From Thermoanaerobaculia bacterium (lineage in GTDB: Bacteria; Acidobacteriota; Thermoanaerobaculia; Multivoradales; Multivoraceae): a stretch of DNA of 64,000 nt. Within the stretch, counting starts at the first letter, position 1; each line of letters begins with the position of its first letter. The DNA lies in the NCBI GenBank assembly GCA_963666565.1, contig OY762911.1, positions 1,056,001-1,120,000 on the forward strand, in the 5' to 3' direction. This document shows positions 1 through 64,000 of the stretch, piece after piece. The notes under the pieces were generated by a model. It searched no databases and had not been told where the DNA came from. It worked only from the letters and a program-made list of their open reading frames with translations. The translations under genes and the position numbers were made by a program.

Positions 1-513
1 GAGGAAGTCGCGATTCGCCCTGGCGCGTTCGGGATCGTCGAGGACTTCCAGGATCGGCTTGTCGTACTCGTCGACGAGCACCGCGACCCGCCGGCCGGAG
101 GCCTCGTGGAGCGCTCCGATCAGGTGGCGGAAGCGCTCCGGCGGGGTCTTGTGGCGGGGCTTCACGCCGGCAGCCCGCTCGATGGCGTCCAACTGGGCGT
201 CGACGCTGTTCCGTACGCCGTCGCCGCTGCGGTACTCGCCGCCTCCGAAGTCGAGCCGGATGACCGGATGCGGCGCCGACCAGTCCCGGCTTCCGTGGAT
301 CGCCAGCCCCCGGAAGAGCGGCTCGTTGCACTCGAAGAGTTCCTTCAGGGTATCCACGAACAGGCTCTTGCCGAACCGCCGCGGCCGCGACAGGAAGTAG
401 TGCTTCCCCTCGTCGATCAACCGCTCGATGTACGCGGTCTTGTCCACGTAGTAGCAGCCGTCTTCCCGGATCTCCCGGAAGTTCTGGATGCCCAGCGGCA
501 GCTTGCGTTTCAT
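1..513 (-). CDS. AAA-ATPase-like / PD-(D/E)XK_9 family protein, N-terminal part (runs off the left edge)
   Basis: Not in the ORF track (truncated). Manual minus-strand reading from ATG at 513 gives MKRKLPLGIQNFREIREDGCYYVDKT...YFLSRPRRFGKSL...VLVDEYDKP, with Walker A/B. Clear paralog of 4908-6500. Confidence 0.88.
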   Translation of the reverse strand, partial: MKRKLPLGIQNFREIREDGCYYVDKTAYIERLIDEGKHYFLSRPRRFGKSLFVDTLKELFECNEPLFRGLAIHGSRDWSAPHPVIRLDFGGGEYRSGDGVRNSVDAQLDAIERAAGVKPRHKTPPERFRHLIGALHEASGRRVAVLVDEYDKPILEVLDDPERARANRDFL

Positions 514-644
514 GGCGACACCGTGGCTGGGATGATAGCCGTGCCCCGCACGTGCGGCCCGAACGGAACGAGCCGCCTCGGCAGGGCGCGGTCCGCCCCG
601 AGCACCGTGCGCGCCGGCTCGGCGTTCAACACGAGGCCCTACGC

Positions 645-690
645 TGGGTGCGCGGGTCTTCTGACCCGCTTGCCGCCGCAGGCGGCCAGG
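645..690 (+). repeat. REP-like hairpin element (GGTGC-GCGGGTC-TTCT-GACCCGC followed by GCCGCC-GCA-GGCGGC)
   Basis: Palindromic stems read directly. The same motif recurs at 1908, 4752, 14558, 14634, 16479, 32929, 33042, 39111, 41798 and 41911. Confidence 0.85.
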
Positions 691-722
691 AGGCGCACCG
701 GCGGGAGGCCGGCTCCGCTCTC

Positions 723-2270
723 TCAGGCGGCCAGCAACCGGCGGTACTCGTCCTCGACGACCCACAGCCGGTCCTGGCCCCAGACGGCGAGGTCGCCGAC
801 CCGGAACGAGGGTACGCCCCACAGGCCCAGGTCGAACAGTTCTTCCCGGTTGCGTTCGGCTTCCGCCCGCCACGCCGGGTCGCCCAGATAGCGGCGGCCT
901 TCCGCCCAGTCGAGCCCGGCGGCCTCGACGATGCGGCGCAGGCCCCGGTCGGTGCCGGCGTCGACCGCCTGCGACCAGACGAGAGTCATGAAGGAACGGA
1001 AGTACTCGATGCCCCGCCCCTGCTCGATCGCCCACGGGAGCAGCGAGTAGCCGCGCTCGACCGGCTTGCCGACCGGATCGGAGACGGGGCCGAAGGGAAC
1101 GCCGTTGCGCTCCGCCTCGCGGGCGGCGTCGAGCAGGATGTAGCGGCGCTTGGCCCGCTTCACGGGCAGGCCGCGCATGACCATCGGCAGGACGAACCGG
1201 ATGCGCAGGTTGACGCCGAACGCCTCGGCGAGGCGGATCGTGCGCTCGGTGGAGATCCAGGTGTACGGGCTGCGGAAGGAGGCGAAGAAGTGGAGATCGG
1301 GGAGGTCCGCGGCTTCGAGGGCGTCGGCCGGGACCGGCCGTTCGAGGAGGGACGGCTGCGCGTAGATCGGCGTGATCTCGCCGCGCCCAACTGTCGATGC
1401 GCCTTCGGTCGGCGCGCTCGCTGTCGGTGCGCCGGCCTTCTGGCCGGCATCCGCGGCAGGCGGAATCCGCGACGTTGGCGCACCCCTCGACCGTCGCGCC
1501 CCGAGATCGGCGAGGCGCTCCTCCAGGTACGCGAGCCGATCGATCCCCCAGGCCCACTCGCCTCCGTAGAAGCAGGTGCCGCCCAGGTAGTGGCCGAGTT
1601 CCGCGCGCCGTTCCGTACCGGCGCGGAGGGCGGCCTCGAGCGCAGCGTCGATGTCCGGATTCTCCGAGGAGGCTACACGCTGGGTGCGCCGGCGCCCTCG
1701 CCGGCTTCTGAAGAGCTCTGCCCCATCCGACTCGCTCTCCCACAGCTCCCGGCCCAACGCCACAGCCGTCTCGAGGGTCGCGTCTGACCCCGGTCGGTCA
1801 GGCGATGGCAGAGTCGCCGCCAGTTTCTTCTGCACGTCGAGCACTGCTTCCGGCTGAGGCCGCGTCTCCGAACTCGGATCTGCGCCGCTCCGCGGCGCCG
1901 CCAGAGGGCGGGTCGGAAGACCCGCGCACCCGGCGTCTCTCGGCTGGGTTACAAGCCCCGCCTTCTCCGCCAACCGGCGCGCGTCGACGAGCGAGTACGA
2001 CTCGAGCAGCGACCGCGCCGGCGCCGCCCAGTCCTCCGGCGGTGCCGCGAGCCAGGTCGCCACCTCGACCTCGTACCGCTCCCGGAGCCTCACCAACGCC
2101 TGCGCGACCAGATGCGAGTACGGATCGTCGACCTGGTGGAAGAACTCGATCCGGTGCGGTTCGCCCTTGCGCCGGCGCTCCCGCTCGGCGCGCGCCCGTG
2201 CCTTGTCCCGTCGGCGCTCGCCGAGGAGATGGGTCGAGAACTGCTTGGAGGCGAAGGACTTGATCGACAT
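723..2270 (-). CDS. Tandem DSBA-like / 2-hydroxychromene-2-carboxylate isomerase family protein with low-complexity insertions
   Basis: Two thioredoxin-fold DSBA-like units: IEFFHQVDDPYSHL...WGIDRL and FFASFRSPYTW...GLWGVPSFRVG...WGQDRL. Three REP-derived in-frame inserts. Confidence 0.8.
   Translation of the reverse strand: MSIKSFASKQFSTHLLGERRRDKARARAERERRRKGEPHRIEFFHQVDDPYSHLVAQALVRLRERYEVEVATWLAAPPEDWAAPARSLLESYSLVDARRLAEKAGLVTQPRDAGCAGLPTRPLAAPRSGADPSSETRPQPEAVLDVQKKLAATLPSPDRPGSDATLETAVALGRELWESESDGAELFRSRRGRRRTQRVASSENPDIDAALEAALRAGTERRAELGHYLGGTCFYGGEWAWGIDRLAYLEERLADLGARRSRGAPTSRIPPAADAGQKAGAPTASAPTEGASTVGRGEITPIYAQPSLLERPVPADALEAADLPDLHFFASFRSPYTWISTERTIRLAEAFGVNLRIRFVLPMVMRGLPVKRAKRRYILLDAAREAERNGVPFGPVSDPVGKPVERGYSLLPWAIEQGRGIEYFRSFMTLVWSQAVDAGTDRGLRRIVEAAGLDWAEGRRYLGDPAWRAEAERNREELFDLGLWGVPSFRVGDLAVWGQDRLWVVEDEYRRLLAA
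1426..1930. repeat. Three REP-like hairpins inside the DSBA gene (1426-1448, 1683-1705, 1908-1930)
   Basis: GGTGC-GCCGGCC-TTCT-GGCCGGC; GGTGC-GCCGGCG-CCCT-CGCCGGC; and the reverse copy GGTGC-GCGGGTC-TTCC-GACCCGC. Confidence 0.75.
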
Positions 2271-2409
2271 GAATCTGGCGGCTTACCGGTGCTTCATCGG
2301 AAGCGACCGCTGGTCGGGGCCGTGGGCGTCAGGTTCGGATCGGGGAGGTTGCGCGCATAGCGAAGGCGGGCGGATCTTCGCGGTGTTGGACGATCCGCTA
2401 TGCCCTGCT

Positions 2410-2985
2410 TCAGGAAGCCACCGTGTACGTCAGCACAGCGAGAAGCAGCGTGTTGAAGGCCATGATGCTGCCGAAGGTCCACTTCAGCGTGCCCACCTGT
2501 TCCGCCAGCCCCTCGATCCGTCCCTCGACCGAGGCGAACCGGGTGTCCATCTCGCCTCTCAACTCGGCGAACCGGGAGTCGACGTGAGCGAAGCGGGTCT
2601 GCATCTCGCCGTTCAACTCGGCGAAGCGGGCATCGACCTGGGCGAAGCGGGCGTCCACCTGGGCGAATCGGGTTTCCATTTCGCCCTTCCACTCCGCCCG
2701 GTCCTGTGCCCGCTGCGCATCGTGGCGCTCGAGCATCGCCTTGAACCGGGCATCCGCTTCCGCTCGGTCCTGTGCCCGCTGCGCGTCGTGACGCTCGAGC
2801 ATCGCCTTGAACCGGGCATCCGCTTCCGCTCTCGTCACCATCGGCGCCGCCTGTTCATCCAGCAGGTCGACAAGCGCCTCGGCCAGCGGGCGCTTCATAC
2901 CCGCGTCGGTCAGTGTCTTGCGCCGGGCAGCCGTCTGTCCGCTTGTCCACGCCATCTCCGTCCCTGAAATCTCCGCTTCCGTCAT
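2410..2985 (-). CDS. Coiled-coil protein with C-terminal TM helix (CCDC90/DUF1640-like)
   Basis: N-terminal 'LTDAGMKRPLAEALVDLL...VTRAE', heptad repeats (FAQVDAR) and a C-terminal hydrophobic anchor. Confidence 0.7.
   Translation of the reverse strand: MTEAEISGTEMAWTSGQTAARRKTLTDAGMKRPLAEALVDLLDEQAAPMVTRAEADARFKAMLERHDAQRAQDRAEADARFKAMLERHDAQRAQDRAEWKGEMETRFAQVDARFAQVDARFAELNGEMQTRFAHVDSRFAELRGEMDTRFASVEGRIEGLAEQVGTLKWTFGSIMAFNTLLLAVLTYTVAS
2700..2831. repeat. 66-bp tandem duplication in the coiled-coil gene (ADARFKAMLERHDAQRAQDRAE x2)
   Basis: Near-identical units at 2700-2765 and 2766-2831. Additional 21-bp heptad repeats at about 2535-2670. Confidence 0.9.
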
Positions 2986-3039
2986 CGTCAGCCTCCGACT
3001 TTCTCGATCTGCGCCGGGCGGCCGCGACGGCAGGAGAAA

Positions 3040-3298
3040 TCGTACAACAGGCCCCGGTGCCGGGCCCGAGGGACACGGCCTTGCACCGGTCCTCTGTGGA
3101 CCAGGACGGAATCCGGCGCCGGTTGCCCGATTCGGGGAGCAGACGCCGGCTGCCGCCCCAGGCCTGCAACGGCGTCTAGCTGCCCATGACGCCCCGCGAG
3201 CAGGCGGCGAGCGCCATCTCGGGCGACGACACGAGGAACATCGGCGCCGCGATCAGCGAAATGCGGAGGCGGCCTCCGATAGTGAGGTCGAGGGTCAT
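3040..3298 (-). pseudogene. Nitronate monooxygenase (2-nitropropane dioxygenase) family remnant
   Basis: MTLDLTIGGRLRISLIAAPMFLVSSPEMALAACSRGVMGS* matches the NMO N-terminal 'IAAPMFLVS' motif. Early stop at 3176, followed by a degenerate C-terminal-like 'SLGPGTG' segment. Confidence 0.6.
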
Positions 3299-3456
3299 GG
3301 GTTTCGCCCGCGGGCGATCTCGCCGGAGGATAGTAGCCTCGACACCTCCCTGTACACGCTGCCGGCGAGGGCGCTTCGTTGAACGCAATCGGGGAGTCGT
3401 GTCCGGTTAACTGCGGACGAGGACACTTCACACTCAACGGACGAGGGCATCGAGGA

Positions 3457-3852
3457 ATGAGAATCCACCTGACCAGCGTCTTCGTGGACGACCAACGGAA
3501 GGCACTTCGCTTCTACACCGAAACGCTCGGCTTTCAGGTGAAGCACGACATCCCTCTGGGAGAGCACGCCTGGATCACCGTCGTGTCGGCGGAAGATCCG
3601 GACGGGACGGAGTTGCTGCTCGAGCCTGCCGCACACCCCGCGGTCGGTCCATACCGGGCGGCTTTGGTGGAGGACGGGATCCCCGGCGCCAGCTTCGCAG
3701 TCGATGATGTCGAAGCCGAGTACGAGCGTCTCGTGGCAAGAGGCGTGCGGTTCGTTCAGGCGCCAACGGACCTCGGGACTGTTGTTACCGCAGTCTTCGA
3801 CGATACGTGCGGCAACCTGATCCAGATCCAGGAGGAGAAGGCTCAACCATGA
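3457..3852 (+). CDS. VOC/glyoxalase family protein
   Basis: MRIHLTSVFVDDQRKALRFYTETLGF...AVFDDTCGNLIQI. RBS GAGGA directly upstream of ATG 3457. Confidence 0.92.
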   Translation: MRIHLTSVFVDDQRKALRFYTETLGFQVKHDIPLGEHAWITVVSAEDPDGTELLLEPAAHPAVGPYRAALVEDGIPGASFAVDDVEAEYERLVARGVRFVQAPTDLGTVVTAVFDDTCGNLIQIQEEKAQP

Positions 3853-4283
3853 CGATCGCACGGAACATCCTCGCCGCCATCGTCGGCTACATCGTCATGG
3901 CCGCCGTGCTCTTCGCACTCTTTTCGCTTCTGTGGCTGACGGTGGGCCCCTCGCGCGCCTTCGAGCCGGGTTCCTGGGAGGTACCCGTCGGCTGGGCACT
4001 CGTCCAGCTCGTCCTCGGGCTCCTGGGCGCGTACATCGGCGGGCAGGTCTGTGCCAGGGTGGCGCACGATGCCAAGGGCGCCACGATTCTGGTCGGCCTG
4101 GTGATCGTGTTCGGAGTGGTGAACGCCCTGATCCCGCCGGAGATGGCGGCGGGACCGCGCCCCGACGACGTGTCGATGATGCAGGCGACCGCGGGCGCCC
4201 AGCAGCCGGCTTGGTTCCTCTGGCTCAACCCGCTGGTCGGGGCCGTGGGCGTCTGGTTCGGAACGCGGAAGCTGCGCGAGTAG
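3849..4283 (+). CDS. Hypothetical 4-TM membrane protein
   Basis: ATGA overlap with the VOC stop; four hydrophobic segments. Confidence 0.75.
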   Translation: MTIARNILAAIVGYIVMAAVLFALFSLLWLTVGPSRAFEPGSWEVPVGWALVQLVLGLLGAYIGGQVCARVAHDAKGATILVGLVIVFGVVNALIPPEMAAGPRPDDVSMMQATAGAQQPAWFLWLNPLVGAVGVWFGTRKLRE

Positions 4284-4323
4284 GCTACGAGTGCATGCAA
4301 CCGTCGACCAGGGAGGAAAGACC

Positions 4324-4740
4324 ATGCTGACACGAGACGAGATGGCCAGCGCGTTCGCCAGATGGGGCGCCGCCTGGAACGAGCACGACCTCGACGGCGT
4401 GATGGACCTGTTTCACGACGACATCTACTTCGAGAACTGGACCGGAGGCTCGGTCCGTGGCAAGGAGAATCTGCGTGAGGCATGGGCGCCATGGTTCGCC
4501 AATCATGGGGACTTCAAGTTCACGACCGAAGAGACGTTCATCGACGAAGTCGAACAGAAGATGCTCTTCCGCTGGCAACTCGACTCGCCGTCGTTCGAGA
4601 AGGGTCAGGAAGGCAAACACGAGGCTAGGCGCGGCCTCGATGTGCTGCACTTCCGGGACGGCAGGATCGTCGAGAAGCTGACCTACTGTAAGACCACGAT
4701 CGAACTGGACGGAGAACGGGTGCGTCTGACGACGCCGTGA
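4324..4740 (+). CDS. NTF2/SnoaL-like family protein
   Basis: AWNEHDLDGVMDLFHDD...RGLDVLHFRDGRIVEKLTY. RBS GGAGGA upstream of ATG 4324. Confidence 0.85.
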   Translation: MLTRDEMASAFARWGAAWNEHDLDGVMDLFHDDIYFENWTGGSVRGKENLREAWAPWFANHGDFKFTTEETFIDEVEQKMLFRWQLDSPSFEKGQEGKHEARRGLDVLHFRDGRIVEKLTYCKTTIELDGERVRLTTP

Positions 4741-4744
4741 CGCC

Positions 4745-4786
4745 CGTGCCGGCGGGTCTTCTGACCCCGCCGCCGCAGGCGGCCCC
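4745..4786 (+). repeat. Degenerate REP-like hairpin
   Basis: GCGGGTCTTCTGACCCCGCCGCCGCAGGCGGC just after the NTF2 stop codon. Confidence 0.7.
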
Positions 4787-4907
4787 ATAACGCGGACGAC
4801 GGTACGGGCGCCTCGCTCGCCGGGAGCGGACCGGGCGAGTTCGGCCAGCACGGCGCCGCTCCCCAGCCCCGCGAGTAACATCGTCACGCCGCCTTCCCTC
4901 ATCCGCC

Positions 4908-6500
4908 ATGCCGACCGACAACGGAGCCGACCACCCAGCCGCCGCAGCGGCCACCACCCGCCGGCAGCTCCCTCTCGGCATCCAGTCGCTCGCGGAGATC
5001 CGCGAGAGAGGCTGCTACTACGTCGACAAGACGGCCTTCATCGCCCGGATGGTCGAGGAGGGCAAGCACTACTTCCTTTCCCGCCCGCGGCGGTTCGGGA
5101 AGACCCTGCTGGTCGACACGATCAAGGAGCTGTTCGAGGGCAACGAGCCGCTCTTCCGGGGTCTCGCCGTCCACGATGCCTGGGACTGGACCGCTCCGCA
5201 TCCCGTGGTTCGCCTCAGTTTCGGCAGGGGCAACTTCAAGACGCCGGGCTTCGTGGCCAGGGCCGCGGCTTCGCAGTTGGACGGGGCGGCGCGGCGGTTC
5301 GGCCTGACGCTGAGCGAAGACGAACCGTCGCTGCTGTTCGGGGCTCTCATCGAGGCGCTGCATGACCAGGCGGGCCGGCGCGTCGTCGTCCTGGTGGACG
5401 AGTACGACAAGCCGATTCTCGACGCGCTCGGCGAGCCCGACACGGCGCGGGCGAACCGCGAGTTCCTGCGCGGGCTCTACGCGACGATCAAGGACTGCGA
5501 CGCCAGCGTTCGCTTCACCCTGCTCACCGGGGTCAGCAGGTTCTCGAAGGTCAACCTGTTCTCCGGACTCAACAACCTGCGGGACATCACGCTCAGCCCC
5601 GCCTACTCAGCCGTCTGCGGCTACACGGAGGCGGACCTCGACACCGTGTTCGCGCCCGAACTGCCCGGGCTCGACCGCGACGAGATCCGCGCCTGGTACG
5701 ACGGCTACAACTGGTCGGGTCCGGAGAACCTGTACAACCCCTACGACGTCCTCCTGCTGTTCATGGAACGGCAGTTCAAGCCCTGGTGGTTCGAGACCGG
5801 GACGCCGACGTTCCTGGTCGACACGCTGATCGACCGCGGCGTGGAGACCTTCTCGCTGGAGGACGCGCTGGCGAGCGAGAGCGTGCTCTCATCCTTCGAG
5901 ATCGGCGATGTCGGCGCGTTCGCCCTGCTGTTCCAGACCGGCTACCTCACGGTGCGCGGCGCCGAGACCCGCGCGGGACGGACGACGTACCGCCTGGGCT
6001 ACCCCAACCGGGAGGTCCGCCAGAGCCTGGCCGAGAGCCTGCTGGCGCGCGTCTCCGCCGAATCGTCGGGCCGCGAGGCGCACAGCCTGAGGCTCCACGA
6101 CGCACTTGCCGAGGCCGACTTCGACGCCCTGCGCGCGGCGCTCGACGCCCTGTTCGCGGGCATTCCGCACCAGTGGCACACCAGGAACCCCATGAGCGGC
6201 TACGAGGGCTGGTACGCGAGCATCTTCTACGCCTGCTTCGCCTCGCTGGGGCTCGACGTGCGGCCGGAGGACAGCAGCGCCGCCGGCCGGCTCGACATGG
6301 CGGTGCAAACGCCGGACCACGTCTACCTGTTCGAGTTCAAGGTGGCCGAGCGGGCGACGAAGGGGGCGGCGCTGGCCCAGCTCCGGGAGAAGGGGTACGC
6401 GGAGAAGTACCGGGGCGCGGGGCGCTCGATTCACCTGGTGGGGGTGGAGTTCAGCAGCGAGAGCCGGGGCATCGGCAGGTTCGAGGTGGCGGCTGCTTGA
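4908..6500 (+). CDS. AAA-ATPase-like protein with C-terminal PD-(D/E)XK_9 nuclease domain
   Basis: LPLGIQ, YYVDKT, RPRRFGKT (Walker A), VLVDEYDKP (Walker B), YPNREV; C-terminal EGWY...GRLDM...FEFK...AQLREKGYAEKY. Confidence 0.92.
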   Translation: MPTDNGADHPAAAAATTRRQLPLGIQSLAEIRERGCYYVDKTAFIARMVEEGKHYFLSRPRRFGKTLLVDTIKELFEGNEPLFRGLAVHDAWDWTAPHPVVRLSFGRGNFKTPGFVARAAASQLDGAARRFGLTLSEDEPSLLFGALIEALHDQAGRRVVVLVDEYDKPILDALGEPDTARANREFLRGLYATIKDCDASVRFTLLTGVSRFSKVNLFSGLNNLRDITLSPAYSAVCGYTEADLDTVFAPELPGLDRDEIRAWYDGYNWSGPENLYNPYDVLLLFMERQFKPWWFETGTPTFLVDTLIDRGVETFSLEDALASESVLSSFEIGDVGAFALLFQTGYLTVRGAETRAGRTTYRLGYPNREVRQSLAESLLARVSAESSGREAHSLRLHDALAEADFDALRAALDALFAGIPHQWHTRNPMSGYEGWYASIFYACFASLGLDVRPEDSSAAGRLDMAVQTPDHVYLFEFKVAERATKGAALAQLREKGYAEKYRGAGRSIHLVGVEFSSESRGIGRFEVAAA

Positions 6501-6653
6501 GCCTTGCCGCCCGGGAACGGGCCGTGCGCTTCCCCTGTTCCCAGTTGCGGATCTTGGCCTACCTCTGTCAACCGCATCAGGGAAGGTGGCGCGGGCAGGG
6601 GGGCGGGGCCAGGGCGGCCGACTCGGCGGCCACGAAGTCGACGAAGCCGACCA

Positions 6654-7535
6654 TCATTCGGCGGATGCGCCAGGAGCGTCCGCGGACTGCCTGCGGTCGA
6701 CCGCCAGGTAGTAGCGGCCCGCGGCCCGCAACACCGGGTCCTTGGCCTCGGAGGCCAACACCTCGAAGACCGCTCTCGCCCCGCCCCCGTTTCCGGTCAG
6801 GAAAGCCAGTCTCCCAGCGGCACTGAGCCGCTGGAGCATGAGCGGCCACCCCTCCCAGGCCGGAGCGAACTCGAGCAGAGCCTTCGCGCCCCTGGAGGCG
6901 TACCCGGCGCCTCCCGGCGCCGCGGCCGCGTGGTCCACGAGGAACGCCGCGGCGTCGACCGTCTTCTCATGGACCCCGCCCTGCTCCAGGATCGACAGCG
7001 CCGCGGCGGCGGCAGGACCGACGTTCGGGGGCTCGGACGGAAGCTCGGACGTTCCTCCCGTGGCGGCCGTCGCCCGCAGTACCTGGTCCATCAGGCCCGG
7101 AGGGAGCGACTCGCCGTGCGCCTGGCCATCCCCCAACCGGATCACCCCGGCGCCGTCCCGCGACTCCATCGCCTCTCGCAGCCGTTCCTGGACTTCGGCG
7201 CTCGACGCCGAGCCGTCCCCCGGCACGCGCAACACCGTGATCCGTGACGGCAGCTCCCTTGCCTCTCCTCCAGCGTTCGGGGACGAACCGTCGTCCGGGG
7301 CCCCGCCGAGCGCCCCGCGGATCATCTGCTTCGTCCACTCCTGTTGGCGCGCGAGGTAGTCCTCGACGATCGCCCAGTCGGGATCCGCCGCCGTAGCGGA
7401 CGCGGTCGAGCCCTCTTCGGTCGCCGAGGCTTCCTGCGCTCCGAGGGCTGCGCACGCTCCCAGGGACAGCGCCGTCGCAAGCGCCGCGGCGGGCCCAGGC
7501 CGCCTGCCGAACGCCATCCTGTATCTCGTCGTCAT
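6654..7535 (-). CDS. Exported hypothetical protein, probably C-terminally truncated
   Basis: Signal-peptide-like AAALATALSLGACAALGAQ, then an alpha-helical body ending abruptly after AAGRYYLA. Start site uncertain (7535 or 7517). Confidence 0.5.
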   Translation of the reverse strand: MTTRYRMAFGRRPGPAAALATALSLGACAALGAQEASATEEGSTASATAADPDWAIVEDYLARQQEWTKQMIRGALGGAPDDGSSPNAGGEARELPSRITVLRVPGDGSASSAEVQERLREAMESRDGAGVIRLGDGQAHGESLPPGLMDQVLRATAATGGTSELPSEPPNVGPAAAAALSILEQGGVHEKTVDAAAFLVDHAAAAPGGAGYASRGAKALLEFAPAWEGWPLMLQRLSAAGRLAFLTGNGGGARAVFEVLASEAKDPVLRAAGRYYLAVDRRQSADAPGASAE

Positions 7536-7815
7536 CGGCAAGGTCTCCTTCGACGGTTCCGGCCCAACCACTCGGAATTAGAACGCTGCACGTCGCGGAT
7601 CGTTCCCCAACAATGGGGCGATCGACACGCGGCGGCTTCTCAGTCGTTGCGCTCTGGCCCGAGTCGCTGGCTGGTGGCGTCGAGTCTGGCGGCCCGGCCT
7701 CGTCAGAAGGCATGGACGTCCGTGATGCGGCCCACCGCCTCGAGCTCCTGGATGTCCTCGTTGAGTCTCACGACCCCGAGCGACCGCCCGGCGCGGGACG
7801 GTATAGCCTTGGCTC

Positions 7816-8235
7816 ATGTCGGACGATGCACGACCGTCAGCGGCCAAGCCGACGCTTGCCGAGGTTCTCTCGCGCCTCGCGCCGCTTGAAGAGGACTTTC
7901 CGAAGATCGACGATCCTCCGGTCGAGCTTGTCCACGGAAGCGGGAACGTCTTCCGGGACTTCGACGACCCCCAGGCCGACCTGAAGCAGGCCAAGGCCGT
8001 CCTTGCTGCGCGGATCATCGCTGTACTGGGCGACCGTGGCCTCGCCGTGCACAAGGCGGCGAGTCTCACCGGGTTCGCGGCGGCTGACTTCTCCCGCATC
8101 CGCGACGCCGATCTCGGGCGCTTCACGCTGGATCGGCTGATGAAGATGCTGGCCGCCTTGGACCACAACGTTAGGGTCACCGTCAGAGTCGACCTTTCCC
8201 GGTCGGCTCCGGCTGCGGCGTCGGGTTCCGGCTGA
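7816..8235 (+). CDS. XRE/HTH_37 antitoxin-like regulator with a VapB-tail-like N-terminal extension
   Basis: GSGNVFRD...ADFSRIRDADLGRFTLDRLMKML is typical HTH_37. The N-terminal TLAEVLSRLAPLEEDFPKIDDPP resembles the C-terminal tail of VapB/VagC antitoxins. Confidence 0.75.
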   Translation: MSDDARPSAAKPTLAEVLSRLAPLEEDFPKIDDPPVELVHGSGNVFRDFDDPQADLKQAKAVLAARIIAVLGDRGLAVHKAASLTGFAAADFSRIRDADLGRFTLDRLMKMLAALDHNVRVTVRVDLSRSAPAAASGSG

Positions 8236-8344
8236 CGCACGCGCCGCTGTACCTCTTCAGCCGCGCGGCGTCCTCACCAACAGCTCGTTCTCCGCCGGCG
8301 TTCCCTTGACCTCCGCGCCGCCGCGCTTGCCGCCTTAGTGCGGG

Positions 8345-8373
8345 TTGCAGGCGTGTAGCCTGTTGGCTACTGT
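8345..8373 (+). promoter_or_regulatory. Sigma70-like promoter with overlapping palindromic operator for the TA pair
   Basis: TTGCAG(8345)-17 nt-TACTGT(8368). Inverted repeat GTAGCC-TGTT-GGCTAC at 8355-8370. ATG lies 6 nt after the -10 element. Confidence 0.6.
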
Positions 8374-8379
8374 CGGAGT

Positions 8380-8670
8380 ATGCTCAAAGTCCGCAGAACG
8401 GCGGTCTACGCCCGGTGGCTGGACAGCTTGCGCGACGTTCGCGGCCGCGCGCGCGTTCTTGTCCGGGTCGAACGGCTGGCGGCCGGCAACCCGGGAGACG
8501 TGAGGCCGGTGGGCGAAGGCGTCTCGGAACTACGGATCGACTACGGACCAGGCTACCGGGTGTACTTCAAGAAGCGCGGCCGCGTGAGCGTGGTGCTGCT
8601 GGCGGGCGGGGACAAGAGCACCCAACGCGACGACATCAAGAGAGCCTTGCGCCTCGCGCGAAACCTGTAG
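8380..8670 (+). CDS. Type II TA toxin, RelE/ParE (HigB-like addiction module killer)
   Basis: WLDSLRDVRGRARVLVRVERLAAGNPGDVRPVGEGVSELRIDYGPGYRVY...LLAGGDKSTQ. Confidence 0.93.
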   Translation: MLKVRRTAVYARWLDSLRDVRGRARVLVRVERLAAGNPGDVRPVGEGVSELRIDYGPGYRVYFKKRGRVSVVLLAGGDKSTQRDDIKRALRLARNL

Positions 8671-8679
8671 GAGGAGACC

Positions 8680-8973
8680 ATGACCAAGACCGCCACTTCA
8701 CCCTACGACGTTGCCGAGCACCTGCGTACGCGGGAGGACATGGCGGCGTATCTCGAGGCGTCCATCGAGGAGGCGGACGGCGACGCCGCGTTCGTGGCCA
8801 AGGCGCTGGGCGACATCGCCCGCGCTCAAGGCATGGCGCAGGTGGCAAGCGACACTGGCCTCTCCCGCGAGAGCCTCTACAAGTCCCTGTCAGGGAAGCG
8901 CAAGCCGACGTTCGAGACAGTCCTCAGGGTCGTCGGCGCGCTGGGACTCCAGCTACGCGCGGAGGCCCGGTAG
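8680..8973 (+). CDS. Addiction module antidote protein (HTH antitoxin, toxin-first order)
   Basis: YDVAEHL...ALGDIARAQGMAQVASDTGLSRESLYKSLSGKRKPTFETV. RBS AGGAG. Confidence 0.93.
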   Translation: MTKTATSPYDVAEHLRTREDMAAYLEASIEEADGDAAFVAKALGDIARAQGMAQVASDTGLSRESLYKSLSGKRKPTFETVLRVVGALGLQLRAEAR

Positions 8974-8994
8974 CGCTCGGTACCCGCCAGCCAA

Positions 8995-9260
8995 GCCTCG
9001 CCGGACCTCCATCCGCGTGCCGGCCGGCAACGCCACCGGCTCGACGAACTCGTAGGCGGTCTGCCAGTTGAAGTCGTAGCGGCTGACGCTGAGCAGCTCG
9101 CGCTTTGTGCCCTCCGGGAGGTGCGCCGTGTACGTCATGTCCTTGCCGCGGTAGCGCATGTGCGGCGCCACGGAACGGACGAGGACATCCTCGGTGAAGA
9201 CGTGGTGGGCGCGGCCCTCGTGGTTTGGGTGGCCGGCGGGTATGGTGAAGGCACTGCCTT
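8995..9260 (-). pseudogene. Internal fragment of a Cu type II monooxygenase C-terminal-domain protein (paralog of 40357-41655)
   Basis: FTIPAGHPNHE...VAPHMRYRGKDMTY...LLSVSRYDFNWQTAYEFVEPVALPAGTRMEV. Both ends are missing and the HxH motif is degraded to HMR. Confidence 0.75.
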
Positions 9261-9408
9261 GGCGAAATGGACCGGATTCGTTCCGCGCCGGGGGGTACGC
9301 CGGAAACACGTGCTTCCGCTGAACGCGGTCGGTCCCCTTGCCACGGCCGCGCGGCCAGTGTAGGTTTCGTTGTGATTCTGAAACTCGTCAGGGACGGAGG
9401 AAGTAATC

Positions 9409-9633
9409 ATGGAGAATCTGGGATGTGTACGGGCGGTGCTTCAGCGAGTACCGCAGGAGGACGAAATCCCCGGCCTAGCGGTGTTCGCAGCGACAGGACC
9501 GGAACGCTGCCGGTGGAACGGTTGCGGCGGCAGCTTGACTCGCTACTACTCGGATTGGTGGTACTGCGGGAAATGTCGCTCGCGCTATGTCCAGATACCG
9601 CCGGTGGACGTTCTGGGAAGGAGGACAGATTGA
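9409..9633 (+). CDS. Small hypothetical protein with a putative Zn-ribbon (CxxxxC...CxxC)
   Basis: RBS GGAGG. Sequence RCRWNGCGGSL...WYCGKC. Lies in the lower-GC islet. Confidence 0.5.
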   Translation: MENLGCVRAVLQRVPQEDEIPGLAVFAATGPERCRWNGCGGSLTRYYSDWWYCGKCRSRYVQIPPVDVLGRRTD

Positions 9634-9846
9634 GTGCCTAGCGTGTACAAAGTCGAGTGGGTGCAGGAGGGGGACTGGACGGACGAGGAACGCAAGAAGG
9701 TCGAGGCCATGCTGGATCTGCCCGTTCCACCTACACACGTCGGCGTAGCAATCGTGACCTTCACCGCGACGAAAAGGGTCTTCCGTAGCCGCTGCGTGTA
9801 CGAGGAGATTTTCGACCTAACTAACCGAGTGATGGAAGTTCCATGA
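9634..9846 (+). CDS. Small hypothetical protein
   Basis: GTG start immediately after the upstream stop, purine-rich RBS, protein-like composition. Confidence 0.45.
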   Translation: MPSVYKVEWVQEGDWTDEERKKVEAMLDLPVPPTHVGVAIVTFTATKRVFRSRCVYEEIFDLTNRVMEVP

Positions 9847-9909
9847 ACACAGTGCCGCTGACTATTTGCGATTCGCAAGGCCCCGGCCAGTCGGTGGGGA
9901 GGATGGAAA

Positions 9910-10587
9910 ATGGGGAACCCCAGTAGGCGGCACACGCCTGAGTTCAAGAAGTTCGTTGTGCTGGAGGTTCTGCGCGGAGAGCGAACCCAGAAGAGGATCG
10001 CAGCACGCTATGGAGTCCATCCGAGCCAAGTAAGCGAGTGGAAGCGGCAGGCCCTTGATGGGTTGAGTGAGTCGTTCGTGCGGGACGCCAAGGGTCGGCG
10101 GCGGCGGGAGGAAGCGAAGCCTCGGCGGCAGCTTCCACGTGAGAGACGTTACCCTATTCAAGGTCCGTACTCTCTCGAGACGGAGTTGGACGCCGCGAGG
10201 CTCATGGAGCAGCTCTGGCAGGTTCGTAGGGAGTTAGGGGATGACGTCCTGTTCGGCGCGTTCGTACAGGAGTACGTGCGCGTCCTGAAGCCCCTGGAAC
10301 CATCGGAGGCGCTGTTGATGGCGGAAGCATGGGAGTTGGCTAGAGAGCGCCCCGAACTTCGGCGGATTCTTGCGGCTCTGCCGGGAGAGGTTGTAGGCTT
10401 GATAAAGGCCGCGCTGGCTCTTGACCTTGACCTAAGGGGGCTTACGGACGAACAGCTTTCGAGTGTCTTCGCCCGCGCTCCTCGGCTGCGAAAGGGAGTT
10501 CTCAAGAAACTGAAGGCCTCTGTATCCCGGTCCGACAGCAGCGTTGGCGGTGAACGTTTCAAGCCAGTCAGAGTTGAGAAACGGTGA
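9910..10587 (+). CDS. IS3-OrfA-like HTH (HTH_Tnp_1) fused to an unknown helical domain
   Basis: RRHTPEFKKFVVLEVLRGERTQKRIAARYGVHPSQVSEWKRQALDGL. No DDE OrfB follows. Confidence 0.65.
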   Translation: MGNPSRRHTPEFKKFVVLEVLRGERTQKRIAARYGVHPSQVSEWKRQALDGLSESFVRDAKGRRRREEAKPRRQLPRERRYPIQGPYSLETELDAARLMEQLWQVRRELGDDVLFGAFVQEYVRVLKPLEPSEALLMAEAWELARERPELRRILAALPGEVVGLIKAALALDLDLRGLTDEQLSSVFARAPRLRKGVLKKLKASVSRSDSSVGGERFKPVRVEKR

Positions 10588-10636
10588 CGGTGCGGTTCCG
10601 GTCGCGGCTCGCGTCTTGGGGCACGGACGGTTGCTG

Positions 10637-11545
10637 TTACTCGTACAACCTCCCCGTCGCCCTCGCCCTCTCCAACACCGGCTCATAGATCCGCAACGTC
10701 GCCGCATCCACCAACTGGCCCCCCTTGCCTCCAGCCCCGGCCCCCTTCGCCACCGACTCGTTGTACAGGTCCACCATCTTCTGCGCCTGCTTGATCTCCC
10801 TGGGCGACGGCGCGAAGACGTCGTTGGCAAGCGGAATCTGGTTCGGGTGGATGCACCACTTGCCCACGGCGCCGAGGGTGGCGGCCCAGGTGGCCTGCTT
10901 CAGGTAGGCCTTGTCGTTGCGGAAGTCGCCGAAGGGGCCGTCGATGGCGTCGATGCCGGCGGCGCGGCAGGCGGCGATCATGCGGACGCGGTGGGCGGAC
11001 CACATGTCGCCGGGATAGCGGTAGTCCTTGTCGAGTTCGTGGCCGAATCGCATGCCCATGCTGGCGGAGAGGTCGCCGAAGCCGAGGATGAGCGCTTCCA
11101 GGCGCGGCGAGCAGGTGGCGATCGCTTCCACGTTGGCGAGGCCCTCGGCCTCCTCGATCAGCGCCTCGAGGCCGATCCTGCGGTCGAGCCCGAGCTTCTG
11201 CTCCAGGCCGTCGAGCATCGTCTCGAAGAACCAGATGTCGCGCGGCTGCTTGACCTTGGGCAGGATGATGACGTCGAGGTTCTCGCCGGCGCCTTCCACC
11301 ACGCTGATCACGTCGTCCACGGCCCAGCGGGTGGTGTGGTCGTTGACGCGGACGGAGCGCACCTTGCCGGTCCAGTCGAGGTCGTTCAGGCCGTCGATGG
11401 CGATCTGGCGGGCGCCTTCCTTCCTGTCGGGCGCGACGGCGTCTTCCAGGTCGAGGAAGACGAGGTCGGCCTCGCTCGAGGCCGACTTCTCGACCATCCG
11501 GGGGTTGCTGGCCGGCACCGCCAGCTCGGAACGTCTCAGTCGCAT
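10637..11545 (-). CDS. CoA ester lyase (CitE / HpcH-HpaI aldolase-citrate lyase family)
   Basis: MRLRRSELAVPASNP...FLDLEDAVAP...ILPKV...GFGDLSASMG...AIDGPF...GKWCIHPNQI. True start 11545 with RBS AAGGAG. Confidence 0.93.
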   Translation of the reverse strand: MRLRRSELAVPASNPRMVEKSASSEADLVFLDLEDAVAPDRKEGARQIAIDGLNDLDWTGKVRSVRVNDHTTRWAVDDVISVVEGAGENLDVIILPKVKQPRDIWFFETMLDGLEQKLGLDRRIGLEALIEEAEGLANVEAIATCSPRLEALILGFGDLSASMGMRFGHELDKDYRYPGDMWSAHRVRMIAACRAAGIDAIDGPFGDFRNDKAYLKQATWAATLGAVGKWCIHPNQIPLANDVFAPSPREIKQAQKMVDLYNESVAKGAGAGGKGGQLVDAATLRIYEPVLERARATGRLYE

Positions 11546-12849
11546 GGTTGCTTCTCCTTGTCGTCTCCGTCCGGCCCGGCGTGCTGGCCGATGTCGCTCC
11601 CGGCGCTGACCCCGGCCTCGACCCCGGCGCCGATCCCGAACTGAACGAGGATCTCGTCCCGGTGCTCGTCGAGCAGGGGCGCCCGGCACCGCACGCCGGT
11701 CTTCGTCCCGGTGTACTTGATCGGGCAGCCGACGATCCTGACCGGCGCGTTCTCGCCCGGCAGCTCCACTTCGGCGACCATCTCGCGGACCGCGGTGTGG
11801 GGGCTCTCGAAGATGTCTGCCGCGGTCTGCACCGGGCCGCACGGAACCCGGCCGGCGAGCGCCTCGACGATCTCGTCGCGGGTGTGGGCCCCCGTCCACT
11901 TGGAGACGACCGCCTCCACGAACTCCCGGTTCTCGCGGCGCGCCTTGAAGTCCTTCGAGCGCTCGTCTTCCACCAGGTCGGGCCGACCCATCTCCTGGCA
12001 GAGGATCTCCCACTGCGCCGGCAGGGGCGCGGCGATCGCCACGCCGCCGTCCTTCGCGTCGTAGATGCCGAACGGGGACAGGCTGTGGTGGTGCTTGCCG
12101 CGCGGCGGGAGCTGGTGGCGCAGGCTGGAGCCGTAGTTCGCGAACACGGACTCGCACAGCAGGTTGACGCCGTCGACCATCGCGACGTCCATGAACTGGC
12201 CCTCGCCGGTCCGCCGCGCGTGGTGGACCCCGGCGACGACGCCGAGCGCCATCAGCGTGCCGGGAAACAGGTCGCCGACGGAGGCGCCGCCGGGGTAGCC
12301 CCCTCCGGGACGGTCGTCGTCGCCCCGGGGGCCGTTGACGTGGGCGAAGCCGCCCATCGCCTGGGCGACGATGTCGAAGGCGGGCCAGTCGGCGTGGGGG
12401 CTCTCGCCGGTCCGCGGGTCGCCGAAGCCGCGCAGCGCCGCGTAGACGATCCGCGGGTTGCGCTGGCGGATCGTCTCGTAGCCGACGCCGAGGCGGTCCA
12501 TCACGCCGGCGCGCATGTTCTCGAGCACCGCGTCGGCGCGCTCGCACAGGCGGAGGAAGGTCTCGCGGTCGGCCTCGTCCTTCAGGTCGAGCGAGATGCT
12601 GCGCTTGTTCCGGTTGATGCTGCCGAAGTAGCCGCCGAAGTCGCAGCCGCCGTCGACGCCGGCCTTGCCCTCGGCCGGGTGGACGAAGTCCTCGGGGATG
12701 GGCGGCGAGGGGCGGGACATGTCGCCGGTGGGCGGCTCGACCTTGATGACGTCGGCGCCGAGGTCGGCGAGGATGGCCGAGCCGAAGGGGCCGGCGAGCG
12801 CCATCGTGCAGTCGATGATGACGAGGTCGCTGAGGGGGCCGTGGCTCAT
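11536..12849 (-). CDS. Family III CoA-transferase (CaiB/BaiF)
   Basis: LAGPFGSAILADLGADVIKVEPPTGD...NRNKRSISLDLK...PAFDIVAQAMGG...APLLDEHRDEIL. Confidence 0.94.
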   Translation of the reverse strand: MSHGPLSDLVIIDCTMALAGPFGSAILADLGADVIKVEPPTGDMSRPSPPIPEDFVHPAEGKAGVDGGCDFGGYFGSINRNKRSISLDLKDEADRETFLRLCERADAVLENMRAGVMDRLGVGYETIRQRNPRIVYAALRGFGDPRTGESPHADWPAFDIVAQAMGGFAHVNGPRGDDDRPGGGYPGGASVGDLFPGTLMALGVVAGVHHARRTGEGQFMDVAMVDGVNLLCESVFANYGSSLRHQLPPRGKHHHSLSPFGIYDAKDGGVAIAAPLPAQWEILCQEMGRPDLVEDERSKDFKARRENREFVEAVVSKWTGAHTRDEIVEALAGRVPCGPVQTAADIFESPHTAVREMVAEVELPGENAPVRIVGCPIKYTGTKTGVRCRAPLLDEHRDEILVQFGIGAGVEAGVSAGSDIGQHAGPDGDDKEKQPCD

Positions 12850-12908
12850 GGGGCGGGGCCTGGAGTTGGCGCGGCAGGAGCTCCAGAGTCCGGCGCTTTG
12901 CGCCGGAT

Positions 12909-12934
12909 GCCGGCGGGGACGCCGGCGCACCCGG
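12909..12934 (-). repeat. REP-like hairpin, GCCGGCG-stem variant
   Basis: Reverse complement reads GGTGC-GCCGGCG-TCCC-CGCCGGC, intergenic within the operon. Confidence 0.7.
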
Positions 12935-13000
12935 TTTCCGCCGCGAAGGCTCCTGGGTCGGCGGGCGTGGGCCGCGCTGGGGCTTGAGCGAGCGTTGCGG

Positions 13001-13477
13001 TCAACGGGCGCCCCAGTGCGAGCGGCGCTTGATCAGGACTTCGCGTTCGCCTTCGAAGACGATGGTGCCGTCCTGCTTCGTGCCCCAGTGCTTGAAGCGG
13101 ACGATGCCGGCGTCGTCGCGGTCGGCGTCGCGGGTGGCGAGCACCTCGGTGTAGGCGGTCAGGGTGTCGCCGAGGAAGACCGGCGCGCGGAACCGCAGCT
13201 TGTCGAGGCCGAGCTCGGCGAGCGCGTTCTCGGCCGTGTCCTGGGTCGCCAGGCCGATGACGGTGGAGCCGGTGACGAGGCCGAACACGAGGCGCTGGCC
13301 GAAGGGGGAGTTCCGCATGCGGTCTTCGTTGAAGTGGCCGTCGGCGGTGTTCATGACGAGCTTGGTGAGGAGCTGGCTCTCGACCTCCTCGATTGTGGTG
13401 CCGCGGGCGTGCTGCATCTTCTGGCCGGGGGCGAAGTCCTCGAAGTAGGTGGAGGGGGATGTGAGGGCGGTGGTCAT
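13001..13477 (-). CDS. MaoC family dehydratase
   Basis: YFEDFAPGQKMQHARGTTI...FRAPVFLGDTLTAYTEVL. ATGA overlap with the upstream gene. Confidence 0.9.
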   Translation of the reverse strand: MTTALTSPSTYFEDFAPGQKMQHARGTTIEEVESQLLTKLVMNTADGHFNEDRMRNSPFGQRLVFGLVTGSTVIGLATQDTAENALAELGLDKLRFRAPVFLGDTLTAYTEVLATRDADRDDAGIVRFKHWGTKQDGTIVFEGEREVLIKRRSHWGAR

Positions 13478-13968
13478 GAGGCCGCTTCGCGCCGCTTGGC
13501 GACGAGGTTGGTGCGCTGGTAGCTGACGACCTTCTCGCCGTGCTGGTTGAAGGCCTCCGTCTCCCATGTGACGATGCCGAAGTGGGGCCTGGAGCCGGAC
13601 TCGCGGCGGCCCACGACGCGGCTTGTGCCGGTGATCGTGTCGCCGGGGTAGACCGGGCGGTGGAACTTCACGTCGTTGACGCCGAGGAACGGCCCGCCGC
13701 CTTCGGAGAGGTCCTCGACCGACATGCCGACGACGGTGCAGAGCACGAGCAGCGGGTCGATGACGACCGAGTCGTGGCCGTGGGCCCGCGCGTACTCGGC
13801 GTTGAAGTAGAGCGGGGTGAACCGCATCGTCGCCGTGGCGAAGAGCGCGTTGTCCGCTTCGGTGAGCGTGCGGCCCCAGTGGTGCTGGAAGGTCCGGCCT
13901 TCCTCGAAGTCCTGGTAGCGGTTGCCCTTCTGGCGGAGCGGGAAGGTGGAGAAGTCCGGATCGGGCAT
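13474..13968 (-). CDS. MaoC family dehydratase
   Basis: YQDFEEGRTFQHHWGRTLTEADN...PLYFNAEYA...FHRPVYPGDTI. Confidence 0.9.
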   Translation of the reverse strand: MPDPDFSTFPLRQKGNRYQDFEEGRTFQHHWGRTLTEADNALFATATMRFTPLYFNAEYARAHGHDSVVIDPLLVLCTVVGMSVEDLSEGGGPFLGVNDVKFHRPVYPGDTITGTSRVVGRRESGSRPHFGIVTWETEAFNQHGEKVVSYQRTNLVAKRREAAS

Positions 13969-14147
13969 TGCGGCAGGATTCTAGGCGCTTGCGACGCCGA
14001 ACGCAGCGGAGCGAGTCGGCGGCGCAAGCGCCTGGATGAGGACGGGCTGGGCCGAAACACCGAGTCAGCGAGGTGTTTCGGGGCGCTACCACGCAGTACG
14101 ATGAGCCGCCCTTGAACCGAAGCTCCCCGGAGGATCGATTGAACGAA

Positions 14148-14501
14148 ATGAAGCCCGCGGAGGTCAAGCCCGCAATCAGCATCGATGTCGTCAATCAGCT
14201 CGACGCTCGGGTCGGTACGATCGAGAGCGTCACGGATGTCGAGGGGTCCAGCAAACTCGTCCGACTCCGGGTCGATTTCGGCGACCACAAGCGGACGATC
14301 CTCGCGGGGATGAAGCAGGAGCGCGAAGACCCGACCGAGATCGAAGGTCGTCAGGCGTTGTTCATCGTCAACCTGGAGCCTAGGAAGATGATGGGGGAGA
14401 CCTCGGAGGGCATGGTCTTCGACGTCGGTTACGAGGACGGGATTCAGCCGGCGTTGCTGCTCCCGGAGCGGCCGGTGCCGAACGGCGCTCGGGCTGGTTG
14501 A
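14148..14501 (+). CDS. csaA: tRNA-binding / CsaA-like OB-fold protein
   Basis: LDARVGTIESV...KLVRLRVDFGDHKRTILAGM...IVNLEPRKMMGETSEGM...VPNGARAG. Confidence 0.85.
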   Translation: MKPAEVKPAISIDVVNQLDARVGTIESVTDVEGSSKLVRLRVDFGDHKRTILAGMKQEREDPTEIEGRQALFIVNLEPRKMMGETSEGMVFDVGYEDGIQPALLLPERPVPNGARAG

Positions 14502-14517
14502 GTCACGGTGTGTCGTC

Positions 14518-14664
14518 GCCGCTTCGCGGCGCGTGCTGTTGGCCGCCTCCGGCGGGAGCGGGTCAGAAGACCCGCGCACCCGGCAGGATGGTTGCCGCTT
14601 CGCGGCGCGTGCTGTTGGCCGCCTTCGGCGGGAGCGGGTCAGAAGACCCGCGCACCCGGCAGGA
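14518..14664 (-). repeat. Tandem pair of REP-like units (76-bp period)
   Basis: GCGGGTCAGAAGACCCGCGCACC at 14558 and 14634 with near-identical flanks. Confidence 0.88.
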
Positions 14665-14722
14665 AGCCGCGCCGGCCGCAGGCCGGCTCCGATCGGCCGC
14701 GGCCAGGCTGTACCATCCCCGC

Positions 14723-15109
14723 ATGATTCCCTGGAACGACCTGAAATCGACTCTCGAACAGGATCCCGAGTTCCGCTACACCATCCGGCACTGGACCGCC
14801 AGCCTCCGCCTCAGCGTCGGCGACCGGCACCACGCGATCCGCTTCGAGGACGGTGCCGTCGCCGCGCTCGAACCGTGCGAGGCCGACGCGCCGTGCGACG
14901 TCTTCCTCGCCGGCCCGGAGGAAGAGTGGCGCGAACTGCTGCGCGAGGTGCCGCGACCCTTCTACCAGGACCCGTTCTTCGCCAGCGTGCATCACGGCAT
15001 CGAGATCAACCGCGATCAGCTCGACTACGCCGCCTACTACCCGGCGCTGCGCCGGCTGGTCGGGGTGCTGCGCGAGATGACCGACTCAACCGAGGGAGCT
15101 TCCGCATGA
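14723..15109 (+). CDS. Hypothetical SCP2-like protein
   Basis: MIPWNDLKSTLEQDPEFRY...EWRELLREVPRPFYQD. The ORF-track upstream extension is only REP sequence. Confidence 0.65.
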   Translation: MIPWNDLKSTLEQDPEFRYTIRHWTASLRLSVGDRHHAIRFEDGAVAALEPCEADAPCDVFLAGPEEEWRELLREVPRPFYQDPFFASVHHGIEINRDQLDYAAYYPALRRLVGVLREMTDSTEGASA

Positions 15110-15450
15110 ACGCGTTTCGCCTGTTGCTTGGCCTCATCTTCGGCGTGATCGTCGTCTACACGGTCTTCGTCGCCATGGAGCACGGCCTGGGCCTGCTCGG
15201 CGTCTTCTTCGGCGACATCGCCGAGGGGGGCTGGCCCGGCCAGTTCAACCTGGACTTCATGGGCATGCTGATCCTCTCCGGCTTCTGGATGGCCTGGCGC
15301 AACAACTTCACGCCGGGCGGCCTCGTGCTGGGCGTCGGGGGCCTTTTCTTCGGCGCGCCGTTCCTGACGCTGTACCTCTTCATCCTGAGCCAGCAGACGA
15401 ACGGCGACGTGAAGCGGATGCTCCTGGGCGACGAGCGGGCGGCGGCCTGA
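15106..15450 (+). CDS. Small 3-TM membrane protein
   Basis: MNAFRLLLGLIFGVIVVYT...WPGQFNLDF...GAPFLTLYL. ATGA overlap with the upstream gene. Confidence 0.8.
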   Translation: MNAFRLLLGLIFGVIVVYTVFVAMEHGLGLLGVFFGDIAEGGWPGQFNLDFMGMLILSGFWMAWRNNFTPGGLVLGVGGLFFGAPFLTLYLFILSQQTNGDVKRMLLGDERAAA

Positions 15451-15530
15451 TGCCCGCGTTCGCACGGCCCATCGGCCGCTACCTGGACGCGGTGAAGATG
15501 CTCCTCGGCGACAGGCGGGCGGCGGCCTGA
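15450..15530 (+). other. 26-aa chimeric mini-ORF created by a diverged ~80-bp duplication of the gene junction
   Basis: MPAFARPIGRYLDAVKMLLGDRRAAA*, with TGATG overlaps at both ends. Confidence 0.6.
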
Positions 15531-16426
15531 TGCCCACCTTCGCGCGGCGCGTCGGCCGTTATCTCGACCTTGAGGTCCAGGGCGTCGGCTACGAGGTCTA
15601 CTTCGAGTCGGCCGGCAACCCGGACGGCATTCCGCTGGTGCTCCAGCACACCGCCGGCTCCGACGGCCGCCAGTGGCGCCACCAGTTGGAGGACGAGCGG
15701 ATCGGCCGGCACTTCCACCTGCTGGCTTACGACCTGCCCTACCACGCCAAGTCCGTGCCGCCGGCGGGCGTCGAGTGGTGGAAGCAGGAGTACAGGCTGA
15801 CGAAGAGCTTCCTGCTCGACTTCGTCGCCGCCTTCGTGGGCGAGCTCCAGCTCGAAGACCCGGTCTACATGGGCAGTTCGATCGGCGGCCACCTGGCCCT
15901 CGACCTCGCCCTGCACCGTCCGGGCCTGTTCCAGGCCGTCATCGGGCTGGAGGCGGCGATCAAGTCGGACCCCGGCAACATCGACCTGCTCGACCACCCC
16001 GAGATCAACAACGGTTACAAGGGCGAGCTGATGATCGGCATCACCTCGCCCCTGGCGCCCGAGGCGTTCCGCCGCGAGGTCGGCTGGTGCTACAGCCAGG
16101 GCGCGCCGCGGGTGTTCCGGGGCGACCTCTTCTACTGGGGCACCGACCACGACCTGGGCGACAGAGCGTCGGAGATCGACACGTCGCAGACCCGGGTGTT
16201 TCTGCTCACCGGCGAGTACGACGCGGCCACGCCGCCCGCGGCGTCCGAGGAGGTCGCGGCGCAGATCGAGGGCGCGACGTACCAGACGATGAAGGGGTTG
16301 GGCCACTTCCCGATGTCGGAGGACCCGGAGCGGTTCTACGGCTACATCGGGCCCGTGCTGGCGGAGATCGTGGGAGACCAGACGCGGCTGGGCTCGCCGG
16401 AGTGGTCGCCGGCCGCCGCCGGATAG
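15530..16426 (+). CDS. Alpha/beta hydrolase
   Basis: LQHTAGSD, AYDLPYHAKS, nucleophile elbow GSSIGG, LTGEYD, GLGHFPMSE. Confidence 0.92.
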   Translation: MPTFARRVGRYLDLEVQGVGYEVYFESAGNPDGIPLVLQHTAGSDGRQWRHQLEDERIGRHFHLLAYDLPYHAKSVPPAGVEWWKQEYRLTKSFLLDFVAAFVGELQLEDPVYMGSSIGGHLALDLALHRPGLFQAVIGLEAAIKSDPGNIDLLDHPEINNGYKGELMIGITSPLAPEAFRREVGWCYSQGAPRVFRGDLFYWGTDHDLGDRASEIDTSQTRVFLLTGEYDAATPPAASEEVAAQIEGATYQTMKGLGHFPMSEDPERFYGYIGPVLAEIVGDQTRLGSPEWSPAAAG

Positions 16427-16451
16427 GCCGCAGCCAAGCCGTCCGCACACT

Positions 16452-16552
16452 GGGTGCGAGTGTCGGTGCACGAGCGTCGGTGCGCGGGTCTTCCGACCCG
16501 CTGCCGGCGCAGCCGGCCAGGAAAGCGCGCCGGCCGCAAGGCCGGCTCCGCT
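16452..16552 (+). repeat. REP-like hairpin preceded by extra GGTGC heads
   Basis: GGTGC at 16453, 16465 and 16479, then GCGGGTC-TTCC-GACCCGC and GCCGGC-GCA-GCCGGC. Lies between convergent genes. Confidence 0.8.
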
Positions 16553-16599
16553 ATCTCCCTCGAGAGCGCGCCCGGCCGACCTCTACACGCGCCCCCGAT

Positions 16600-16896
16600 T
16601 CAGACCGTCGCCTGCCGTCGGTAAGGAGCCACGTCGATCAGGTCCTCCCGCTTACGGGCCTGCGTGAGGTCGTAGGTCGCCTGCCGACGCAGCCAGAACT
16701 CGGCATTGGACCAGCCCGCCTTCTCCAGCCGGATGGCCATCTCGGGCGAGATCGCCGCGTGGCCATTCAAGACCCGCGACAGCGTGTGCCGGGCAACGCC
16801 CAGCACTTTCGCCGCAGCGGTCACGTTCAGGCCGAGCGGCTCCAGGCAGTTCTCACGGATGCTATGGCCGGGATGGGGAAGGTTGATCATCGCCAT
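16600..16896 (-). CDS. higA: HigA family antitoxin (orphan)
   Basis: [71 protein letters not shown]. No HigB gene upstream. Confidence 0.9.
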
Positions 16897-17113
16897 GTTG
16901 CCGTCCTTCGCCGCTCTTGAGCCGGCTGTACTCCCGATTCCACTCGGAGAGCGACTCGGGCGCCGGAAGCGGCGCCATCGCCACGAGCCTGTCGACCGCG
17001 TCCAGTTGACGCCGCCGCGTGTCTGGCGCCACGCAGACCTTCTCGACGGCTGCATCGCGCTTCTGATCGATGTCGCCCACTTCAGGTTCCTCCCACGGTC
17101 CGGCCGATGTCAC
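16862..17113 (-). other. Short ORF, possibly an antitoxin remnant
   Basis: 83-aa ORF occupying the position where HigB would be. [21 protein letters not shown] resembles antitoxin tails. Confidence 0.35.
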
Positions 17114-17122
17114 AGGAGAGCG

Positions 17123-20100
17123 TCAACTCGAACCGAACCGCGTAGCGACGTACTTCTCGGCGTCATCGACTCCGAGCCGCACCGTCCCCGGCCCGCTCCG
17201 CACATACAGATCCCCGCCCTCCGCCTTCTCCATCCCCTTCCACCGAAGATACACCGGCTCCGGGCTCCTCTGGCAACTCACGAGGCACACCGTCTTCCCC
17301 TCCACGATCTGCGTCTCCGGATCGATGCAGGTCCCCGCCCGGTCGCCCAAGCCGTTCCGCACCACCTGGGCAAGGTGCCGCATGAACTTGTCGTCGCTCT
17401 CCAGCCGGTCGTGGTCGATGCCGAGTACCTGCCTCTCGTCATCCACCCCGATCAAGAGGTCGCCGCCGTCGGTGTTGAGGAAGGCCGCGATGGTCTTGAG
17501 CGCCGCGTGGGTGACGTGCCTGTCGTCCTTGCGGTTCTCCTTCAGACTCCAACGCAGGCTGGACTTGAACTCCAGCGTCTTCGACTCCTGGAGCTTCAGC
17601 AGTTCCTCGGCTCGCCGGTGCCGGCTGATGTAGTCGTCGAAGAGGAGGTTCTTGATCGCCCGGCCGAACTCGGGGTCGTCTGTGATGCGCTTGTAGAGGT
17701 CGAAGTTGGTCTCGACGATCTCCTGGATCTTGTCCTCGACCTTCGGGTCGAAGGTCAGGCGCACGTTCTCGCGCGTGTTGACGCGGGCGCTCGCGGTCAG
17801 GCCCGGGTCCTGGTCGAGGGCGGAGCGGATCTGCTCGAGCGTCAGGCGGTGTTCGTCGCCGAGGTTCAGGCCGAAGCGTTCGTTCAGATCCTCGATGATC
17901 CGGGAGAGCGCCTCCATCTGTTCCCCGCCGGCGCCGCCTTCGGGCTTGCTTCCCGCGGGCTTGAGCGGCTGGACTTGGCGTTCCAGCGGGATCCGGCCGC
18001 GGCTCGTTCGCTGGATGCGGAACGACTCCATGTCGATGTTCTGCTGCACCTCGACCGGCAGCGCCTCCCGGCCGACGGACAGGAGGCGGCGCAGATGTCT
18101 GGCGAACTGGTAGAGCTTCTCCAGGTCGGCGTCCGCGAACGTCAGCACCTGGGAGAGGAAGGCGTAGAGGCGGACATAGTCGGTGAGCTGGCCGACGAAG
18201 TCCCGCCCCTCTTCGGCGCCCAGGTCGGCGAAGCGTTGCCGGGACGGTTCCAGCGCCGCGTAGAGCCGATCCTGCGTCGCGTCCGGGCCGAAGTACGCCA
18301 GCGCGAAGGTCTCCACGTCGGCCTCCCCGAACACGCCGAAGTCGAGCAGCCGTCCCTGGACCTCGTAGAGCAGGTTCGGGTCGGTCTCCTCGGACAGCAG
18401 CGTGGTCTCGTAGTACGGCTCGAACGCCTTCCCGATCTCGTCGGCCTCGTTGGCGAAGTCGAGCACCATCGCGCCGTCCTTGCCGGGGTGGGTGCGGTTC
18501 AGCCGGGACAGCGTCTGGACCGCGTTCACGCCGCCGAGCTTCTTGTCGACGTACATCGTGTGGAGCAGCGGCTGGTCGAAGCCGGTCTGGAACTTGTTGG
18601 CGACCACCAGGAAGCGGTACTCCGGCTTCTCGAACTCGGCGGCCGTCTGCCGCTCGCCGATCGCCCGCTCCTGGCCGGCCGAGTTCATCCCGGACTCGGT
18701 GTAGGACTGGCCGCCGTCCCTGACCGTGCCGGAGAACGCGACGAGCGCCTTCCAGGGACGCCCCTTCTCCCGCAGATAGCGGTCGAGGGCGAGCCGGGTG
18801 CGCACAGCGTGCAGGCGCGAGCGCGTGACGATCATCGCCTTGGCGCGGCCGCCGATCTCGTGCGCGACGAGTTCGGCGAAGTGCTCCACGCAGATGGCGA
18901 CCTTCTCGCCGATGGCGTGCGAGTGCAGTTCGACGAAAGACCGAAGCAGATGCTCGGCCTTCCGCTTGTCGTAGCGCGGGTCGTCCTCGATCTTCTTCTT
19001 CAGCCGCCAGTAGGCCTTGTAGGTCGTGTAGCTGCCGAGCACGTCGAGGATGAACCCTTCCTCGATCGCCTGGCGCATGCTGTAGAGGTGGAACGGCCTG
19101 AAGCTGCCGTCCGGCTGCTTCTCGCCGAAGAGTTCGAGGGTCTTGGGCTTCGGCGTCGCCGTGAAGGCGAACGTGGAGAGGTTCGGCAGCCGTCCGCGTT
19201 GGCGGATCGCCTCGTGGATCCGGTCTTCGAGTTCTTCTTCGGGTGTCGCCGCGCCGGCCTCTTCCTTCTCGGCCGCCTCCAGGCTGCGCGCGTCGAGCAC
19301 CGCCTTGAGGCTCTTCGTGCTCTCGCCGGACTGCGAGGAGTGCGCCTCGTCCGCGATCACGGCGAAGCGCTTGCCGGGAAGCTGGCCGATCTCGTCGGCG
19401 ATGACCGGGAACTTCTGCAGCGTGGTGACGATGATCGTCCGGCCGCCTTCCAGGGCCTCGCGGAGCTGGCGCGACGTGTGCTGGATGTTCTCGACCACGC
19501 CGAGGGTCTGCTCGAACTGCCGGACGGCGCTCTGGAGCTGGCGGTCGAGCACGCGCCGGTCGGTCACGACGACGACGGAGTCGAACACGCGCCGGTCTTC
19601 GTGGTCGTGCAGCATCGCGAGCTGGTGGGCGAGCCAGGCGATGGTGTAGCTCTTGCCGCTGCCGGCCGAGTGCTGGATGAGGTAGCGCTCGCCGGGGCCG
19701 TGGTTGCGCGCGTGGCGCACCAGCCGGCGCACGCAGTCGAGTTGCTGGTAGCGCGGGAAGATCAGGAACCGCTTGCCGGTCCTGCGGCCGCGGTCGTCCG
19801 TCTCGATGACTTCGTGGACGAACTGGCGAACGAGGTCGAGGACGCTGTCGCGAGCCCAGATCCGCTCCCACAGGTAGTCGGACGGATAGCCGTTGCGCGT
19901 GGGCGGCACCGGCGGATTCCCGGCGCCGCCGCGGTTGCCGCGGTTGAACGGCAGGAATCGCGTCTTCGGCCCGGCAAGCTGGGCGGTGACGAAGACCTGC
20001 TCCGGGTCGACCGCGAAGTGGGCGAGGCAACGGCCGTAGGCGAACAGCGGTTCGCGCGGGTCGCGGTCGTCCTTGTACTGCCGGATGGCGTCGTCCACGT

Positions 20101-20662
20101 TCTGGCCCTTCAACGGGTTCTTGAGCTCCGCCGTGAAGATGGGGATGCCGTTCAGGAAGATCCCGAGGTCGACGCTCCGGCTGGCGGTGCGTTCGCTGAA
20201 GTGGAGTTGACGCGCTACCGCGAAGAGGTTGGCCCCGTGCAGGCGCTGGAGTTCCTCGTTCAGCCCGCTCGCCGGCTGGAAGTACGCGAGGCGGAACCTG
20301 CAGCCCGAATCCCTGACGCCGTTTCGCAGCACGTCGAGCGCGCCCCGGCGGCCGATCTCGCGCGAGAGCCGGCCGAGGAAGCGCGGCTTGACGTCCGCGC
20401 CGTAGTGCTGCCGGAGCTTGGCCCACTCCGTCGGCTGCGTGGCGAGGAGGAAGTCGAGCACGTCGGCCGGGATCAGGCAGAGGTCGCGGTCGTAGTCGTC
20501 GTGGCGGCGCTTGTGGTAGCCGCCGGGCAGAGGGTCGTCGCCGAAGGAGACGGCGGGTTCGCGGAGTTCGCCGGCGTCCTCCGGGTAGGCGTCCGGGCCG
20601 CCGCGCAGGAGGGCGCGCTCGATGGTCGCCTCGAAGTTGCGTTCGCTGGTGTCGGGGGTCAC
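17123..20662 (-). CDS. hsdR: Type I restriction endonuclease subunit R with C-terminal Schlafen/AlbA_2 domain
   Basis: Nuclease motif VDLGIFLNGIPIFTAELKN; Walker A HSAGSGKS; IADEAH; FTATP; QTGFDQP; QTLSRLNR. C-terminal QESKTLEFKSS...TIAAFLNTDGGDLLIGVDD...LYVRSGPGT (about 17123-17610). Confidence 0.93.
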   Translation of the reverse strand: MTPDTSERNFEATIERALLRGGPDAYPEDAGELREPAVSFGDDPLPGGYHKRRHDDYDRDLCLIPADVLDFLLATQPTEWAKLRQHYGADVKPRFLGRLSREIGRRGALDVLRNGVRDSGCRFRLAYFQPASGLNEELQRLHGANLFAVARQLHFSERTASRSVDLGIFLNGIPIFTAELKNPLKGQNVDDAIRQYKDDRDPREPLFAYGRCLAHFAVDPEQVFVTAQLAGPKTRFLPFNRGNRGGAGNPPVPPTRNGYPSDYLWERIWARDSVLDLVRQFVHEVIETDDRGRRTGKRFLIFPRYQQLDCVRRLVRHARNHGPGERYLIQHSAGSGKSYTIAWLAHQLAMLHDHEDRRVFDSVVVVTDRRVLDRQLQSAVRQFEQTLGVVENIQHTSRQLREALEGGRTIIVTTLQKFPVIADEIGQLPGKRFAVIADEAHSSQSGESTKSLKAVLDARSLEAAEKEEAGAATPEEELEDRIHEAIRQRGRLPNLSTFAFTATPKPKTLELFGEKQPDGSFRPFHLYSMRQAIEEGFILDVLGSYTTYKAYWRLKKKIEDDPRYDKRKAEHLLRSFVELHSHAIGEKVAICVEHFAELVAHEIGGRAKAMIVTRSRLHAVRTRLALDRYLREKGRPWKALVAFSGTVRDGGQSYTESGMNSAGQERAIGERQTAAEFEKPEYRFLVVANKFQTGFDQPLLHTMYVDKKLGGVNAVQTLSRLNRTHPGKDGAMVLDFANEADEIGKAFEPYYETTLLSEETDPNLLYEVQGRLLDFGVFGEADVETFALAYFGPDATQDRLYAALEPSRQRFADLGAEEGRDFVGQLTDYVRLYAFLSQVLTFADADLEKLYQFARHLRRLLSVGREALPVEVQQNIDMESFRIQRTSRGRIPLERQVQPLKPAGSKPEGGAGGEQMEALSRIIEDLNERFGLNLGDEHRLTLEQIRSALDQDPGLTASARVNTRENVRLTFDPKVEDKIQEIVETNFDLYKRITDDPEFGRAIKNLLFDDYISRHRRAEELLKLQESKTLEFKSSLRWSLKENRKDDRHVTHAALKTIAAFLNTDGGDLLIGVDDERQVLGIDHDRLESDDKFMRHLAQVVRNGLGDRAGTCIDPETQIVEGKTVCLVSCQRSPEPVYLRWKGMEKAEGGDLYVRSGPGTVRLGVDDAEKYVATRFGSS

Positions 20663-20735
20663 GCTGGCGCCGTCCTTGGGTGGTTGGCTTGCCTTGGCGT
20701 TGCGGAGGGAGCGACGCGGGCGGGTCGCGGGTCGA

Positions 20736-20794
20736 TGTCACAGCTCGGTGTCACAGCTTGTCGCAGCTCGGTGTCACAGCTCGTCATAGCTCGG
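20736..20794. repeat. Short tandem repeats of GTCACAGCT(CGGT)
   Basis: Five imperfect copies: TGTCACAGCTCGG TGTCACAGCT TGTCGCAGCTCGG TGTCACAGCTC GTCATAGCTCGG. Confidence 0.8.
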
Positions 20795-20795
20795 C

Positions 20796-20915
20796 TCATT
20801 CGGTAGACCGGCCCTCGGAGAGCGTCGCGGCCTTGAGGAAGCCGCGGGCCCGCTCGATTGGCTTCGGGTCGGAGGCGATCTGATTGGGGATGGTGAACGG
20901 TGGCTCGAAGCTCAT
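20796..20915 (-). pseudogene. Fic family protein N-terminal remnant
   Basis: ATGA overlap with the hsdS stop. MSFEPPFTIPNQIASDPKPIERARGFLKAATLSEG* resembles the 'F.P.FTI...IERARGFL.AA.LS' start of Fic proteins. Confidence 0.6.
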
Positions 20916-22252
20916 TCGGACGCTGCTTCTCGGACGTCGATCTTGCCGGTGACTGCCGCCGAGATCAGGGCGGTCCGGAGTTCCTGGAGGTGGTCCACGG
21001 CCTCGCGGATCTTCGCAACAAGACAGTCGATCTCCTGAGTGGCTTGGTCGAGCTGCGTCACGATGCGGCTCTGCTCTTCCAGTGGAATCTCCGGGACCAC
21101 GAGGCGCGCCAGCGTCGACGTGTTGTAGTGGACTTGGATGGCACCTACAGACTGCTCCGCAGCCTGCGAGATTGCGGCCTGTGAATTGAGGTAGTAGTAC
21201 ACGAACTTCGGCAGGACCAACTCCGAACGCCGCACAATGAGCAGGTCGATGCAGTTGGCTCCATCTAGTGATTCAGGAACTACGGTCGCCGTGCCGGCTT
21301 GACCCGTGCGAACCACGACTACGTCGCCCGCGAAAATCTTCGACTTTCGGTGGAGTTCGTTCGCGTCCTCACTGATGAACACGAGGTTGGCGGTGTCGAC
21401 CGCACCACGAGACACGTTGAGTGCGCGGAGACAAGGAACGCCGTCATCCACGTAGTACTTTGAGGGCGTAACGACGATGCCCACGGTAGTTTCTGGCGTC
21501 ACGTGCTTGAGCCTCTTGACCTCCCAGTGCGCCGGGATCTCGCCCAGCCACTCGACGCCGGAGTCCTTCACGCGCACGTTGGGGTCGAGGCCCCGTGTCA
21601 CGGCGCGGGTGATGAGTGCGGTGCGTTTCTCCTGAAGCAGTTCGATCAGTCGCTCCTTCCTCTCTACTAGCGCGTTCAGTTTCGTCGCCTCATCGTCGAG
21701 GAAACTGACGATGGCCCGTTGTTCGCCCTGCGGTGGAACGGGAAGGCTGTTCGTGCTGACGTGATCGGTACTGACGCGTGGCATTCTGGCCCCGTACGTC
21801 AGCGAATGGAGCCAGTGGACGTGAGAGACGTTCAGCAGGCAGTACATCAGGTAGCTCTGGAGGTAGCCAGGAGTTGGCCGAAGAGCGAGAATCTCACTGG
21901 TACAGACGCCATCGAAGTCCGGACGAGCGGCCTTCGCAAGGTAGGGCCGGAGCTTTCCGAGTAGAACATCCCCTGCCGCGAAAGGGGACACCACACTGTC
22001 TATCTTCTCGGGTTGGTTCTCCTGCAGCAGCCGGCCGGTCCACGGTTCCACATGCTCGAGTCCAACATAGACAGCATCGTGGGGCTTGGTGTTCAGCTTG
22101 CCGGTGCGTGTTGGCGCGACGAACTTGATCCGCTTCGTTCTCCAGTGCGCCGGTATCTCGCCGAGCCACTCGACGCCGGATTCCTTGTACTTGCAGTATC
22201 GCGGAAGCCGTGCAGGCTGTGCTTCCTCCTTTCGATCAGGTGCTTCGTTCAT
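20912..22252 (-). CDS. hsdS: Type I R-M specificity subunit S
   Basis: Two TRDs separated by conserved repeats K(E/D)SGVEWLGEIPAHW, PPQGEQRAIV and ALISAAVTGKIDVR. The TRDs have lower GC than the flanks. Confidence 0.95.
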   Translation of the reverse strand: MNEAPDRKEEAQPARLPRYCKYKESGVEWLGEIPAHWRTKRIKFVAPTRTGKLNTKPHDAVYVGLEHVEPWTGRLLQENQPEKIDSVVSPFAAGDVLLGKLRPYLAKAARPDFDGVCTSEILALRPTPGYLQSYLMYCLLNVSHVHWLHSLTYGARMPRVSTDHVSTNSLPVPPQGEQRAIVSFLDDEATKLNALVERKERLIELLQEKRTALITRAVTRGLDPNVRVKDSGVEWLGEIPAHWEVKRLKHVTPETTVGIVVTPSKYYVDDGVPCLRALNVSRGAVDTANLVFISEDANELHRKSKIFAGDVVVVRTGQAGTATVVPESLDGANCIDLLIVRRSELVLPKFVYYYLNSQAAISQAAEQSVGAIQVHYNTSTLARLVVPEIPLEEQSRIVTQLDQATQEIDCLVAKIREAVDHLQELRTALISAAVTGKIDVREAASE

Positions 22253-22300
22253 GGCTTTCCATAGGCGGGCCCGCTACGGCCTGGGGCTTACTCGCGGGTG

Positions 22301-22927
22301 TCATTCCCACAGGATCTCTAGAACGGGACCGATGAGCGACTTCGCTCGGCAGACTTCTGCGGCGCGCCAGATTTGATCCACGGTTGCTTTCCGGTCGCGC
22401 AGTGCGTCGCGTAGTGCCTCGATCGCAACGTCTCTGCCGACCAGTCTGCGGAAGCGAAAACAGTCCACGACCGTGCGGGCCGGGCTCGTGATTCGTGCAG
22501 GAACGCCCTGGAAGGTCGCGCGCTCGACGCCGTAGCGCAGCGAGGCGGCGGAGAACCGAACTACGTGCACGGGCAGTTCGGGGAGCTTGGGCGAGCGCGC
22601 CTTGTGCGGGATGGCGATCCACACCTGCCACGGAAGCTGGGTGCCGAGTTCGTGGACGCTCAGGGCGGTCAGGAGGCAGACGATGGCATCGGGAACACGC
22701 GCGCACACGGCGCCGACGGTGTAGTGCTCGGTGAGTTCGGCCTCCGTGATGCGATAGAGGCCACGCGCCTCGCGTTCGACCGAGCCGTCCTCCAGCAGGC
22801 GCCGCAGTTCACGGGAGCTGATGCCCAACTCGGCCGCGTCGCGCGAACGGAAGAACGTCCTGGTGCCGAGGCCCTGCAAGTCTCGGCCAGGTGGCTCTGG
22901 TCGGCGAGACGAATTGTCGGCAGCCAT
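22301..22927 (-). CDS. Type IV TA antitoxin AbiEi family regulator (no AbiEii toxin adjacent)
   Basis: wHTH FRSRDAAELGISSRELRRLLEDGSVEREARGLY, then ICLLTALSVHELGTQLPWQVWIAI and ITSPARTVVDCFRFR. Confidence 0.88.
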   Translation of the reverse strand: MAADNSSRRPEPPGRDLQGLGTRTFFRSRDAAELGISSRELRRLLEDGSVEREARGLYRITEAELTEHYTVGAVCARVPDAIVCLLTALSVHELGTQLPWQVWIAIPHKARSPKLPELPVHVVRFSAASLRYGVERATFQGVPARITSPARTVVDCFRFRRLVGRDVAIEALRDALRDRKATVDQIWRAAEVCRAKSLIGPVLEILWE

Positions 22928-23225
22928 AATCTCTTGTCGGCGTTTTGATCGGCCGGAGGCACCTAGCCTAGCCGCCCTTGACGCCCCTATCAAGTTGCCA
23001 CGGACCTGCGCGCCGCCGACACACGGCCGCGGAATCCGAGCCAGTCGCGGAGAGGACAGCAGGAGATAGGTGGAACCGTTCGATTCCCGTAGACGCGCAC
23101 AATCAGGCGACTTGCACACACCGACGGGCCCTGCCACACGACGAACGACGCCGGACCCCGAAGGTGAGGCTGCTAGTGTCCGCGCCACGCCGGAAGCCGT
23201 CCAACCGGCGCTCTGGCGGTGTGCC

Positions 23226-26200
23226 ATGGACGCTATCGCATCAACTCCGCTCGCGCCGGAGTGGAAGGAACGGCTGAACCTATCGCTCCGCCGTGCGCCG
23301 GACTTCTACGAGAAGTCGGACGAGATCGGGGACGTGTCCCATGCAGGTGCGCTTCGTACGACTCTCGACGGCTTGGGGGCGTCCGCGGTCTTCTGTGTCC
23401 AGGACGTCCCGACTGCCGTCGTCGTCTCGGTCGACCAGTACGTTCCCGAAGACGCCGCCAAGCTCCAGGCGGCGCTCTGGAATCAGGGGCTCGCAAGTTT
23501 GCTCCTCTTCGTTTCCGAGGACACTGTTCGGGTGTTTTCTCTGGCCCGGACCCCTCGCCGGTGCACGGACGACGAGTTCCACTCCCATTGCCTAGTCCAG
23601 ACGTTGAACGCTGCGACCGACGCGCTGGCGCTTGGGAACCTGCTTTACAGCGCCGAGTCCGGCCGGTATTGGGAGGCATATGCCCAGTACTTCAGGCCAG
23701 AAGAGCGAGTGGATCGCGTTCTCCTGAACAACTTGACGGAGTCGGACAGACTTCTTCGGCAGGAGGGTTTACCCGGAGACGCGTCGCAGGCGCTGCTGCT
23801 CCAGGCGATGTTCGTTGCCTATCTTGAGGACCGGGAGATCATCGGCGAGGAGTACATCCGGGCTGCTACGAACGAGGGGGCGACCGATTTCAACACACCG
23901 CTGTCCACAGGGGACGTTGGATCATTGGAGCGTCTCTTTGTGACTCTGCGGCGAGACTTTAACGGCGACCTGTTCATTGCGCCGTGCTCCTTCGACGCGA
24001 ACGACCCCGGTCCGAGTCTAGAGGCATCGCACTTGGAGATTCTCGCCCGCTTCCGTTCCGGCCGGGAGGAGATGCATGGGTCGGGCGGGCAGTACCGCCT
24101 TTGGCCATACAACTTCAAGTACATACCGGTCGAACTGATCAGCGCCGTTCACGACCGATTCCTGAGCGAGCGCGGAGATGCTGACCGGCGTCTTCGTGGT
24201 GCCTACTACACACCGATGCTCCTCGCCGACGTAGTGGTGTCTCACATGTGGGAGAGGTTGCCGGCCGAAGCCAAGGAAAGTGGGACTTTCCTGGACCCGG
24301 CTTGTGGGTCTGGCATCTTCTTGGTGCGACTGTTCCAGCGCCTGTGCGAGTTCCGTCGGGCCAGCCGATCCGAAGCGAGGATTCCTTGGCGTGCCCTGCT
24401 CGACATTCTGATGAGGTTGCGCGGCTGGGACCTGGACGGCGGTGCAGTGCGGGTAGCGGTTTTCTCCTTGTACGTGGCTCTCCTTGAGGAGGTTACTCCG
24501 CCCGATATTCAGAGACTGATGAAGCGCGGTCGGGTGCTCCCCGAGCTCCACGGAAAGACGCTGAGGTGCACCGACTTCTTCTCGGTCGCGCCTGACGCTG
24601 CTGCGGTGGACGCCGTGGTTGGCAACCCGCCCTGGTCGAGCCGCCACGGCGCGGGTCATTCCGCCCTTGAATGGTGTCGTCAAGAGAGACTTCCGATGCC
24701 GAGCGGCGAGCAGGCTTGGTCGTTCGTCTGGAAGTCGCTGCGCCACTTGCGGAAGGGTGGCTTGGTGGCGTTGCTTCTGCCGGCAATGGGTTTCCTGCAC
24801 AATCACGCCAAGAAGGCGGTAGAGGCGCGCAAGCGCCTGATCCGCGAGGCGCGGCTCTCTAGCGTTGTGAACTTCGCGGACATGCGATTTCAGTTGTTCG
24901 ACGGTGCCTCAAGGCCTACCTCGCTCCTTATCTTGGGCGGACTTGCTTCACAGGATTCAGACTACCGGTTCGACTACTTGACACCGAAGGCCGACCCGAA
25001 CCTGAAGGCCCGGCGCTTGATTACCGTCAGTAGTGCGGACCGGTGTCGGCTCGAGGCTCGCATGGTTGAGGCCGACCCGTCTGTGTTCAAGAAGCGTCTT
25101 TGGATGAATGAGCCTGAGAGCCGGCTGTTCAACTATTTGTCGCAGCTCCCTCGCCTGCGCGATCTCGTCGAGCAGTTTGGGAAGCTGTCGCGCCGAAAGG
25201 GACTCGGTCCGGACCAGTGGGTTATCGGACAGGGCTTTCAGCCGGCTCGCACAGAGGAGCGCGACGACGTTGGCTATGAGGCCAAGCACAGCAGCGCCGT
25301 CGCCACGATTCCGTATCTTCCGATCAAGCGGTTTCGGGTCCTGGCCGAGGCAGGAGTGGACTTGCAGCCTTGGAAGGGCGCGATGGTGCGTCGGCATGGT
25401 TTCCGAGGAGGATTCGAGGGACCACGTGTAGTCGTTCCCCGTGGCGTCGCCATCGGTGAAGCGGGACGACGACTGAGGGCGGCCTATGTCGAGGCACCGC
25501 TGACCTTTCAGGACATCATTCAGGCGATTGTGGTTCCCCCGGGGCAGGAGCAGCGGGGCATGCTGCTGACGGCTCTGCTCAACAGCAAGCTGATGCTGTG
25601 GTTTGCGTTCCACGGAACTTCATCGTTTGGTGCGGATCGGCCGGAGGTGCAACAGGCGGAACTACTGCGCTTGCCGTTCCCTGAGCCAGACGACATGCCC
25701 GACCCGGAGCGGTCGTGGTCGGCTGCTGAGGCGCTGGTGGGCAAGATCAAGGGGAGGCTCCAAGCGGCCGCAGCAACTGGAAGGACCGGTGCCGGGCAAT
25801 GTGATGTCCTTGAAGAGATCGACCGCTTGGCTCTCGAGTACTTCTGTCTTTCCGAGGAGGACCGAATCGTCGTCGACGACACGGTGGATCATGTGATCCC
25901 GGCTGTTCAACCTAGCAGGGGCAGCTTTCCTGCTTTGTGGGGACCTTCGACCGAATCGGACCGTCGTGAGTACGCCCGTATCTTGGTCGGCAGCTTGGCG
26001 GAGCACTTCGAAGGCGGTCGCTCAATCGGAGTGCGTTTGATAGCACGCAGTGAGGATTTGGCCGTGCTACGCCTGTCGCTGCGAGATACTCCGGTTGCGT
26101 TCGACTACAGCGAGGACGAGAACGCCTCGGTGGCGTCCGCCGTGTCGGGTCTTGCGGAGGCTGTTCGGCAGCGCCTACCGGCCAACCTCCACGCGGCTCC

Positions 26201-26345
26201 AGACTTCAGGGTCTTTGTGGGCCGCGAGCTGTTTCTCGTAAAGCCGGTCGGAAGGCGGTTCTGGCTGCGGTCGCGGGCGCTGGCCGATGTCAGAGCAATC
26301 GCGCTAGATCTTCACGTGGCCTCTGGCCGTGACGCGCCGTTCTGA
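23226..26345 (+). CDS. Large N6-adenine DNA methyltransferase (Type IIG/Eco57I-like architecture with C-terminal TRD)
   Basis: IPVELISAV, GAYYTP, FLDPACGSGIFL (motif I), VVGNPPW (motif IV), TaqI_C-like LLNSKL...LLRLPFP. Lower-GC codon usage. Confidence 0.88.
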   Translation: MDAIASTPLAPEWKERLNLSLRRAPDFYEKSDEIGDVSHAGALRTTLDGLGASAVFCVQDVPTAVVVSVDQYVPEDAAKLQAALWNQGLASLLLFVSEDTVRVFSLARTPRRCTDDEFHSHCLVQTLNAATDALALGNLLYSAESGRYWEAYAQYFRPEERVDRVLLNNLTESDRLLRQEGLPGDASQALLLQAMFVAYLEDREIIGEEYIRAATNEGATDFNTPLSTGDVGSLERLFVTLRRDFNGDLFIAPCSFDANDPGPSLEASHLEILARFRSGREEMHGSGGQYRLWPYNFKYIPVELISAVHDRFLSERGDADRRLRGAYYTPMLLADVVVSHMWERLPAEAKESGTFLDPACGSGIFLVRLFQRLCEFRRASRSEARIPWRALLDILMRLRGWDLDGGAVRVAVFSLYVALLEEVTPPDIQRLMKRGRVLPELHGKTLRCTDFFSVAPDAAAVDAVVGNPPWSSRHGAGHSALEWCRQERLPMPSGEQAWSFVWKSLRHLRKGGLVALLLPAMGFLHNHAKKAVEARKRLIREARLSSVVNFADMRFQLFDGASRPTSLLILGGLASQDSDYRFDYLTPKADPNLKARRLITVSSADRCRLEARMVEADPSVFKKRLWMNEPESRLFNYLSQLPRLRDLVEQFGKLSRRKGLGPDQWVIGQGFQPARTEERDDVGYEAKHSSAVATIPYLPIKRFRVLAEAGVDLQPWKGAMVRRHGFRGGFEGPRVVVPRGVAIGEAGRRLRAAYVEAPLTFQDIIQAIVVPPGQEQRGMLLTALLNSKLMLWFAFHGTSSFGADRPEVQQAELLRLPFPEPDDMPDPERSWSAAEALVGKIKGRLQAAAATGRTGAGQCDVLEEIDRLALEYFCLSEEDRIVVDDTVDHVIPAVQPSRGSFPALWGPSTESDRREYARILVGSLAEHFEGGRSIGVRLIARSEDLAVLRLSLRDTPVAFDYSEDENASVASAVSGLAEAVRQRLPANLHAAPDFRVFVGRELFLVKPVGRRFWLRSRALADVRAIALDLHVASGRDAPF

Positions 26346-26355
26346 GTCGAGTTCC

Positions 26356-26991
26356 ATGACATCTGGCGATCCCACCGCGTGGTTGGGAAGATTCAGGTCG
26401 TTGGACAGTCTCTTCCTGGCGCGCGTCGTCGCGTTGTGGCCAACGTGTCTCGAGCGCCTCCCTCCTGACGCCGATGAAGATACAATTACGATGACTTTGG
26501 TGAGTCTTCTTTGGCGTGATGCTGGTGCCCGACGTTGGTTCAACCAGGTCGAATTCCACTTCGAGCCGTTCGGATACACGCCGGACGGAACGATGTACAG
26601 CTTGGGAGAGATCGATATGGCCGTGATCCTCGGTCAGGATCGCGACGTGTATCTTGCGTACGAGTGCAAGCGCTTGAACGTCCTTCGTCGCGACGGTAGA
26701 AGGTCTCTCGCGACGGAGTACGTAAGGCAGGGGCTGGCTCGCTTCGTTCGAAGCCAGTACTCGGAGAACTTGCCGGTAGGGTGCATGCTCGGCTATGTCG
26801 GTGACGGCGATGTTGAGCACGCGGCCGGAAAGGTCCGAGAGAGAATCGTGGCGCTTCGCGGTGAGATCGCGCTCACTGAGGGGCCGGAATCGGATGTGGC
26901 GATCGGGCTAGCGACCCGGTTCTACAGCCGACACCACCGCGGATCGGATGGCAGCGAGATAGAGATCCGGCACGCGCTGTTGCCGATGTGA
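26356..26991 (+). CDS. Putative stand-alone PD-(D/E)XK nuclease
   Basis: EDTIT...GEIDM...LAYECKRL...YVRQGLARFVRSQY...GCMLGYV. Starts 10 nt after the MTase stop. Confidence 0.7.
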   Translation: MTSGDPTAWLGRFRSLDSLFLARVVALWPTCLERLPPDADEDTITMTLVSLLWRDAGARRWFNQVEFHFEPFGYTPDGTMYSLGEIDMAVILGQDRDVYLAYECKRLNVLRRDGRRSLATEYVRQGLARFVRSQYSENLPVGCMLGYVGDGDVEHAAGKVRERIVALRGEIALTEGPESDVAIGLATRFYSRHHRGSDGSEIEIRHALLPM

Positions 26992-27034
26992 CGTTAGGAC
27001 TGTGCTTGTTGGAGCCGGTTCCCGTGGGGGATGG

Positions 27035-29149
27035 TCAAGTGCCCATCTCCCCCAACATCTCCACGATCTCCCTCTCCACCCGCCGGATGTCCGCCTCGAT
27101 CTCCTCCAACGGACGCGGCGGCCGGTACTCGTAGAAGTACCGGTTGAAGTTGATCTCGTAGCCCACCAGCCCGACTTCGCCGTCCTGCGGGTCCCGGCGG
27201 TTCTCGTCGATCCAGGCGTCGGGGACGTGCGGCGTCACTTCGCGCTGGAAGAAAACGTCGACGCTCTCGGCGAGCGGCACGTTCTCCGTGTCGCGGAGTT
27301 GCGGGTCGGGTTCGGGGCGGCCCTTCCGGTCCCGGCAGGGCTCGGCCTCGGCGTTGCGCTCCGACAGGCCGGTGAGCACGGACTTCCGGAGCGGCGCGGG
27401 CAGCTTGACCTCAGCCCGCCGCAGCGCGCCGTCGAGTTCGGCCTCGAACTTCGCCCGGTCGAGGAAGAGGCGGTCGGGCAGGCCCCGCAGCGCGCCGCGG
27501 ATCGCCTCCTGCCGCTCACGGCCCGCCGCCTCGTCCTTCGCCCTGGCCGCGCTGTCCCGCTTGCGGGACCTGGCGAGGTTGGCGAAGGCGCGCACCTCGT
27601 CGAGGCGGGCGATGCGCTCGGGGCTGGCCTGGAAGTCGAGCCGCAGCGGCCGTTCGACGGTGATCTTGCGGAAGCCGAACTGCGTCGTCGGGTAGACGCG
27701 GCTGACGACGGCTTCGCGCTCCTCGCCGTCCTCGACGACGGTGCGGGTCGCGCCGTCCTCGTACTCCCGGAGCAGCCGCAGGATGTCTTCCTTCCGCTCG
27801 AACGGGATCTCCCGGCGCTTGGCGCCCAGGCTCTTGCGGAGCAGAACCCAGAACGACGTGGCGTCGATGAGCTGGACCTTGCCGCGGCGCTCGGGCCGCT
27901 TCCGGTTCGTGAGCACCCAGACGTAGGTGGCGATGCCGGTGTTGTAGAAGAGCTGCTCCGGCAGGGCGATGAGCGCCTCGAGCAGGTCGTTCTCCAGGAT
28001 GAAGCGGCGGATCTCGCTTTCGCCGCTGCCGGCGTCGCCGGTGAAGAGGGGCGAGCCGTTCATGATGATCGCGATGCGCGATCCGCCCTGCGCCGGCGCC
28101 TTGGCGTGCGCCAGCATGTGGAGCAGGAACAGGAGCTGGCCGTCGCTGATCCGCGGCAGGCCCGGCGCGAAGCGGCCGGCCGCGCCCCGGTCGTGCTCGG
28201 CCTGCACCGAGCTCCGGTCGCGCTTCCAGTCCTTGCCGTAGGGCGGATTGGCGATCATGTAGTCGAATCCGGCGCCCGCGTGCCGGTCTTTAGACAGGGT
28301 GCTCCCGTAGCCGATCTTCTCCGCGTCGAGCCCGTCCGCCGACTTCATGAACAGGTCGGACTTGCAGATGGCATAGGTCTCCGGGTTCACTTCCTGACCG
28401 AAGAGGTGGACGTCGGCGTTGGGGTTCACGGCCTCGCCCCGGCTCTCGCCCTCGCGCGTCTCGCCGAGGACGACGTGCTCCTTGGCGATGGTCAGCATGC
28501 CGCCGGAGCCGCAGCACGGGTCGTACACGCTGAGCACCAGGCCCTTCGTGCGCAGCCGCTCCTCGTCTCCGGCGAGCAGCAGGTCCACCATGAGATGCAC
28601 CACGTCGCGGGGCGTGAAGTGCTCGCCGGGGTTCTCGTTGAGCGCCTCGTTGAACTTGCGGATGAGCTCCTCGAAGATCGTGCCCATCGTGAAGTTGTCG
28701 ACCGCGTCGGGATGCAGGTTCACCCTTGGGTCGCCGAACCGCTGCATGACCTGGAACAGCAACCCCGACTCGTCGAGCTTGGAGATCGTGTTGTCGAAGT
28801 CGAACATGTCCAGCACTTCGCGCATGTTGGGGCTGAACCCGGCGATGTAGTTGCGGAGGTTCTGGGCGAGGTGCGGCGCGTCGGCCAGCAGCTTCTCGAA
28901 GTCGTAGCGCGACGTGTTGTAGAAGGCGTAGCCGGAGGCGCCCCGCAGCAGCCGATCGGGATTGGCGAGCTTGTCCCGATACTGCGCCTGGACCTCCAGC
29001 ACCTTATCCTTGGTGGGGGCCAGCACGCAGTCGAGCCGGCGCAGCACGGTGAGCGGCAGGATCACGTCCTGGTACTTCCCGCGCTTGAAGGTGTCGCGGA
29101 TCAGGTCGGCGACGCTCCAGAGGAAGCTGACGATCTGGCTGTGGTTCAT
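27035..29149 (-). CDS. hsdM: Type I R-M methyltransferase subunit M
   Basis: FLWSVADLIRD...VILPLTVLRRLDC, GEHFTPRDVV, YDPCCGSGGML, IANPPYG, LFYNTGIATY, GYEINFNRYFY. Confidence 0.96.
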   Translation of the reverse strand: MNHSQIVSFLWSVADLIRDTFKRGKYQDVILPLTVLRRLDCVLAPTKDKVLEVQAQYRDKLANPDRLLRGASGYAFYNTSRYDFEKLLADAPHLAQNLRNYIAGFSPNMREVLDMFDFDNTISKLDESGLLFQVMQRFGDPRVNLHPDAVDNFTMGTIFEELIRKFNEALNENPGEHFTPRDVVHLMVDLLLAGDEERLRTKGLVLSVYDPCCGSGGMLTIAKEHVVLGETREGESRGEAVNPNADVHLFGQEVNPETYAICKSDLFMKSADGLDAEKIGYGSTLSKDRHAGAGFDYMIANPPYGKDWKRDRSSVQAEHDRGAAGRFAPGLPRISDGQLLFLLHMLAHAKAPAQGGSRIAIIMNGSPLFTGDAGSGESEIRRFILENDLLEALIALPEQLFYNTGIATYVWVLTNRKRPERRGKVQLIDATSFWVLLRKSLGAKRREIPFERKEDILRLLREYEDGATRTVVEDGEEREAVVSRVYPTTQFGFRKITVERPLRLDFQASPERIARLDEVRAFANLARSRKRDSAARAKDEAAGRERQEAIRGALRGLPDRLFLDRAKFEAELDGALRRAEVKLPAPLRKSVLTGLSERNAEAEPCRDRKGRPEPDPQLRDTENVPLAESVDVFFQREVTPHVPDAWIDENRRDPQDGEVGLVGYEINFNRYFYEYRPPRPLEEIEADIRRVEREIVEMLGEMGT

Positions 29150-29350
29150 GGCCGGCCGGCGTGGTAGCGCCTTCGGAGCCGCGCGAAGACGTCGGCCGCC
29201 GGCTGGGCCTGACCGGCTTCGATCTGGCGGTCACCCAGCTCAAGGAGCTTGAGCAGCGCAAGCGTTTCCGGCCGCTTCTCGGTCCCTTTCGGCTTGTGGG
29301 GTTTCGGCGATGACAAGGTCTCCTCCTCGCTGGGCCTAAGATAGTCCATG
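29146..29350 (-). pseudogene. Phd/YefM antitoxin C-terminal remnant coupled to the hsdM start
   Basis: ETLALLKLLELGDRQIEAGQAQPAADVFARLR is the typical Phd C-terminal half. The N-terminal DNA-binding part is absent. ATGA overlap with hsdM. Confidence 0.6.
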
Positions 29351-29384
29351 CCGGGCTCGTACTGCCGGTGAACGAGCCACGAAG

Positions 29385-29594
29385 ATGAAGAGGAAGCCGA
29401 TGGCCAAGGTGGACGGCGAGGCATCGCTCAGAGAGGTGCCGGTGGAGAGCGATCCATCGTTCGCGTCCCGGTGGAGAGGCGGGTTCCGGGACTCACGACG
29501 AGACGATGCCCGGTACAAGGCGCTCGCCTGCAAGTACCTCGACGGTGGCGAGCCACTTGAGCCTCCTCCGGCTGCGAGCGACCCACGACTCTGA
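29385..29594 (+). pseudogene. Internally deleted RHH antitoxin (DUF6364-like)
   Basis: MKRKPMAKVDGE|ASLREV...PSFASRWRGGFR...DDARYKALACKYL retains the start and tail of the family but lacks the central helices. Confidence 0.5.
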
Positions 29595-29611
29595 TTCAGG
29601 CGGTCGGCTGG

Positions 29612-30022
29612 TCAGCGGGGTTCCAGGAGGGCCAGGTCGATCTCCCGGAAGTCTCGAGTGTTCAGCGTCGCCAGGGAGAAACCGCGACTCTTGGCCGTGC
29701 CTGCGATCTGCGAGTCCGCCAGGCTCATGGGCGCTCCCTTCAGCCGTCGCAGGGCGCGGAGCCTGGCGCTCTCGTGGGCGGCGTCCAGGTCGAATGGGAC
29801 GATGCGGTCCGAGAAGGCATCTACGATCCGGGCAAAGACGTGCGTCAGACGCAGCCGCTTTCGCCCGCGTGGCAGCAGTTCTATGCCGAAACTGATCTCG
29901 TCCACGGTGACGGCGGAGACGTACAGGCTCGAAGGGGCATGGCTGTCCAGCCAACTCATCACTCGCTTGTCCGGTTCGACACGCATGGCCTCTGAGAGGA
30001 CATTGGTGTCCAGGAGGATCAC
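29612..30022 (-). CDS. vapC: Type II TA toxin VapC (PIN domain)
   Basis: MILLDTNVLSEAMR...SAVTVDEI...ADSQIAGTA...LATLNTRDF. Confidence 0.95.
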   Translation of the reverse strand: MILLDTNVLSEAMRVEPDKRVMSWLDSHAPSSLYVSAVTVDEISFGIELLPRGRKRLRLTHVFARIVDAFSDRIVPFDLDAAHESARLRALRRLKGAPMSLADSQIAGTAKSRGFSLATLNTRDFREIDLALLEPR

Positions 30023-30276
30023 GTCGAATCGTCCTCGCCGTAGTCGGGCGATGTGAAGTCGATCGGGTCGTCCACTTCGCGTGCCGGCAGGTCGAGATCG
30101 AAGCCATCGCCGCCGACGATCCGGCGGATCATTGCCCCGACCGGCTCCTCGTCCACAACCGCGCCTCGGAGGATGCGCCGAACGGTCTCCTCCAAGGACA
30201 GCGACTCCCGTTCCGCGCGAATCTTCAGGCGATGGACGATCTCACTGTCCAGGCGACGTACACTCAGGTTTGCCAT
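30019..30276 (-). CDS. FitA-like ribbon-helix-helix antitoxin
   Basis: MANLSVRRLDSEIVHRLKIRAERESLSLEETVRRIL. GTGA overlap with vapC. Confidence 0.9.
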   Translation of the reverse strand: MANLSVRRLDSEIVHRLKIRAERESLSLEETVRRILRGAVVDEEPVGAMIRRIVGGDGFDLDLPAREVDDPIDFTSPDYGEDDST

Positions 30277-30307
30277 TGGTCCTACTCCGTCGGTTTCGCG
30301 GTCGCGA

Positions 30308-30336
30308 TGCTAGCACGAGTGGCCGAAGTGCTGGCA
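30308..30336. promoter_or_regulatory. Probable FitA/VapB operator
   Basis: Palindromic half-sites TGCTAGCA (30308) and TGCTGGCA (30329), 13 nt apart, resembling the FitAB TGCTATCA-type operator. Confidence 0.6.
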
Positions 30337-30352
30337 CTCACCTGACCACCCC

Positions 30353-31543
30353 ATGAACGACATCGCACCCGCCGCCGTCGGCTACATGACGCCGGAGCGC
30401 GAGATGCTCCGCCGGATCGCGCGCGAGTTCACGGACAAGGAGGTCCTCCCGGTCGCCAACGAGCTCGATCCGAAGAAGGAGACGATCCCGCAGTCGCTGA
30501 TCGACCGGATGGGCGAACTGGGTTTCTTCGGCATCGTGATCCCGGAGGAGTACGGCGGCGCCGGGCTGGGCGCGTTCGAGTACTGCCTGGTCGCCGAGGA
30601 GCTGGCGCGGGGCTGGATGAGCGTGGCGAGCATCATCGCCCGCGGCAACGGCTTCTACCGGTCGATCCCGTTCGAGGGCGAGGAGCGCCTGAAGCGCATC
30701 AGGCTGATGGCCGAGGGCAAGTACCTCGGCGCGCTGGCCATGTCGGAGCCGGAGGTGGGGTCGGACATCTCGTCGATCACCTGCCGGGCGCGGGTCGAGG
30801 ACGACCACTGGGTGATCACCGGCAACAAGTACTGGTGCACGTTCGCCGACGGCGCGAACTTCATCCAGGTCATCGCGCGGACGGAGGGCGACCCGGCGAA
30901 GCGCCACGCCGCCCTGACCGGGATCGGGATCGAGAAACCGCCCGGCGAGCTGCCGGAGGGCGTCACCGGCTCGCCAATCCCGAAGATCGGCTACCACGGC
31001 TGGAAGACCTGGGAACTCCACTTCGAGAACGTCCGCGTGCCGATCACGAAGCGCCAGCGCGAGTCGAAGGGCCAGGCGTTCTACGGCATGACGCGCGGTC
31101 TGCAGACGGCGCGGGCCCACACCGCGGCGCGCTCGATCGGCCTCGCCCAGGGCGCGCTGGAGCAGGCGATCGCGTACTCGAAGGAACGCATCCAGTTCCG
31201 GCGGCCGATCGCCGACTTCCAGGCGATCCGCTTCAAGATCGCGAACATGGCCGCCGAGGTCGAGGCGGCGCGCCAGTTGAACTACTCGGTCTGCGCCAAG
31301 ATCGATACCGGCGTGTCCTGCGCCAAGGAGGCGGCGATGGTCAAGTACTACGCCGCCGAGATGTCGGAGCGGGTGTGCTCCGACGCGTTGCAGGTGCTGG
31401 CCGGCGCCGGCTACACGACGGACTACCCGGTCGAGCGTTACTGGCGCGATGCGCGGCTGACCAAGATTTTCGAGGGGACGTCGGAGATCATGCTGAAGAT
31501 CGTGTCGGACGAACTGCTTGGGAAGCCGTCGAGGAGGGGCTGA
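30353..31543 (+). CDS. Acyl-CoA dehydrogenase
   Basis: IPEEYGGAG, LAMSEPEVGSD, ITGNKYW, ERIQFRRPIADFQAIRFKIA, VERYWRDARLTKIFEGTSEI. Confidence 0.96.
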   Translation: MNDIAPAAVGYMTPEREMLRRIAREFTDKEVLPVANELDPKKETIPQSLIDRMGELGFFGIVIPEEYGGAGLGAFEYCLVAEELARGWMSVASIIARGNGFYRSIPFEGEERLKRIRLMAEGKYLGALAMSEPEVGSDISSITCRARVEDDHWVITGNKYWCTFADGANFIQVIARTEGDPAKRHAALTGIGIEKPPGELPEGVTGSPIPKIGYHGWKTWELHFENVRVPITKRQRESKGQAFYGMTRGLQTARAHTAARSIGLAQGALEQAIAYSKERIQFRRPIADFQAIRFKIANMAAEVEAARQLNYSVCAKIDTGVSCAKEAAMVKYYAAEMSERVCSDALQVLAGAGYTTDYPVERYWRDARLTKIFEGTSEIMLKIVSDELLGKPSRRG

Positions 31544-31545
31544 CG

Positions 31546-32904
31546 ATGAGACTCGCCAACCATCTTTGGGACCGCTTCGGCCGCCTGGGTTTGGACGACA
31601 TTCCCGAGTCGGCCCGCACCGTGGCCGGCCAGTGCGTGCTCGACTGGTTCGGCTGCGCGCTGGCCGGCAGCCGCGAGCCGCTGTCCGCGATCCTGCGCGA
31701 CGAGCTGGGCGGCCAGGCCGGGCCGTGCTCCATCGTGGGTACGGATCTGCACTGCGCGCCGGGCGTCGCCGCGCTGGTCAACGGCGCCGCCGGGCATGCG
31801 CTGGACTTCGACGACACTCACACGCTGATGGGCGGACATCCCACGGTGCCGGTGTTTCCGGCCGCGTTGGCGCAGGCCCAGGAGATGGGCGCGAGCGGCG
31901 AGCGGTTGCTGGTCGCGTTCGTTGTCGGCATCGAGGTCGAGTCGCGCGTCGGCGCGCTCATCGGAGGTGCGCCGTACGTCAAGGGCTGGCACTCGACCTC
32001 GACGATCGGCGTCCACGGCGCGGCGGCCGCGGCCTGCCGCCTGCTCGGCGCGAGCAACGAGCAGTTCGCGCACGCGCTCGGCCTCGCGGCGTCGCAGGCC
32101 AGCGGTCTCAAGGCGAACTTCGGCACGATGACCAAGCCGTTCCACGCCGGTCACGCCGCCGAGCGCGGCCTGCTCTCGGCGCGGCTGGCGATGCGCGGCT
32201 TCACGTCGAACCCGGAGGCCGTCGACGGCCGGCAGGGCTACGCCGATGCCGCGGCCGCCGGCCACGAAGCGGTCGACTGGCGGCGGCTCGAAGAGCAGGA
32301 CGGCCGCTTCCTGATCGAGGACACGCTGTTCAAGTACCACGCCGCCTGCTACCTGACCCACGCGGCCATCGAGTCCGTTGGGCGGCTGCGGCCGCAGTTG
32401 GCGGCTGCCGGGATCACGGCCGGCGATGTCGAGAAGGCCGTCGTCACGGTGCATCCGGGGTTGCTCGATATCTGCGGCATCCCCGAACCGAAGACGGGCC
32501 TGGAGGCGAAGTTCAGCCTGGTCGCCACGACGTCCCTGGCGATGCTGGGGATCGACACGACCGACACCGGGACCTTCGTCGACGAGACGCTCGACAACCC
32601 GGAAGTTGCGCGGATGATCGACAGGGTCGAAGTGCGGACCGACCGGGGGTTGGGCCACACCCAGGCCCGCGTCGAATTGCGGGCGAACGGCCACAGCCTC
32701 AAGGAGTTCCACGACACGGGCATTCCGGCCACCGACCTGGAGGCGCAGGGCGCGAAGCTGGCCGCAAAGATGACCGGCCTGACGGCCCCGCTGCTGGGTA
32801 CCGAAGCCAGCGACCGGCTGCGGGATCTGTCGCTGCGGTTGGAGGCGGTGACGGACGTCCGCGCCCTCACCGGCCTCGCCGCCGGTTCGCGCGAAGCCGC
32901 TTGA
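31546..32904 (+). CDS. MmgE/PrpD family protein
   Basis: AALVNGAAGHALDFDDTH...GHP...KGWHSTST...FGTMTKPFHAG...KYHAACYLTH...EAKFSL. Confidence 0.94.
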   Translation: MRLANHLWDRFGRLGLDDIPESARTVAGQCVLDWFGCALAGSREPLSAILRDELGGQAGPCSIVGTDLHCAPGVAALVNGAAGHALDFDDTHTLMGGHPTVPVFPAALAQAQEMGASGERLLVAFVVGIEVESRVGALIGGAPYVKGWHSTSTIGVHGAAAAACRLLGASNEQFAHALGLAASQASGLKANFGTMTKPFHAGHAAERGLLSARLAMRGFTSNPEAVDGRQGYADAAAAGHEAVDWRRLEEQDGRFLIEDTLFKYHAACYLTHAAIESVGRLRPQLAAAGITAGDVEKAVVTVHPGLLDICGIPEPKTGLEAKFSLVATTSLAMLGIDTTDTGTFVDETLDNPEVARMIDRVEVRTDRGLGHTQARVELRANGHSLKEFHDTGIPATDLEAQGAKLAAKMTGLTAPLLGTEASDRLRDLSLRLEAVTDVRALTGLAAGSREAA

Positions 32905-32925
32905 AATCGGCGGCTGGACGGAGCG

Positions 32926-33067
32926 CTGGGTGCGCGGGTCTTCTGACCCGCTGCCGCCGCAGGCGGCGTCCAGTATCGTCGCCGGCCTCGGGCCGGCGGC
33001 CTCCTTTCTCGGGCTGCGCCGCTCCGCGGCGCCGCCCGTGAGCGGGTCAGAGGACCCGCGCACCCAG
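32926..33067. repeat. 142-bp REP doublet (REPIN/MITE-like) with inverted ends
   Basis: CTGGGTGCGCGGGTCTTCTGACCCGCT ... AGCGGGTCAGAGGACCCGCGCACCCAG. A second copy of the same length lies at 41795-41936. Confidence 0.88.
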
Positions 33068-33198
33068 TGGTCGCTACTCGTCGCCCCCCCGATGTCCGAC
33101 ATGCCCGAGGTCGAAGCTGCTCACCTGGTGGCGAATGACTGCGTGCCGTTCGCCACGCGGCCCTGGGTCGAGGGCCCGACGCCGCTCAGCCTCGGCCA

Positions 33199-33357
33199 GG
33201 ACCGAAGGGAAGGGGGACCAGCGGGCTGGAGGCAAGTGACTCCCCGCGGCCTCACCCGAACCTCCGCCGTGGCGGAACGCAGCCGACCGAAGCGAGCGCG
33301 GACTGCCCATCCACCAGGAGAGCGCGAGCGGCCGCTGGTCCCCCTTCCCTTCGGTCC
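33199..33357. repeat. 159-bp element bounded by a perfect 26-bp inverted repeat
   Basis: GGACCGAAGGGAAGGGGGACCAGCGG (33199-33224) is the exact reverse complement of 33332-33357. Confidence 0.85.
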
Positions 33358-33433
33358 GTCAAGCCGAGGCGGCAGCAACCGCCGCCACCCCGCCGCGAAG
33401 CGGCGATCGTCCTGCGGCGTTAGCATCGGCGGC

Positions 33434-33586
33434 ATGAACGTCACGCCGCTCTCCGCCGTCCTCGGCGGCAGCATCGACGACGTCGATCTGGCCACGCTCG
33501 CCGACGACGAGTTCGAGACGGTCTACCGGGTCCGGCTCGACCGCGGCGTCCTGCCGGCCGCGGGCGCGCAAGGGGAGTCGCCCTGA
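33434..33586 (+). pseudogene. TauD/TfdA dioxygenase N-terminal remnant
   Basis: MNVTPLSAVLGGSIDDVDLATLADDEFETVYRVRLDRGVL, then it stops. Confidence 0.65.
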
Positions 33587-34455
33587 GTCAGCTTCTGCAG
33601 GTTCTCGTCAACGGTCTGGCCGTCGGGTGCATCTACGGCCTGATCGCTCTCGGCTTCGTCCTCGTCTACAAGGCGACCGAGATGGTGAACTTCGCCCAGG
33701 GCGATCTGATGATGCTGGGCGCTTTCGTGGCGGTGACCCTGATCGGCGACTTCGGTCTGCCCTGGGTGCTGGGGCTGTTGCTGTCGGTGCTGGCGCTGGC
33801 GGTCTTCGGCTATCTGCTCGACGCCTTCGTGCTGCGCCGCGTCCTGGGCGAACCGCAGTTCGCCATCGTGATGCTGACGATCGGGCTGGGCTTCATCTTC
33901 CGCGCCGTGGCGGGACTGGTGTGGGGCTACGACCCGCAGAGCTTCCCCACTCCGTACACGGGCAAGTCGCTGCGCGTCGGCGAAGTCGTCGTGAGCTACG
34001 AGAACCTCGCGATCCTGCTGGGCACGCTCGTCCTCTGCGTCGTGCTCTTCCTGTTCTTCCGCCACACGCGGCTCGGCATCGGCATGCAGGCCACGTCGCA
34101 GAACCAGCTCGCGGCCTACTACGTCGGCATCCCGGTCAAGCGCGTCTTCTCCCTGGTGTGGGCGATCTCAGCCGGAGTCGCCGCCGTGGCCGGGATCCTC
34201 CTGGCGCCCGTCTCGCTCGTCCAGCCCGGGATGGGATTCATCGGGATCAAGGCCTTCGCGGCCGCGGTGATCGGCGGCTTCGGCTCGATCCCCGGCGCGC
34301 TGCTCGGCGGCTGGATCATCGGCATCGCCGAGCAGTTCGCGGGGGTCTACCTGCCCGCCGGCTTCCAGGAGATGGCCGCCTACGGCATTCTCATCGTGGC
34401 CCTGATCCTGCGGCCCCAGGGCCTGTTCGCGCAGATTCAGCGAAAGAAGGTCTGA
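33583..34455 (+). CDS. Branched-chain amino acid-type ABC permease (LivH-like), probable CTG start
   Basis: QLLQVLVNGLAVGCIYGLIALGFVLVYKATEMVNFAQG is in frame upstream of the track start. Also KAFAAAVIGGFGSIPG and ILRPQGLF. Confidence 0.9.
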   Translation: MSQLLQVLVNGLAVGCIYGLIALGFVLVYKATEMVNFAQGDLMMLGAFVAVTLIGDFGLPWVLGLLLSVLALAVFGYLLDAFVLRRVLGEPQFAIVMLTIGLGFIFRAVAGLVWGYDPQSFPTPYTGKSLRVGEVVVSYENLAILLGTLVLCVVLFLFFRHTRLGIGMQATSQNQLAAYYVGIPVKRVFSLVWAISAGVAAVAGILLAPVSLVQPGMGFIGIKAFAAAVIGGFGSIPGALLGGWIIGIAEQFAGVYLPAGFQEMAAYGILIVALILRPQGLFAQIQRKKV

Positions 34456-34472
34456 CGGCCGGCGAGCATCGC

Positions 34473-35549
34473 ATGCGGTTCCTCTTCAAGACCCACTACA
34501 ACCAGGACATCGACCACCTGAAGCACGGTGGCGACCGGTTCTGGTACGGCCTGCTCCTGGTGCTGGTCGCCGCGGCGCCGGCGGCGCTCGGCACCTTCTA
34601 TCTGGGCGAGCTCAACCTGGTGATGATCTACGCCATCGCCGGCGTCGGTCTGATGCTGCTCGTGGGCTACACCGGCCAGGTGAGCCTGGGCCACGCGGCG
34701 TTTCTGGCGATTGGCGCGTATACCCACTCGCTCCTTCTGGGCGCCGGTCTGCCGTTCCTCCTCTCGATCGTCGCGGCGGTCCTGGTCTCGGCGCTCGTCG
34801 GCGCCGGCGTGGGGTGGATCGCGCTCCGGATGACGGGCATCTATCTCGCCATCGCCACCTTGGCCTTCGCCATGCTCACCGAGCAGACGATCTCGCGCGC
34901 CGAGTGGCTGACCGGGGGCTTTCGCGGCCTCGCCGTTCCGCAGGCGAGCCTCCTCGGGATGCCGCTCACGCAGGTCTGGCAGCACTACTACGTGACGCTC
35001 ACGCTCCTCGTCGTGACCCTCCTCGCGGCGCTCAACATCCTGCGGTCCTCGACGGGAAGGGCCATGGTCGCCATCCGCGACTCGGAGATCTCGGCGGAGA
35101 GCGTCGGCATCAACCTGGCCGTCTACAAGACCCTCGCTTTCGCTCTCAGCGCCGGCATCACCGGCCTCGCCGGCGCTCTCTTCGCGCATCGCCTCGGCTA
35201 CCTCTCGCCCGACGCCTTCACGTTCCTCATCTCGCTGCAACTCCTCCTGATGGTGGTGGTCGGCGGGGTCGGCTCGATGCGGGGCGTCATCTACGGCGCG
35301 CTCTTCATCGGCTTCCTGCCTCAGCTCCTCGCGATCGCCCGCGACACGCTGCCGCCGCAGATCGCTCAGGCGCCCGGCCTCGAGCCGGGCATCTTCGGCC
35401 TCATCCTCGTGCTGGTGATCCTTTTCGAGCCCCAGGGCATCTTCGGCCGCTGGCTCAAGATCAAGAGCTACTTCCAGACGTTCCCTCTCTATCGCCGGGC
35501 GACGCACCGGCGCCAGAAGACCTACCTGCGCACGGAGCGACTGAGGTGA
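34473..35549 (+). CDS. ABC permease (LivM-like)
   Basis: MRFLFKTHYNQD...GYTGQVSLGHAAF...YLAIATLAF...GRAMVAIRDSE. Confidence 0.93.
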   Translation: MRFLFKTHYNQDIDHLKHGGDRFWYGLLLVLVAAAPAALGTFYLGELNLVMIYAIAGVGLMLLVGYTGQVSLGHAAFLAIGAYTHSLLLGAGLPFLLSIVAAVLVSALVGAGVGWIALRMTGIYLAIATLAFAMLTEQTISRAEWLTGGFRGLAVPQASLLGMPLTQVWQHYYVTLTLLVVTLLAALNILRSSTGRAMVAIRDSEISAESVGINLAVYKTLAFALSAGITGLAGALFAHRLGYLSPDAFTFLISLQLLLMVVVGGVGSMRGVIYGALFIGFLPQLLAIARDTLPPQIAQAPGLEPGIFGLILVLVILFEPQGIFGRWLKIKSYFQTFPLYRRATHRRQKTYLRTERLR

Positions 35550-36307
35550 GCTATCTCCGCGTCGAGGACCTGTCGATCAGCTTCGGGGGCATCCGCGCCG
35601 TCGACGACGTGAGCTTCGACGTCGAGGAGGGCGAGGTGTTCGCCATCATCGGACCGAACGGCGCCGGCAAGACGACGCTCTTCAACCTGGTGAGCGGCAT
35701 CTACTCCGCCGACGGCGGGAGCGTTCGGTTCGCGGGCCGCGACATCACCTCGCTGCCGGCGCATCGCATCGCGCCGCTCGGCCTCGCCCGCACCTTCCAG
35801 AACATCGAGCTCTTCGAGCACGCCACCGTTCTGCAGAACCTCCTCATCGGCCGTCATGTCCACCGGCGCTCGACGGCGCTGTCCCATCTCCTGTTCCTCC
35901 CCGCGGTGAGGCGGGAGGAGCTCGAGCACCGGCGCCGCGTGGAAGACGTCATCGACCTCCTCGAGCTCGCCCACTACCGCGAGCAGAGGATCGCGAACCT
36001 GCCCTACGGGGTGCGCAAGGTCGTGGAGGTGGGCCGCGCGCTCTGCCTGGAGCCGAAGCTGCTGCTCCTCGACGAACCGACCTCCGGGCTGAACCCCGAG
36101 GAGAGCGAGGACATGGGATTCTGGATCGAGGACATCAACCGCGACCTCGGCGTCACGGTCGTCATGGTGGCGCACGACATGGGTCTCGTCAGCCGGGTGG
36201 CGGGGAGGGTGCTCGCCCTCAACGAAGGTCGCACGATCGCGGAGGGCAGCCCCGCGGAGGTGCAGAAGAACCCCGCCGTCGTCGACGCCTACCTGGGAGC
36301 GGACTGA
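35546..36307 (+). CDS. ABC ATP-binding protein (LivG-like)
   Basis: GTG start overlapping the upstream stop; GPNGAGKT, ARTFQN, LPYG, LLLLDEP. Confidence 0.94.
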   Translation: MSYLRVEDLSISFGGIRAVDDVSFDVEEGEVFAIIGPNGAGKTTLFNLVSGIYSADGGSVRFAGRDITSLPAHRIAPLGLARTFQNIELFEHATVLQNLLIGRHVHRRSTALSHLLFLPAVRREELEHRRRVEDVIDLLELAHYREQRIANLPYGVRKVVEVGRALCLEPKLLLLDEPTSGLNPEESEDMGFWIEDINRDLGVTVVMVAHDMGLVSRVAGRVLALNEGRTIAEGSPAEVQKNPAVVDAYLGAD

Positions 36308-36314
36308 GACCGGC

Positions 36315-37118
36315 ATGGTGGAGCCGCAGACTCAAAAGGAGCCCGCCGCGGAGGCGCTGCTCGAGCTCAAGAACGTCGAGACCTACTACGGTCCGATCAT
36401 GGCGATCCGCGGCGTCAGCCTGGCGGTGCCCGAAGGCCGGATCGTCGCCGTTCTGGGCGCCAACGGCGCGGGCAAGACGACCATCCTCCGCACGATCTCC
36501 GGCGTGATGGATCCCCAGAAGGGCGAGATCCTCTTCGCTGGCGAGGACATAGCGCGCCGCGATCCGGACGCCGTCATGCGTCTCGGCCTGAGCCACGTGC
36601 CGGAGGGCCGGGAGGTCTTTCCCTTCCTCTCGGTGAGCGAGAACCTGCGAATGGGCGCCTACAGCCGCCGCGACCGCGCCCGCATCGCCGACGATCTCGA
36701 GCGCGTCTACGACTACTTCCCGGCGCTCGCCGATCGGGGCTCGCAACAGGCGAGCCAGCTCTCCGGCGGCGAGCAGCAGATGCTCGCCATCGGACGTGCT
36801 CTGATGGCGCATCCGAGGATGCTGCTGCTCGACGAGCCGTCGCTCGGGCTGTCTCCGATCCTGGTCCACCAGATCTTCGAGATCATCAACCGCATCAACG
36901 AGGAGCAGGGCATGACGATCCTCGTCGTCGAGCAGAACGCCCACGTCGCGCTGCGACACTCGCACTACGGCTACGTGCTCGAGAACGGAAGGGTGGTCAT
37001 GGACGACACGTGCGAGAAGCTCGAGAGTTCGCCGGACATCCAGGAGTTCTATCTCGGCATGAAGGACCAGATGCCGAGAGGGGTCCGCCGGTGGAAGAAG
37101 CGCAAGACCTGGAGGTGA
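36315..37118 (+). CDS. ABC ATP-binding protein (LivF-like)
   Basis: GANGAGKT, VPEGR, LSGGEQQM, LLLDEPSLGL, VEQNA. Confidence 0.95.
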   Translation: MVEPQTQKEPAAEALLELKNVETYYGPIMAIRGVSLAVPEGRIVAVLGANGAGKTTILRTISGVMDPQKGEILFAGEDIARRDPDAVMRLGLSHVPEGREVFPFLSVSENLRMGAYSRRDRARIADDLERVYDYFPALADRGSQQASQLSGGEQQMLAIGRALMAHPRMLLLDEPSLGLSPILVHQIFEIINRINEEQGMTILVVEQNAHVALRHSHYGYVLENGRVVMDDTCEKLESSPDIQEFYLGMKDQMPRGVRRWKKRKTWR

Positions 37119-37120
37119 GC

Positions 37121-39016
37121 ATGGGCGGCCTCGAATCGAACCCCGATCTCGTGCGTGAGACGCGCACGGCCGACGACGGCCGCGAGCTCGTGTTCTGGCG
37201 GGACACCAGCTTCGCCGGCACGGTACCGACGATGTTCTGGAGCCGCGTCGAGAAGTACGGCGACCGCACAGCACTGCGGGAGAAGGACTTCGGCATCTGG
37301 CAGGACGTCTCCTGGCGCGCGTTCGGCGAGAAGGCGCGCCACACGGGGCTGGCGCTGCGGTCGCTCGGCTTCGGCAAGGGCGACGTCGCCTGCATCCTCT
37401 CCAACACGATCACTGAGTGGATGTTCGCCGACATGGGGGTGCTCGGCGCCGGCGGCGTGTGCGCGGGGATCTACCCGACGGATGCGGCCGAGCAAGTCGA
37501 CTACCTGGTCAACGACTCGGGCTGCAAGGTGATGTTCGTCGAAGACGAGGAGCAGCTCGACAAGGTGCTCGAGGTGCGCGAACAGTGCCCGACGCTCGAG
37601 CAGATCGTGATCTTCGACATGGAGGGCCTGCGGGACTTCGAAGATCCGCGGGCCATGAGCTACGACGACCTGCTCGCGCTCGGACGCGAACAGGACGAAC
37701 TCCACCCCGAGGCCTGGGCCGAGTGCCTGGAGCTGGCGAAGCCCGAGGACCTCGCGATCCTCGTCTACACATCCGGCACCACCGGGCCTCCGAAGGGGGC
37801 GATGATCAGCCACCACAACCTCGTGTTCCAGTGCGTCAACGCCCCGCACGTCCTCTCGCAGAACGAGGACGACGAGCGCATGGCGTTTCTGCCGCTGTGC
37901 CACATCGCCGAGCGGCTCTTCGTCTACGGCTCCCTCTACACCGGCACGAAGCTCAACTTCGTCGAGAATCCGGAAACGGTGCCCGAGAACGCTCAGGAGA
38001 TCCAGCCGACGCTGTTCTTTTCGGTGCCGCGCGTGTGGGAGAAGTTCTACTCGGCCATCAGCATCGCCCTCTCCGACGCCACCTCCTTGCAGAAATGGGC
38101 GTACGGGAAGGCGATCGGGATCGGGTTCAAGCGAGCGGACAAACGCCTTGAGGGCGAGAAGCCGGGGGCGGTCCTGGAGCTCGCCTACCGGGTCGGCGAT
38201 GCGCTCGTGCTGCGCAACATTCGCAGGTTCCTGGGCCTCGACCGCTGTCGTTGGATCGGCACCGGGGCCGCGCCGATCTCACCCGATCTGATCCGGTGGT
38301 ATCTCGCACTCGGCATCGACATGGTGGAGGGCTACGGCCAGACCGAGAACACCGGCATCGCCTCCATTCTGGAGCCGGGCGAAATCAGGCCCGGCACCGT
38401 CGGCCGTTCCGTTCCCTACGGCGAAATCAGGATCTCCGATGAGGGCGAGATCCTGATCCGCGGAGAGTTCGTCTTCATGGGTTACCTCAACCAGCCGGAG
38501 AAGACGGCCGAGACGATTCGCGACGGGTGGCTCCACACCGGCGACGTCGGCGAGATCGACGACGACGGCTTCCTCAAGATCACCGACCGGATGAAGGACA
38601 TCATCATCACGGCCGGGGGCAAGAACATCACTCCGAGCGAGATCGAGAACCAGCTCAAGTTCTCGCCCTACATTGCCGACGCGGTGGTGATTGGCGACAA
38701 GCGCAAGTTCCTGACGTGTCTCGTGATGATCGACCACGACAACGTCGTCAAGTACGCTCAGGATCATCACGTGCCCTTCACCAACTACCAGAGCCTGTGT
38801 GCCGCGGAGGAGATCGTCGAGCTGATCCACGGTCAGGTGGAGGCCGTCAACGCGAAGTTCGCGCGCGTCGAGCAGGTGAAGAAGTTCCGCCTCATCGACC
38901 AGGAGCTGACCCCCGAGGACGACGAGCTCACGCCGACGATGAAGCTCAAGCGCAAGTTCGTGAACGAGAAGTACCGACCGCTGATCGATTCGATGTACGG
39001 AGGACAGCAGGCATGA
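37121..39016 (+). CDS. Long-chain fatty acid-CoA ligase (AMP-dependent synthetase)
   Basis: YTSGTTGPPKG, EGYGQTE, GWLHTGDVG, DRMKDIIITAGGKN, ELTPTMKLKR. Confidence 0.93.
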   Translation: MGGLESNPDLVRETRTADDGRELVFWRDTSFAGTVPTMFWSRVEKYGDRTALREKDFGIWQDVSWRAFGEKARHTGLALRSLGFGKGDVACILSNTITEWMFADMGVLGAGGVCAGIYPTDAAEQVDYLVNDSGCKVMFVEDEEQLDKVLEVREQCPTLEQIVIFDMEGLRDFEDPRAMSYDDLLALGREQDELHPEAWAECLELAKPEDLAILVYTSGTTGPPKGAMISHHNLVFQCVNAPHVLSQNEDDERMAFLPLCHIAERLFVYGSLYTGTKLNFVENPETVPENAQEIQPTLFFSVPRVWEKFYSAISIALSDATSLQKWAYGKAIGIGFKRADKRLEGEKPGAVLELAYRVGDALVLRNIRRFLGLDRCRWIGTGAAPISPDLIRWYLALGIDMVEGYGQTENTGIASILEPGEIRPGTVGRSVPYGEIRISDEGEILIRGEFVFMGYLNQPEKTAETIRDGWLHTGDVGEIDDDGFLKITDRMKDIIITAGGKNITPSEIENQLKFSPYIADAVVIGDKRKFLTCLVMIDHDNVVKYAQDHHVPFTNYQSLCAAEEIVELIHGQVEAVNAKFARVEQVKKFRLIDQELTPEDDELTPTMKLKRKFVNEKYRPLIDSMYGGQQA

Positions 39017-40332
39017 CCCATAGACACCGCTACCTCACCGTCGCTTGCATGGAACCGGCCGCCCATCGGAGCCGCTTCGCGGCGCGAACTCCTGGCCGCC
39101 TTCGGCGGCAGCGGGTCGGAAGACCCGCGCACCGACAGGACGGCCAGTTCCCTGCGCGCCACCGCAGCCTGACGGCTGCGTCGGCTTTCATGTTGCTCGG
39201 CGCCGTCCTGGCGGGATGCGGGAGCTCCGATCCCGAGACCTCGGACGCGGCCGAGCCGATCGTGCTCGGCACCTACACCGACCTGTCCGGTCCGGCCGCG
39301 GCCATCGGCGTCGGCAGCACGAACGCGTCGCGAATGGTCTTCGACCGCGTGAACGAGGAAGGCGGCATCCACGGCCGCCAGGTCCGCTTCGTCGTCGAGG
39401 ACAATCAGTACCAGGTGCCTCGCGCGGTCCAGGCGGCCAACAAGCTGATCCACCGCGACCGGATCTTCGCCATGGTGGGCGCCCTCGGGACGCCGATGAA
39501 CAACGCCGTCATGACCAGCCAGTTCGAGGCGGGCGTTCCCAACATCTTCCCGCTCTCGGGCGCGCGTTCGATGGCGGAACCGCTGCATCGGCTGAAGTTC
39601 GCCGGCGTCTCCACCTACTACGACCAGATGCGCGCCGCCATCAGGTACTTCGTCGAGGAGAAGGGCAAGGAGCGCGTCTGCACCATGACCCAGGACACCG
39701 ACTACGGAACGGAGATGACCGACGCGGCGGACGATCAGCTCGGCGAGATGGGCCTGGAGGTCATCGATTCGACCGCCCACAAACCTCTCGACACCGACTT
39801 CAGCGCGGCGATCCTCAAGCTCCGGCAGGCCGACTGCGACCTGATCGTGCTCGGAACGATCATCGGCGACACGATCCTGGCGATCTCGGCGGCACGGGCG
39901 ATCGACTGGGACGTCGAATTCGTCGGCCCGATCGCGGCGTTCGAGTCCGAGGTCGCGGAGGCGGAGGGCGGCGTGACCAACGGCTTCTACGCGATGACGT
40001 CGTTCGAGTTTCCCTACCCCGATCATCCCCGCCAGGAGGTCCGCGACTTTGTCGCCGATTACCGGGAACGCTACGGCCCGCCGCCCAACACCGGCTCGCT
40101 CCTGGGCTGGTTGGTCGCCGACTTCACTGTCCGTGCTTTGCGCGACGCCGGACCGGACCTCACGGTGGATTCACTGGTCGCCGCGATCGAGTCGATAGAC
40201 GACTACCAGGACATCTTCGGCGGCCCGGTCCTGAGCTTCGGGCCGGAGAAGCGGATCGGCACGGACGAGGCTTTCCTCGCCGAGGTACAGGACGGACGCT
40301 GGGTACGCGTCACCGAGAACCTGTCCTACTGA
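39013..40332 (+). CDS. ABC substrate-binding lipoprotein (LivK/PBP1 type) with a REP-derived N-terminal insert
   Basis: ATGA overlap; lipobox VLAG-C; DLSGPAA, NEEGGIHGR. REP copy at 39095-39133 precedes the hydrophobic core. Confidence 0.9.
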   Translation: MTHRHRYLTVACMEPAAHRSRFAARTPGRLRRQRVGRPAHRQDGQFPARHRSLTAASAFMLLGAVLAGCGSSDPETSDAAEPIVLGTYTDLSGPAAAIGVGSTNASRMVFDRVNEEGGIHGRQVRFVVEDNQYQVPRAVQAANKLIHRDRIFAMVGALGTPMNNAVMTSQFEAGVPNIFPLSGARSMAEPLHRLKFAGVSTYYDQMRAAIRYFVEEKGKERVCTMTQDTDYGTEMTDAADDQLGEMGLEVIDSTAHKPLDTDFSAAILKLRQADCDLIVLGTIIGDTILAISAARAIDWDVEFVGPIAAFESEVAEAEGGVTNGFYAMTSFEFPYPDHPRQEVRDFVADYRERYGPPPNTGSLLGWLVADFTVRALRDAGPDLTVDSLVAAIESIDDYQDIFGGPVLSFGPEKRIGTDEAFLAEVQDGRWVRVTENLSY

Positions 40333-40356
40333 CGCGGGCCGGAGACCCCTGCTCGC

Positions 40357-41655
40357 CTACTCGCCGCCGGCGGTAGTCTCAGTCGCTCGACTGCGTCCCT
40401 GCCGCCTGGCCGGCGGCTCCCCGTCGCTGTAGACGCAGGAGATGAAGCCCATCAGCATCTCGTCGGTCGACTGCGGGCCGAACACGACGTCGCGGTCCGG
40501 GTTGAAGCCCCAGCGTTCCGCCTCCTCGGGCGAGTTGTCGAACCACATGTCGATCCGCAGGCGGCTGCCCTTCGGCAGCACCTTGGGTTCGGAGTACCAA
40601 TAGATCTCCTGCCAGTCGAAGTCCCAGTCGGGCACGTGGAGGATCTGCTCCTCGCTGCCGTCCGGGTAGAAGACCGTGTACTTCGCTTCCCGGCCGCGCA
40701 TGTGCATGTGCGGGAGCATGCCGAGGATCGTCACCTCCCGGTCGAAGGTGCGCTCGGCGGTGTCGTGCCAGTAGGCGTGGCGGGCCGGAATCTCGAACTC
40801 GAAGTTGCTGATCGGGAAGAAGTGGACCGGGTGCTCGACCGGCTTGGTCGCGAACTTGAGCGCGATCGATGACTGGTCCCAGCCGCCGCTGCCGGGGCCC
40901 GGCTCCTTGTGGTAGTGCAGGTCGAAGGTGAGCGTGTCGCCGACCTGGAGCAGCGAGCCGTAGCCCTCCGGCCAGACGTGGGGCGGCGAGCCGGAGGTGG
41001 CGCCGCCGAGGAAGTGGCCGTCGCCGCGCGTCTCCTCGTCGTCCGGGCTCTTGACGAAGATGTTGAAGTGGTGGACGAGCTCGCTGCCGCGGCGGAACTC
41101 GATCTCCTGCACCCACTTGTCCTCGGGCAGGATGTCCGGCGTCAGCACCAGGCGGTGCTTGGTGTAGATGTCCTTGACGTCGTCCTCGACGTAGTAGGGC
41201 TCGGGCATCTTGAGGACGAGGTCGGGATCGGTGAACACCCAGCCGTCGTCGTCCGGCCACTCGACGGGCGCGGGACCGTTCTCCGGCAGGCCGGGCCGGG
41301 CGCCCGCCTCGACCCAGCGCTGGATCGTCGCGATTTCCCCGTCGGTCAGGCCGCGCTCGTTCCTGAACACGCCGTCGAAGTGCTCGGAGGCGTCCCACGG
41401 CGGCATCTCCTTCGACGCCGTCATGCGGACGATCGAGCGCGCCCAGGGTCGGGCTTCCTCGTAGGTCGTGAGCGACATCGGCACGCCGCCCCGGTAGATC
41501 TTGCTGCCCGAGGGCCGGTGGCACTCCTGGCAGTTCTGCTGCAGGATGGGCAGGACATCCTCGTAGAATGTCGGCCCTTCCGCCTCGGCGGCGCCGTGGG
41601 CCGCCGCGGCCAAGACCAGGCAGAGCGCAAAACCAACCAGGCGTCGACTCGTCAT
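40357..41655 (-). CDS. Exported heme c (CxxCH) + copper type II monooxygenase-like protein
   Basis: Signal peptide; PTFYEDVLPILQQNCQECH; MPPW; Cu-ligand-like VHHF, LHYH, PHMH, DEM. Confidence 0.8.
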   Translation of the reverse strand: MTSRRLVGFALCLVLAAAAHGAAEAEGPTFYEDVLPILQQNCQECHRPSGSKIYRGGVPMSLTTYEEARPWARSIVRMTASKEMPPWDASEHFDGVFRNERGLTDGEIATIQRWVEAGARPGLPENGPAPVEWPDDDGWVFTDPDLVLKMPEPYYVEDDVKDIYTKHRLVLTPDILPEDKWVQEIEFRRGSELVHHFNIFVKSPDDEETRGDGHFLGGATSGSPPHVWPEGYGSLLQVGDTLTFDLHYHKEPGPGSGGWDQSSIALKFATKPVEHPVHFFPISNFEFEIPARHAYWHDTAERTFDREVTILGMLPHMHMRGREAKYTVFYPDGSEEQILHVPDWDFDWQEIYWYSEPKVLPKGSRLRIDMWFDNSPEEAERWGFNPDRDVVFGPQSTDEMLMGFISCVYSDGEPPARRQGRSRATETTAGGE

Positions 41656-41686
41656 CGCTACCCTCCCGCAGAACAGGTTCGGATCC

Positions 41687-43693
41687 GTGCGAGCTTACCG
41701 CAGCCAATGGGCCTCCGGCGCCGCCGTCGCGCTGGCGGCGATCTTCGGCCTGGCCGTCGGCTCGTCATCGCCACTCTCGGCAGACGGTCGCACACCGGGT
41801 GCGCGGGTCTTCCGACCCGCTGCCGCCGCAGGCGGCTTCCAGTATCGTCGCCGGCCTCTGGCCGGCGGCCTTGTTGTCCGGGCTGCGCCGCTCCGCGGCT
41901 CCGCCCGGAGGCGGGTCAGAAGACCCGCGCACCCAGAGCTACGGCGACGTTGGGGACGCCGCTCTGTACTGCAACTGGCGGCACTCATCCTCGCCGCCAT
42001 CGCCGCCCAGCCAGCCGTCGCCCAGTTCCAGGACGGTGAACCGGCGCCGTCCCGCAACGACCCGGCCGACACGATCCTCGACGGCGGCAACGTCTACACC
42101 CCCGACGGCTGGGCGGAGTCCATCGCGATCCGGGACGGCGTGATCGTCGCGGTCGGCGACAGTGCCTCCGTCGACGCCTTCCGCACCGACGCGACCGACG
42201 TCATCGACCTGGCCGGCCGGACCGTGTTCCCCGGCTTCCACGACGTCCACGTGCATCCCCTGATCGCGGGGATGCAGGAGTTCTCGTGCCGCCTGCCTCC
42301 GGGTGCGACGCCAGACATCATCAGCGAGTCGGTTGGCGAGTGCGCCTCCCGGGCCGAGCCCGGGGAGTGGATCAACGGCGGCAACTGGGTGGCGGCGGTG
42401 TTCGAGCCCGGCCAGCAGACCAGGCAGTTCCTGGACGCCGTGTCGCCGGACAACCCGGTCTTCCTGTACGACGAGTCCCACCACAGCGTCTGGGTCAACA
42501 CGAAGGCGCTGGAAGTCGCCGGCATCGACCGCGACACCCCGAACCCGGAGGGCGGGATCATCGAGCGCGACCAGGACGGCAACCCGACCGGCCTGCTGCG
42601 CGAGACGGCCAACGCGATGGTGGCTTCCGCGATTCCTCCGGCCTCGGACGCGCGGAAGATGCAGGGCATGAAGATCGCCACCGACGAGATGCTGGCCCAC
42701 GGCATCACCTCGTTCACCGTCGCCTACGCGAACTCGTGGCAGCTCGGCGCGCTGGCGCAACTGGCGCGCGAGGGCACGTTGAAGCAGCGGGTGCGGGCCT
42801 GCGTCGCCTGGGCGCACAATCCGGCGCTCGCCGACGCCGCCGAGTCCCAGCTCGCGATCCGGGCGACCTACGAGAGCGAGCGACTGAAGGTCGACTGCGT
42901 GAAGATCATGCTCGACGGCGTGCCGACGGAGAGCCACACCGCGGCGATGCTCGCGCCCTACGAGGACTCGACCGGCGAGGACGATCCGCGGCCCAAGCTC
43001 GGGCTGCTCCTGGTGCCGCAGGAGGCGCTGAACGACGCCGTGACGGCGTTCGACCGCCAGGGGCTGCACGTGAAGATGCACGCCGCCGGCGACGGCGCGG
43101 TGCGTGCCGCGATCGACGCGGTCGCGGCGGCCCGGGAACGGAACGGCTTCGGCGGCCCGATGCACGATGTCGGCCACAGCACCTTCGTCGACCCGGCCGA
43201 CATTCCCAGGCCGCGCGAGCTGGGGATGGCCTGGGAGTTCTCGCCCTACATCTGGTTCCCCACGCCGATGGCGGCGATCGACATCCGCAAGGCGGTCGGC
43301 GACGAGCGGATGAAGCGATGGGTTCCGATCAGGGACGCCCTCGAGACGGGCGCCCTCGTGGCGGCCGGCTCGGACTGGCCGGTGGTGCCCCTGGTCGACC
43401 CGTGGCTCGCGGTCGAGACGATGGTGACCCGGCAGGTTCCCGGCGGCAGCGAGGAGACGCTCGGCCTCCAGGGACAGGTGAGGCTGGAGGACGCGCTCCG
43501 CATCATGACCTGGAACGGCGCGCGCCTGATGGGGCAGGGCGACAAGGTCGGCACCATCGAGGTCGGCAAGGAGGCCGACCTCGTCGTCACCTCGCAGAAC
43601 CCGTTCGACGTCGAGCCCACGGAAGTTCACCGGACGAAGGTGGAGATGACGTTCATCGCCGGCGAAAGGGTGTACACCGCCGGTGCCAACTAG
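41687..43693 (+). CDS. Amidohydrolase (Amidohydro_3/YtcJ-like), exported; start uncertain
   Basis: IDLAGRTVFPGFHDVHVH, PTGLLRE, VKIMLDG, MHAAGD, AGSDWPV, GTIEVGKEADLVV. Confidence 0.9.
   Translation: MRAYRSQWASGAAVALAAIFGLAVGSSSPLSADGRTPGARVFRPAAAAGGFQYRRRPLAGGLVVRAAPLRGSARRRVRRPAHPELRRRWGRRSVLQLAALILAAIAAQPAVAQFQDGEPAPSRNDPADTILDGGNVYTPDGWAESIAIRDGVIVAVGDSASVDAFRTDATDVIDLAGRTVFPGFHDVHVHPLIAGMQEFSCRLPPGATPDIISESVGECASRAEPGEWINGGNWVAAVFEPGQQTRQFLDAVSPDNPVFLYDESHHSVWVNTKALEVAGIDRDTPNPEGGIIERDQDGNPTGLLRETANAMVASAIPPASDARKMQGMKIATDEMLAHGITSFTVAYANSWQLGALAQLAREGTLKQRVRACVAWAHNPALADAAESQLAIRATYESERLKVDCVKIMLDGVPTESHTAAMLAPYEDSTGEDDPRPKLGLLLVPQEALNDAVTAFDRQGLHVKMHAAGDGAVRAAIDAVAAARERNGFGGPMHDVGHSTFVDPADIPRPRELGMAWEFSPYIWFPTPMAAIDIRKAVGDERMKRWVPIRDALETGALVAAGSDWPVVPLVDPWLAVETMVTRQVPGGSEETLGLQGQVRLEDALRIMTWNGARLMGQGDKVGTIEVGKEADLVVTSQNPFDVEPTEVHRTKVEMTFIAGERVYTAGAN
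41795..41936. repeat. 142-bp REP doublet, second copy, within the 5' region of the amidohydrolase ORF
   Basis: Same inverted ends and internal CCAGTATCGTCGCCGGCCTC..GGCCGGCGGC core as 32926-33067. Confidence 0.88.
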
Positions 43694-44061
43694 GCAGATC
43701 TACAGCCTGCAGACAGAGGAGGTCTGGATCGCGAAGCCGCTGCCGCCGGCGGTCGAGACGGAGCACCACACGCTGCGGGTCGAGTACCTGGCGACCGACG
43801 AACTGAACCTCCTGGTGAAGGGCCGGAACTACGGCTGGCCGGTCGTGACGTTCGGCCGGGTCACCCGCCAGGAACTCCTGTTCAAGGGCCACGGCCGACG
43901 CGCTGACCGGGGCGAGCACCGGTCTGGTCGGCTCGCTGTGGGCCGCCGTGCCGATCTTCTTCGTGTGCGGCGTCGTCTGGGCGGCCGTCATCCGCCGGCG
44001 CGACGCCGAGGCCTACGAACGCCTGGGCCATTTCATCGACGAATCACCGGACGCGGCCTAG
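43694..44061 (+). pseudogene. Fused remnants: PQQ glucose/sorbosone dehydrogenase fragment plus C-terminus of an APC-type permease
   Basis: DELNLLVKGRNYGWPVVTFG (GSDH motif). In another frame: ...LVGSLWAAVPIFFVCGVVWAAVIRRRDAEAYERLGHFIDESPDAA*. Confidence 0.6.
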
Positions 44062-44090
44062 CTGAAGCCGCGACGTCAAAGGGACTGCAC

Positions 44091-45416
44091 ATGAGCGACA
44101 TCGAACGCACCGAACAGCTCGTCGAGCAGGGCGCCAGAACACTGCGGGTCATGTACCCCGATCTCCACGGGATCGCACGCGGCAAGGACCTCGTCCTCGC
44201 CGACGCCGGCCACGAGATCGAGGACGGGGTCGCCTTCTGCTCGGCGATCATGACCACCGACCTGGCGCACACGCCGGTGATGGGCGGCGAGATCGGTTAC
44301 CCGGACTTCTTCGCGCGGCCGGATCTGTCGACCGCCGCGGCGCTGCCGTGGGCGCCGGACGTCGCCGCCTGTCTGGTGGACCTGGTCGACGAAGAGGGCA
44401 ACCCCCATCCGTTCGACCCGCGCGGCGCGGTGCGGCGGGCGGCGGACGGCCTGACCGAACTGGATCTTTTGCCGATCGTCGGCCCGGAGCTCGAGTTCTT
44501 CCTGTTCAAGCCCGACGACGCTGCCCCGGAGGGCGCGGTCCGCTACGTCGACACGCTGTCGCGGGTCTACACGGTCGGCGCCGAGAGCGACCCCGGCGGC
44601 ATCTCGGGCCGGATGCTCCACGCCTGCGCCGAGATGGGCCTGGGCGCCTATGCCGCGAACCACGAGTTCATGAACTCCCAGTACGAGATCAACCTCCGCC
44701 ACGGCCCCGCCCTCGACGCTGCCGACCGGGCCTTCCGTCTCAAGGCGACCGTCAAGGAGATGGCGGTGCTGGAGGAGATGCGGGCGACGTTCATGGGCCG
44801 GCCCTTCAACGATCAGGGCGGTTCGGGGCTTCACCTCCACGTGTCCCTCCAGGACGGCGAGGGCGCCAACCGGATCGGCGATCCGGCGGGCCCGGACGGC
44901 CTGAGCGCGGCCGCGCTCTCCTTCATCGCCGGCGTGCTGGAGCATGCCGGGGCGCTGATGGCCTTCCTGAATCCGACGGTCAACGCCTTCAAGCGGATCG
45001 CGCCCGACTCGCTGGCGCCGATCAACGTGTCCTGGGGCCTCGACAACCGGACGACCTTCGTCCGCGTGCCGCCCGAGCGCGGCAAGGCGGCGCGGCTGGA
45101 GATTCGCGTCGGCGACGGCACGGCCAACTGCCACCTGGCCATCGCCGCCCTGCTGCAGGCCGGGCTCGACGGCGTGCGGCGGGAACTCGAGGCGCCCGAG
45201 CAGACCGCGGGCGACGCCTACCGGCGGGAGGATCTCGCCCCGCTGCCGAGCTCCCTCGACCAGGCCCTCGACGCGCTGGAGGCCGACGAACTGCTCTGCG
45301 ACGGCGTCGGCCGCGAGATCGTCCACGCTTTCCTGACGCTCAAGCGCTTCGAACTCGAGCGCTACCACGGCTGGGTGACCGACTGGGAGCGCAACGAGTA
45401 CCGGATTCAACTGTAG
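44091..45416 (+). CDS. Glutamine synthetase-like gamma-glutamylamide ligase (PuuA/IpuC/TdnQ class)
   Basis: PDLHGIARGK, GPELEFFL, HEFMNSQYEIN, ATFMGRPF, GSGLHLHVSL, SWGLDNRT, RLEIR. Confidence 0.9.
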   Translation: MSDIERTEQLVEQGARTLRVMYPDLHGIARGKDLVLADAGHEIEDGVAFCSAIMTTDLAHTPVMGGEIGYPDFFARPDLSTAAALPWAPDVAACLVDLVDEEGNPHPFDPRGAVRRAADGLTELDLLPIVGPELEFFLFKPDDAAPEGAVRYVDTLSRVYTVGAESDPGGISGRMLHACAEMGLGAYAANHEFMNSQYEINLRHGPALDAADRAFRLKATVKEMAVLEEMRATFMGRPFNDQGGSGLHLHVSLQDGEGANRIGDPAGPDGLSAAALSFIAGVLEHAGALMAFLNPTVNAFKRIAPDSLAPINVSWGLDNRTTFVRVPPERGKAARLEIRVGDGTANCHLAIAALLQAGLDGVRRELEAPEQTAGDAYRREDLAPLPSSLDQALDALEADELLCDGVGREIVHAFLTLKRFELERYHGWVTDWERNEYRIQL

Positions 45417-45427
45417 GGGCTGGGCCC

Positions 45428-46678
45428 GTGGCGCACGCAGCCAACGCCTCGCTCGCGGCCGGGATCGACCTCTGCGATCACGACCGGTTCGCCCGGGGCG
45501 TGCCTCACGAGTGGTTCGCCCGGTTGCGGACGGAGGCGCCGGTGTACTGGCAGCCGGAGCCGAAGGGCCCGGGCTTCTGGTCGATCGTGCGGCACGAGGA
45601 TGTCGTCCGCGTCTCGAAGGACCCGAAGCGCTTCTCGTCCGAAGTCGGCGGCACGTCGCTTGAGGACCTGGAGCCGGAGCACGTCGAGGCCCGCAAGTCG
45701 ATGATCGACATGGATCCGCCGCGCCACTACAAGCTGCGCTCGCTGATCAGCAAGCGCTTCCTGCCGCGGGCTCTCACCGCCTTCTCGGACCACATCCGGC
45801 AACTGTTCCGGGGCATCCTGGAGACCGCGATCGCCCGGGGCGACTTCGATTTCGTCGACGACGTGGCGGTCGAGCTGCCGATGCGGGTGTTCGCCGAGAT
45901 GCTGGGCGCGCCACAGGAGGACCGGCGGCTGATCGTCGACATCGGCAACCGCATCCTCGGCGCGACCGATCCGGAGTACGTCGACGACTACGAGACGGAG
46001 CGGGAGCGCTTCAAGCACCTGCCGTTCTCGAGCCCGGCGAGTCTCGAGATGTTCGAGTACGGGCGGAAGCTGGCGGCCCAGCGCCGCGCCGAACCGCGCG
46101 ACGACATCGTGACCGACCTGGTGTTCGCCGAGGTCGACGGCGAGCCGCTCACGCCGCACGAGTTCGATCTGTACTTCCTGCTGCTGGCCGCGGCCGGCAA
46201 CGAGACGACGCGCCACTCGCTGTCGGGCGGCATGCACGAGCTGCTACGCCACCCCGACCAGGCGGAGCGCGTCGTCGCCGGCGACGAGGACATGGCGGTG
46301 ACGGCCGCCGACGAGGTGCTCCGGATGGTGACGGCCGTCCACCACTTCCGCCGCACGGCGACGGAGGACGTCGAGATGCGCGGCGAGGTCATCCGCGCCG
46401 GCGACAAGGTCGCGATGTGGTACACGAGCGCCAACCGGGACGAGGACGTGTTCGAGGAACCCAACCGATTCGACGTCGGCCGCAAGCCGAACCGGCACCT
46501 GACCTTCGGGATCGGGCCGCACTTCTGCCTGGGCGCGTACCTGGCGCGGCTTGAGATCCAGATCGCGCTGGAGGAGCTGCGGCCCCATCTCGGCCGCCTC
46601 GAACTGGTCTCGGAGCCCGAGCGGCTGCGCTCCAACTTCTTCAACGGCATCAAGCACATGGGAGTCCGCTACCGATGA
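45428..46678 (+). CDS. Cytochrome P450
   Basis: MDPPRH, AAGNETT (I helix), EVLR (ExxR), HLTFGIGPHFCLGA (heme-binding Cys). GTG start at 45428. Confidence 0.96.
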   Translation: MAHAANASLAAGIDLCDHDRFARGVPHEWFARLRTEAPVYWQPEPKGPGFWSIVRHEDVVRVSKDPKRFSSEVGGTSLEDLEPEHVEARKSMIDMDPPRHYKLRSLISKRFLPRALTAFSDHIRQLFRGILETAIARGDFDFVDDVAVELPMRVFAEMLGAPQEDRRLIVDIGNRILGATDPEYVDDYETERERFKHLPFSSPASLEMFEYGRKLAAQRRAEPRDDIVTDLVFAEVDGEPLTPHEFDLYFLLLAAAGNETTRHSLSGGMHELLRHPDQAERVVAGDEDMAVTAADEVLRMVTAVHHFRRTATEDVEMRGEVIRAGDKVAMWYTSANRDEDVFEEPNRFDVGRKPNRHLTFGIGPHFCLGAYLARLEIQIALEELRPHLGRLELVSEPERLRSNFFNGIKHMGVRYR

Positions 46679-47451
46679 GTGGGGGCGCGGCGGACAACTC
46701 CGGGCGGGGACGCAGGCCGCGGATCGGCATCGTCGGCGACGTCCGGGATGCGACGATCGGCCCCTGGGACGAGGTCGTCTCGATGGTCCCGCACGATTAC
46801 GTCTCGGCGATTGCCGCCGCCGGCGGCGCCCCGGTCATCATCCCGAGCGTCGAGCCGTACGACGAGGAACCCGGGGCCGCGCTCGACGACCTCGACGGCA
46901 TCGTCTTCATGGGCGGCAAGGACTTCGACGCGGGGATCTACGGCGCGGAACCGCACCCGGAGAACGACGAGCACGACGAGATGCGCGACCGGGTCGAGCT
47001 GGCGATCGGCCGCGCCGCGCTCGAACGCCGGATGCCGATCCTCGGGATCTGCCGCGGCTTCCAGCTCCTGAACATCCTCTACGGCGGCGACCTGGAACAG
47101 CACCTCGGCGACCGGCTCGACATGAAGCCTCACCGCGACGTCCTGGGCGAGTTCACGCGGCACATGGTGACGATCGAGCCGGGGACGCACCTGGCGGCCG
47201 CGATGGAGGCGGGCAGGGAAGACGGCGACGTCGAGATCGCTTCGCACCATCACCAGGGCGCCGGCCGGCTGGGCGAGGGCCTCCGCGTGGCGGCCACCGC
47301 GCCGGACGGCGTCGTCGAAGCGCTCGAAGACCCGGAGCTTCCGTTCTGTCTCGGCGTCCAGTGGCACCCCGAGGTCACCGCGCCGGAGGACGGCGGCCGG
47401 CTGTTCCGCGCCCTGGTCGACTTCTGCTCATCCCATCCACCAACGGCGTGA
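46675..47451 (+). CDS. Gamma-glutamyl-amide hydrolase (peptidase C26, PuuD/TdnT-like)
   Basis: GGKDFD, RDRVE, PILGICRGFQLLN, SHHHQG, GVQWHPE. Confidence 0.93.
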   Translation: MSGGAADNSGRGRRPRIGIVGDVRDATIGPWDEVVSMVPHDYVSAIAAAGGAPVIIPSVEPYDEEPGAALDDLDGIVFMGGKDFDAGIYGAEPHPENDEHDEMRDRVELAIGRAALERRMPILGICRGFQLLNILYGGDLEQHLGDRLDMKPHRDVLGEFTRHMVTIEPGTHLAAAMEAGREDGDVEIASHHHQGAGRLGEGLRVAATAPDGVVEALEDPELPFCLGVQWHPEVTAPEDGGRLFRALVDFCSSHPPTA

Positions 47452-47463
47452 GGACGGACCGCG

Positions 47464-48255
47464 ATGAGACATGAACGCCGAGCCGACGACGGCACCTGGC
47501 TGCCTCCGATCGATCCGCCGTCGAAGATCATCGGCGTCCACCTGAGCTACCGCTCGCGCTGCGTCGAGTACCAGATGGAGCGCATCCCCGAGGTGCCGTC
47601 CTACTTCATGAAGCCCACGTCGTCGCTGAGCGCCCACGAGGCTCCGGTGGCGCGGCCGCGCGGCTGCCGCTTCCTGAACTACGAGGGGGAGTTCGCGGTC
47701 GTCATCGGCCGGCGGGCGACCGGCGTGGCGATCGAGGAGGCGCTCGACTACGTCCGCGGTTACACGCTGGTCAACGACTTCGGCATCCACGACTTCCGGC
47801 ACGCCGACCGCGGCTCGATGCTGCGGGTCAAGGGTCAGGACGGCTTCGGGCCGATGGGCCCGGCCCTGGTCGATGCCGGCGACGTCGATCCGAACGACCT
47901 GACGCTGCGCACCCTGGTCAACGGCGAGGTGGTGCAGGAAGGGAACACGGGCGAGGACCTCCTGTTCTCGTTCGCCTACCAGGTCGCCGACCTGAGCCGG
48001 TTGATCACGCTCAAACCCGGCGACGTCATCATGACCGGGACGCCGGCGAACTCGCGGCCGGTCGAGCCCGGCGATGTGGTCGAGGTGCAGTGCGACGAAA
48101 TCGGCACGCTGCGCAACCCCATCGTCGAGCTGGACCGGGACCTGCAGCCGGTCGGCGAGCAGCCCCAGGTGACCGGCAACACGCTGCACGTCGCGCTCTG
48201 CGTGCCGGAGGACGAGGCCGAGATCGTCGCGGCGGCGGAGGCGGCGGGCTCGTGA
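47464..48255 (+). CDS. Fumarylacetoacetate hydrolase family protein (HpaG-like)
   Basis: YFMKP, NYEGE, GYTLVND, VKGQDGFGPMGP, TLKPGDVIMTGTP. Confidence 0.92.
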   Translation: MRHERRADDGTWLPPIDPPSKIIGVHLSYRSRCVEYQMERIPEVPSYFMKPTSSLSAHEAPVARPRGCRFLNYEGEFAVVIGRRATGVAIEEALDYVRGYTLVNDFGIHDFRHADRGSMLRVKGQDGFGPMGPALVDAGDVDPNDLTLRTLVNGEVVQEGNTGEDLLFSFAYQVADLSRLITLKPGDVIMTGTPANSRPVEPGDVVEVQCDEIGTLRNPIVELDRDLQPVGEQPQVTGNTLHVALCVPEDEAEIVAAAEAAGS

Positions 48256-49736
48256 CGGCCGAGCGCGTCGACATCGAGGGTGTCTCGGTTCCGACGGGCC
48301 ACCTGATCGGCGGCCGGCGGGTCGGCGGGGGCGCCGGCTTCGAGGTCCGTTCGCCGATCGACTGGGAATGGAAGCTGGCCGAGTTGCCCGAGGCGGGGGA
48401 GGCGGAGGTCGACGCCGCCGTCGACGCTGCGCGCGGGGCGTTCGCGGACTGGGCGGCGCTGGGACCGGAAGGGCGCGCGCCGTACCTGCTGCGCCTGGCC
48501 GCCGAAGTCGAACGGCGGGCCGCCGAGATCGCCCAGGTCGAGACGGTCGACAACGGTTCGCTGCTGGAGGCGATGCGCGAGCGGGTGATTCCGCGCGGCG
48601 GGATGAACTTCCGCTTCTTCGCGGAGTACGCGGTGTCGCGCCTGGAGGAGCCGCCGCGCACCCTGCATGGCGGCGAACGGAACACGGTCCGGCACGACCC
48701 GGCCGGCGTCGTCGCGGTGTCGACGCCTTGGAACGCGCCTTTCATGCTGGCGACCTGGCGGGTCGGCCCGGCGCTTGCCGCGGGCAACACCGTCGTCCTC
48801 AAGCCGCCGGAGTGGGCGCCGCTGACCTGCTCGCTGCTCGGCGACCTGGCGGAGGAGGCGGGGCTGCCGCCCGGTGTGCTCAACATCGTCCACGGCGGGC
48901 CGGAGACCGGCGCGCTGCTGACCGGCCATGCCGGCGTCGACCGGATCGCCTTCACCGGATCGCCGGCGACCGCCCGCACGGTCGGCGCCGCGGCGGCGGC
49001 GGAACTGACTCCCGTCTCCTTCGAGCTTGGCGGCAAGTCGCCGTTCCTCGTCTTCGCCGACGCCGACCTGGAGGCCGCCGCTCGCACCGCCGCCTACCAG
49101 TACGACAACTCGGGCCAAGTCTGCCTGGCCGGCACCCGGCTGCTGGTCGAACGGAGCTGCCTCGACGCCTTCATGGAGCGATTCCTGGCGGAAGTCGAGG
49201 CGATCCGGGTCGGCGATCCCCGTGACGCCGCGACGACCTACGGCCCGTTGATCCACCCGCGGGCGCTCGCCCGCGTCGAGGCGCACGTCGAGAAGGCGCT
49301 CGCCCGGGGCGCGGCGCTCCGGTTCGGCGGCAAGGGGAGCGGCGGGCTCTACTACCCGCCGACGCTGTTCGCCGACGTGCCTCCCGGCGCCGGCATCCTG
49401 CGCGAGGAGGTGTTCGGGCCGGTGCTGACCCTGCAGGCGTTCGAGGACGACGACGAGGCGATCGCGTTGGCCGAGTCGACCGACTACGGACTCGCCGCGA
49501 TGATCTTCACCGGCGACGAGTCCCGCGCGGGCCGGCTCTCGCGCCGGATCAGCGCCGGCACGATCTGGGTGAACTGCTTCTACGTCCGCGACCTCGAGAC
49601 GCCCTTCGGCGGCACGAAGCACTCCGGCATCGGCCGCGAGGGCGGCCGCCATTCGTTCGACTTCTACTGCGACGTGAAGACGGTCTGCGAACGCACTGCC
49701 GCGTTCGCGGCCGCCGGGACAGGAGGTGGCTCGTGA
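48252..49736 (+). CDS. Aldehyde dehydrogenase, 2-hydroxymuconate-semialdehyde/HpaE-like
   Basis: TPWNAPFMLATWRVGPALAAGNTVVLKPPEWAPLT, FTGS, ELGGKSP, GQVCLAGTR, EEVFGP, SGIGREGG. Confidence 0.92.
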   Translation: MTAERVDIEGVSVPTGHLIGGRRVGGGAGFEVRSPIDWEWKLAELPEAGEAEVDAAVDAARGAFADWAALGPEGRAPYLLRLAAEVERRAAEIAQVETVDNGSLLEAMRERVIPRGGMNFRFFAEYAVSRLEEPPRTLHGGERNTVRHDPAGVVAVSTPWNAPFMLATWRVGPALAAGNTVVLKPPEWAPLTCSLLGDLAEEAGLPPGVLNIVHGGPETGALLTGHAGVDRIAFTGSPATARTVGAAAAAELTPVSFELGGKSPFLVFADADLEAAARTAAYQYDNSGQVCLAGTRLLVERSCLDAFMERFLAEVEAIRVGDPRDAATTYGPLIHPRALARVEAHVEKALARGAALRFGGKGSGGLYYPPTLFADVPPGAGILREEVFGPVLTLQAFEDDDEAIALAESTDYGLAAMIFTGDESRAGRLSRRISAGTIWVNCFYVRDLETPFGGTKHSGIGREGGRHSFDFYCDVKTVCERTAAFAAAGTGGGS

Positions 49737-50788
49737 TTCGCGGCATTCACCACGTCGGCCTCACCGTGACGGACCTCGCCGAGGCATCGGCGCGCTGGCA
49801 ACGTCTGCTCGGCCTGACCCCGGCCGGAGACGACGGTGCCTCACCACTGGGTGCGCCGGCGTCCCCGCCGGCTGCCGCCGCAGGCGGCCTGGAGACGCGC
49901 GAGGCGGCAGCCTCGCTCGATTCCGCCCTGCTCCGCTGCGCCTACGAAGACTTCTGCGTCCGCCTGACCGCCGGCGAGCGAGGCTGCGTCGACTACATCG
50001 CCTACGAGCTCGAAGGCGGCGTGACGTTGGCCGAGGCCGGCGACCGGCTGTCCGACGCCGGAACGCTCGCGGTGCCCTTCGAGCTGCCGGCGGGCCGATT
50101 CGGGCTGCGCACCGCCGACCCGGACGGCAACGGCGTGGCCGTCGTCGAGCACGTCGCCCCGGACGACCCGCGGCCCGACGTCTGCAAGCACTCGGACGCC
50201 CTGCCAGGGTTCCATCCGCGCCGGCTCCAGCACGTGAACTACCTCACCGCCGACACGCCGCGCGCGGTCGAGTGGTACGTCGAGGCGCTCGGCCTCAAGA
50301 TCACCGACTGGATCGGTGACGACGCCTGCTGGCTCCACGCCGACCGCGACCACCACGTGCTCGCCTTCCTCGACAAGGGCTACGCCCACATCCACCACGT
50401 CGCCTTCGAGCTGACCGACTGGGGCGAGATGCGGGTCGGGCTCGATCACCTGGCGGCACACCGGCGGCCGATCGTGTGGGGGCCGGGCCGCCACGGCATG
50501 GCCCGGAACCTGTTCGCCTACTGGCGGATGCCCGAGGAGGACACGTTCATCGAGTTCTTCGCCGACATGGAAGTCCTCGGCCCGAACCACCAGGTCCGGC
50601 ACTTCCCGGACGACGCCTTCGCCTCGAACACCTGGGGCCAACTGCCCCCACGGTCCTACTTCCGCTTCGACGAAGACGCGATCCGCGCCGAATGGGAGCA
50701 GTCCCAGCAACTGGGCGATCCCGCTGAGGCCCTAGCCTCAGCTGGCCTGATACGGTGCCTCGGCACAGGTGGCGTCAGCCAAGCGTGA
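49733..50788 (+). CDS. VOC-fold extradiol ring-cleavage dioxygenase (catechol 2,3-dioxygenase-like) with an in-frame REP insert
   Basis: LQHVNY, DHHVLAF, IHHVAFE, WGPGRHG...FAYW...IEFF (His/His/Glu metal ligands). REP at 49850-49888 encodes GAPASPPAAAAGG. Confidence 0.88.
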   Translation: MIRGIHHVGLTVTDLAEASARWQRLLGLTPAGDDGASPLGAPASPPAAAAGGLETREAAASLDSALLRCAYEDFCVRLTAGERGCVDYIAYELEGGVTLAEAGDRLSDAGTLAVPFELPAGRFGLRTADPDGNGVAVVEHVAPDDPRPDVCKHSDALPGFHPRRLQHVNYLTADTPRAVEWYVEALGLKITDWIGDDACWLHADRDHHVLAFLDKGYAHIHHVAFELTDWGEMRVGLDHLAAHRRPIVWGPGRHGMARNLFAYWRMPEEDTFIEFFADMEVLGPNHQVRHFPDDAFASNTWGQLPPRSYFRFDEDAIRAEWEQSQQLGDPAEALASAGLIRCLGTGGVSQA

Positions 50789-50958
50789 GGGGCCGCAAGC
50801 AACCCGGAGCGACCGCTGGTGTCCGCCCGCCCGGATTCGTCTAGTGGAAGGTGCCTTGGCCCCGGACTACGAACTGCTTGCGGCAGCCGGGGACAGTGAA
50901 GGGTGACGCGGCGTTCGATTCCCGCATCCGGGCGGGCTCACTTAGGATTAACGTGCCG

Positions 50959-51075
50959 CTCAACCACACCAGCGGCATCGACGGCGAGATGATTCCGGAC
51001 CACGGCCCCGACCAGGAGGCCATCCGCCAGGCGGTGGAACGCGCCCGCGATCTCGGCCAACTGTTCGCTCCAGGG
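50959..51075 (+). pseudogene. Serine hydrolase (beta-lactamase family) internal fragment
   Basis: LNHTSGIDGEMIPDHGPDQEAI...LGQLFAPG resembles the LLxHTSG...LFxPG segment of that family. Confidence 0.45.
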
Positions 51076-51109
51076 AGTCCTACGTCTCGTTGGGTGTCAG
51101 CGGACCTTG

Positions 51110-51784
51110 TCAAGACATAGCGAGTTCACGTTCCGTCGCAGGAGAAACCGGTCCCTCGAGAACGGCCGCCATCGCGTCCAGCAGCGTCTCGAAGAACAGC
51201 TCGGCATCGGGTCCGTCGAAGCTGCCGCCGGAGAGCGCCCGCTGGGCGAGCGCCAGCGCCGCCATCCGGTGCATCAGGTCGAACCGCCGGTCCGCCAGCG
51301 CCTTGGGGATCCGAAGCTGCGCGCGGATGCGCTTCGCAACCTCGCCCACTCCCGCGCCCGTGTAGCGAATCGCGCCCTCGCGGAGCTCCTCGCCGGGCAG
51401 GAAGACGAGTTGCCCGATCACCTTGAGGAAAAGCGCGAACTCCGGATCGCGTCGGGCGATCCGCACCGGAGGCATGACCGCCACCTCGCACAGCCGGCGC
51501 ACGTCCTGAACCCCGCCGGCTTCGTCCAGTTCGCGCAGCATGCGCTCCCGCTCTTCCCCGATCTGCGCGCCGCGCTTGACGTACATGGCGTCGATGAGCC
51601 CCTCGCGGCCGCCGAAGTGGTACTGGAGGGCCGATTCGTTGCGTTGGCCCGCTTCGCGCAGGATGGCGCGAGTGGAGGTCGGGCCGACGCCCCGCTCGGC
51701 GAACAGCTTCTCGGCGGCGCGCAGGAGCTTCTCGCGCGTGGTTTCTCCGACCGCTGACATCGCGGGGCTTGCTCCGTTGCTCAT
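51110..51784 (-). CDS. TetR family transcriptional regulator
   Basis: TREKLLRAAEKLFAERG...AGQRNESALQYHFGGREGLI. Divergent from the sulfatase gene. Confidence 0.92.
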   Translation of the reverse strand: MSNGASPAMSAVGETTREKLLRAAEKLFAERGVGPTSTRAILREAGQRNESALQYHFGGREGLIDAMYVKRGAQIGEERERMLRELDEAGGVQDVRRLCEVAVMPPVRIARRDPEFALFLKVIGQLVFLPGEELREGAIRYTGAGVGEVAKRIRAQLRIPKALADRRFDLMHRMAALALAQRALSGGSFDGPDAELFFETLLDAMAAVLEGPVSPATERELAMS

Positions 51785-51826
51785 CGCAACGTCGGGGCCT
51801 GCTTCGCCGGGTTGCGGCGAGAGGAA

Positions 51827-51862
51827 CTAATGACATTCATCAGGACTAATGATAGACATTAG
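51827..51862. promoter_or_regulatory. Tandem palindromic operators, probably bound by TetR
   Basis: CTAATG-N5-CATCAG (51827-51843) and perfect CTAATG-N5-CATTAG (51846-51862) in an AT-rich divergent intergenic region. Confidence 0.7.
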
Positions 51863-51880
51863 CACGCGAGGTTCCGAACG

Positions 51881-54472
51881 ATGTCGTCCCGGTTCATAGT
51901 CAGACGGCGGAGGAAGCGCCGGGGCCACCTGCTGGCGGCGGCGCTCGCGGCGGTCGCGGCCCTTCAGGCGTCGGCGTCGACGGCAGCGGAATCCGAGGCC
52001 CCGGCCACACCCCGGCCGAACGTCGTCGTCGTGGTCGCGGACGACGTCGGCTTCACGGACCTGGGCGCGTACGGCAGCGAGATTCGCACTCCCCACATCG
52101 ACGCGATCGCCTCGCGCGGCATCCTCTTCACGAACTTCCACGCCTCGCCGATGTGCTCGCCGTCGCGGGCCATGCTGCTCACCGGGGTCGACTCGCACCT
52201 GACCGACGTCGCCAGCCTGCACGTGGCCACGCCGCTTCGTCATCGCGGCCAACCCGGCTACCGAGGCGAGTTGAGCACGGACGTGGTCACGATCGCCAGC
52301 CGCCTGCGCGGCGCCGGCTACCGCACCTACCTGAGCGGCAAGTGGAACCTCGGTCACGGTCCGACCTCGCTGCCCAGCGCGCGCGGGTTCGATCGGACGT
52401 TCGCGCTTGACGCCACCGGCGCCGACAACTTCGAGAAGAAGTCCTACCTGCCCATCTACGGGGAGCCTCCCTGGTTCGCCGACGGCGAGCCGACCGACCT
52501 GCCGGCCGACTTCTACTCGTCGGAGCACCTCGTGGACAGGCTCCTCGAGTTCATCGACACGGATCGGGTCACCGACGGGGAGCGACAGCCCTTCTTCGCC
52601 TACCTCGCCTTTCAGGCGGTCCACCTGCCGGTTCAGGCGCCGCGCGAGTTCATCGAAGGCTACGAGGGCGTGTACGACGAAGGATGGAACGCACTGCGGA
52701 GGGAGCGCCATCGCCGCGCTGTTGAAGTGGGTGTCTTTCCGCCCGGGGCCGACCCGTCGACCACGCCGGAGCAGGCGGACTGGGAGGCTCTCTCGCCCGA
52801 CGAGAGAGCGTTCGCCGCCAAGAACATGGCGGTCAACGCGGCGATGCTCGAAGCGATGGACCATCACTTCGGGCGGCTGGTCGAGTACCTCGGGAACGAG
52901 GGGCTCCTGGAGAACACCGTCTTCGTCGTGCTGTCCGACAACGGTCCGGAGGCAGGCGACCCGGCCCAGAGCGGTCAGTTCGACCGGTGGGCGAAGCGCG
53001 TCGGCTACCGCCGCGACCTCGAGACGCTCGGCGAGAAGGGGAGCTACGGCATCATCGGCCCGCACTTCGCGCGGGCGGCGGCCGCTCCGCTCGCGTACTA
53101 CAAGTTCCACGGCGGCGAGGGGGGAATTCGCGTTCCCCTGATCGTCGCCGGGCCGGGGGTGGAGGCGCGAGGGATCGCTCCGGCCTTCACCTTCGTGACG
53201 GACCTCGTTCCCACGATTCTCGAGCTCACCGGCGCGGGCGACGGCACTCCGTCCGGCAAGCATCCCATCGACGGCCGCAGCCTGGCCCCGGCGCTGCGCG
53301 ATCCTTCGACCCTGGTCCATCCGCCGCATGAGGCGGTCGGATTCGAGACGGCGGGCCACAGGGGCGTCTTCAAGGGCGACCACAAGCTCGTCCGGGTCGG
53401 TGCTCCCGTGGGCGACGGCCGCTGGCGCCTCTTCGATCTGGCGGAGGACCCGGGCGAGACCCGCGACCTGGCCGCGGAACAACCCGAGCGGTTCTCCGAG
53501 ATGCTGGCGGACTACGAGGCCTACGCCGAGCGCGTGGGAGTGCTCGAGGTGCCTGCCTTCTACTCGCCGACTCGTCAGCTAGCGATCAACTACTTCTACG
53601 ACCGTGCAAAGGAGACCTTCATGAAGACCAGGGTATGGACCGGAGCAGGGCTGGCCGTCGTCGTGCTTGCGGCCGCCGTCTGGCTGGGATTGCCGAGGGT
53701 GCTCGTCGGCCTGGGCCTTCACGCCCACTACGAGATTCCCGCGATCGATCTCGCCGGCCGCCGCGCCCTCATCGTGACCACCAGCCACGACACGCTGGGC
53801 GATTCAGGCAAGGCGACCGGCGTCTGGGCGTCGGAAATGACCGTGCCTTACTACGCGTTCGCGGACGCCGGAATGTCGGTCGACGTGGCGAGCATCCAGG
53901 GCGGCGCCATCCCGGTCGAGCGCCAGTCCGTGCGGTGGCCGGTGGCCACGCCGGAGGACAAGCGCTATCTCCGGGATGCGGAGTTTCGATCCAGGGTCGA
54001 GAACTCGTTGGCGATCGCCGACGTAGACGGCAGCGCCTACGACATCGTGTTTCTCGCCGGCGGCTGGGGCGCCGCGTACGACCTCGGCCAGTCGGAAGAA
54101 CTGGGCAGGAAGGTCAGCGAGGCGTACGCCCGCGAATCGGTGGTCGGCGGCGTGTGCCACGGTCCGTTGGGACTGCTCCGGGCGGTGACTCCGGCCGGAG
54201 AGCCTCTGGTGCGGGGCCGCCGCGTCTCGGCCGTTTCGGACAAGCAGATCGAGGAGCTCGGCATCACCTTCACCCCGATGCACCCGGAGCGGGACCTGCG
54301 CACCGCCGGAGCGCTGTTCGAGAGCGAGACCAGGTTTCGCGACATGCTCGCGAGCCGCGTCGTCGTCGACGGACGCCTGGTGACGGGCCAGAACCAGAAC
54401 AGCGGGGCCGAAACGGCGCATCGCATGATGGAGGTTCTGCTGGAGTCGCGGCGGGCCGGCACAGCGCAGTGA
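51881..54472 (+). CDS. Arylsulfatase (Cys-type) fused via a TM segment to a DJ-1/PfpI (type 1 GATase-like) domain
   Basis: PNVVVVVADDVG, CSPSRAMLLTG, GKWNLG, SDNG. After M581: TTSHDTL...TGVWASE...FLAGGWG...GGVCHGP...VTGQNQNS. Confidence 0.88.
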   Translation: MSSRFIVRRRRKRRGHLLAAALAAVAALQASASTAAESEAPATPRPNVVVVVADDVGFTDLGAYGSEIRTPHIDAIASRGILFTNFHASPMCSPSRAMLLTGVDSHLTDVASLHVATPLRHRGQPGYRGELSTDVVTIASRLRGAGYRTYLSGKWNLGHGPTSLPSARGFDRTFALDATGADNFEKKSYLPIYGEPPWFADGEPTDLPADFYSSEHLVDRLLEFIDTDRVTDGERQPFFAYLAFQAVHLPVQAPREFIEGYEGVYDEGWNALRRERHRRAVEVGVFPPGADPSTTPEQADWEALSPDERAFAAKNMAVNAAMLEAMDHHFGRLVEYLGNEGLLENTVFVVLSDNGPEAGDPAQSGQFDRWAKRVGYRRDLETLGEKGSYGIIGPHFARAAAAPLAYYKFHGGEGGIRVPLIVAGPGVEARGIAPAFTFVTDLVPTILELTGAGDGTPSGKHPIDGRSLAPALRDPSTLVHPPHEAVGFETAGHRGVFKGDHKLVRVGAPVGDGRWRLFDLAEDPGETRDLAAEQPERFSEMLADYEAYAERVGVLEVPAFYSPTRQLAINYFYDRAKETFMKTRVWTGAGLAVVVLAAAVWLGLPRVLVGLGLHAHYEIPAIDLAGRRALIVTTSHDTLGDSGKATGVWASEMTVPYYAFADAGMSVDVASIQGGAIPVERQSVRWPVATPEDKRYLRDAEFRSRVENSLAIADVDGSAYDIVFLAGGWGAAYDLGQSEELGRKVSEAYARESVVGGVCHGPLGLLRAVTPAGEPLVRGRRVSAVSDKQIEELGITFTPMHPERDLRTAGALFESETRFRDMLASRVVVDGRLVTGQNQNSGAETAHRMMEVLLESRRAGTAQ

Positions 54473-54518
54473 TTCGCCGGCGCACCCGGTGTGCGGCGGC
54501 GAGTGCGCTGCCCTGTTC

Positions 54519-56150
54519 CTAGCCCGAGAAGTAGACCATCACCGCGGCGACGATCAGGACCAGCACAACCGACAGCGTCCGGTCCAGCCGGCGCTTCGCC
54601 GGGTCGGACTCGGCGAGAAGCTCGGCGTTGCCTGCCCGACTCCAGGTCAGGCCGGCGACGCGCTGCTCCGACGGCGGCGGGAACCAGAGGCTGACCGCGA
54701 CCAGCACGGCCGCGCAGATCAGGAACAGGAAGATCGCGACGTGCATGAAGTTGATGTCGGCGAAGGTGTAGAGGAAGCCGCTCAGGCTGTCCTTGTTGAG
54801 TTCCGCCACCAGGCGGCCCATTCCCAGGACGAATCCGACGGCCAGCGACGCGATCGCGCCCTGGGCGTTCAGGCGCTTCCAGAACAGTCCGAGCAGGAAG
54901 ACCGCGGTGATGGGCGGGGAGATGTAGCCCTGGACGCTCTGGAGGTACTGGTAGAGCGTGCCCGAGATGTTCTGCATCAACGGGATCCAGAGCAGGCCCA
55001 GGCCGACCAGTCCCACGGTGGCCGTCTGGCCGACCAGGACGAGCCGCCGCTCGGACACCTCCGGCCGCAGCTTCTTGTAGATGTCGATCGTGATCAGCGT
55101 CGAGCAGGAGTTGAAGACGGAGGAGAGGCTGCTCATCAGGGCCGCCAGCAGACCCGCGACCACCAGGCCCCGGAAGCCAGCCGGGAGCAGCGCCACGACC
55201 AGGGCCGGCAACGCCTGGTCGGAGGAGGCGAGTTCGAGCTTGCCGGATTGCGACAGGCAGTAGGCGATTACGCCGGGCACCACGAACAGGAACAGCGGCA
55301 ACTGCTTGAGGAAGCCGGCGAAGATCGTCCCGCGCCGGGCGTCGTCGATGCCGCGCGCGGAGAGCGCGCGCTGGACGATGAACTGATCGGTGCACCAGTA
55401 CCAGACGGCGATGATCGGCGCGCCGAAGGCGATGCCGGTCCACGGGAAGTCGGGGTCGGACATCGGCTTCCACATGTCGAAGAAGCCGTCGCCGGCGGTC
55501 TCGACCATGACCCGCCAGCCACCGAGCTCGGCCAGACCGAGGATGGTCACCGTGGAGGCGCCGACGATCAGGACGATGGCTTGCAGCAGGTCGGTGTAGA
55601 CGACGGCGCGGAGGCCGCCGAGCACCGTGTAGACCCCCGTGATGACGACGACCACCAGCGCGCCGGTCCAGAAGTTGATCCCCATCAGGGTCTCGAAAAC
55701 AACGCCGCCCGCGTAGATCGTCACCGAGATCTTGGTCAGCACGTAGCCGATGACCGAGATGACCGAGAGGTACCAGCGGGCCGCGGGCGAGTAGCGCCGC
55801 TCCAGGAACTCCGGCATCGTGAAGATGCCGCTCTTGACGTAGAACGGAACGAAGAGCCAGCCGAGAATGAGCAGGATCAGTGAGGCCTGGAGCTCGAACT
55901 GGCCGAGGACGAGGCCGCTCTCGGCGCCGGTGCCGGCCAGGCCGACCAGGTGCTCGGAGCCGATGTTCGAGGCGAACAGCGACGCGCCGACGACGAACCA
56001 GCCGACGTTGCGGCCGGCGAGGAAGTAGCTCGACGAGGTGCGTTCGCCGTGCTGGACGCGCCTGATGGCCCAGAGCGCGATGGCGAAGACGCCGGCGAAG
56101 TAGAGGGCGACGACGGTCCAGTCGAGGGTGGTGATCTTCGCCGTCAGCAT
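54519..56150 (-). CDS. Sodium:solute symporter (SGLT/SLC5-like sugar transporter)
   Basis: YFLAGRN, SLFASNIGSEH, TMPEFLERRY, GGLRAVVYTD, WYWCTDQFIVQRAL, AALMSSLSSVFNS. Confidence 0.95.
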   Translation of the reverse strand: MLTAKITTLDWTVVALYFAGVFAIALWAIRRVQHGERTSSSYFLAGRNVGWFVVGASLFASNIGSEHLVGLAGTGAESGLVLGQFELQASLILLILGWLFVPFYVKSGIFTMPEFLERRYSPAARWYLSVISVIGYVLTKISVTIYAGGVVFETLMGINFWTGALVVVVITGVYTVLGGLRAVVYTDLLQAIVLIVGASTVTILGLAELGGWRVMVETAGDGFFDMWKPMSDPDFPWTGIAFGAPIIAVWYWCTDQFIVQRALSARGIDDARRGTIFAGFLKQLPLFLFVVPGVIAYCLSQSGKLELASSDQALPALVVALLPAGFRGLVVAGLLAALMSSLSSVFNSCSTLITIDIYKKLRPEVSERRLVLVGQTATVGLVGLGLLWIPLMQNISGTLYQYLQSVQGYISPPITAVFLLGLFWKRLNAQGAIASLAVGFVLGMGRLVAELNKDSLSGFLYTFADINFMHVAIFLFLICAAVLVAVSLWFPPPSEQRVAGLTWSRAGNAELLAESDPAKRRLDRTLSVVLVLIVAAVMVYFSG

Positions 56151-56189
56151 GGCCCGTTCTCCTCGCTCAGCAAGCCGGCCTCCTCGCGC

Positions 56190-58748
56190 TCAGCAACCGG
56201 CCGTCAGCGCGGCGGGATCGGCGGGTGCGATCGCGATGCGCGAGAAACGAAACGTGAACGGACCGTCCGTCGTGATCAGGAAGGGCGTGTCGATGCGGTC
56301 CATCTCGGCGCCGGAAGCCTCGAAGCAGCGGAGAGGAATCTGCAGGGTGTCCCATTCTCCTTCGGGCACGCCCGCGAAGATGGGCGAGACGAGGAGGCCG
56401 CCGGTACACGGGTAGCCGCAGTCCATCCGCATCTGGACTCGCCGGGCGGGCGCCTGCTCCACCAGGAAGTCGATCTCGAGAGTCATGCCGCTCGCCGTTT
56501 CGGCGCGCAGATCGATCGGATTCGACTGGAGGTAGATCTGGGCCTCGTTCCGGCCTCGCCACTGCGCCTTCCGCGCATCCTCCTGGACGTTGCGGTCCAC
56601 GGCCGAGAGCACGACGCCGGATACGCGGCGGCGGGTCTGACCGCGGCCGTCGGGAGCGGAAACCCGCCAGTCCGCCTCGTCGCCCACGTAGAACGACCAC
56701 CCTTCCGCCGTTCGTCCTTCGAAGAGAACGCGCTCGGGAGACCCGCCGCCGGTCGCGCCGGCGTCCGTCGTGCGAACCGGCGACGATCCGGCCGGCCGCG
56801 TCTCGTCCAGCGCCGGCAGATCGCCGTCGTCGGCGTAGGTCAGGCCGTAGCCGTAGGGGAAGAGCGGGTCGTAGTCCGGATCGCCGACGTTGAGCACCGT
56901 CTGGTCGAGCGAGCGCGGCCAGGAGAAGGAGAGCTTGCCGCGGAAGTCGTGGGCTACTCCGCCGCCGGCCGCGCCGAAGATGACGTCGGCCACGCCGGCG
57001 CCCTCGGAGCCCGGCAGCCAGGCGGCCACGAAGGCGTCCGATGCGTTGATCTCCGGGTTCGTCCACAGCGGGCGCCCGGACAGGAAGATCGTGACGACCG
57101 GGATGCCGGCGGCCTGGAGCCGCCCCATCAGTTCCACGTCGGACTTGTCGGCCGGGCTGTACTCGAGGCTCGACACGTCGCCCTGGCCCTCGGCGTAGGG
57201 CGTCTCGCCGGTCACGTAGATGGCGGCGTCCGGCAGCTCGCCGCTGTAGGCGCATCCCTGGCAGAGGACGGCCCGGCCGCCCGCCGCCTCGACGGTCCGT
57301 TCGATGCCGGTCCAGATGGAGGTGGCGCCGGGGAAGTCGGCGTTCGTGTTCTCGGTACCCTGCCAGGTCAGCGTCCAGCCGCCGCTCTGCCGGCCGATGT
57401 CGTCGGCCGCCGGCCCCGCGACCAGGACCAGCGACGTCGGGGCCAGGGGCAGGAGGCCGCCGTCGTTCTTCAGCAGGACGAGAGACTCGCGCACCGCCTG
57501 GCGGGCCGTCTCGCGGTGCTCTGGCGCGCCCAGCAGCTCGAACCGCCCGCCGAGCGCCCGTTCCGAGGGCGGGCCGGCGTCGAGCAGGCCGGCTCGGATC
57601 TTCACCCGCAGGATGCGCCGCACCGCGTCGTCAAGCCGTTCCTCGGGAATCGCGCCGGAACGCGCCTGCCGGAGCGTGTTCCGATGGAGCGCCCTCCAGT
57701 CTTCCGGGACCATGAACAGGTCGAGCCCGGCCCGAATCGTGTCGGCGCAGTCGTCGTTGCCGCAGCCGGGCAACTGGCCGTGGCCGTTCCAGTCGCCGAC
57801 GACGAGCCCGTCGAAGGCCATGCGGCCCTTGAGCACCTCCGTCAGCAGCCCGGCGTGGCCGTGCAGCTTCTGGCCGTGCCAACTGCTGAACGAGGCCATC
57901 ACCGCCTGCGCGCCGGCGTCGAGCGCGGCAACGTAGGGAGCGCCGTGGAAGTCGCGGAGTTCCTCTTCGCTCGCCCGCGTGTCTCCCTGATCGATGCCCT
58001 CGAAGGTGCCGCCGTCGCCCAGGAAGTGCTTCGCCGTGGCGATCACCCGCTCCTCGCCCAGGAAGTCCGGGCCGCCGAGCGCGCCCTGGAGTCCCTCGAC
58101 CAGGGCGCGCGCGTACTGGACGACGATCTCGGGGTCCTCCGAGTAGCTCTCGTAGGTGCGGCCCCAGCGATCGTCCCGGGCCACGGCGACGGTCGGACCG
58201 AAGTTCCAGTCCAGGCCGGTGGCGCGCACCTCGCGGGCCGTGATCTCGCCGATGCGGCGGATCAGGTCCGGATTCCGCGCCGCGCCGAGCCCGATGTTGT
58301 GGGGGAAGATCGTCGCGCCGATCACGTTGTTGTGGCCGTGCACCGCGTCCACGCCCCAGATCGCGGGAATCCCGACGCCGCCGTCCGACGTGTCGGTGGA
58401 GGCTTCGTGGAAGGCGTCCGCCAGCTCCAGCCAGTCCTCCGGCGAGGCGTGCTTGTCGTTGCCGGGGAAGGAGCCGCCGCCGTTCAGCACCGAGCCGAGG
58501 TCGTACCGCTGCACGTCCCGCGGCGTGACCGAGCGGATCTCCGCCTGGATGATCTGGCCCACCTTCTCGCGGAGGGTCATCCGCTCAAGGAGAGCGTCGA
58601 CGCGCGCTTCGAGCTCCGGATCGGCCGCCAGCGGCGGCGTCAGTTCAGGCCAGAGGTCGGCGCGGACCTCGGGTGCCGGAGACTGCTGCGCCTGCGCTGG
58701 AGCCGCAAAGGCGACAACCAGCGCAAGCGCGAGCAGAGAAGCTGTCAC
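56190..58748 (-). CDS. GH3 beta-glucosidase / exo-1,3/1,4-beta-glucanase with C-terminal galactose-binding-like domain, exported
   Basis: MTLREKVGQ, DAVHGHNN, RWGRTYES, AKHFLGDGGT, GLVVGDWNG (nucleophile Asp), AWLPGSEG, PLFPYGYGL. Confidence 0.94.
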   Translation of the reverse strand: MTASLLALALVVAFAAPAQAQQSPAPEVRADLWPELTPPLAADPELEARVDALLERMTLREKVGQIIQAEIRSVTPRDVQRYDLGSVLNGGGSFPGNDKHASPEDWLELADAFHEASTDTSDGGVGIPAIWGVDAVHGHNNVIGATIFPHNIGLGAARNPDLIRRIGEITAREVRATGLDWNFGPTVAVARDDRWGRTYESYSEDPEIVVQYARALVEGLQGALGGPDFLGEERVIATAKHFLGDGGTFEGIDQGDTRASEEELRDFHGAPYVAALDAGAQAVMASFSSWHGQKLHGHAGLLTEVLKGRMAFDGLVVGDWNGHGQLPGCGNDDCADTIRAGLDLFMVPEDWRALHRNTLRQARSGAIPEERLDDAVRRILRVKIRAGLLDAGPPSERALGGRFELLGAPEHRETARQAVRESLVLLKNDGGLLPLAPTSLVLVAGPAADDIGRQSGGWTLTWQGTENTNADFPGATSIWTGIERTVEAAGGRAVLCQGCAYSGELPDAAIYVTGETPYAEGQGDVSSLEYSPADKSDVELMGRLQAAGIPVVTIFLSGRPLWTNPEINASDAFVAAWLPGSEGAGVADVIFGAAGGGVAHDFRGKLSFSWPRSLDQTVLNVGDPDYDPLFPYGYGLTYADDGDLPALDETRPAGSSPVRTTDAGATGGGSPERVLFEGRTAEGWSFYVGDEADWRVSAPDGRGQTRRRVSGVVLSAVDRNVQEDARKAQWRGRNEAQIYLQSNPIDLRAETASGMTLEIDFLVEQAPARRVQMRMDCGYPCTGGLLVSPIFAGVPEGEWDTLQIPLRCFEASGAEMDRIDTPFLITTDGPFTFRFSRIAIAPADPAALTAGC

Positions 58749-58785
58749 GACGTGGGGCCGTCCGGTCTGCGTCCCGTCGTCCGTC

Positions 58786-61700
58786 CTAGAACAGCAGCTT
58801 GAAGCCGACCTGAATCTGCCTCGGGTCGCGGGCCGCCTGGGCCTGACCGAAGTTGGCCGGCAGGGTGTAGCCGGTGATCGTCCGGCGGTCCGTGGCCACG
58901 TCGCTGTCGTAGGTGACGCTGCTCGGGTTCATCACCGAGTTGATGCCCACGAAGTTGTCGCGGTTCGTCACGTTGAACACCTCGAACCGGAACTGGCCGG
59001 TGACGCGGTCGGTGATGCGGATGTTCTTGGTCAGCGAGAAGTCGACCTGGAAGAAGTCCGCTCCCTCGCACACGCCGGGCCGGGTGTTGCTCAGCGTGCC
59101 GAGCTGCCAGCCGACCAGCGTGAAGGCGTCGGGATTGATCGCCTGCAGGCCGCTGCCGGCGCAGGAAGCCCCCGTGAGGAGCGGCCGCATGTTCTCGGTG
59201 TAGCCGGTGCCGCCGGCGCCGTTGACCCCGGTCAGGTTTCCGGTCCTCACCGTGAGGGCCTGACCCGAGGAGTACTGGACGATGCCGCCGAACTGCCAGG
59301 CGCCGAACAGCGCGCGGACGAAGGCGCTCTGGTTCTCGAGCGTCGGCAGGTTGTGGAGCACGTTCGCGTTGAACACGTGATCCCGGTGCAGGCCCGCGTA
59401 GCCCCAGTCGAGATCGGGGTTCTCGCGATCCGTGATCTGACCGGCGAAGCTGCCCGCGCCCGCGTCGTTCAGCGGATCGTTGGCCTTGAAGCTCGCCAGC
59501 GTGTACGAGGCCTGGAACTGCGAGCCGGTGCCGTACCGATGCACGTACTGCATCTGGAGGCCGTCGTACTCGGAAATGCCGTTCGATTCCCAGAACAGGA
59601 TGTTGCCGTCGCCGAAGACCGAGTACGGCCGCAGCGCGCCGCGAACGCCGGCGCCGCCGTCACCCTCCGGGGCGGTCACGTACTCGAGCCGGTCGGGGAT
59701 GCCGTTGCCGTTGTTGTCGCCGGAGGCGACCTGGTTGATGTCGGAGCGCCGCGTGATGTGCCGCCCGCGGGTGCCCACGTAGGCGATCTCGATCGTGCTG
59801 CTCCGGCCGAGCCGCTGCTCCCAGGCCACGTTGAACTGCAGGTTGTAGGGCGTCTGGAAGTTCGGGTCGATGCCCGTCATCGGCCTTCCGAGGCCGCAGT
59901 CGAGGCACGGCTGCGGCGCTTCGTCCAGCTTGCGGATGCCGTTCAGGCTCGAGCGGAAGGGCGGGTTGCCCGCGAACTCGAGCTGGATGTTCACCCGGTC
60001 GCGCTGGAAGAACTGGCCGAAGCCGGCCCGTACGACGCTCCTGCCGTTGCCGAAGATGTCGTAGGCCAGGCCGAGGCGCGGCGCGAAGTTGTCCGTGTCG
60101 CTGTCCACCAGCCCGCGGCCCGGACCGGTCGAGCCGCCCAGGAGGCCGGCATCGCCGCAGGGGTCCGTTCCCGGCACCTGGAGCAGGCCGTTGCACGGGT
60201 CGCCGCCCAGGGCGGGATCGAACGCGCTGGGATCGAACGCCGCGAGCAGATCGTCGCTGGCGTAGGGCCACTTGTAGTTCGAGTAGCGGACCCCGTAGTC
60301 GAGGTTCAGGCGGGGGTTCACCTGCCAGGAGTCGGCGATGTAGAACTCGATGTCCTCCCAGTTCAGTTCCGGCGTCGGCTGGTGCGAGTTCTCCGCGTAG
60401 CCGAAGGTCATGTCCTGGAGCAGGAAATCGGCCAGGATGTTGCCGGTGTTGGCGCCCCAGCCGTTGTGGCCGGTGCTCGGACCCCAGAACTGCGGCGTCT
60501 CGGAAGCCGAACTGCCGCCGATGTACTCCTTCTTCTTGTTCTCGGAGTAAAGGGCGCCCACCTTGAGCCAGTGCTTGCCGAAGACCTGCGAGTAGTCGTC
60601 CTTGAGCACCATCAGGTCCTGCTTGTTCTCCCAGGGCGCGATGTTCCACAGCGCCCCGTAGCCGGCCGCGCCCCAGAACACCGGGTGGCTACGGTCCGCG
60701 CCGCCCGTCTTGCCGTCGAAGATCGCGGGAATCGCCGCGTTGATCTGGCTGTTCAGGCCGGGGTTCGTGCCGCCCCGGCTGAGGCTGATCTCGTTGCCCG
60801 AGTAGGAGAAGGTGACCGTGTTGACGCTGTCGTCGCCGATCGTCTGGCTGAGCTGGGCCACCAGGGAGTGGCCGGGCTGGTCCCAGTTCGTATCGACCGC
60901 CGGGTAGGGGTCGTCGCCCCAGAGACCGTTCGCCTCGCCGGCGTTCGGAGCGCCGTTGAGCCAGTTGTCCCGCGTGTAGCGGAGCATCAGCCGGCTGCGG
61001 TCCGTGGCGTCGTAGTCGAGCCGGAGGTTCGCCTGGTCCCAGTCGATGGGCGTGACGACGGCCTCGACCCAGTTGTTGCAACTGCCGGCCACGGGCGTCA
61101 CGTTGGGCAGGGGGTAGAGGTTCAGCATGCCCTGGCCGCCGGCGTTGATCCGGTCGGAAGGAATCACGTTGCCCGGGAAGGGCTGGCCGGTCGTCGGGTC
61201 GGTCGGGATCGCCGGGGTGCATCCCGGGATCGACGGACCGTTGAAGTCGCCGGCGCGCTCGGCCGCGGTCGGCACGAAGCCCGTGCGGGCGATGCCGCGC
61301 TCTTCCTGGTTCCACTCGCCGGAGAGGAAGAAGTGCAGCTTGTCCTGGCGGATCGGGCCGCCGAGGGTGAAGCCGTAGTCCTGGCGGTCGAGCGGCTCCG
61401 TGTCCAGGCCGGCCTGCTTCAGGAAGTAGTTCGTCTCGTTCCACGAATCGTCGCGCATGAACGTGTAGGCGCTGCCGCGGAAGTCGTTCGTGCCGCCGCG
61501 GGTCACGATGTTGATCTGGCCGCCGGCGGCGCCGCCGAACTCGGCGCTGTAGCTGTTGCTGTGGATCTTGAACTCCTCGATCGCGTCGACCGAGGGGTAG
61601 ATGAGGATCGTGCGGTTCGAGCCGACGTCGTTGTTGTTGGCGCCGTCGATCGTCCACATGTTGCCGGTGGTGCCGCTGCCGCTGATCGACAGGTCGACGC

Positions 61701-62226
61701 CCGCCAGCAGGCCCTTGTTCTTCGTGTCGAAGCCCTCGGGAGCGCTGACGCCGGGCACCAGCAGGGTGAGCTGGACGAAGTTGCGGCCGTTGAGCGGCAG
61801 CTCGCGGATCTGCTCGCCGGTCATCAAGCCGGAGACTTCGCCGCTCATCGTCTCGACGGGGATGGCCTCGGCTTCGACGGTGATCGTCTCCGAGACGTCG
61901 CCGAGTTCCAGTTGGGCGTTGACCTCGCGGACGTCGGCGACGTTCAGCGCGATGTCGCTGATCACGGAGGCCTTGAATCCGTCCAGGGTGACCGTGACCT
62001 CGTACGCGCCGACCGGCAGGTCGCCGAAGGTGTAGATGCCGGAAGGGTTGGTGAACGTCGTCCGGTTGAGGCCGGTTTCCGTCCCTTCCAGGTTCACCGT
62101 GGCGCCGGGCAGGGCGTCTCCGCTCGGATCGGTGACGGTGCCCCGGATGCTGGCCGTGAACCGCTGCGCCGCGAGGGGCGCCGCCAGCAGGGAGAGGATG
62201 AGGATGAGAGCGAGTCTTCGTGCCAT
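58786..62226 (-). CDS. TonB-dependent receptor (Oar-like) with N-terminal carboxypeptidase-regulatory-like domain
   Basis: Signal peptide from ATG 62226 (RBS GGAGG); GTVTDPSG, LPLNGRNF, DGANNND, FAPRLGLAYD, C-terminal PRQIQVGFKLLF. Confidence 0.94.
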   Translation of the reverse strand: MARRLALILILSLLAAPLAAQRFTASIRGTVTDPSGDALPGATVNLEGTETGLNRTTFTNPSGIYTFGDLPVGAYEVTVTLDGFKASVISDIALNVADVREVNAQLELGDVSETITVEAEAIPVETMSGEVSGLMTGEQIRELPLNGRNFVQLTLLVPGVSAPEGFDTKNKGLLAGVDLSISGSGTTGNMWTIDGANNNDVGSNRTILIYPSVDAIEEFKIHSNSYSAEFGGAAGGQINIVTRGGTNDFRGSAYTFMRDDSWNETNYFLKQAGLDTEPLDRQDYGFTLGGPIRQDKLHFFLSGEWNQEERGIARTGFVPTAAERAGDFNGPSIPGCTPAIPTDPTTGQPFPGNVIPSDRINAGGQGMLNLYPLPNVTPVAGSCNNWVEAVVTPIDWDQANLRLDYDATDRSRLMLRYTRDNWLNGAPNAGEANGLWGDDPYPAVDTNWDQPGHSLVAQLSQTIGDDSVNTVTFSYSGNEISLSRGGTNPGLNSQINAAIPAIFDGKTGGADRSHPVFWGAAGYGALWNIAPWENKQDLMVLKDDYSQVFGKHWLKVGALYSENKKKEYIGGSSASETPQFWGPSTGHNGWGANTGNILADFLLQDMTFGYAENSHQPTPELNWEDIEFYIADSWQVNPRLNLDYGVRYSNYKWPYASDDLLAAFDPSAFDPALGGDPCNGLLQVPGTDPCGDAGLLGGSTGPGRGLVDSDTDNFAPRLGLAYDIFGNGRSVVRAGFGQFFQRDRVNIQLEFAGNPPFRSSLNGIRKLDEAPQPCLDCGLGRPMTGIDPNFQTPYNLQFNVAWEQRLGRSSTIEIAYVGTRGRHITRRSDINQVASGDNNGNGIPDRLEYVTAPEGDGGAGVRGALRPYSVFGDGNILFWESNGISEYDGLQMQYVHRYGTGSQFQASYTLASFKANDPLNDAGAGSFAGQITDRENPDLDWGYAGLHRDHVFNANVLHNLPTLENQSAFVRALFGAWQFGGIVQYSSGQALTVRTGNLTGVNGAGGTGYTENMRPLLTGASCAGSGLQAINPDAFTLVGWQLGTLSNTRPGVCEGADFFQVDFSLTKNIRITDRVTGQFRFEVFNVTNRDNFVGINSVMNPSSVTYDSDVATDRRTITGYTLPANFGQAQAARDPRQIQVGFKLLF

Positions 62227-62255
62227 GGGCGTCGTGCCTCCTTCGGGTGAACCCG

Positions 62256-62338
62256 GGTAAACCGATTTAGCCGGCAGCCGCGTCGAAAGCCCGGCTCTCT
62301 CCCGCTGCAGACGGAAGCGGCGGCTAAATCGTTTTAGC
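62256..62338. promoter_or_regulatory. Two LacI-type operators
   Basis: GGTAAACCGATTTAGC (62256-62271) and GCTAAATCGTTTTAGC (62323-62338), both CG-centred palindromes. Confidence 0.78.
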
Positions 62339-62351
62339 ATGCTAGTCTGCG

Positions 62352-62379
62352 ACTGTACACGCCGCGCCGGATTTGTCAA
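62352..62379 (-). promoter_or_regulatory. Sigma70-like promoter for the TonB receptor operon
   Basis: Minus strand TTGACA-16 nt-TACAGT, directly upstream of the LacI operator. Confidence 0.6.
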
Positions 62380-62447
62380 GAGCGGGTGAAGCGGACCTTC
62401 GCTCGACCGTTCGGAGGCGGGCAAGCGTCGGGAGGAGCGACGGAGAG

Positions 62448-63536
62448 ATGAGTGCCGCCAAACCAGGAGAAGCCCGCGGCGGCGAGCCGAAGCCCGCGAA
62501 GCCCGTTCGGCTGAAGGACGTGGCGGCCCATCTCGGTCTCTCGCCGACGACGGTCTCCCTCGTGATGAACCGTTCGCCCGCGGCCCGGGGCATCCCCCCG
62601 GCGACCCAGGAGAGAGTCCGCGCCGCGGCGGCGGAGCTGGGCTACCGCCCCAACTTCATTGCGCGGTCGCTGCGCCGCCAGCGGAGTTTCGCCGTCGGCG
62701 TCCTGCTGCCGGAGATCAGCGAGGGCTACGCGGCCGGTGTGCTGGGCGGCATCGACGACGAGCTGCTCAAGGGAGGCTACTTCTACCTGGTCGCCGGCCA
62801 CCGCTCGGAGCCCCGGCTGTTCGACTCCTACCTCGAGTTCCTCACCGAACGCTCGGTGGAAGGGCTGATCCTGGTCAACACGCCGATCGAGGAGCCTCTC
62901 GCCCTGCCCACGGTCGCGGTTGCCGGCCACCGCGAGATGGCCGGCGTGACGAACGTCGCCATCCACCACCTGGACGCGGCGCGCCGGGCGCTCGGTCACC
63001 TGGCGGAACTGGGTCACCGGCGGGTCGCCTTCTTCAAGGGCCACGCCCACTCGGCGGATACCGAGTCGCGCTGGCGGGGGATCGTCGCGGCCGCTGGCGA
63101 GGCGGGGATCGAGATCGACCCGCGGCTCGTGGTCCAGCTATCCGGCGACCCGGCCGGCGAGGAGTTCTCGCCCGAGGAGGGTTACCGCGAGGGCCGTGCG
63201 TTCGGCCGGAAGCTGATCGACACCGGAGTTCCGTTCACCGCGCTCTTCGCCTTCAACGACGTTTCGGCGATCGGCGCGATGCGGGCGTTCGCGGAGAACG
63301 GCCTGCGCGTTCCGGAAGACGTCTCGGTCGTCGGTTTCGACGACATCGTCAGCGCGGCCTTCCAGAACCCCAGCCTGACCACCGTTCGCCAGCCGCTGCA
63401 CGAGATGGGCCAGACGGCGGCCTCCGCGTTGCTGCGCCGGCTGAGCAGGGCGGACGAGGCGCCGCCGGCCAGGATCACGATCGAGCCGACTCTCGTCGTC
63501 CGGGAATCGACCGGACCGGCGCCCGGCGATGACTGA
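62448..63536 (+). CDS. LacI family transcriptional regulator
   Basis: RLKDVAAHLGLSPTTVSLVMN...LGYRPNFIARSL...FAFND...VPEDVSVVGFDD...PSLTTVRQP...LVVREST. Confidence 0.96.
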   Translation: MSAAKPGEARGGEPKPAKPVRLKDVAAHLGLSPTTVSLVMNRSPAARGIPPATQERVRAAAAELGYRPNFIARSLRRQRSFAVGVLLPEISEGYAAGVLGGIDDELLKGGYFYLVAGHRSEPRLFDSYLEFLTERSVEGLILVNTPIEEPLALPTVAVAGHREMAGVTNVAIHHLDAARRALGHLAELGHRRVAFFKGHAHSADTESRWRGIVAAAGEAGIEIDPRLVVQLSGDPAGEEFSPEEGYREGRAFGRKLIDTGVPFTALFAFNDVSAIGAMRAFAENGLRVPEDVSVVGFDDIVSAAFQNPSLTTVRQPLHEMGQTAASALLRRLSRADEAPPARITIEPTLVVRESTGPAPGDD

Positions 63537-64000
63537 ACCCCGCGCCACGCCTGGCTGGTTGCCGCTCTACGCCGGGTTCCTGATCACCGGCGTGGTGACC
63601 GTGCTCCTCGGCCCGTTGCTGCCCGACCTGGCCGGCGAGTGGCGGCTGCCGGTCGAGGAGTTGCGGGCGCTCTTCGTCGTCCAGTTCCTCGCCAGCGCCG
63701 CCGGGTCCTTCGTGTCGAGCTACCGGCTCGGCCTCAGCCTGTCGCTCGGCTACCTGTCGATCGCGGTCGGCCTGGCGGCGCTGTCGCACGCGGGCTGGCC
63801 CGCGGCGCTGGCGCCGATGGCCGCCGTCGGCCTGGGGCTGGGGCTCGCGATTCCGGCGACGAATCTCCGCGTCGCCCACTCGCAGCCGGCGCGGCGGGGC
63901 GCGGCGCTCTCGTCGCTCAACATGGTCTGGGGCGCCGGCGCCGTCGCCTGCCCCCTGCTGTTCGCCTTCCGGCCGCCGGCGATGTCGAGCGACGCGGTGC
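63529..64000 (+). CDS. MFS transporter (FucP/TsgA-like), truncated at the right edge
   Basis: Manual translation from ATG 63529: LYAGFLITGVVTVLLGPLLPDL...RGAALSSLNMVWGAGAVACP. Overlaps the lacI stop. Confidence 0.82.
   Translation, partial: MTEPRATPGWLPLYAGFLITGVVTVLLGPLLPDLAGEWRLPVEELRALFVVQFLASAAGSFVSSYRLGLSLSLGYLSIAVGLAALSHAGWPAALAPMAAVGLGLGLAIPATNLRVAHSQPARRGAALSSLNMVWGAGAVACPLLFAFRPPAMSSDAV

Follow-up and report, generated by a model that had tools for sequence, protein, structure and literature searches.

A mobile two-gene module with a Type IIG-like methylase and a separate PD-(D/E)XK nuclease as a candidate two-subunit restriction-modification system

Two adjacent genes in the 64,000-nt stretch of DNA analysed here (the window) encode a Type IIG-like N6-adenine methyltransferase and a small protein with a predicted nuclease fold, and together they form an apparently undescribed, widespread two-gene module. 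We give an even chance to its being a Type IIG-derived, mobile restriction-modification module of two subunits, equipped with a putative methylase-dependent nuclease. With slightly less confidence, we propose an unrecognised restriction-modification subtype in which the dead nuclease domain of a Type IIG-derived methylase-specificity subunit would dock a separate, otherwise silent nuclease.

Locus organisation and base composition

The large gene occupies positions 23226–26345 of the + strand and encodes 1039 amino acids (aa) counted from ATG; an in-frame GTG is present upstream at 23070, and homologues begin at the ATG instead. After a 10-nt gap, it is followed on the same strand by the small gene (26356–26991, 211 aa). 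Both genes are surrounded by a Type I operon on the − strand, whose members were identified with PADLOC and Pfam as hsdM (27035–29149; MTase_I, 1e-265), hsdS (20912–22252; Specificity_I, 3e-113), and hsdR (17123–20662), the last bearing a Schlafen/AlbA_2 domain at its C-terminal end. ORF coordinates and PADLOC/Pfam matches agree with the preliminary description of this DNA, made from the sequence alone, in placing the two genes antisense between hsdM and hsdS and 10 nt apart, but that description had overlooked an orphan antitoxin gene, abiEi (22301–22927, − strand; PADLOC, 3.6e-69), which separates hsdS from the pair. An abiEii gene is lacking at the window locus and was found at a related locus, L011.

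The pair had also been noted for its lower-GC codons. GC3 is 0.73 in the large gene and 0.71 in the small one versus 0.93–0.96 in hsdM, hsdR, and three host genes nearby, so the drop is real, but it does not single out the pair because the low-GC3 block spans abiEi (0.77) and hsdS (0.73) as well. No sigma-70 promoter or terminator pattern was detected at either end of the pair, no repeats marking insertion ends were found around it, and the window contains no recognisable remnant of an upstream regulator.

The large subunit and its N-terminal domain

The large protein comprises, in this order, a nuclease-fold domain, a connector, an N6-methyltransferase, a recognition domain, and an extra C-terminal domain. 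It is matched over aa 50–1026 by the PADLOC model REase_MTase_IIG PDLC03623 (E 5e-64) and by the Pfam families N6_Mtase and Eco57I; the best Foldseek matches of its structural model are BpuSI, MmeI, CamA, and PglX, and the DrdV structure aligns with model residues 7–870. Matches of the methylase in a sequence search of solved structures were weak. The motifs DPACGSG (aa 357–363) and NPPW (aa 467–470), which delimit methyltransferase motifs I to IV (24294–24635), are invariant in alignments of 72 and 47 sequences. The preceding connector (~aa 160–320; 23703–24185), resembling HsdM-N or a Type IIG linker, is mainly helical in the model, and alignments with HsdM and MmeI start at aa 157–168. HsdS structures align with model residues 633–876 (Z 9.4), within the target recognition domain (~aa 630–880; 25113–25865). 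The initial reading of this protein as a ~1040-aa N6-methyltransferase with a C-terminal TRD-like region is thereby borne out. The extra C-terminal alpha/beta domain (~aa 890–1035; 25893–26330) has no match in Pfam or PADLOC; most distant homologues keep its KP..R.W....AL.D motif, and its closest named Atlas cluster, DUF7008 (0.87), serves as a lead only. The VIA rows for the large-protein model all end by residue 897; with a model of 1039 residues, this is weak evidence.

When VIA rows are limited to aa 1–150 (23226–23675), restriction enzymes and related folds appear: 9y1l (Z 6.6), BsaWI (6.2), TT1808 (5.8), and EcoR124I HsdR (5.6). Between aa 30 and 130, no lysine column reaches 50% conservation in alignments of 72 and 71 sequences, and no conserved acidic column is found in the domain across 19 distant members; the position of the catalytic register in this dead domain was assigned by eye. 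The domain is nevertheless under purifying selection as strong as that on the rest of the large protein (median dN/dS 0.059). Six hhalign comparisons with shallow profiles, covering the N-terminal domain against HsdR and against the small nuclease, as well as the C-terminal domain, gave no match (probability ≤0.2%). Taken together, the model and the alignments support the assignment of the N-terminal domain as a predicted nuclease fold without a catalytic motif, as anticipated from the failure to see a D-(x)n-(D/E)xK motif in this region and from the suggestion of a dead nuclease domain. Thus, the N6-methylase, the recognition domain, and the N-terminal nuclease-fold domain share one chain, while the methylase and the nuclease are on separate genes.

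The small nuclease

The model of the small protein (pLDDT 92) has BglII as its best VIA row (Z 7.8, rmsd 3.8, 135 residues aligned), followed by BstYI (7.6) and OkrAI (7.1); the top rows are PD-(D/E)XK-fold nucleases, none reaching Z 8. The effectors NucC, Card1, and Can2 are also among the fold matches (Z 5.2–6.6). Foldseek with this model gave no match at E 0.001, and neither did a sequence search of solved structures with the nuclease profile. Residues E41, D87, E103, and K105, the last two forming an ExK, are invariant in 87/87 homologues and lie on a helix (41–54) and two strands (86–91 and 99–106) of the model. The protein was first described from its nuclease-like motifs; modelled fold and invariant residues now support a PD-(D/E)XK-fold nuclease with an intact motif, under purifying constraint (median dN/dS 0.10). 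Its closest named Atlas clusters, MunI and XhoI (0.76–0.77), are a lead only. At 50% identity, the family amounts to as many as 1243 clusters (E 0.001), including a clade annotated as "Fis family transcriptional regulator".

Pairing and distribution

Among the best 80 of 318 confirmed GTDB matches, the nuclease is directly downstream of the methylase in 72; seven of the remaining loci stop at contig edges, and one has no nuclease. All 18 plasmid loci examined carry the nuclease downstream and extend the range to Bacillota. The co-occurrence of homologous pairs, put forward earlier as a check, is therefore conserved across phyla. In 58 of 73 pairs, the two genes overlap by 1 nt at the start/stop codons. 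A search for natural fusions of the pair among 7999 candidates yielded two longer matches, both partial joins, and on this weak evidence a naturally fused form was rejected.

On plasmids, the surrounding genes serve defence (TIR, SIR2, Shedu, AbiH, AbiE) and mobility (integrases, relaxases). Neither gene matched phage records, and two distant homologues used as queries had no DNA match in E. coli genomes. The pair is small and resides on conjugative plasmids of culturable Alphaproteobacteria; Mameliella alba pKUB112, Bradyrhizobium elkanii pBel61, and a Sphingomonas locus are among the culturable carriers.

Relation to known systems

Scans with PADLOC 2.0, Pfam, and NCBIfam and a literature search matched the pair to no named system, in line with the first impression, and no description of the pair was found in the literature; it could be contained in the supplementary lists of candidates from DefensePredictor and comparable screens. 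PADLOC classes the large protein as a single-gene Type IIG enzyme. Its models PDLC03623 and PDLC03603 represent this large-subunit family (831 bits for L004, 391 for L089, and 214 for the window) and are labelled as single-protein enzymes, whereas here a separate gene encodes the partner nuclease. For the latter, PADLOC has no model: none of five nucleases matched, and one weak Cas4 match was obtained among 87.

With the Type IIG/IIL enzymes DrdV, BpuSI, and MmeI, the large subunit shares the nuclease fold, helical connector, N6-methylase, recognition domain, and size of ~1030 aa; it differs by the absence of an N-terminal catalytic motif, by ~150 added C-terminal residues, and by the separate, obligate nuclease gene next to it. 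The methylase core and recognition domain also resemble those of gamma-class M.BseCI and M.TaqI, but methylases of that type are 380–580 aa long in the structures listed and have no nuclease-fold domain. PglX/BrxX of BREX is another structural neighbour. BREX PglX/BrxX and ARMADA ArmB are large methylases that do not cut by themselves and on which restriction and modification both depend (PMC12707154; 10.1101/2025.09.15.676423). Unlike in BREX and ARMADA, no ATPases, helicases, or PglZ accompany the pair. The PglX alignment starts only at model residue 161 and so leaves out the nuclease-fold domain, and with NCBIfam the large protein scores far under the cut-offs set for PglX and MAD2. Partner genes of BREX, DISARM, ARMADA, or MADS are absent around the window pair and are not common to the annotated plasmid loci. 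Ambrosia consists of an XRE regulator, an N6-methylase, a two-component pair, and an HNH nuclease (10.1101/2025.09.30.679545). It likewise combines a regulator, a methylase, and a separate nuclease in one operon but differs in the HNH fold, the added kinase and receiver genes, and a total of five genes.

Proposed mechanism and alternatives

In the proposed mechanism, the large subunit would recognise a DNA site via its recognition domain and tag the host's copies with N6-methyladenine. Where phage or plasmid DNA offers unmarked sites, it would bring in the small nuclease, which would cut close to the site and would be inactive alone. Docking would most likely proceed via the dead nuclease domain and the connector. 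In DrdV, additional subunits attach via an interface that endonuclease domains form with each other (10.1101/2021.01.06.425610); therefore, a dead copy of such a domain is plausible as a dock. The operon is probably controlled by an upstream helix-turn-helix gene in many hosts, and the clade of the window is without it. The module would have moved into the Type I operon as a hotspot for defence genes.

The main rival is a conventional Type II system of two genes, in which the small protein would be an autonomous BglII/BamHI-like dimeric enzyme that has a site of its own. The large protein would be the cognate methylase, derived from a Type IIG fusion and retaining vestigial domains; we consider this rival rather unlikely. 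The small protein does resemble the Type IIP enzymes BglII, BstYI, OkrAI, and BamHI in fold and size, its best folds being dimeric enzymes of equal length. This likeness to autonomous nucleases speaks against a dependent one. The rival is also favoured by the MunI and XhoI leads and by the upstream regulator, present at 51 loci among the best 80 of 318 and resembling C proteins. Compared with Type IIP systems, both partners here co-diverge as one family pair: pairwise methylase and nuclease distances correlate with r 0.94, and of 25 supported nuclease splits, 18 recur in the methylase tree and five conflict with it. Co-divergence is, however, also predicted for an ordinary Type II pair. What argues against this rival is that a single nuclease family accompanies methylases of 21% to 88% identity, that ~300 extra residues of the large protein are retained under selection, and that the nuclease does not follow the drift of the recognition domain. 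Between the window and its near-identical counterpart L009, aa 625–770 are the most diverged part (62%), with the N-terminus at 99% and the nuclease at 92%; between L021 and L022, the recognition region is at 70% and the nuclease at 89%. Across the whole set, the recognition domain is barely more variable than the C-terminus. Branch-length covariation with the nuclease is highest for aa 1–150 (rho 0.31) and the connector (0.29) and lower for aa 621–770 (0.09) and the adjacent C-terminus (0.03), a weak signal given that the same statistic between methylase regions ranges from 0.01 to 0.36. Finally, at four loci (L006, L061, L090, and L100), a broken or half-deleted methylase adjoins an uninterrupted nuclease frame that retains E, D, and ExK, which would speak against an autonomous enzyme because such a nuclease should be lethal without its methylase. 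The nucleases at these loci may just not be expressed, and the reverse damage occurs at three loci (L017, L020, and L033).

Less probable still is a guarded methylase: the large subunit would keep the nuclease inactive until bound itself by a methylase inhibitor or a DNA mimic from a phage; the nuclease, freed or activated, would then degrade DNA non-specifically, resulting in abortive infection. The matches to NucC, Card1, and Can2 fit this idea, the neighbour PglX/BrxX has been solved in complex with Ocr, and conserved non-catalytic surfaces are compatible with regulation; yet loss of the methylase should release the toxin, whereas four such loci exist, and a sensor domain was not found.

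It is highly improbable that the large protein is a complete Type IIG enzyme cutting via a non-canonical N-terminal site, with the small gene providing an accessory second-strand or backup nuclease. The REase_MTase_IIG models match it over its full length, and the close clade has an invariant ESGR motif together with R161/D163, but the ESGR residues are at the domain end and vary among distant homologues, and the conserved lysine and acidic columns are missing as described above.

PrrC is cargo of the Type I system EcoprrI, and the preliminary description saw the pair as similar nested cargo. Such a link, with the pair working with or guarding the Type I system, is barely credible: nesting recurs only at L009 among the best 80 of 318 GTDB loci, the same operon is linked at L011 with the pair outside it, beyond hsdR, 77 of these 80 loci (at least 20 kb of sequence in 54) show no hsd genes similar to those of the window, and for most plasmid loci the displayed stretch contains no annotated Type I genes. 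The location inside a Type I operon is incidental and local.

Significance

If the two-subunit, methylase-dependent reading is true, many presumed one-gene Type IIG enzymes would each be one half of a system with two subunits, independent of ATP, in which a swappable recognition domain determines where the DNA is cut. The module would represent an intermediate form linking fused Type IIG enzymes, separate Type II pairs, and BREX-like systems in which the methylase is the sensor and the effector is separate; it would also correct two PADLOC Type IIG models and give a name to an unannotated nuclease family. Its small size and culturable alphaproteobacterial carriers make the pair tractable experimentally, and a nuclease dependent on its methylase partner could serve as a retargetable tool.

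Gene Organization

The pair consists of a methylase gene (23226–26345, plus strand, 1039 aa) followed, after 10 nt, by a nuclease gene (26356–26991, plus strand, 211 aa), exactly as placed in the preliminary description. Both are antisense to an enclosing minus-strand series of hsdM (29149–27035), abiEi (22927–22301), hsdS (22252–20912), and hsdR (20662–17123); the site between hsdM and hsdS had been recognized, but abiEi in the same stretch had been overlooked. The lower-GC codons ascribed to the pair are indeed present (third-position GC 0.73 and 0.71), but abiEi (0.77) and hsdS (0.73) are low as well; hsdM, hsdR, and three host genes reach 0.93–0.96. Among named relatives, Acidobacteriota genomes are the closest. 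The reading we favour, with about even confidence, is a two-subunit restriction-modification system in which nuclease activity would depend on the methylase.

The Small Protein

The nuclease has no match in PADLOC (a defence-system profile set) or Pfam, and NCBIfam gave one row at chance level; among its 87 homologues, one has a weak Cas4 match in PADLOC, and three have single unrelated Pfam matches. The predicted structure is confident (pLDDT 92, pTM 0.89). Its structural alignments are led by BglII (Z 7.8, rmsd 3.8, 135 aligned), followed by BstYI (Z 7.6), OkrAI (7.1), and Card1, SwaI, NucC, and BamHI (6.3–6.6), with none attaining Z 8. E41, D87, E103, and K105 are unchanged in 87/87 sequences (the query and 86 near-full-length rows picked among the 150 matches listed), and the nuclease-like motifs and fold proposed earlier are both upheld. 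Tightening the E-value limit from 0.001 to 1e-10 shrinks the family from 1243 clusters to 472. Because the best folds belong to Type IIP enzymes, an autonomous Type IIP enzyme plus an oversized methylase is the serious rival, held to be somewhat improbable.

Conservation of the Pairing

A GTDB scan with the first 340 methylase residues confirmed 318 stretches. In the best 80 of these, all at least 52% identical, the nuclease gene lies immediately 3′ of the methylase in 72; in seven the sequence runs out at a contig edge or close to one, and the nuclease is missing in one (L017). A 1-base start/stop overlap joins the genes in 58 of 73 pairs. Eighteen plasmid loci were examined among 68 records with a methylase match, with identity down to 22% and Bacillota included, and a 19-sequence search found a nuclease-profile match downstream in all 18 (E 3e-77 to 2e-11). 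In the reverse direction, plasmid matches of the window nuclease adjoin a methylase in 3/3. Two distant nucleases as queries gave 16 and 2 plasmid records; each of the five whole-nuclease loci examined (L004, L006, L007, L008, L100) has a whole or broken methylase alongside, and L099 is a nuclease fragment with no methylase match. The co-occurrence of homologue pairs, which the preliminary description had proposed to check, is evident in both samples. The module is real, widespread, and tightly coupled.

A gene homologous to the one upstream in L001 and L002, which has no Pfam match there, precedes the methylase in 51 of the best 80 loci. Weak matches or annotation make the upstream gene of other clades MerR-, XRE-, or RHH-like; it is not present in the window's clade. 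L017 carries two family members near each other (3417–7150 and 9824–13279), a distant complete pair lying ~3 kb upstream of a close methylase; the latter lacks its nuclease, and its reading frame extends beyond the usual stop. Other large N6-methylase genes adjoin the pair in L032 (5914–9522), L053 (5496–7277), L057 (13939–18171), L075 (13759–17295), and L001 (11054–15184).

Proposed Dependence of the Nuclease on the Methylase

What has been established is the anatomy of the two proteins and their pairing; binding, methylation, cutting, and a role in defence are predicted. Three indirect lines point toward a methylase-dependent nuclease. First, a whole nuclease frame with catalytic residues stands beside a split or half-deleted methylase in L006, L061, L090, and L100; the reverse damage is seen in L017, L020, and L033, and both genes are damaged in L010 and L081. 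Second, the window and L009 agree at 62% in the recognition region (methylase residues 625–770) and at 92% in the nuclease; over the whole set this region is not hypervariable. Third, in a comparison using 105 of the 124 branches, with 67 unique pairs, branch lengths of the nuclease covary with those of the methylase N-terminal domain (residues 1–150; rho 0.31) and the connector (~160–320; rho 0.29), within-protein controls going up to 0.36; no covariation was found with the neighbouring methylase C-terminus. Since additional DrdV subunits attach via endonuclease–endonuclease contacts, according to the available part of the DrdV account, there is a precedent for the N-terminal domain as a possible dock. 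That the pair is instead an abortive guard seems unlikely.

In L100 (3592–5657; Pseudosulfitobacter plasmids, 12 records), the methylase is reduced to its C-terminal half, and the whole nuclease bears the annotation ‘Fis family transcriptional regulator’. In plasmid pRSB223 (L006, 5992–9686), the split methylase and whole nuclease come directly after class 1 integron cassettes.

The Large Protein

PADLOC profiles PDLC03623 and PDLC03603 represent this large-subunit family under the label of one-protein Type IIG, and the Type IIG model matches residues 50–1026. The layout is Type IIG-like, but by its catalytic motif the protein falls outside that class, and a cryptic Type IIG enzyme is very improbable. 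Foldseek leaders are BpuSI, MmeI, CamA, and PglX. The predicted structure (mean pLDDT 67, pTM 0.52) is weak in residues 455–626, and residues 1–110 score 69–87 per block. DrdV aligns with residues 7–870 and HsdS domains with 633–876. Four restriction-fold chains align with the N-terminal part alone, namely 9y1l (Z 6.6, rmsd 3.7, 112 aligned), BsaWI (6.2), TT1808 (5.8), and EcoR124I HsdR (5.6). These values, though middling in size, are mutually consistent and fit the DrdV domain order (available part of 10.1101/2021.01.06.425610).

By eye, the hairpin motif D-x8-P-x4-ExK of the window HsdR falls opposite S53...P62...V67-S-V69, a register that hhalign did not confirm. Independently of register, no column in residues 30–130 has lysine in half of the sequences, in sets of 72 or 71; in 19 distant members, the acidic count is at least 10 in only four columns, and the lysine count at least 8 in none. 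The claim that this region lacks a nuclease motif therefore stands, and the structural check suggested for an intact nuclease reveals the restriction fold (Z 5.6–6.6), the catalytic columns being absent from the aligned sequences. The domain is conserved despite the missing motif; its median dN/dS is 0.059 (214 non-independent pairs, dS near saturation). For an extra domain at residues ~890–1035, profile scans gave no family.

Type I Nesting and the Island

The pair had been read as cargo of the Type I operon around it, which did not hold. Among the best 80 of 318 GTDB loci compared with the window, only L009 shares the nesting. L011, at the same chromosomal spot, has the order hsdM-abiEi-abiEii-hsdS-hsdR with the pair past hsdR, L046 has a distant hsdM-like gene in the vicinity, and no genes resembling the window's hsd were seen in the other 77 (54 of the 80 with at least 20 kb of sequence). 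These arrangements argue that the pair moved inside a defence hotspot, and the Type I cargo reading is scarcely credible. The nesting is the least important aspect of the find.

HsdR carries a C-terminal Schlafen/AlbA_2 domain (residues 1026–1162, Pfam E 2e-18; window 17123–20662, minus strand), also present in L011 (13890–17474, minus), possibly an extra effector fused to the restriction subunit. abiEi is an orphan in the window (22301–22927, minus) and L009; abiEi-abiEii is kept inside the hsd operon of L011 (19209–20821, minus). The hsdS/hsdR gap (20723–20915) holds a 39-codon remnant like the start of an 82-aa L011 ORF, presumably Fic-like (DUF4172 match at E 0.18), and a short tandem repeat in three copies (20723–20781). 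Toxin–antitoxin genes border the island (16600–16920, 29146–29424, and 29612–30276, all minus), comprising an HTH_3 antitoxin-like gene, a 92-aa gene without assigned family, and a FitA-like/PIN pair.

Relation to Known Systems

Within PADLOC, Pfam, NCBIfam, and the full texts searched, the pair, as first proposed, matches no named system. No description of it was found by a full-text search, whose coverage largely leaves out subscription papers and supplements, or in the available parts of PMC10853773, PMC12707154, PMC13092281, 10.1101/2025.09.15.676423, 10.1101/2025.09.30.679545, and PMC11090510. The module would add a variant of restriction-modification, not a new category.
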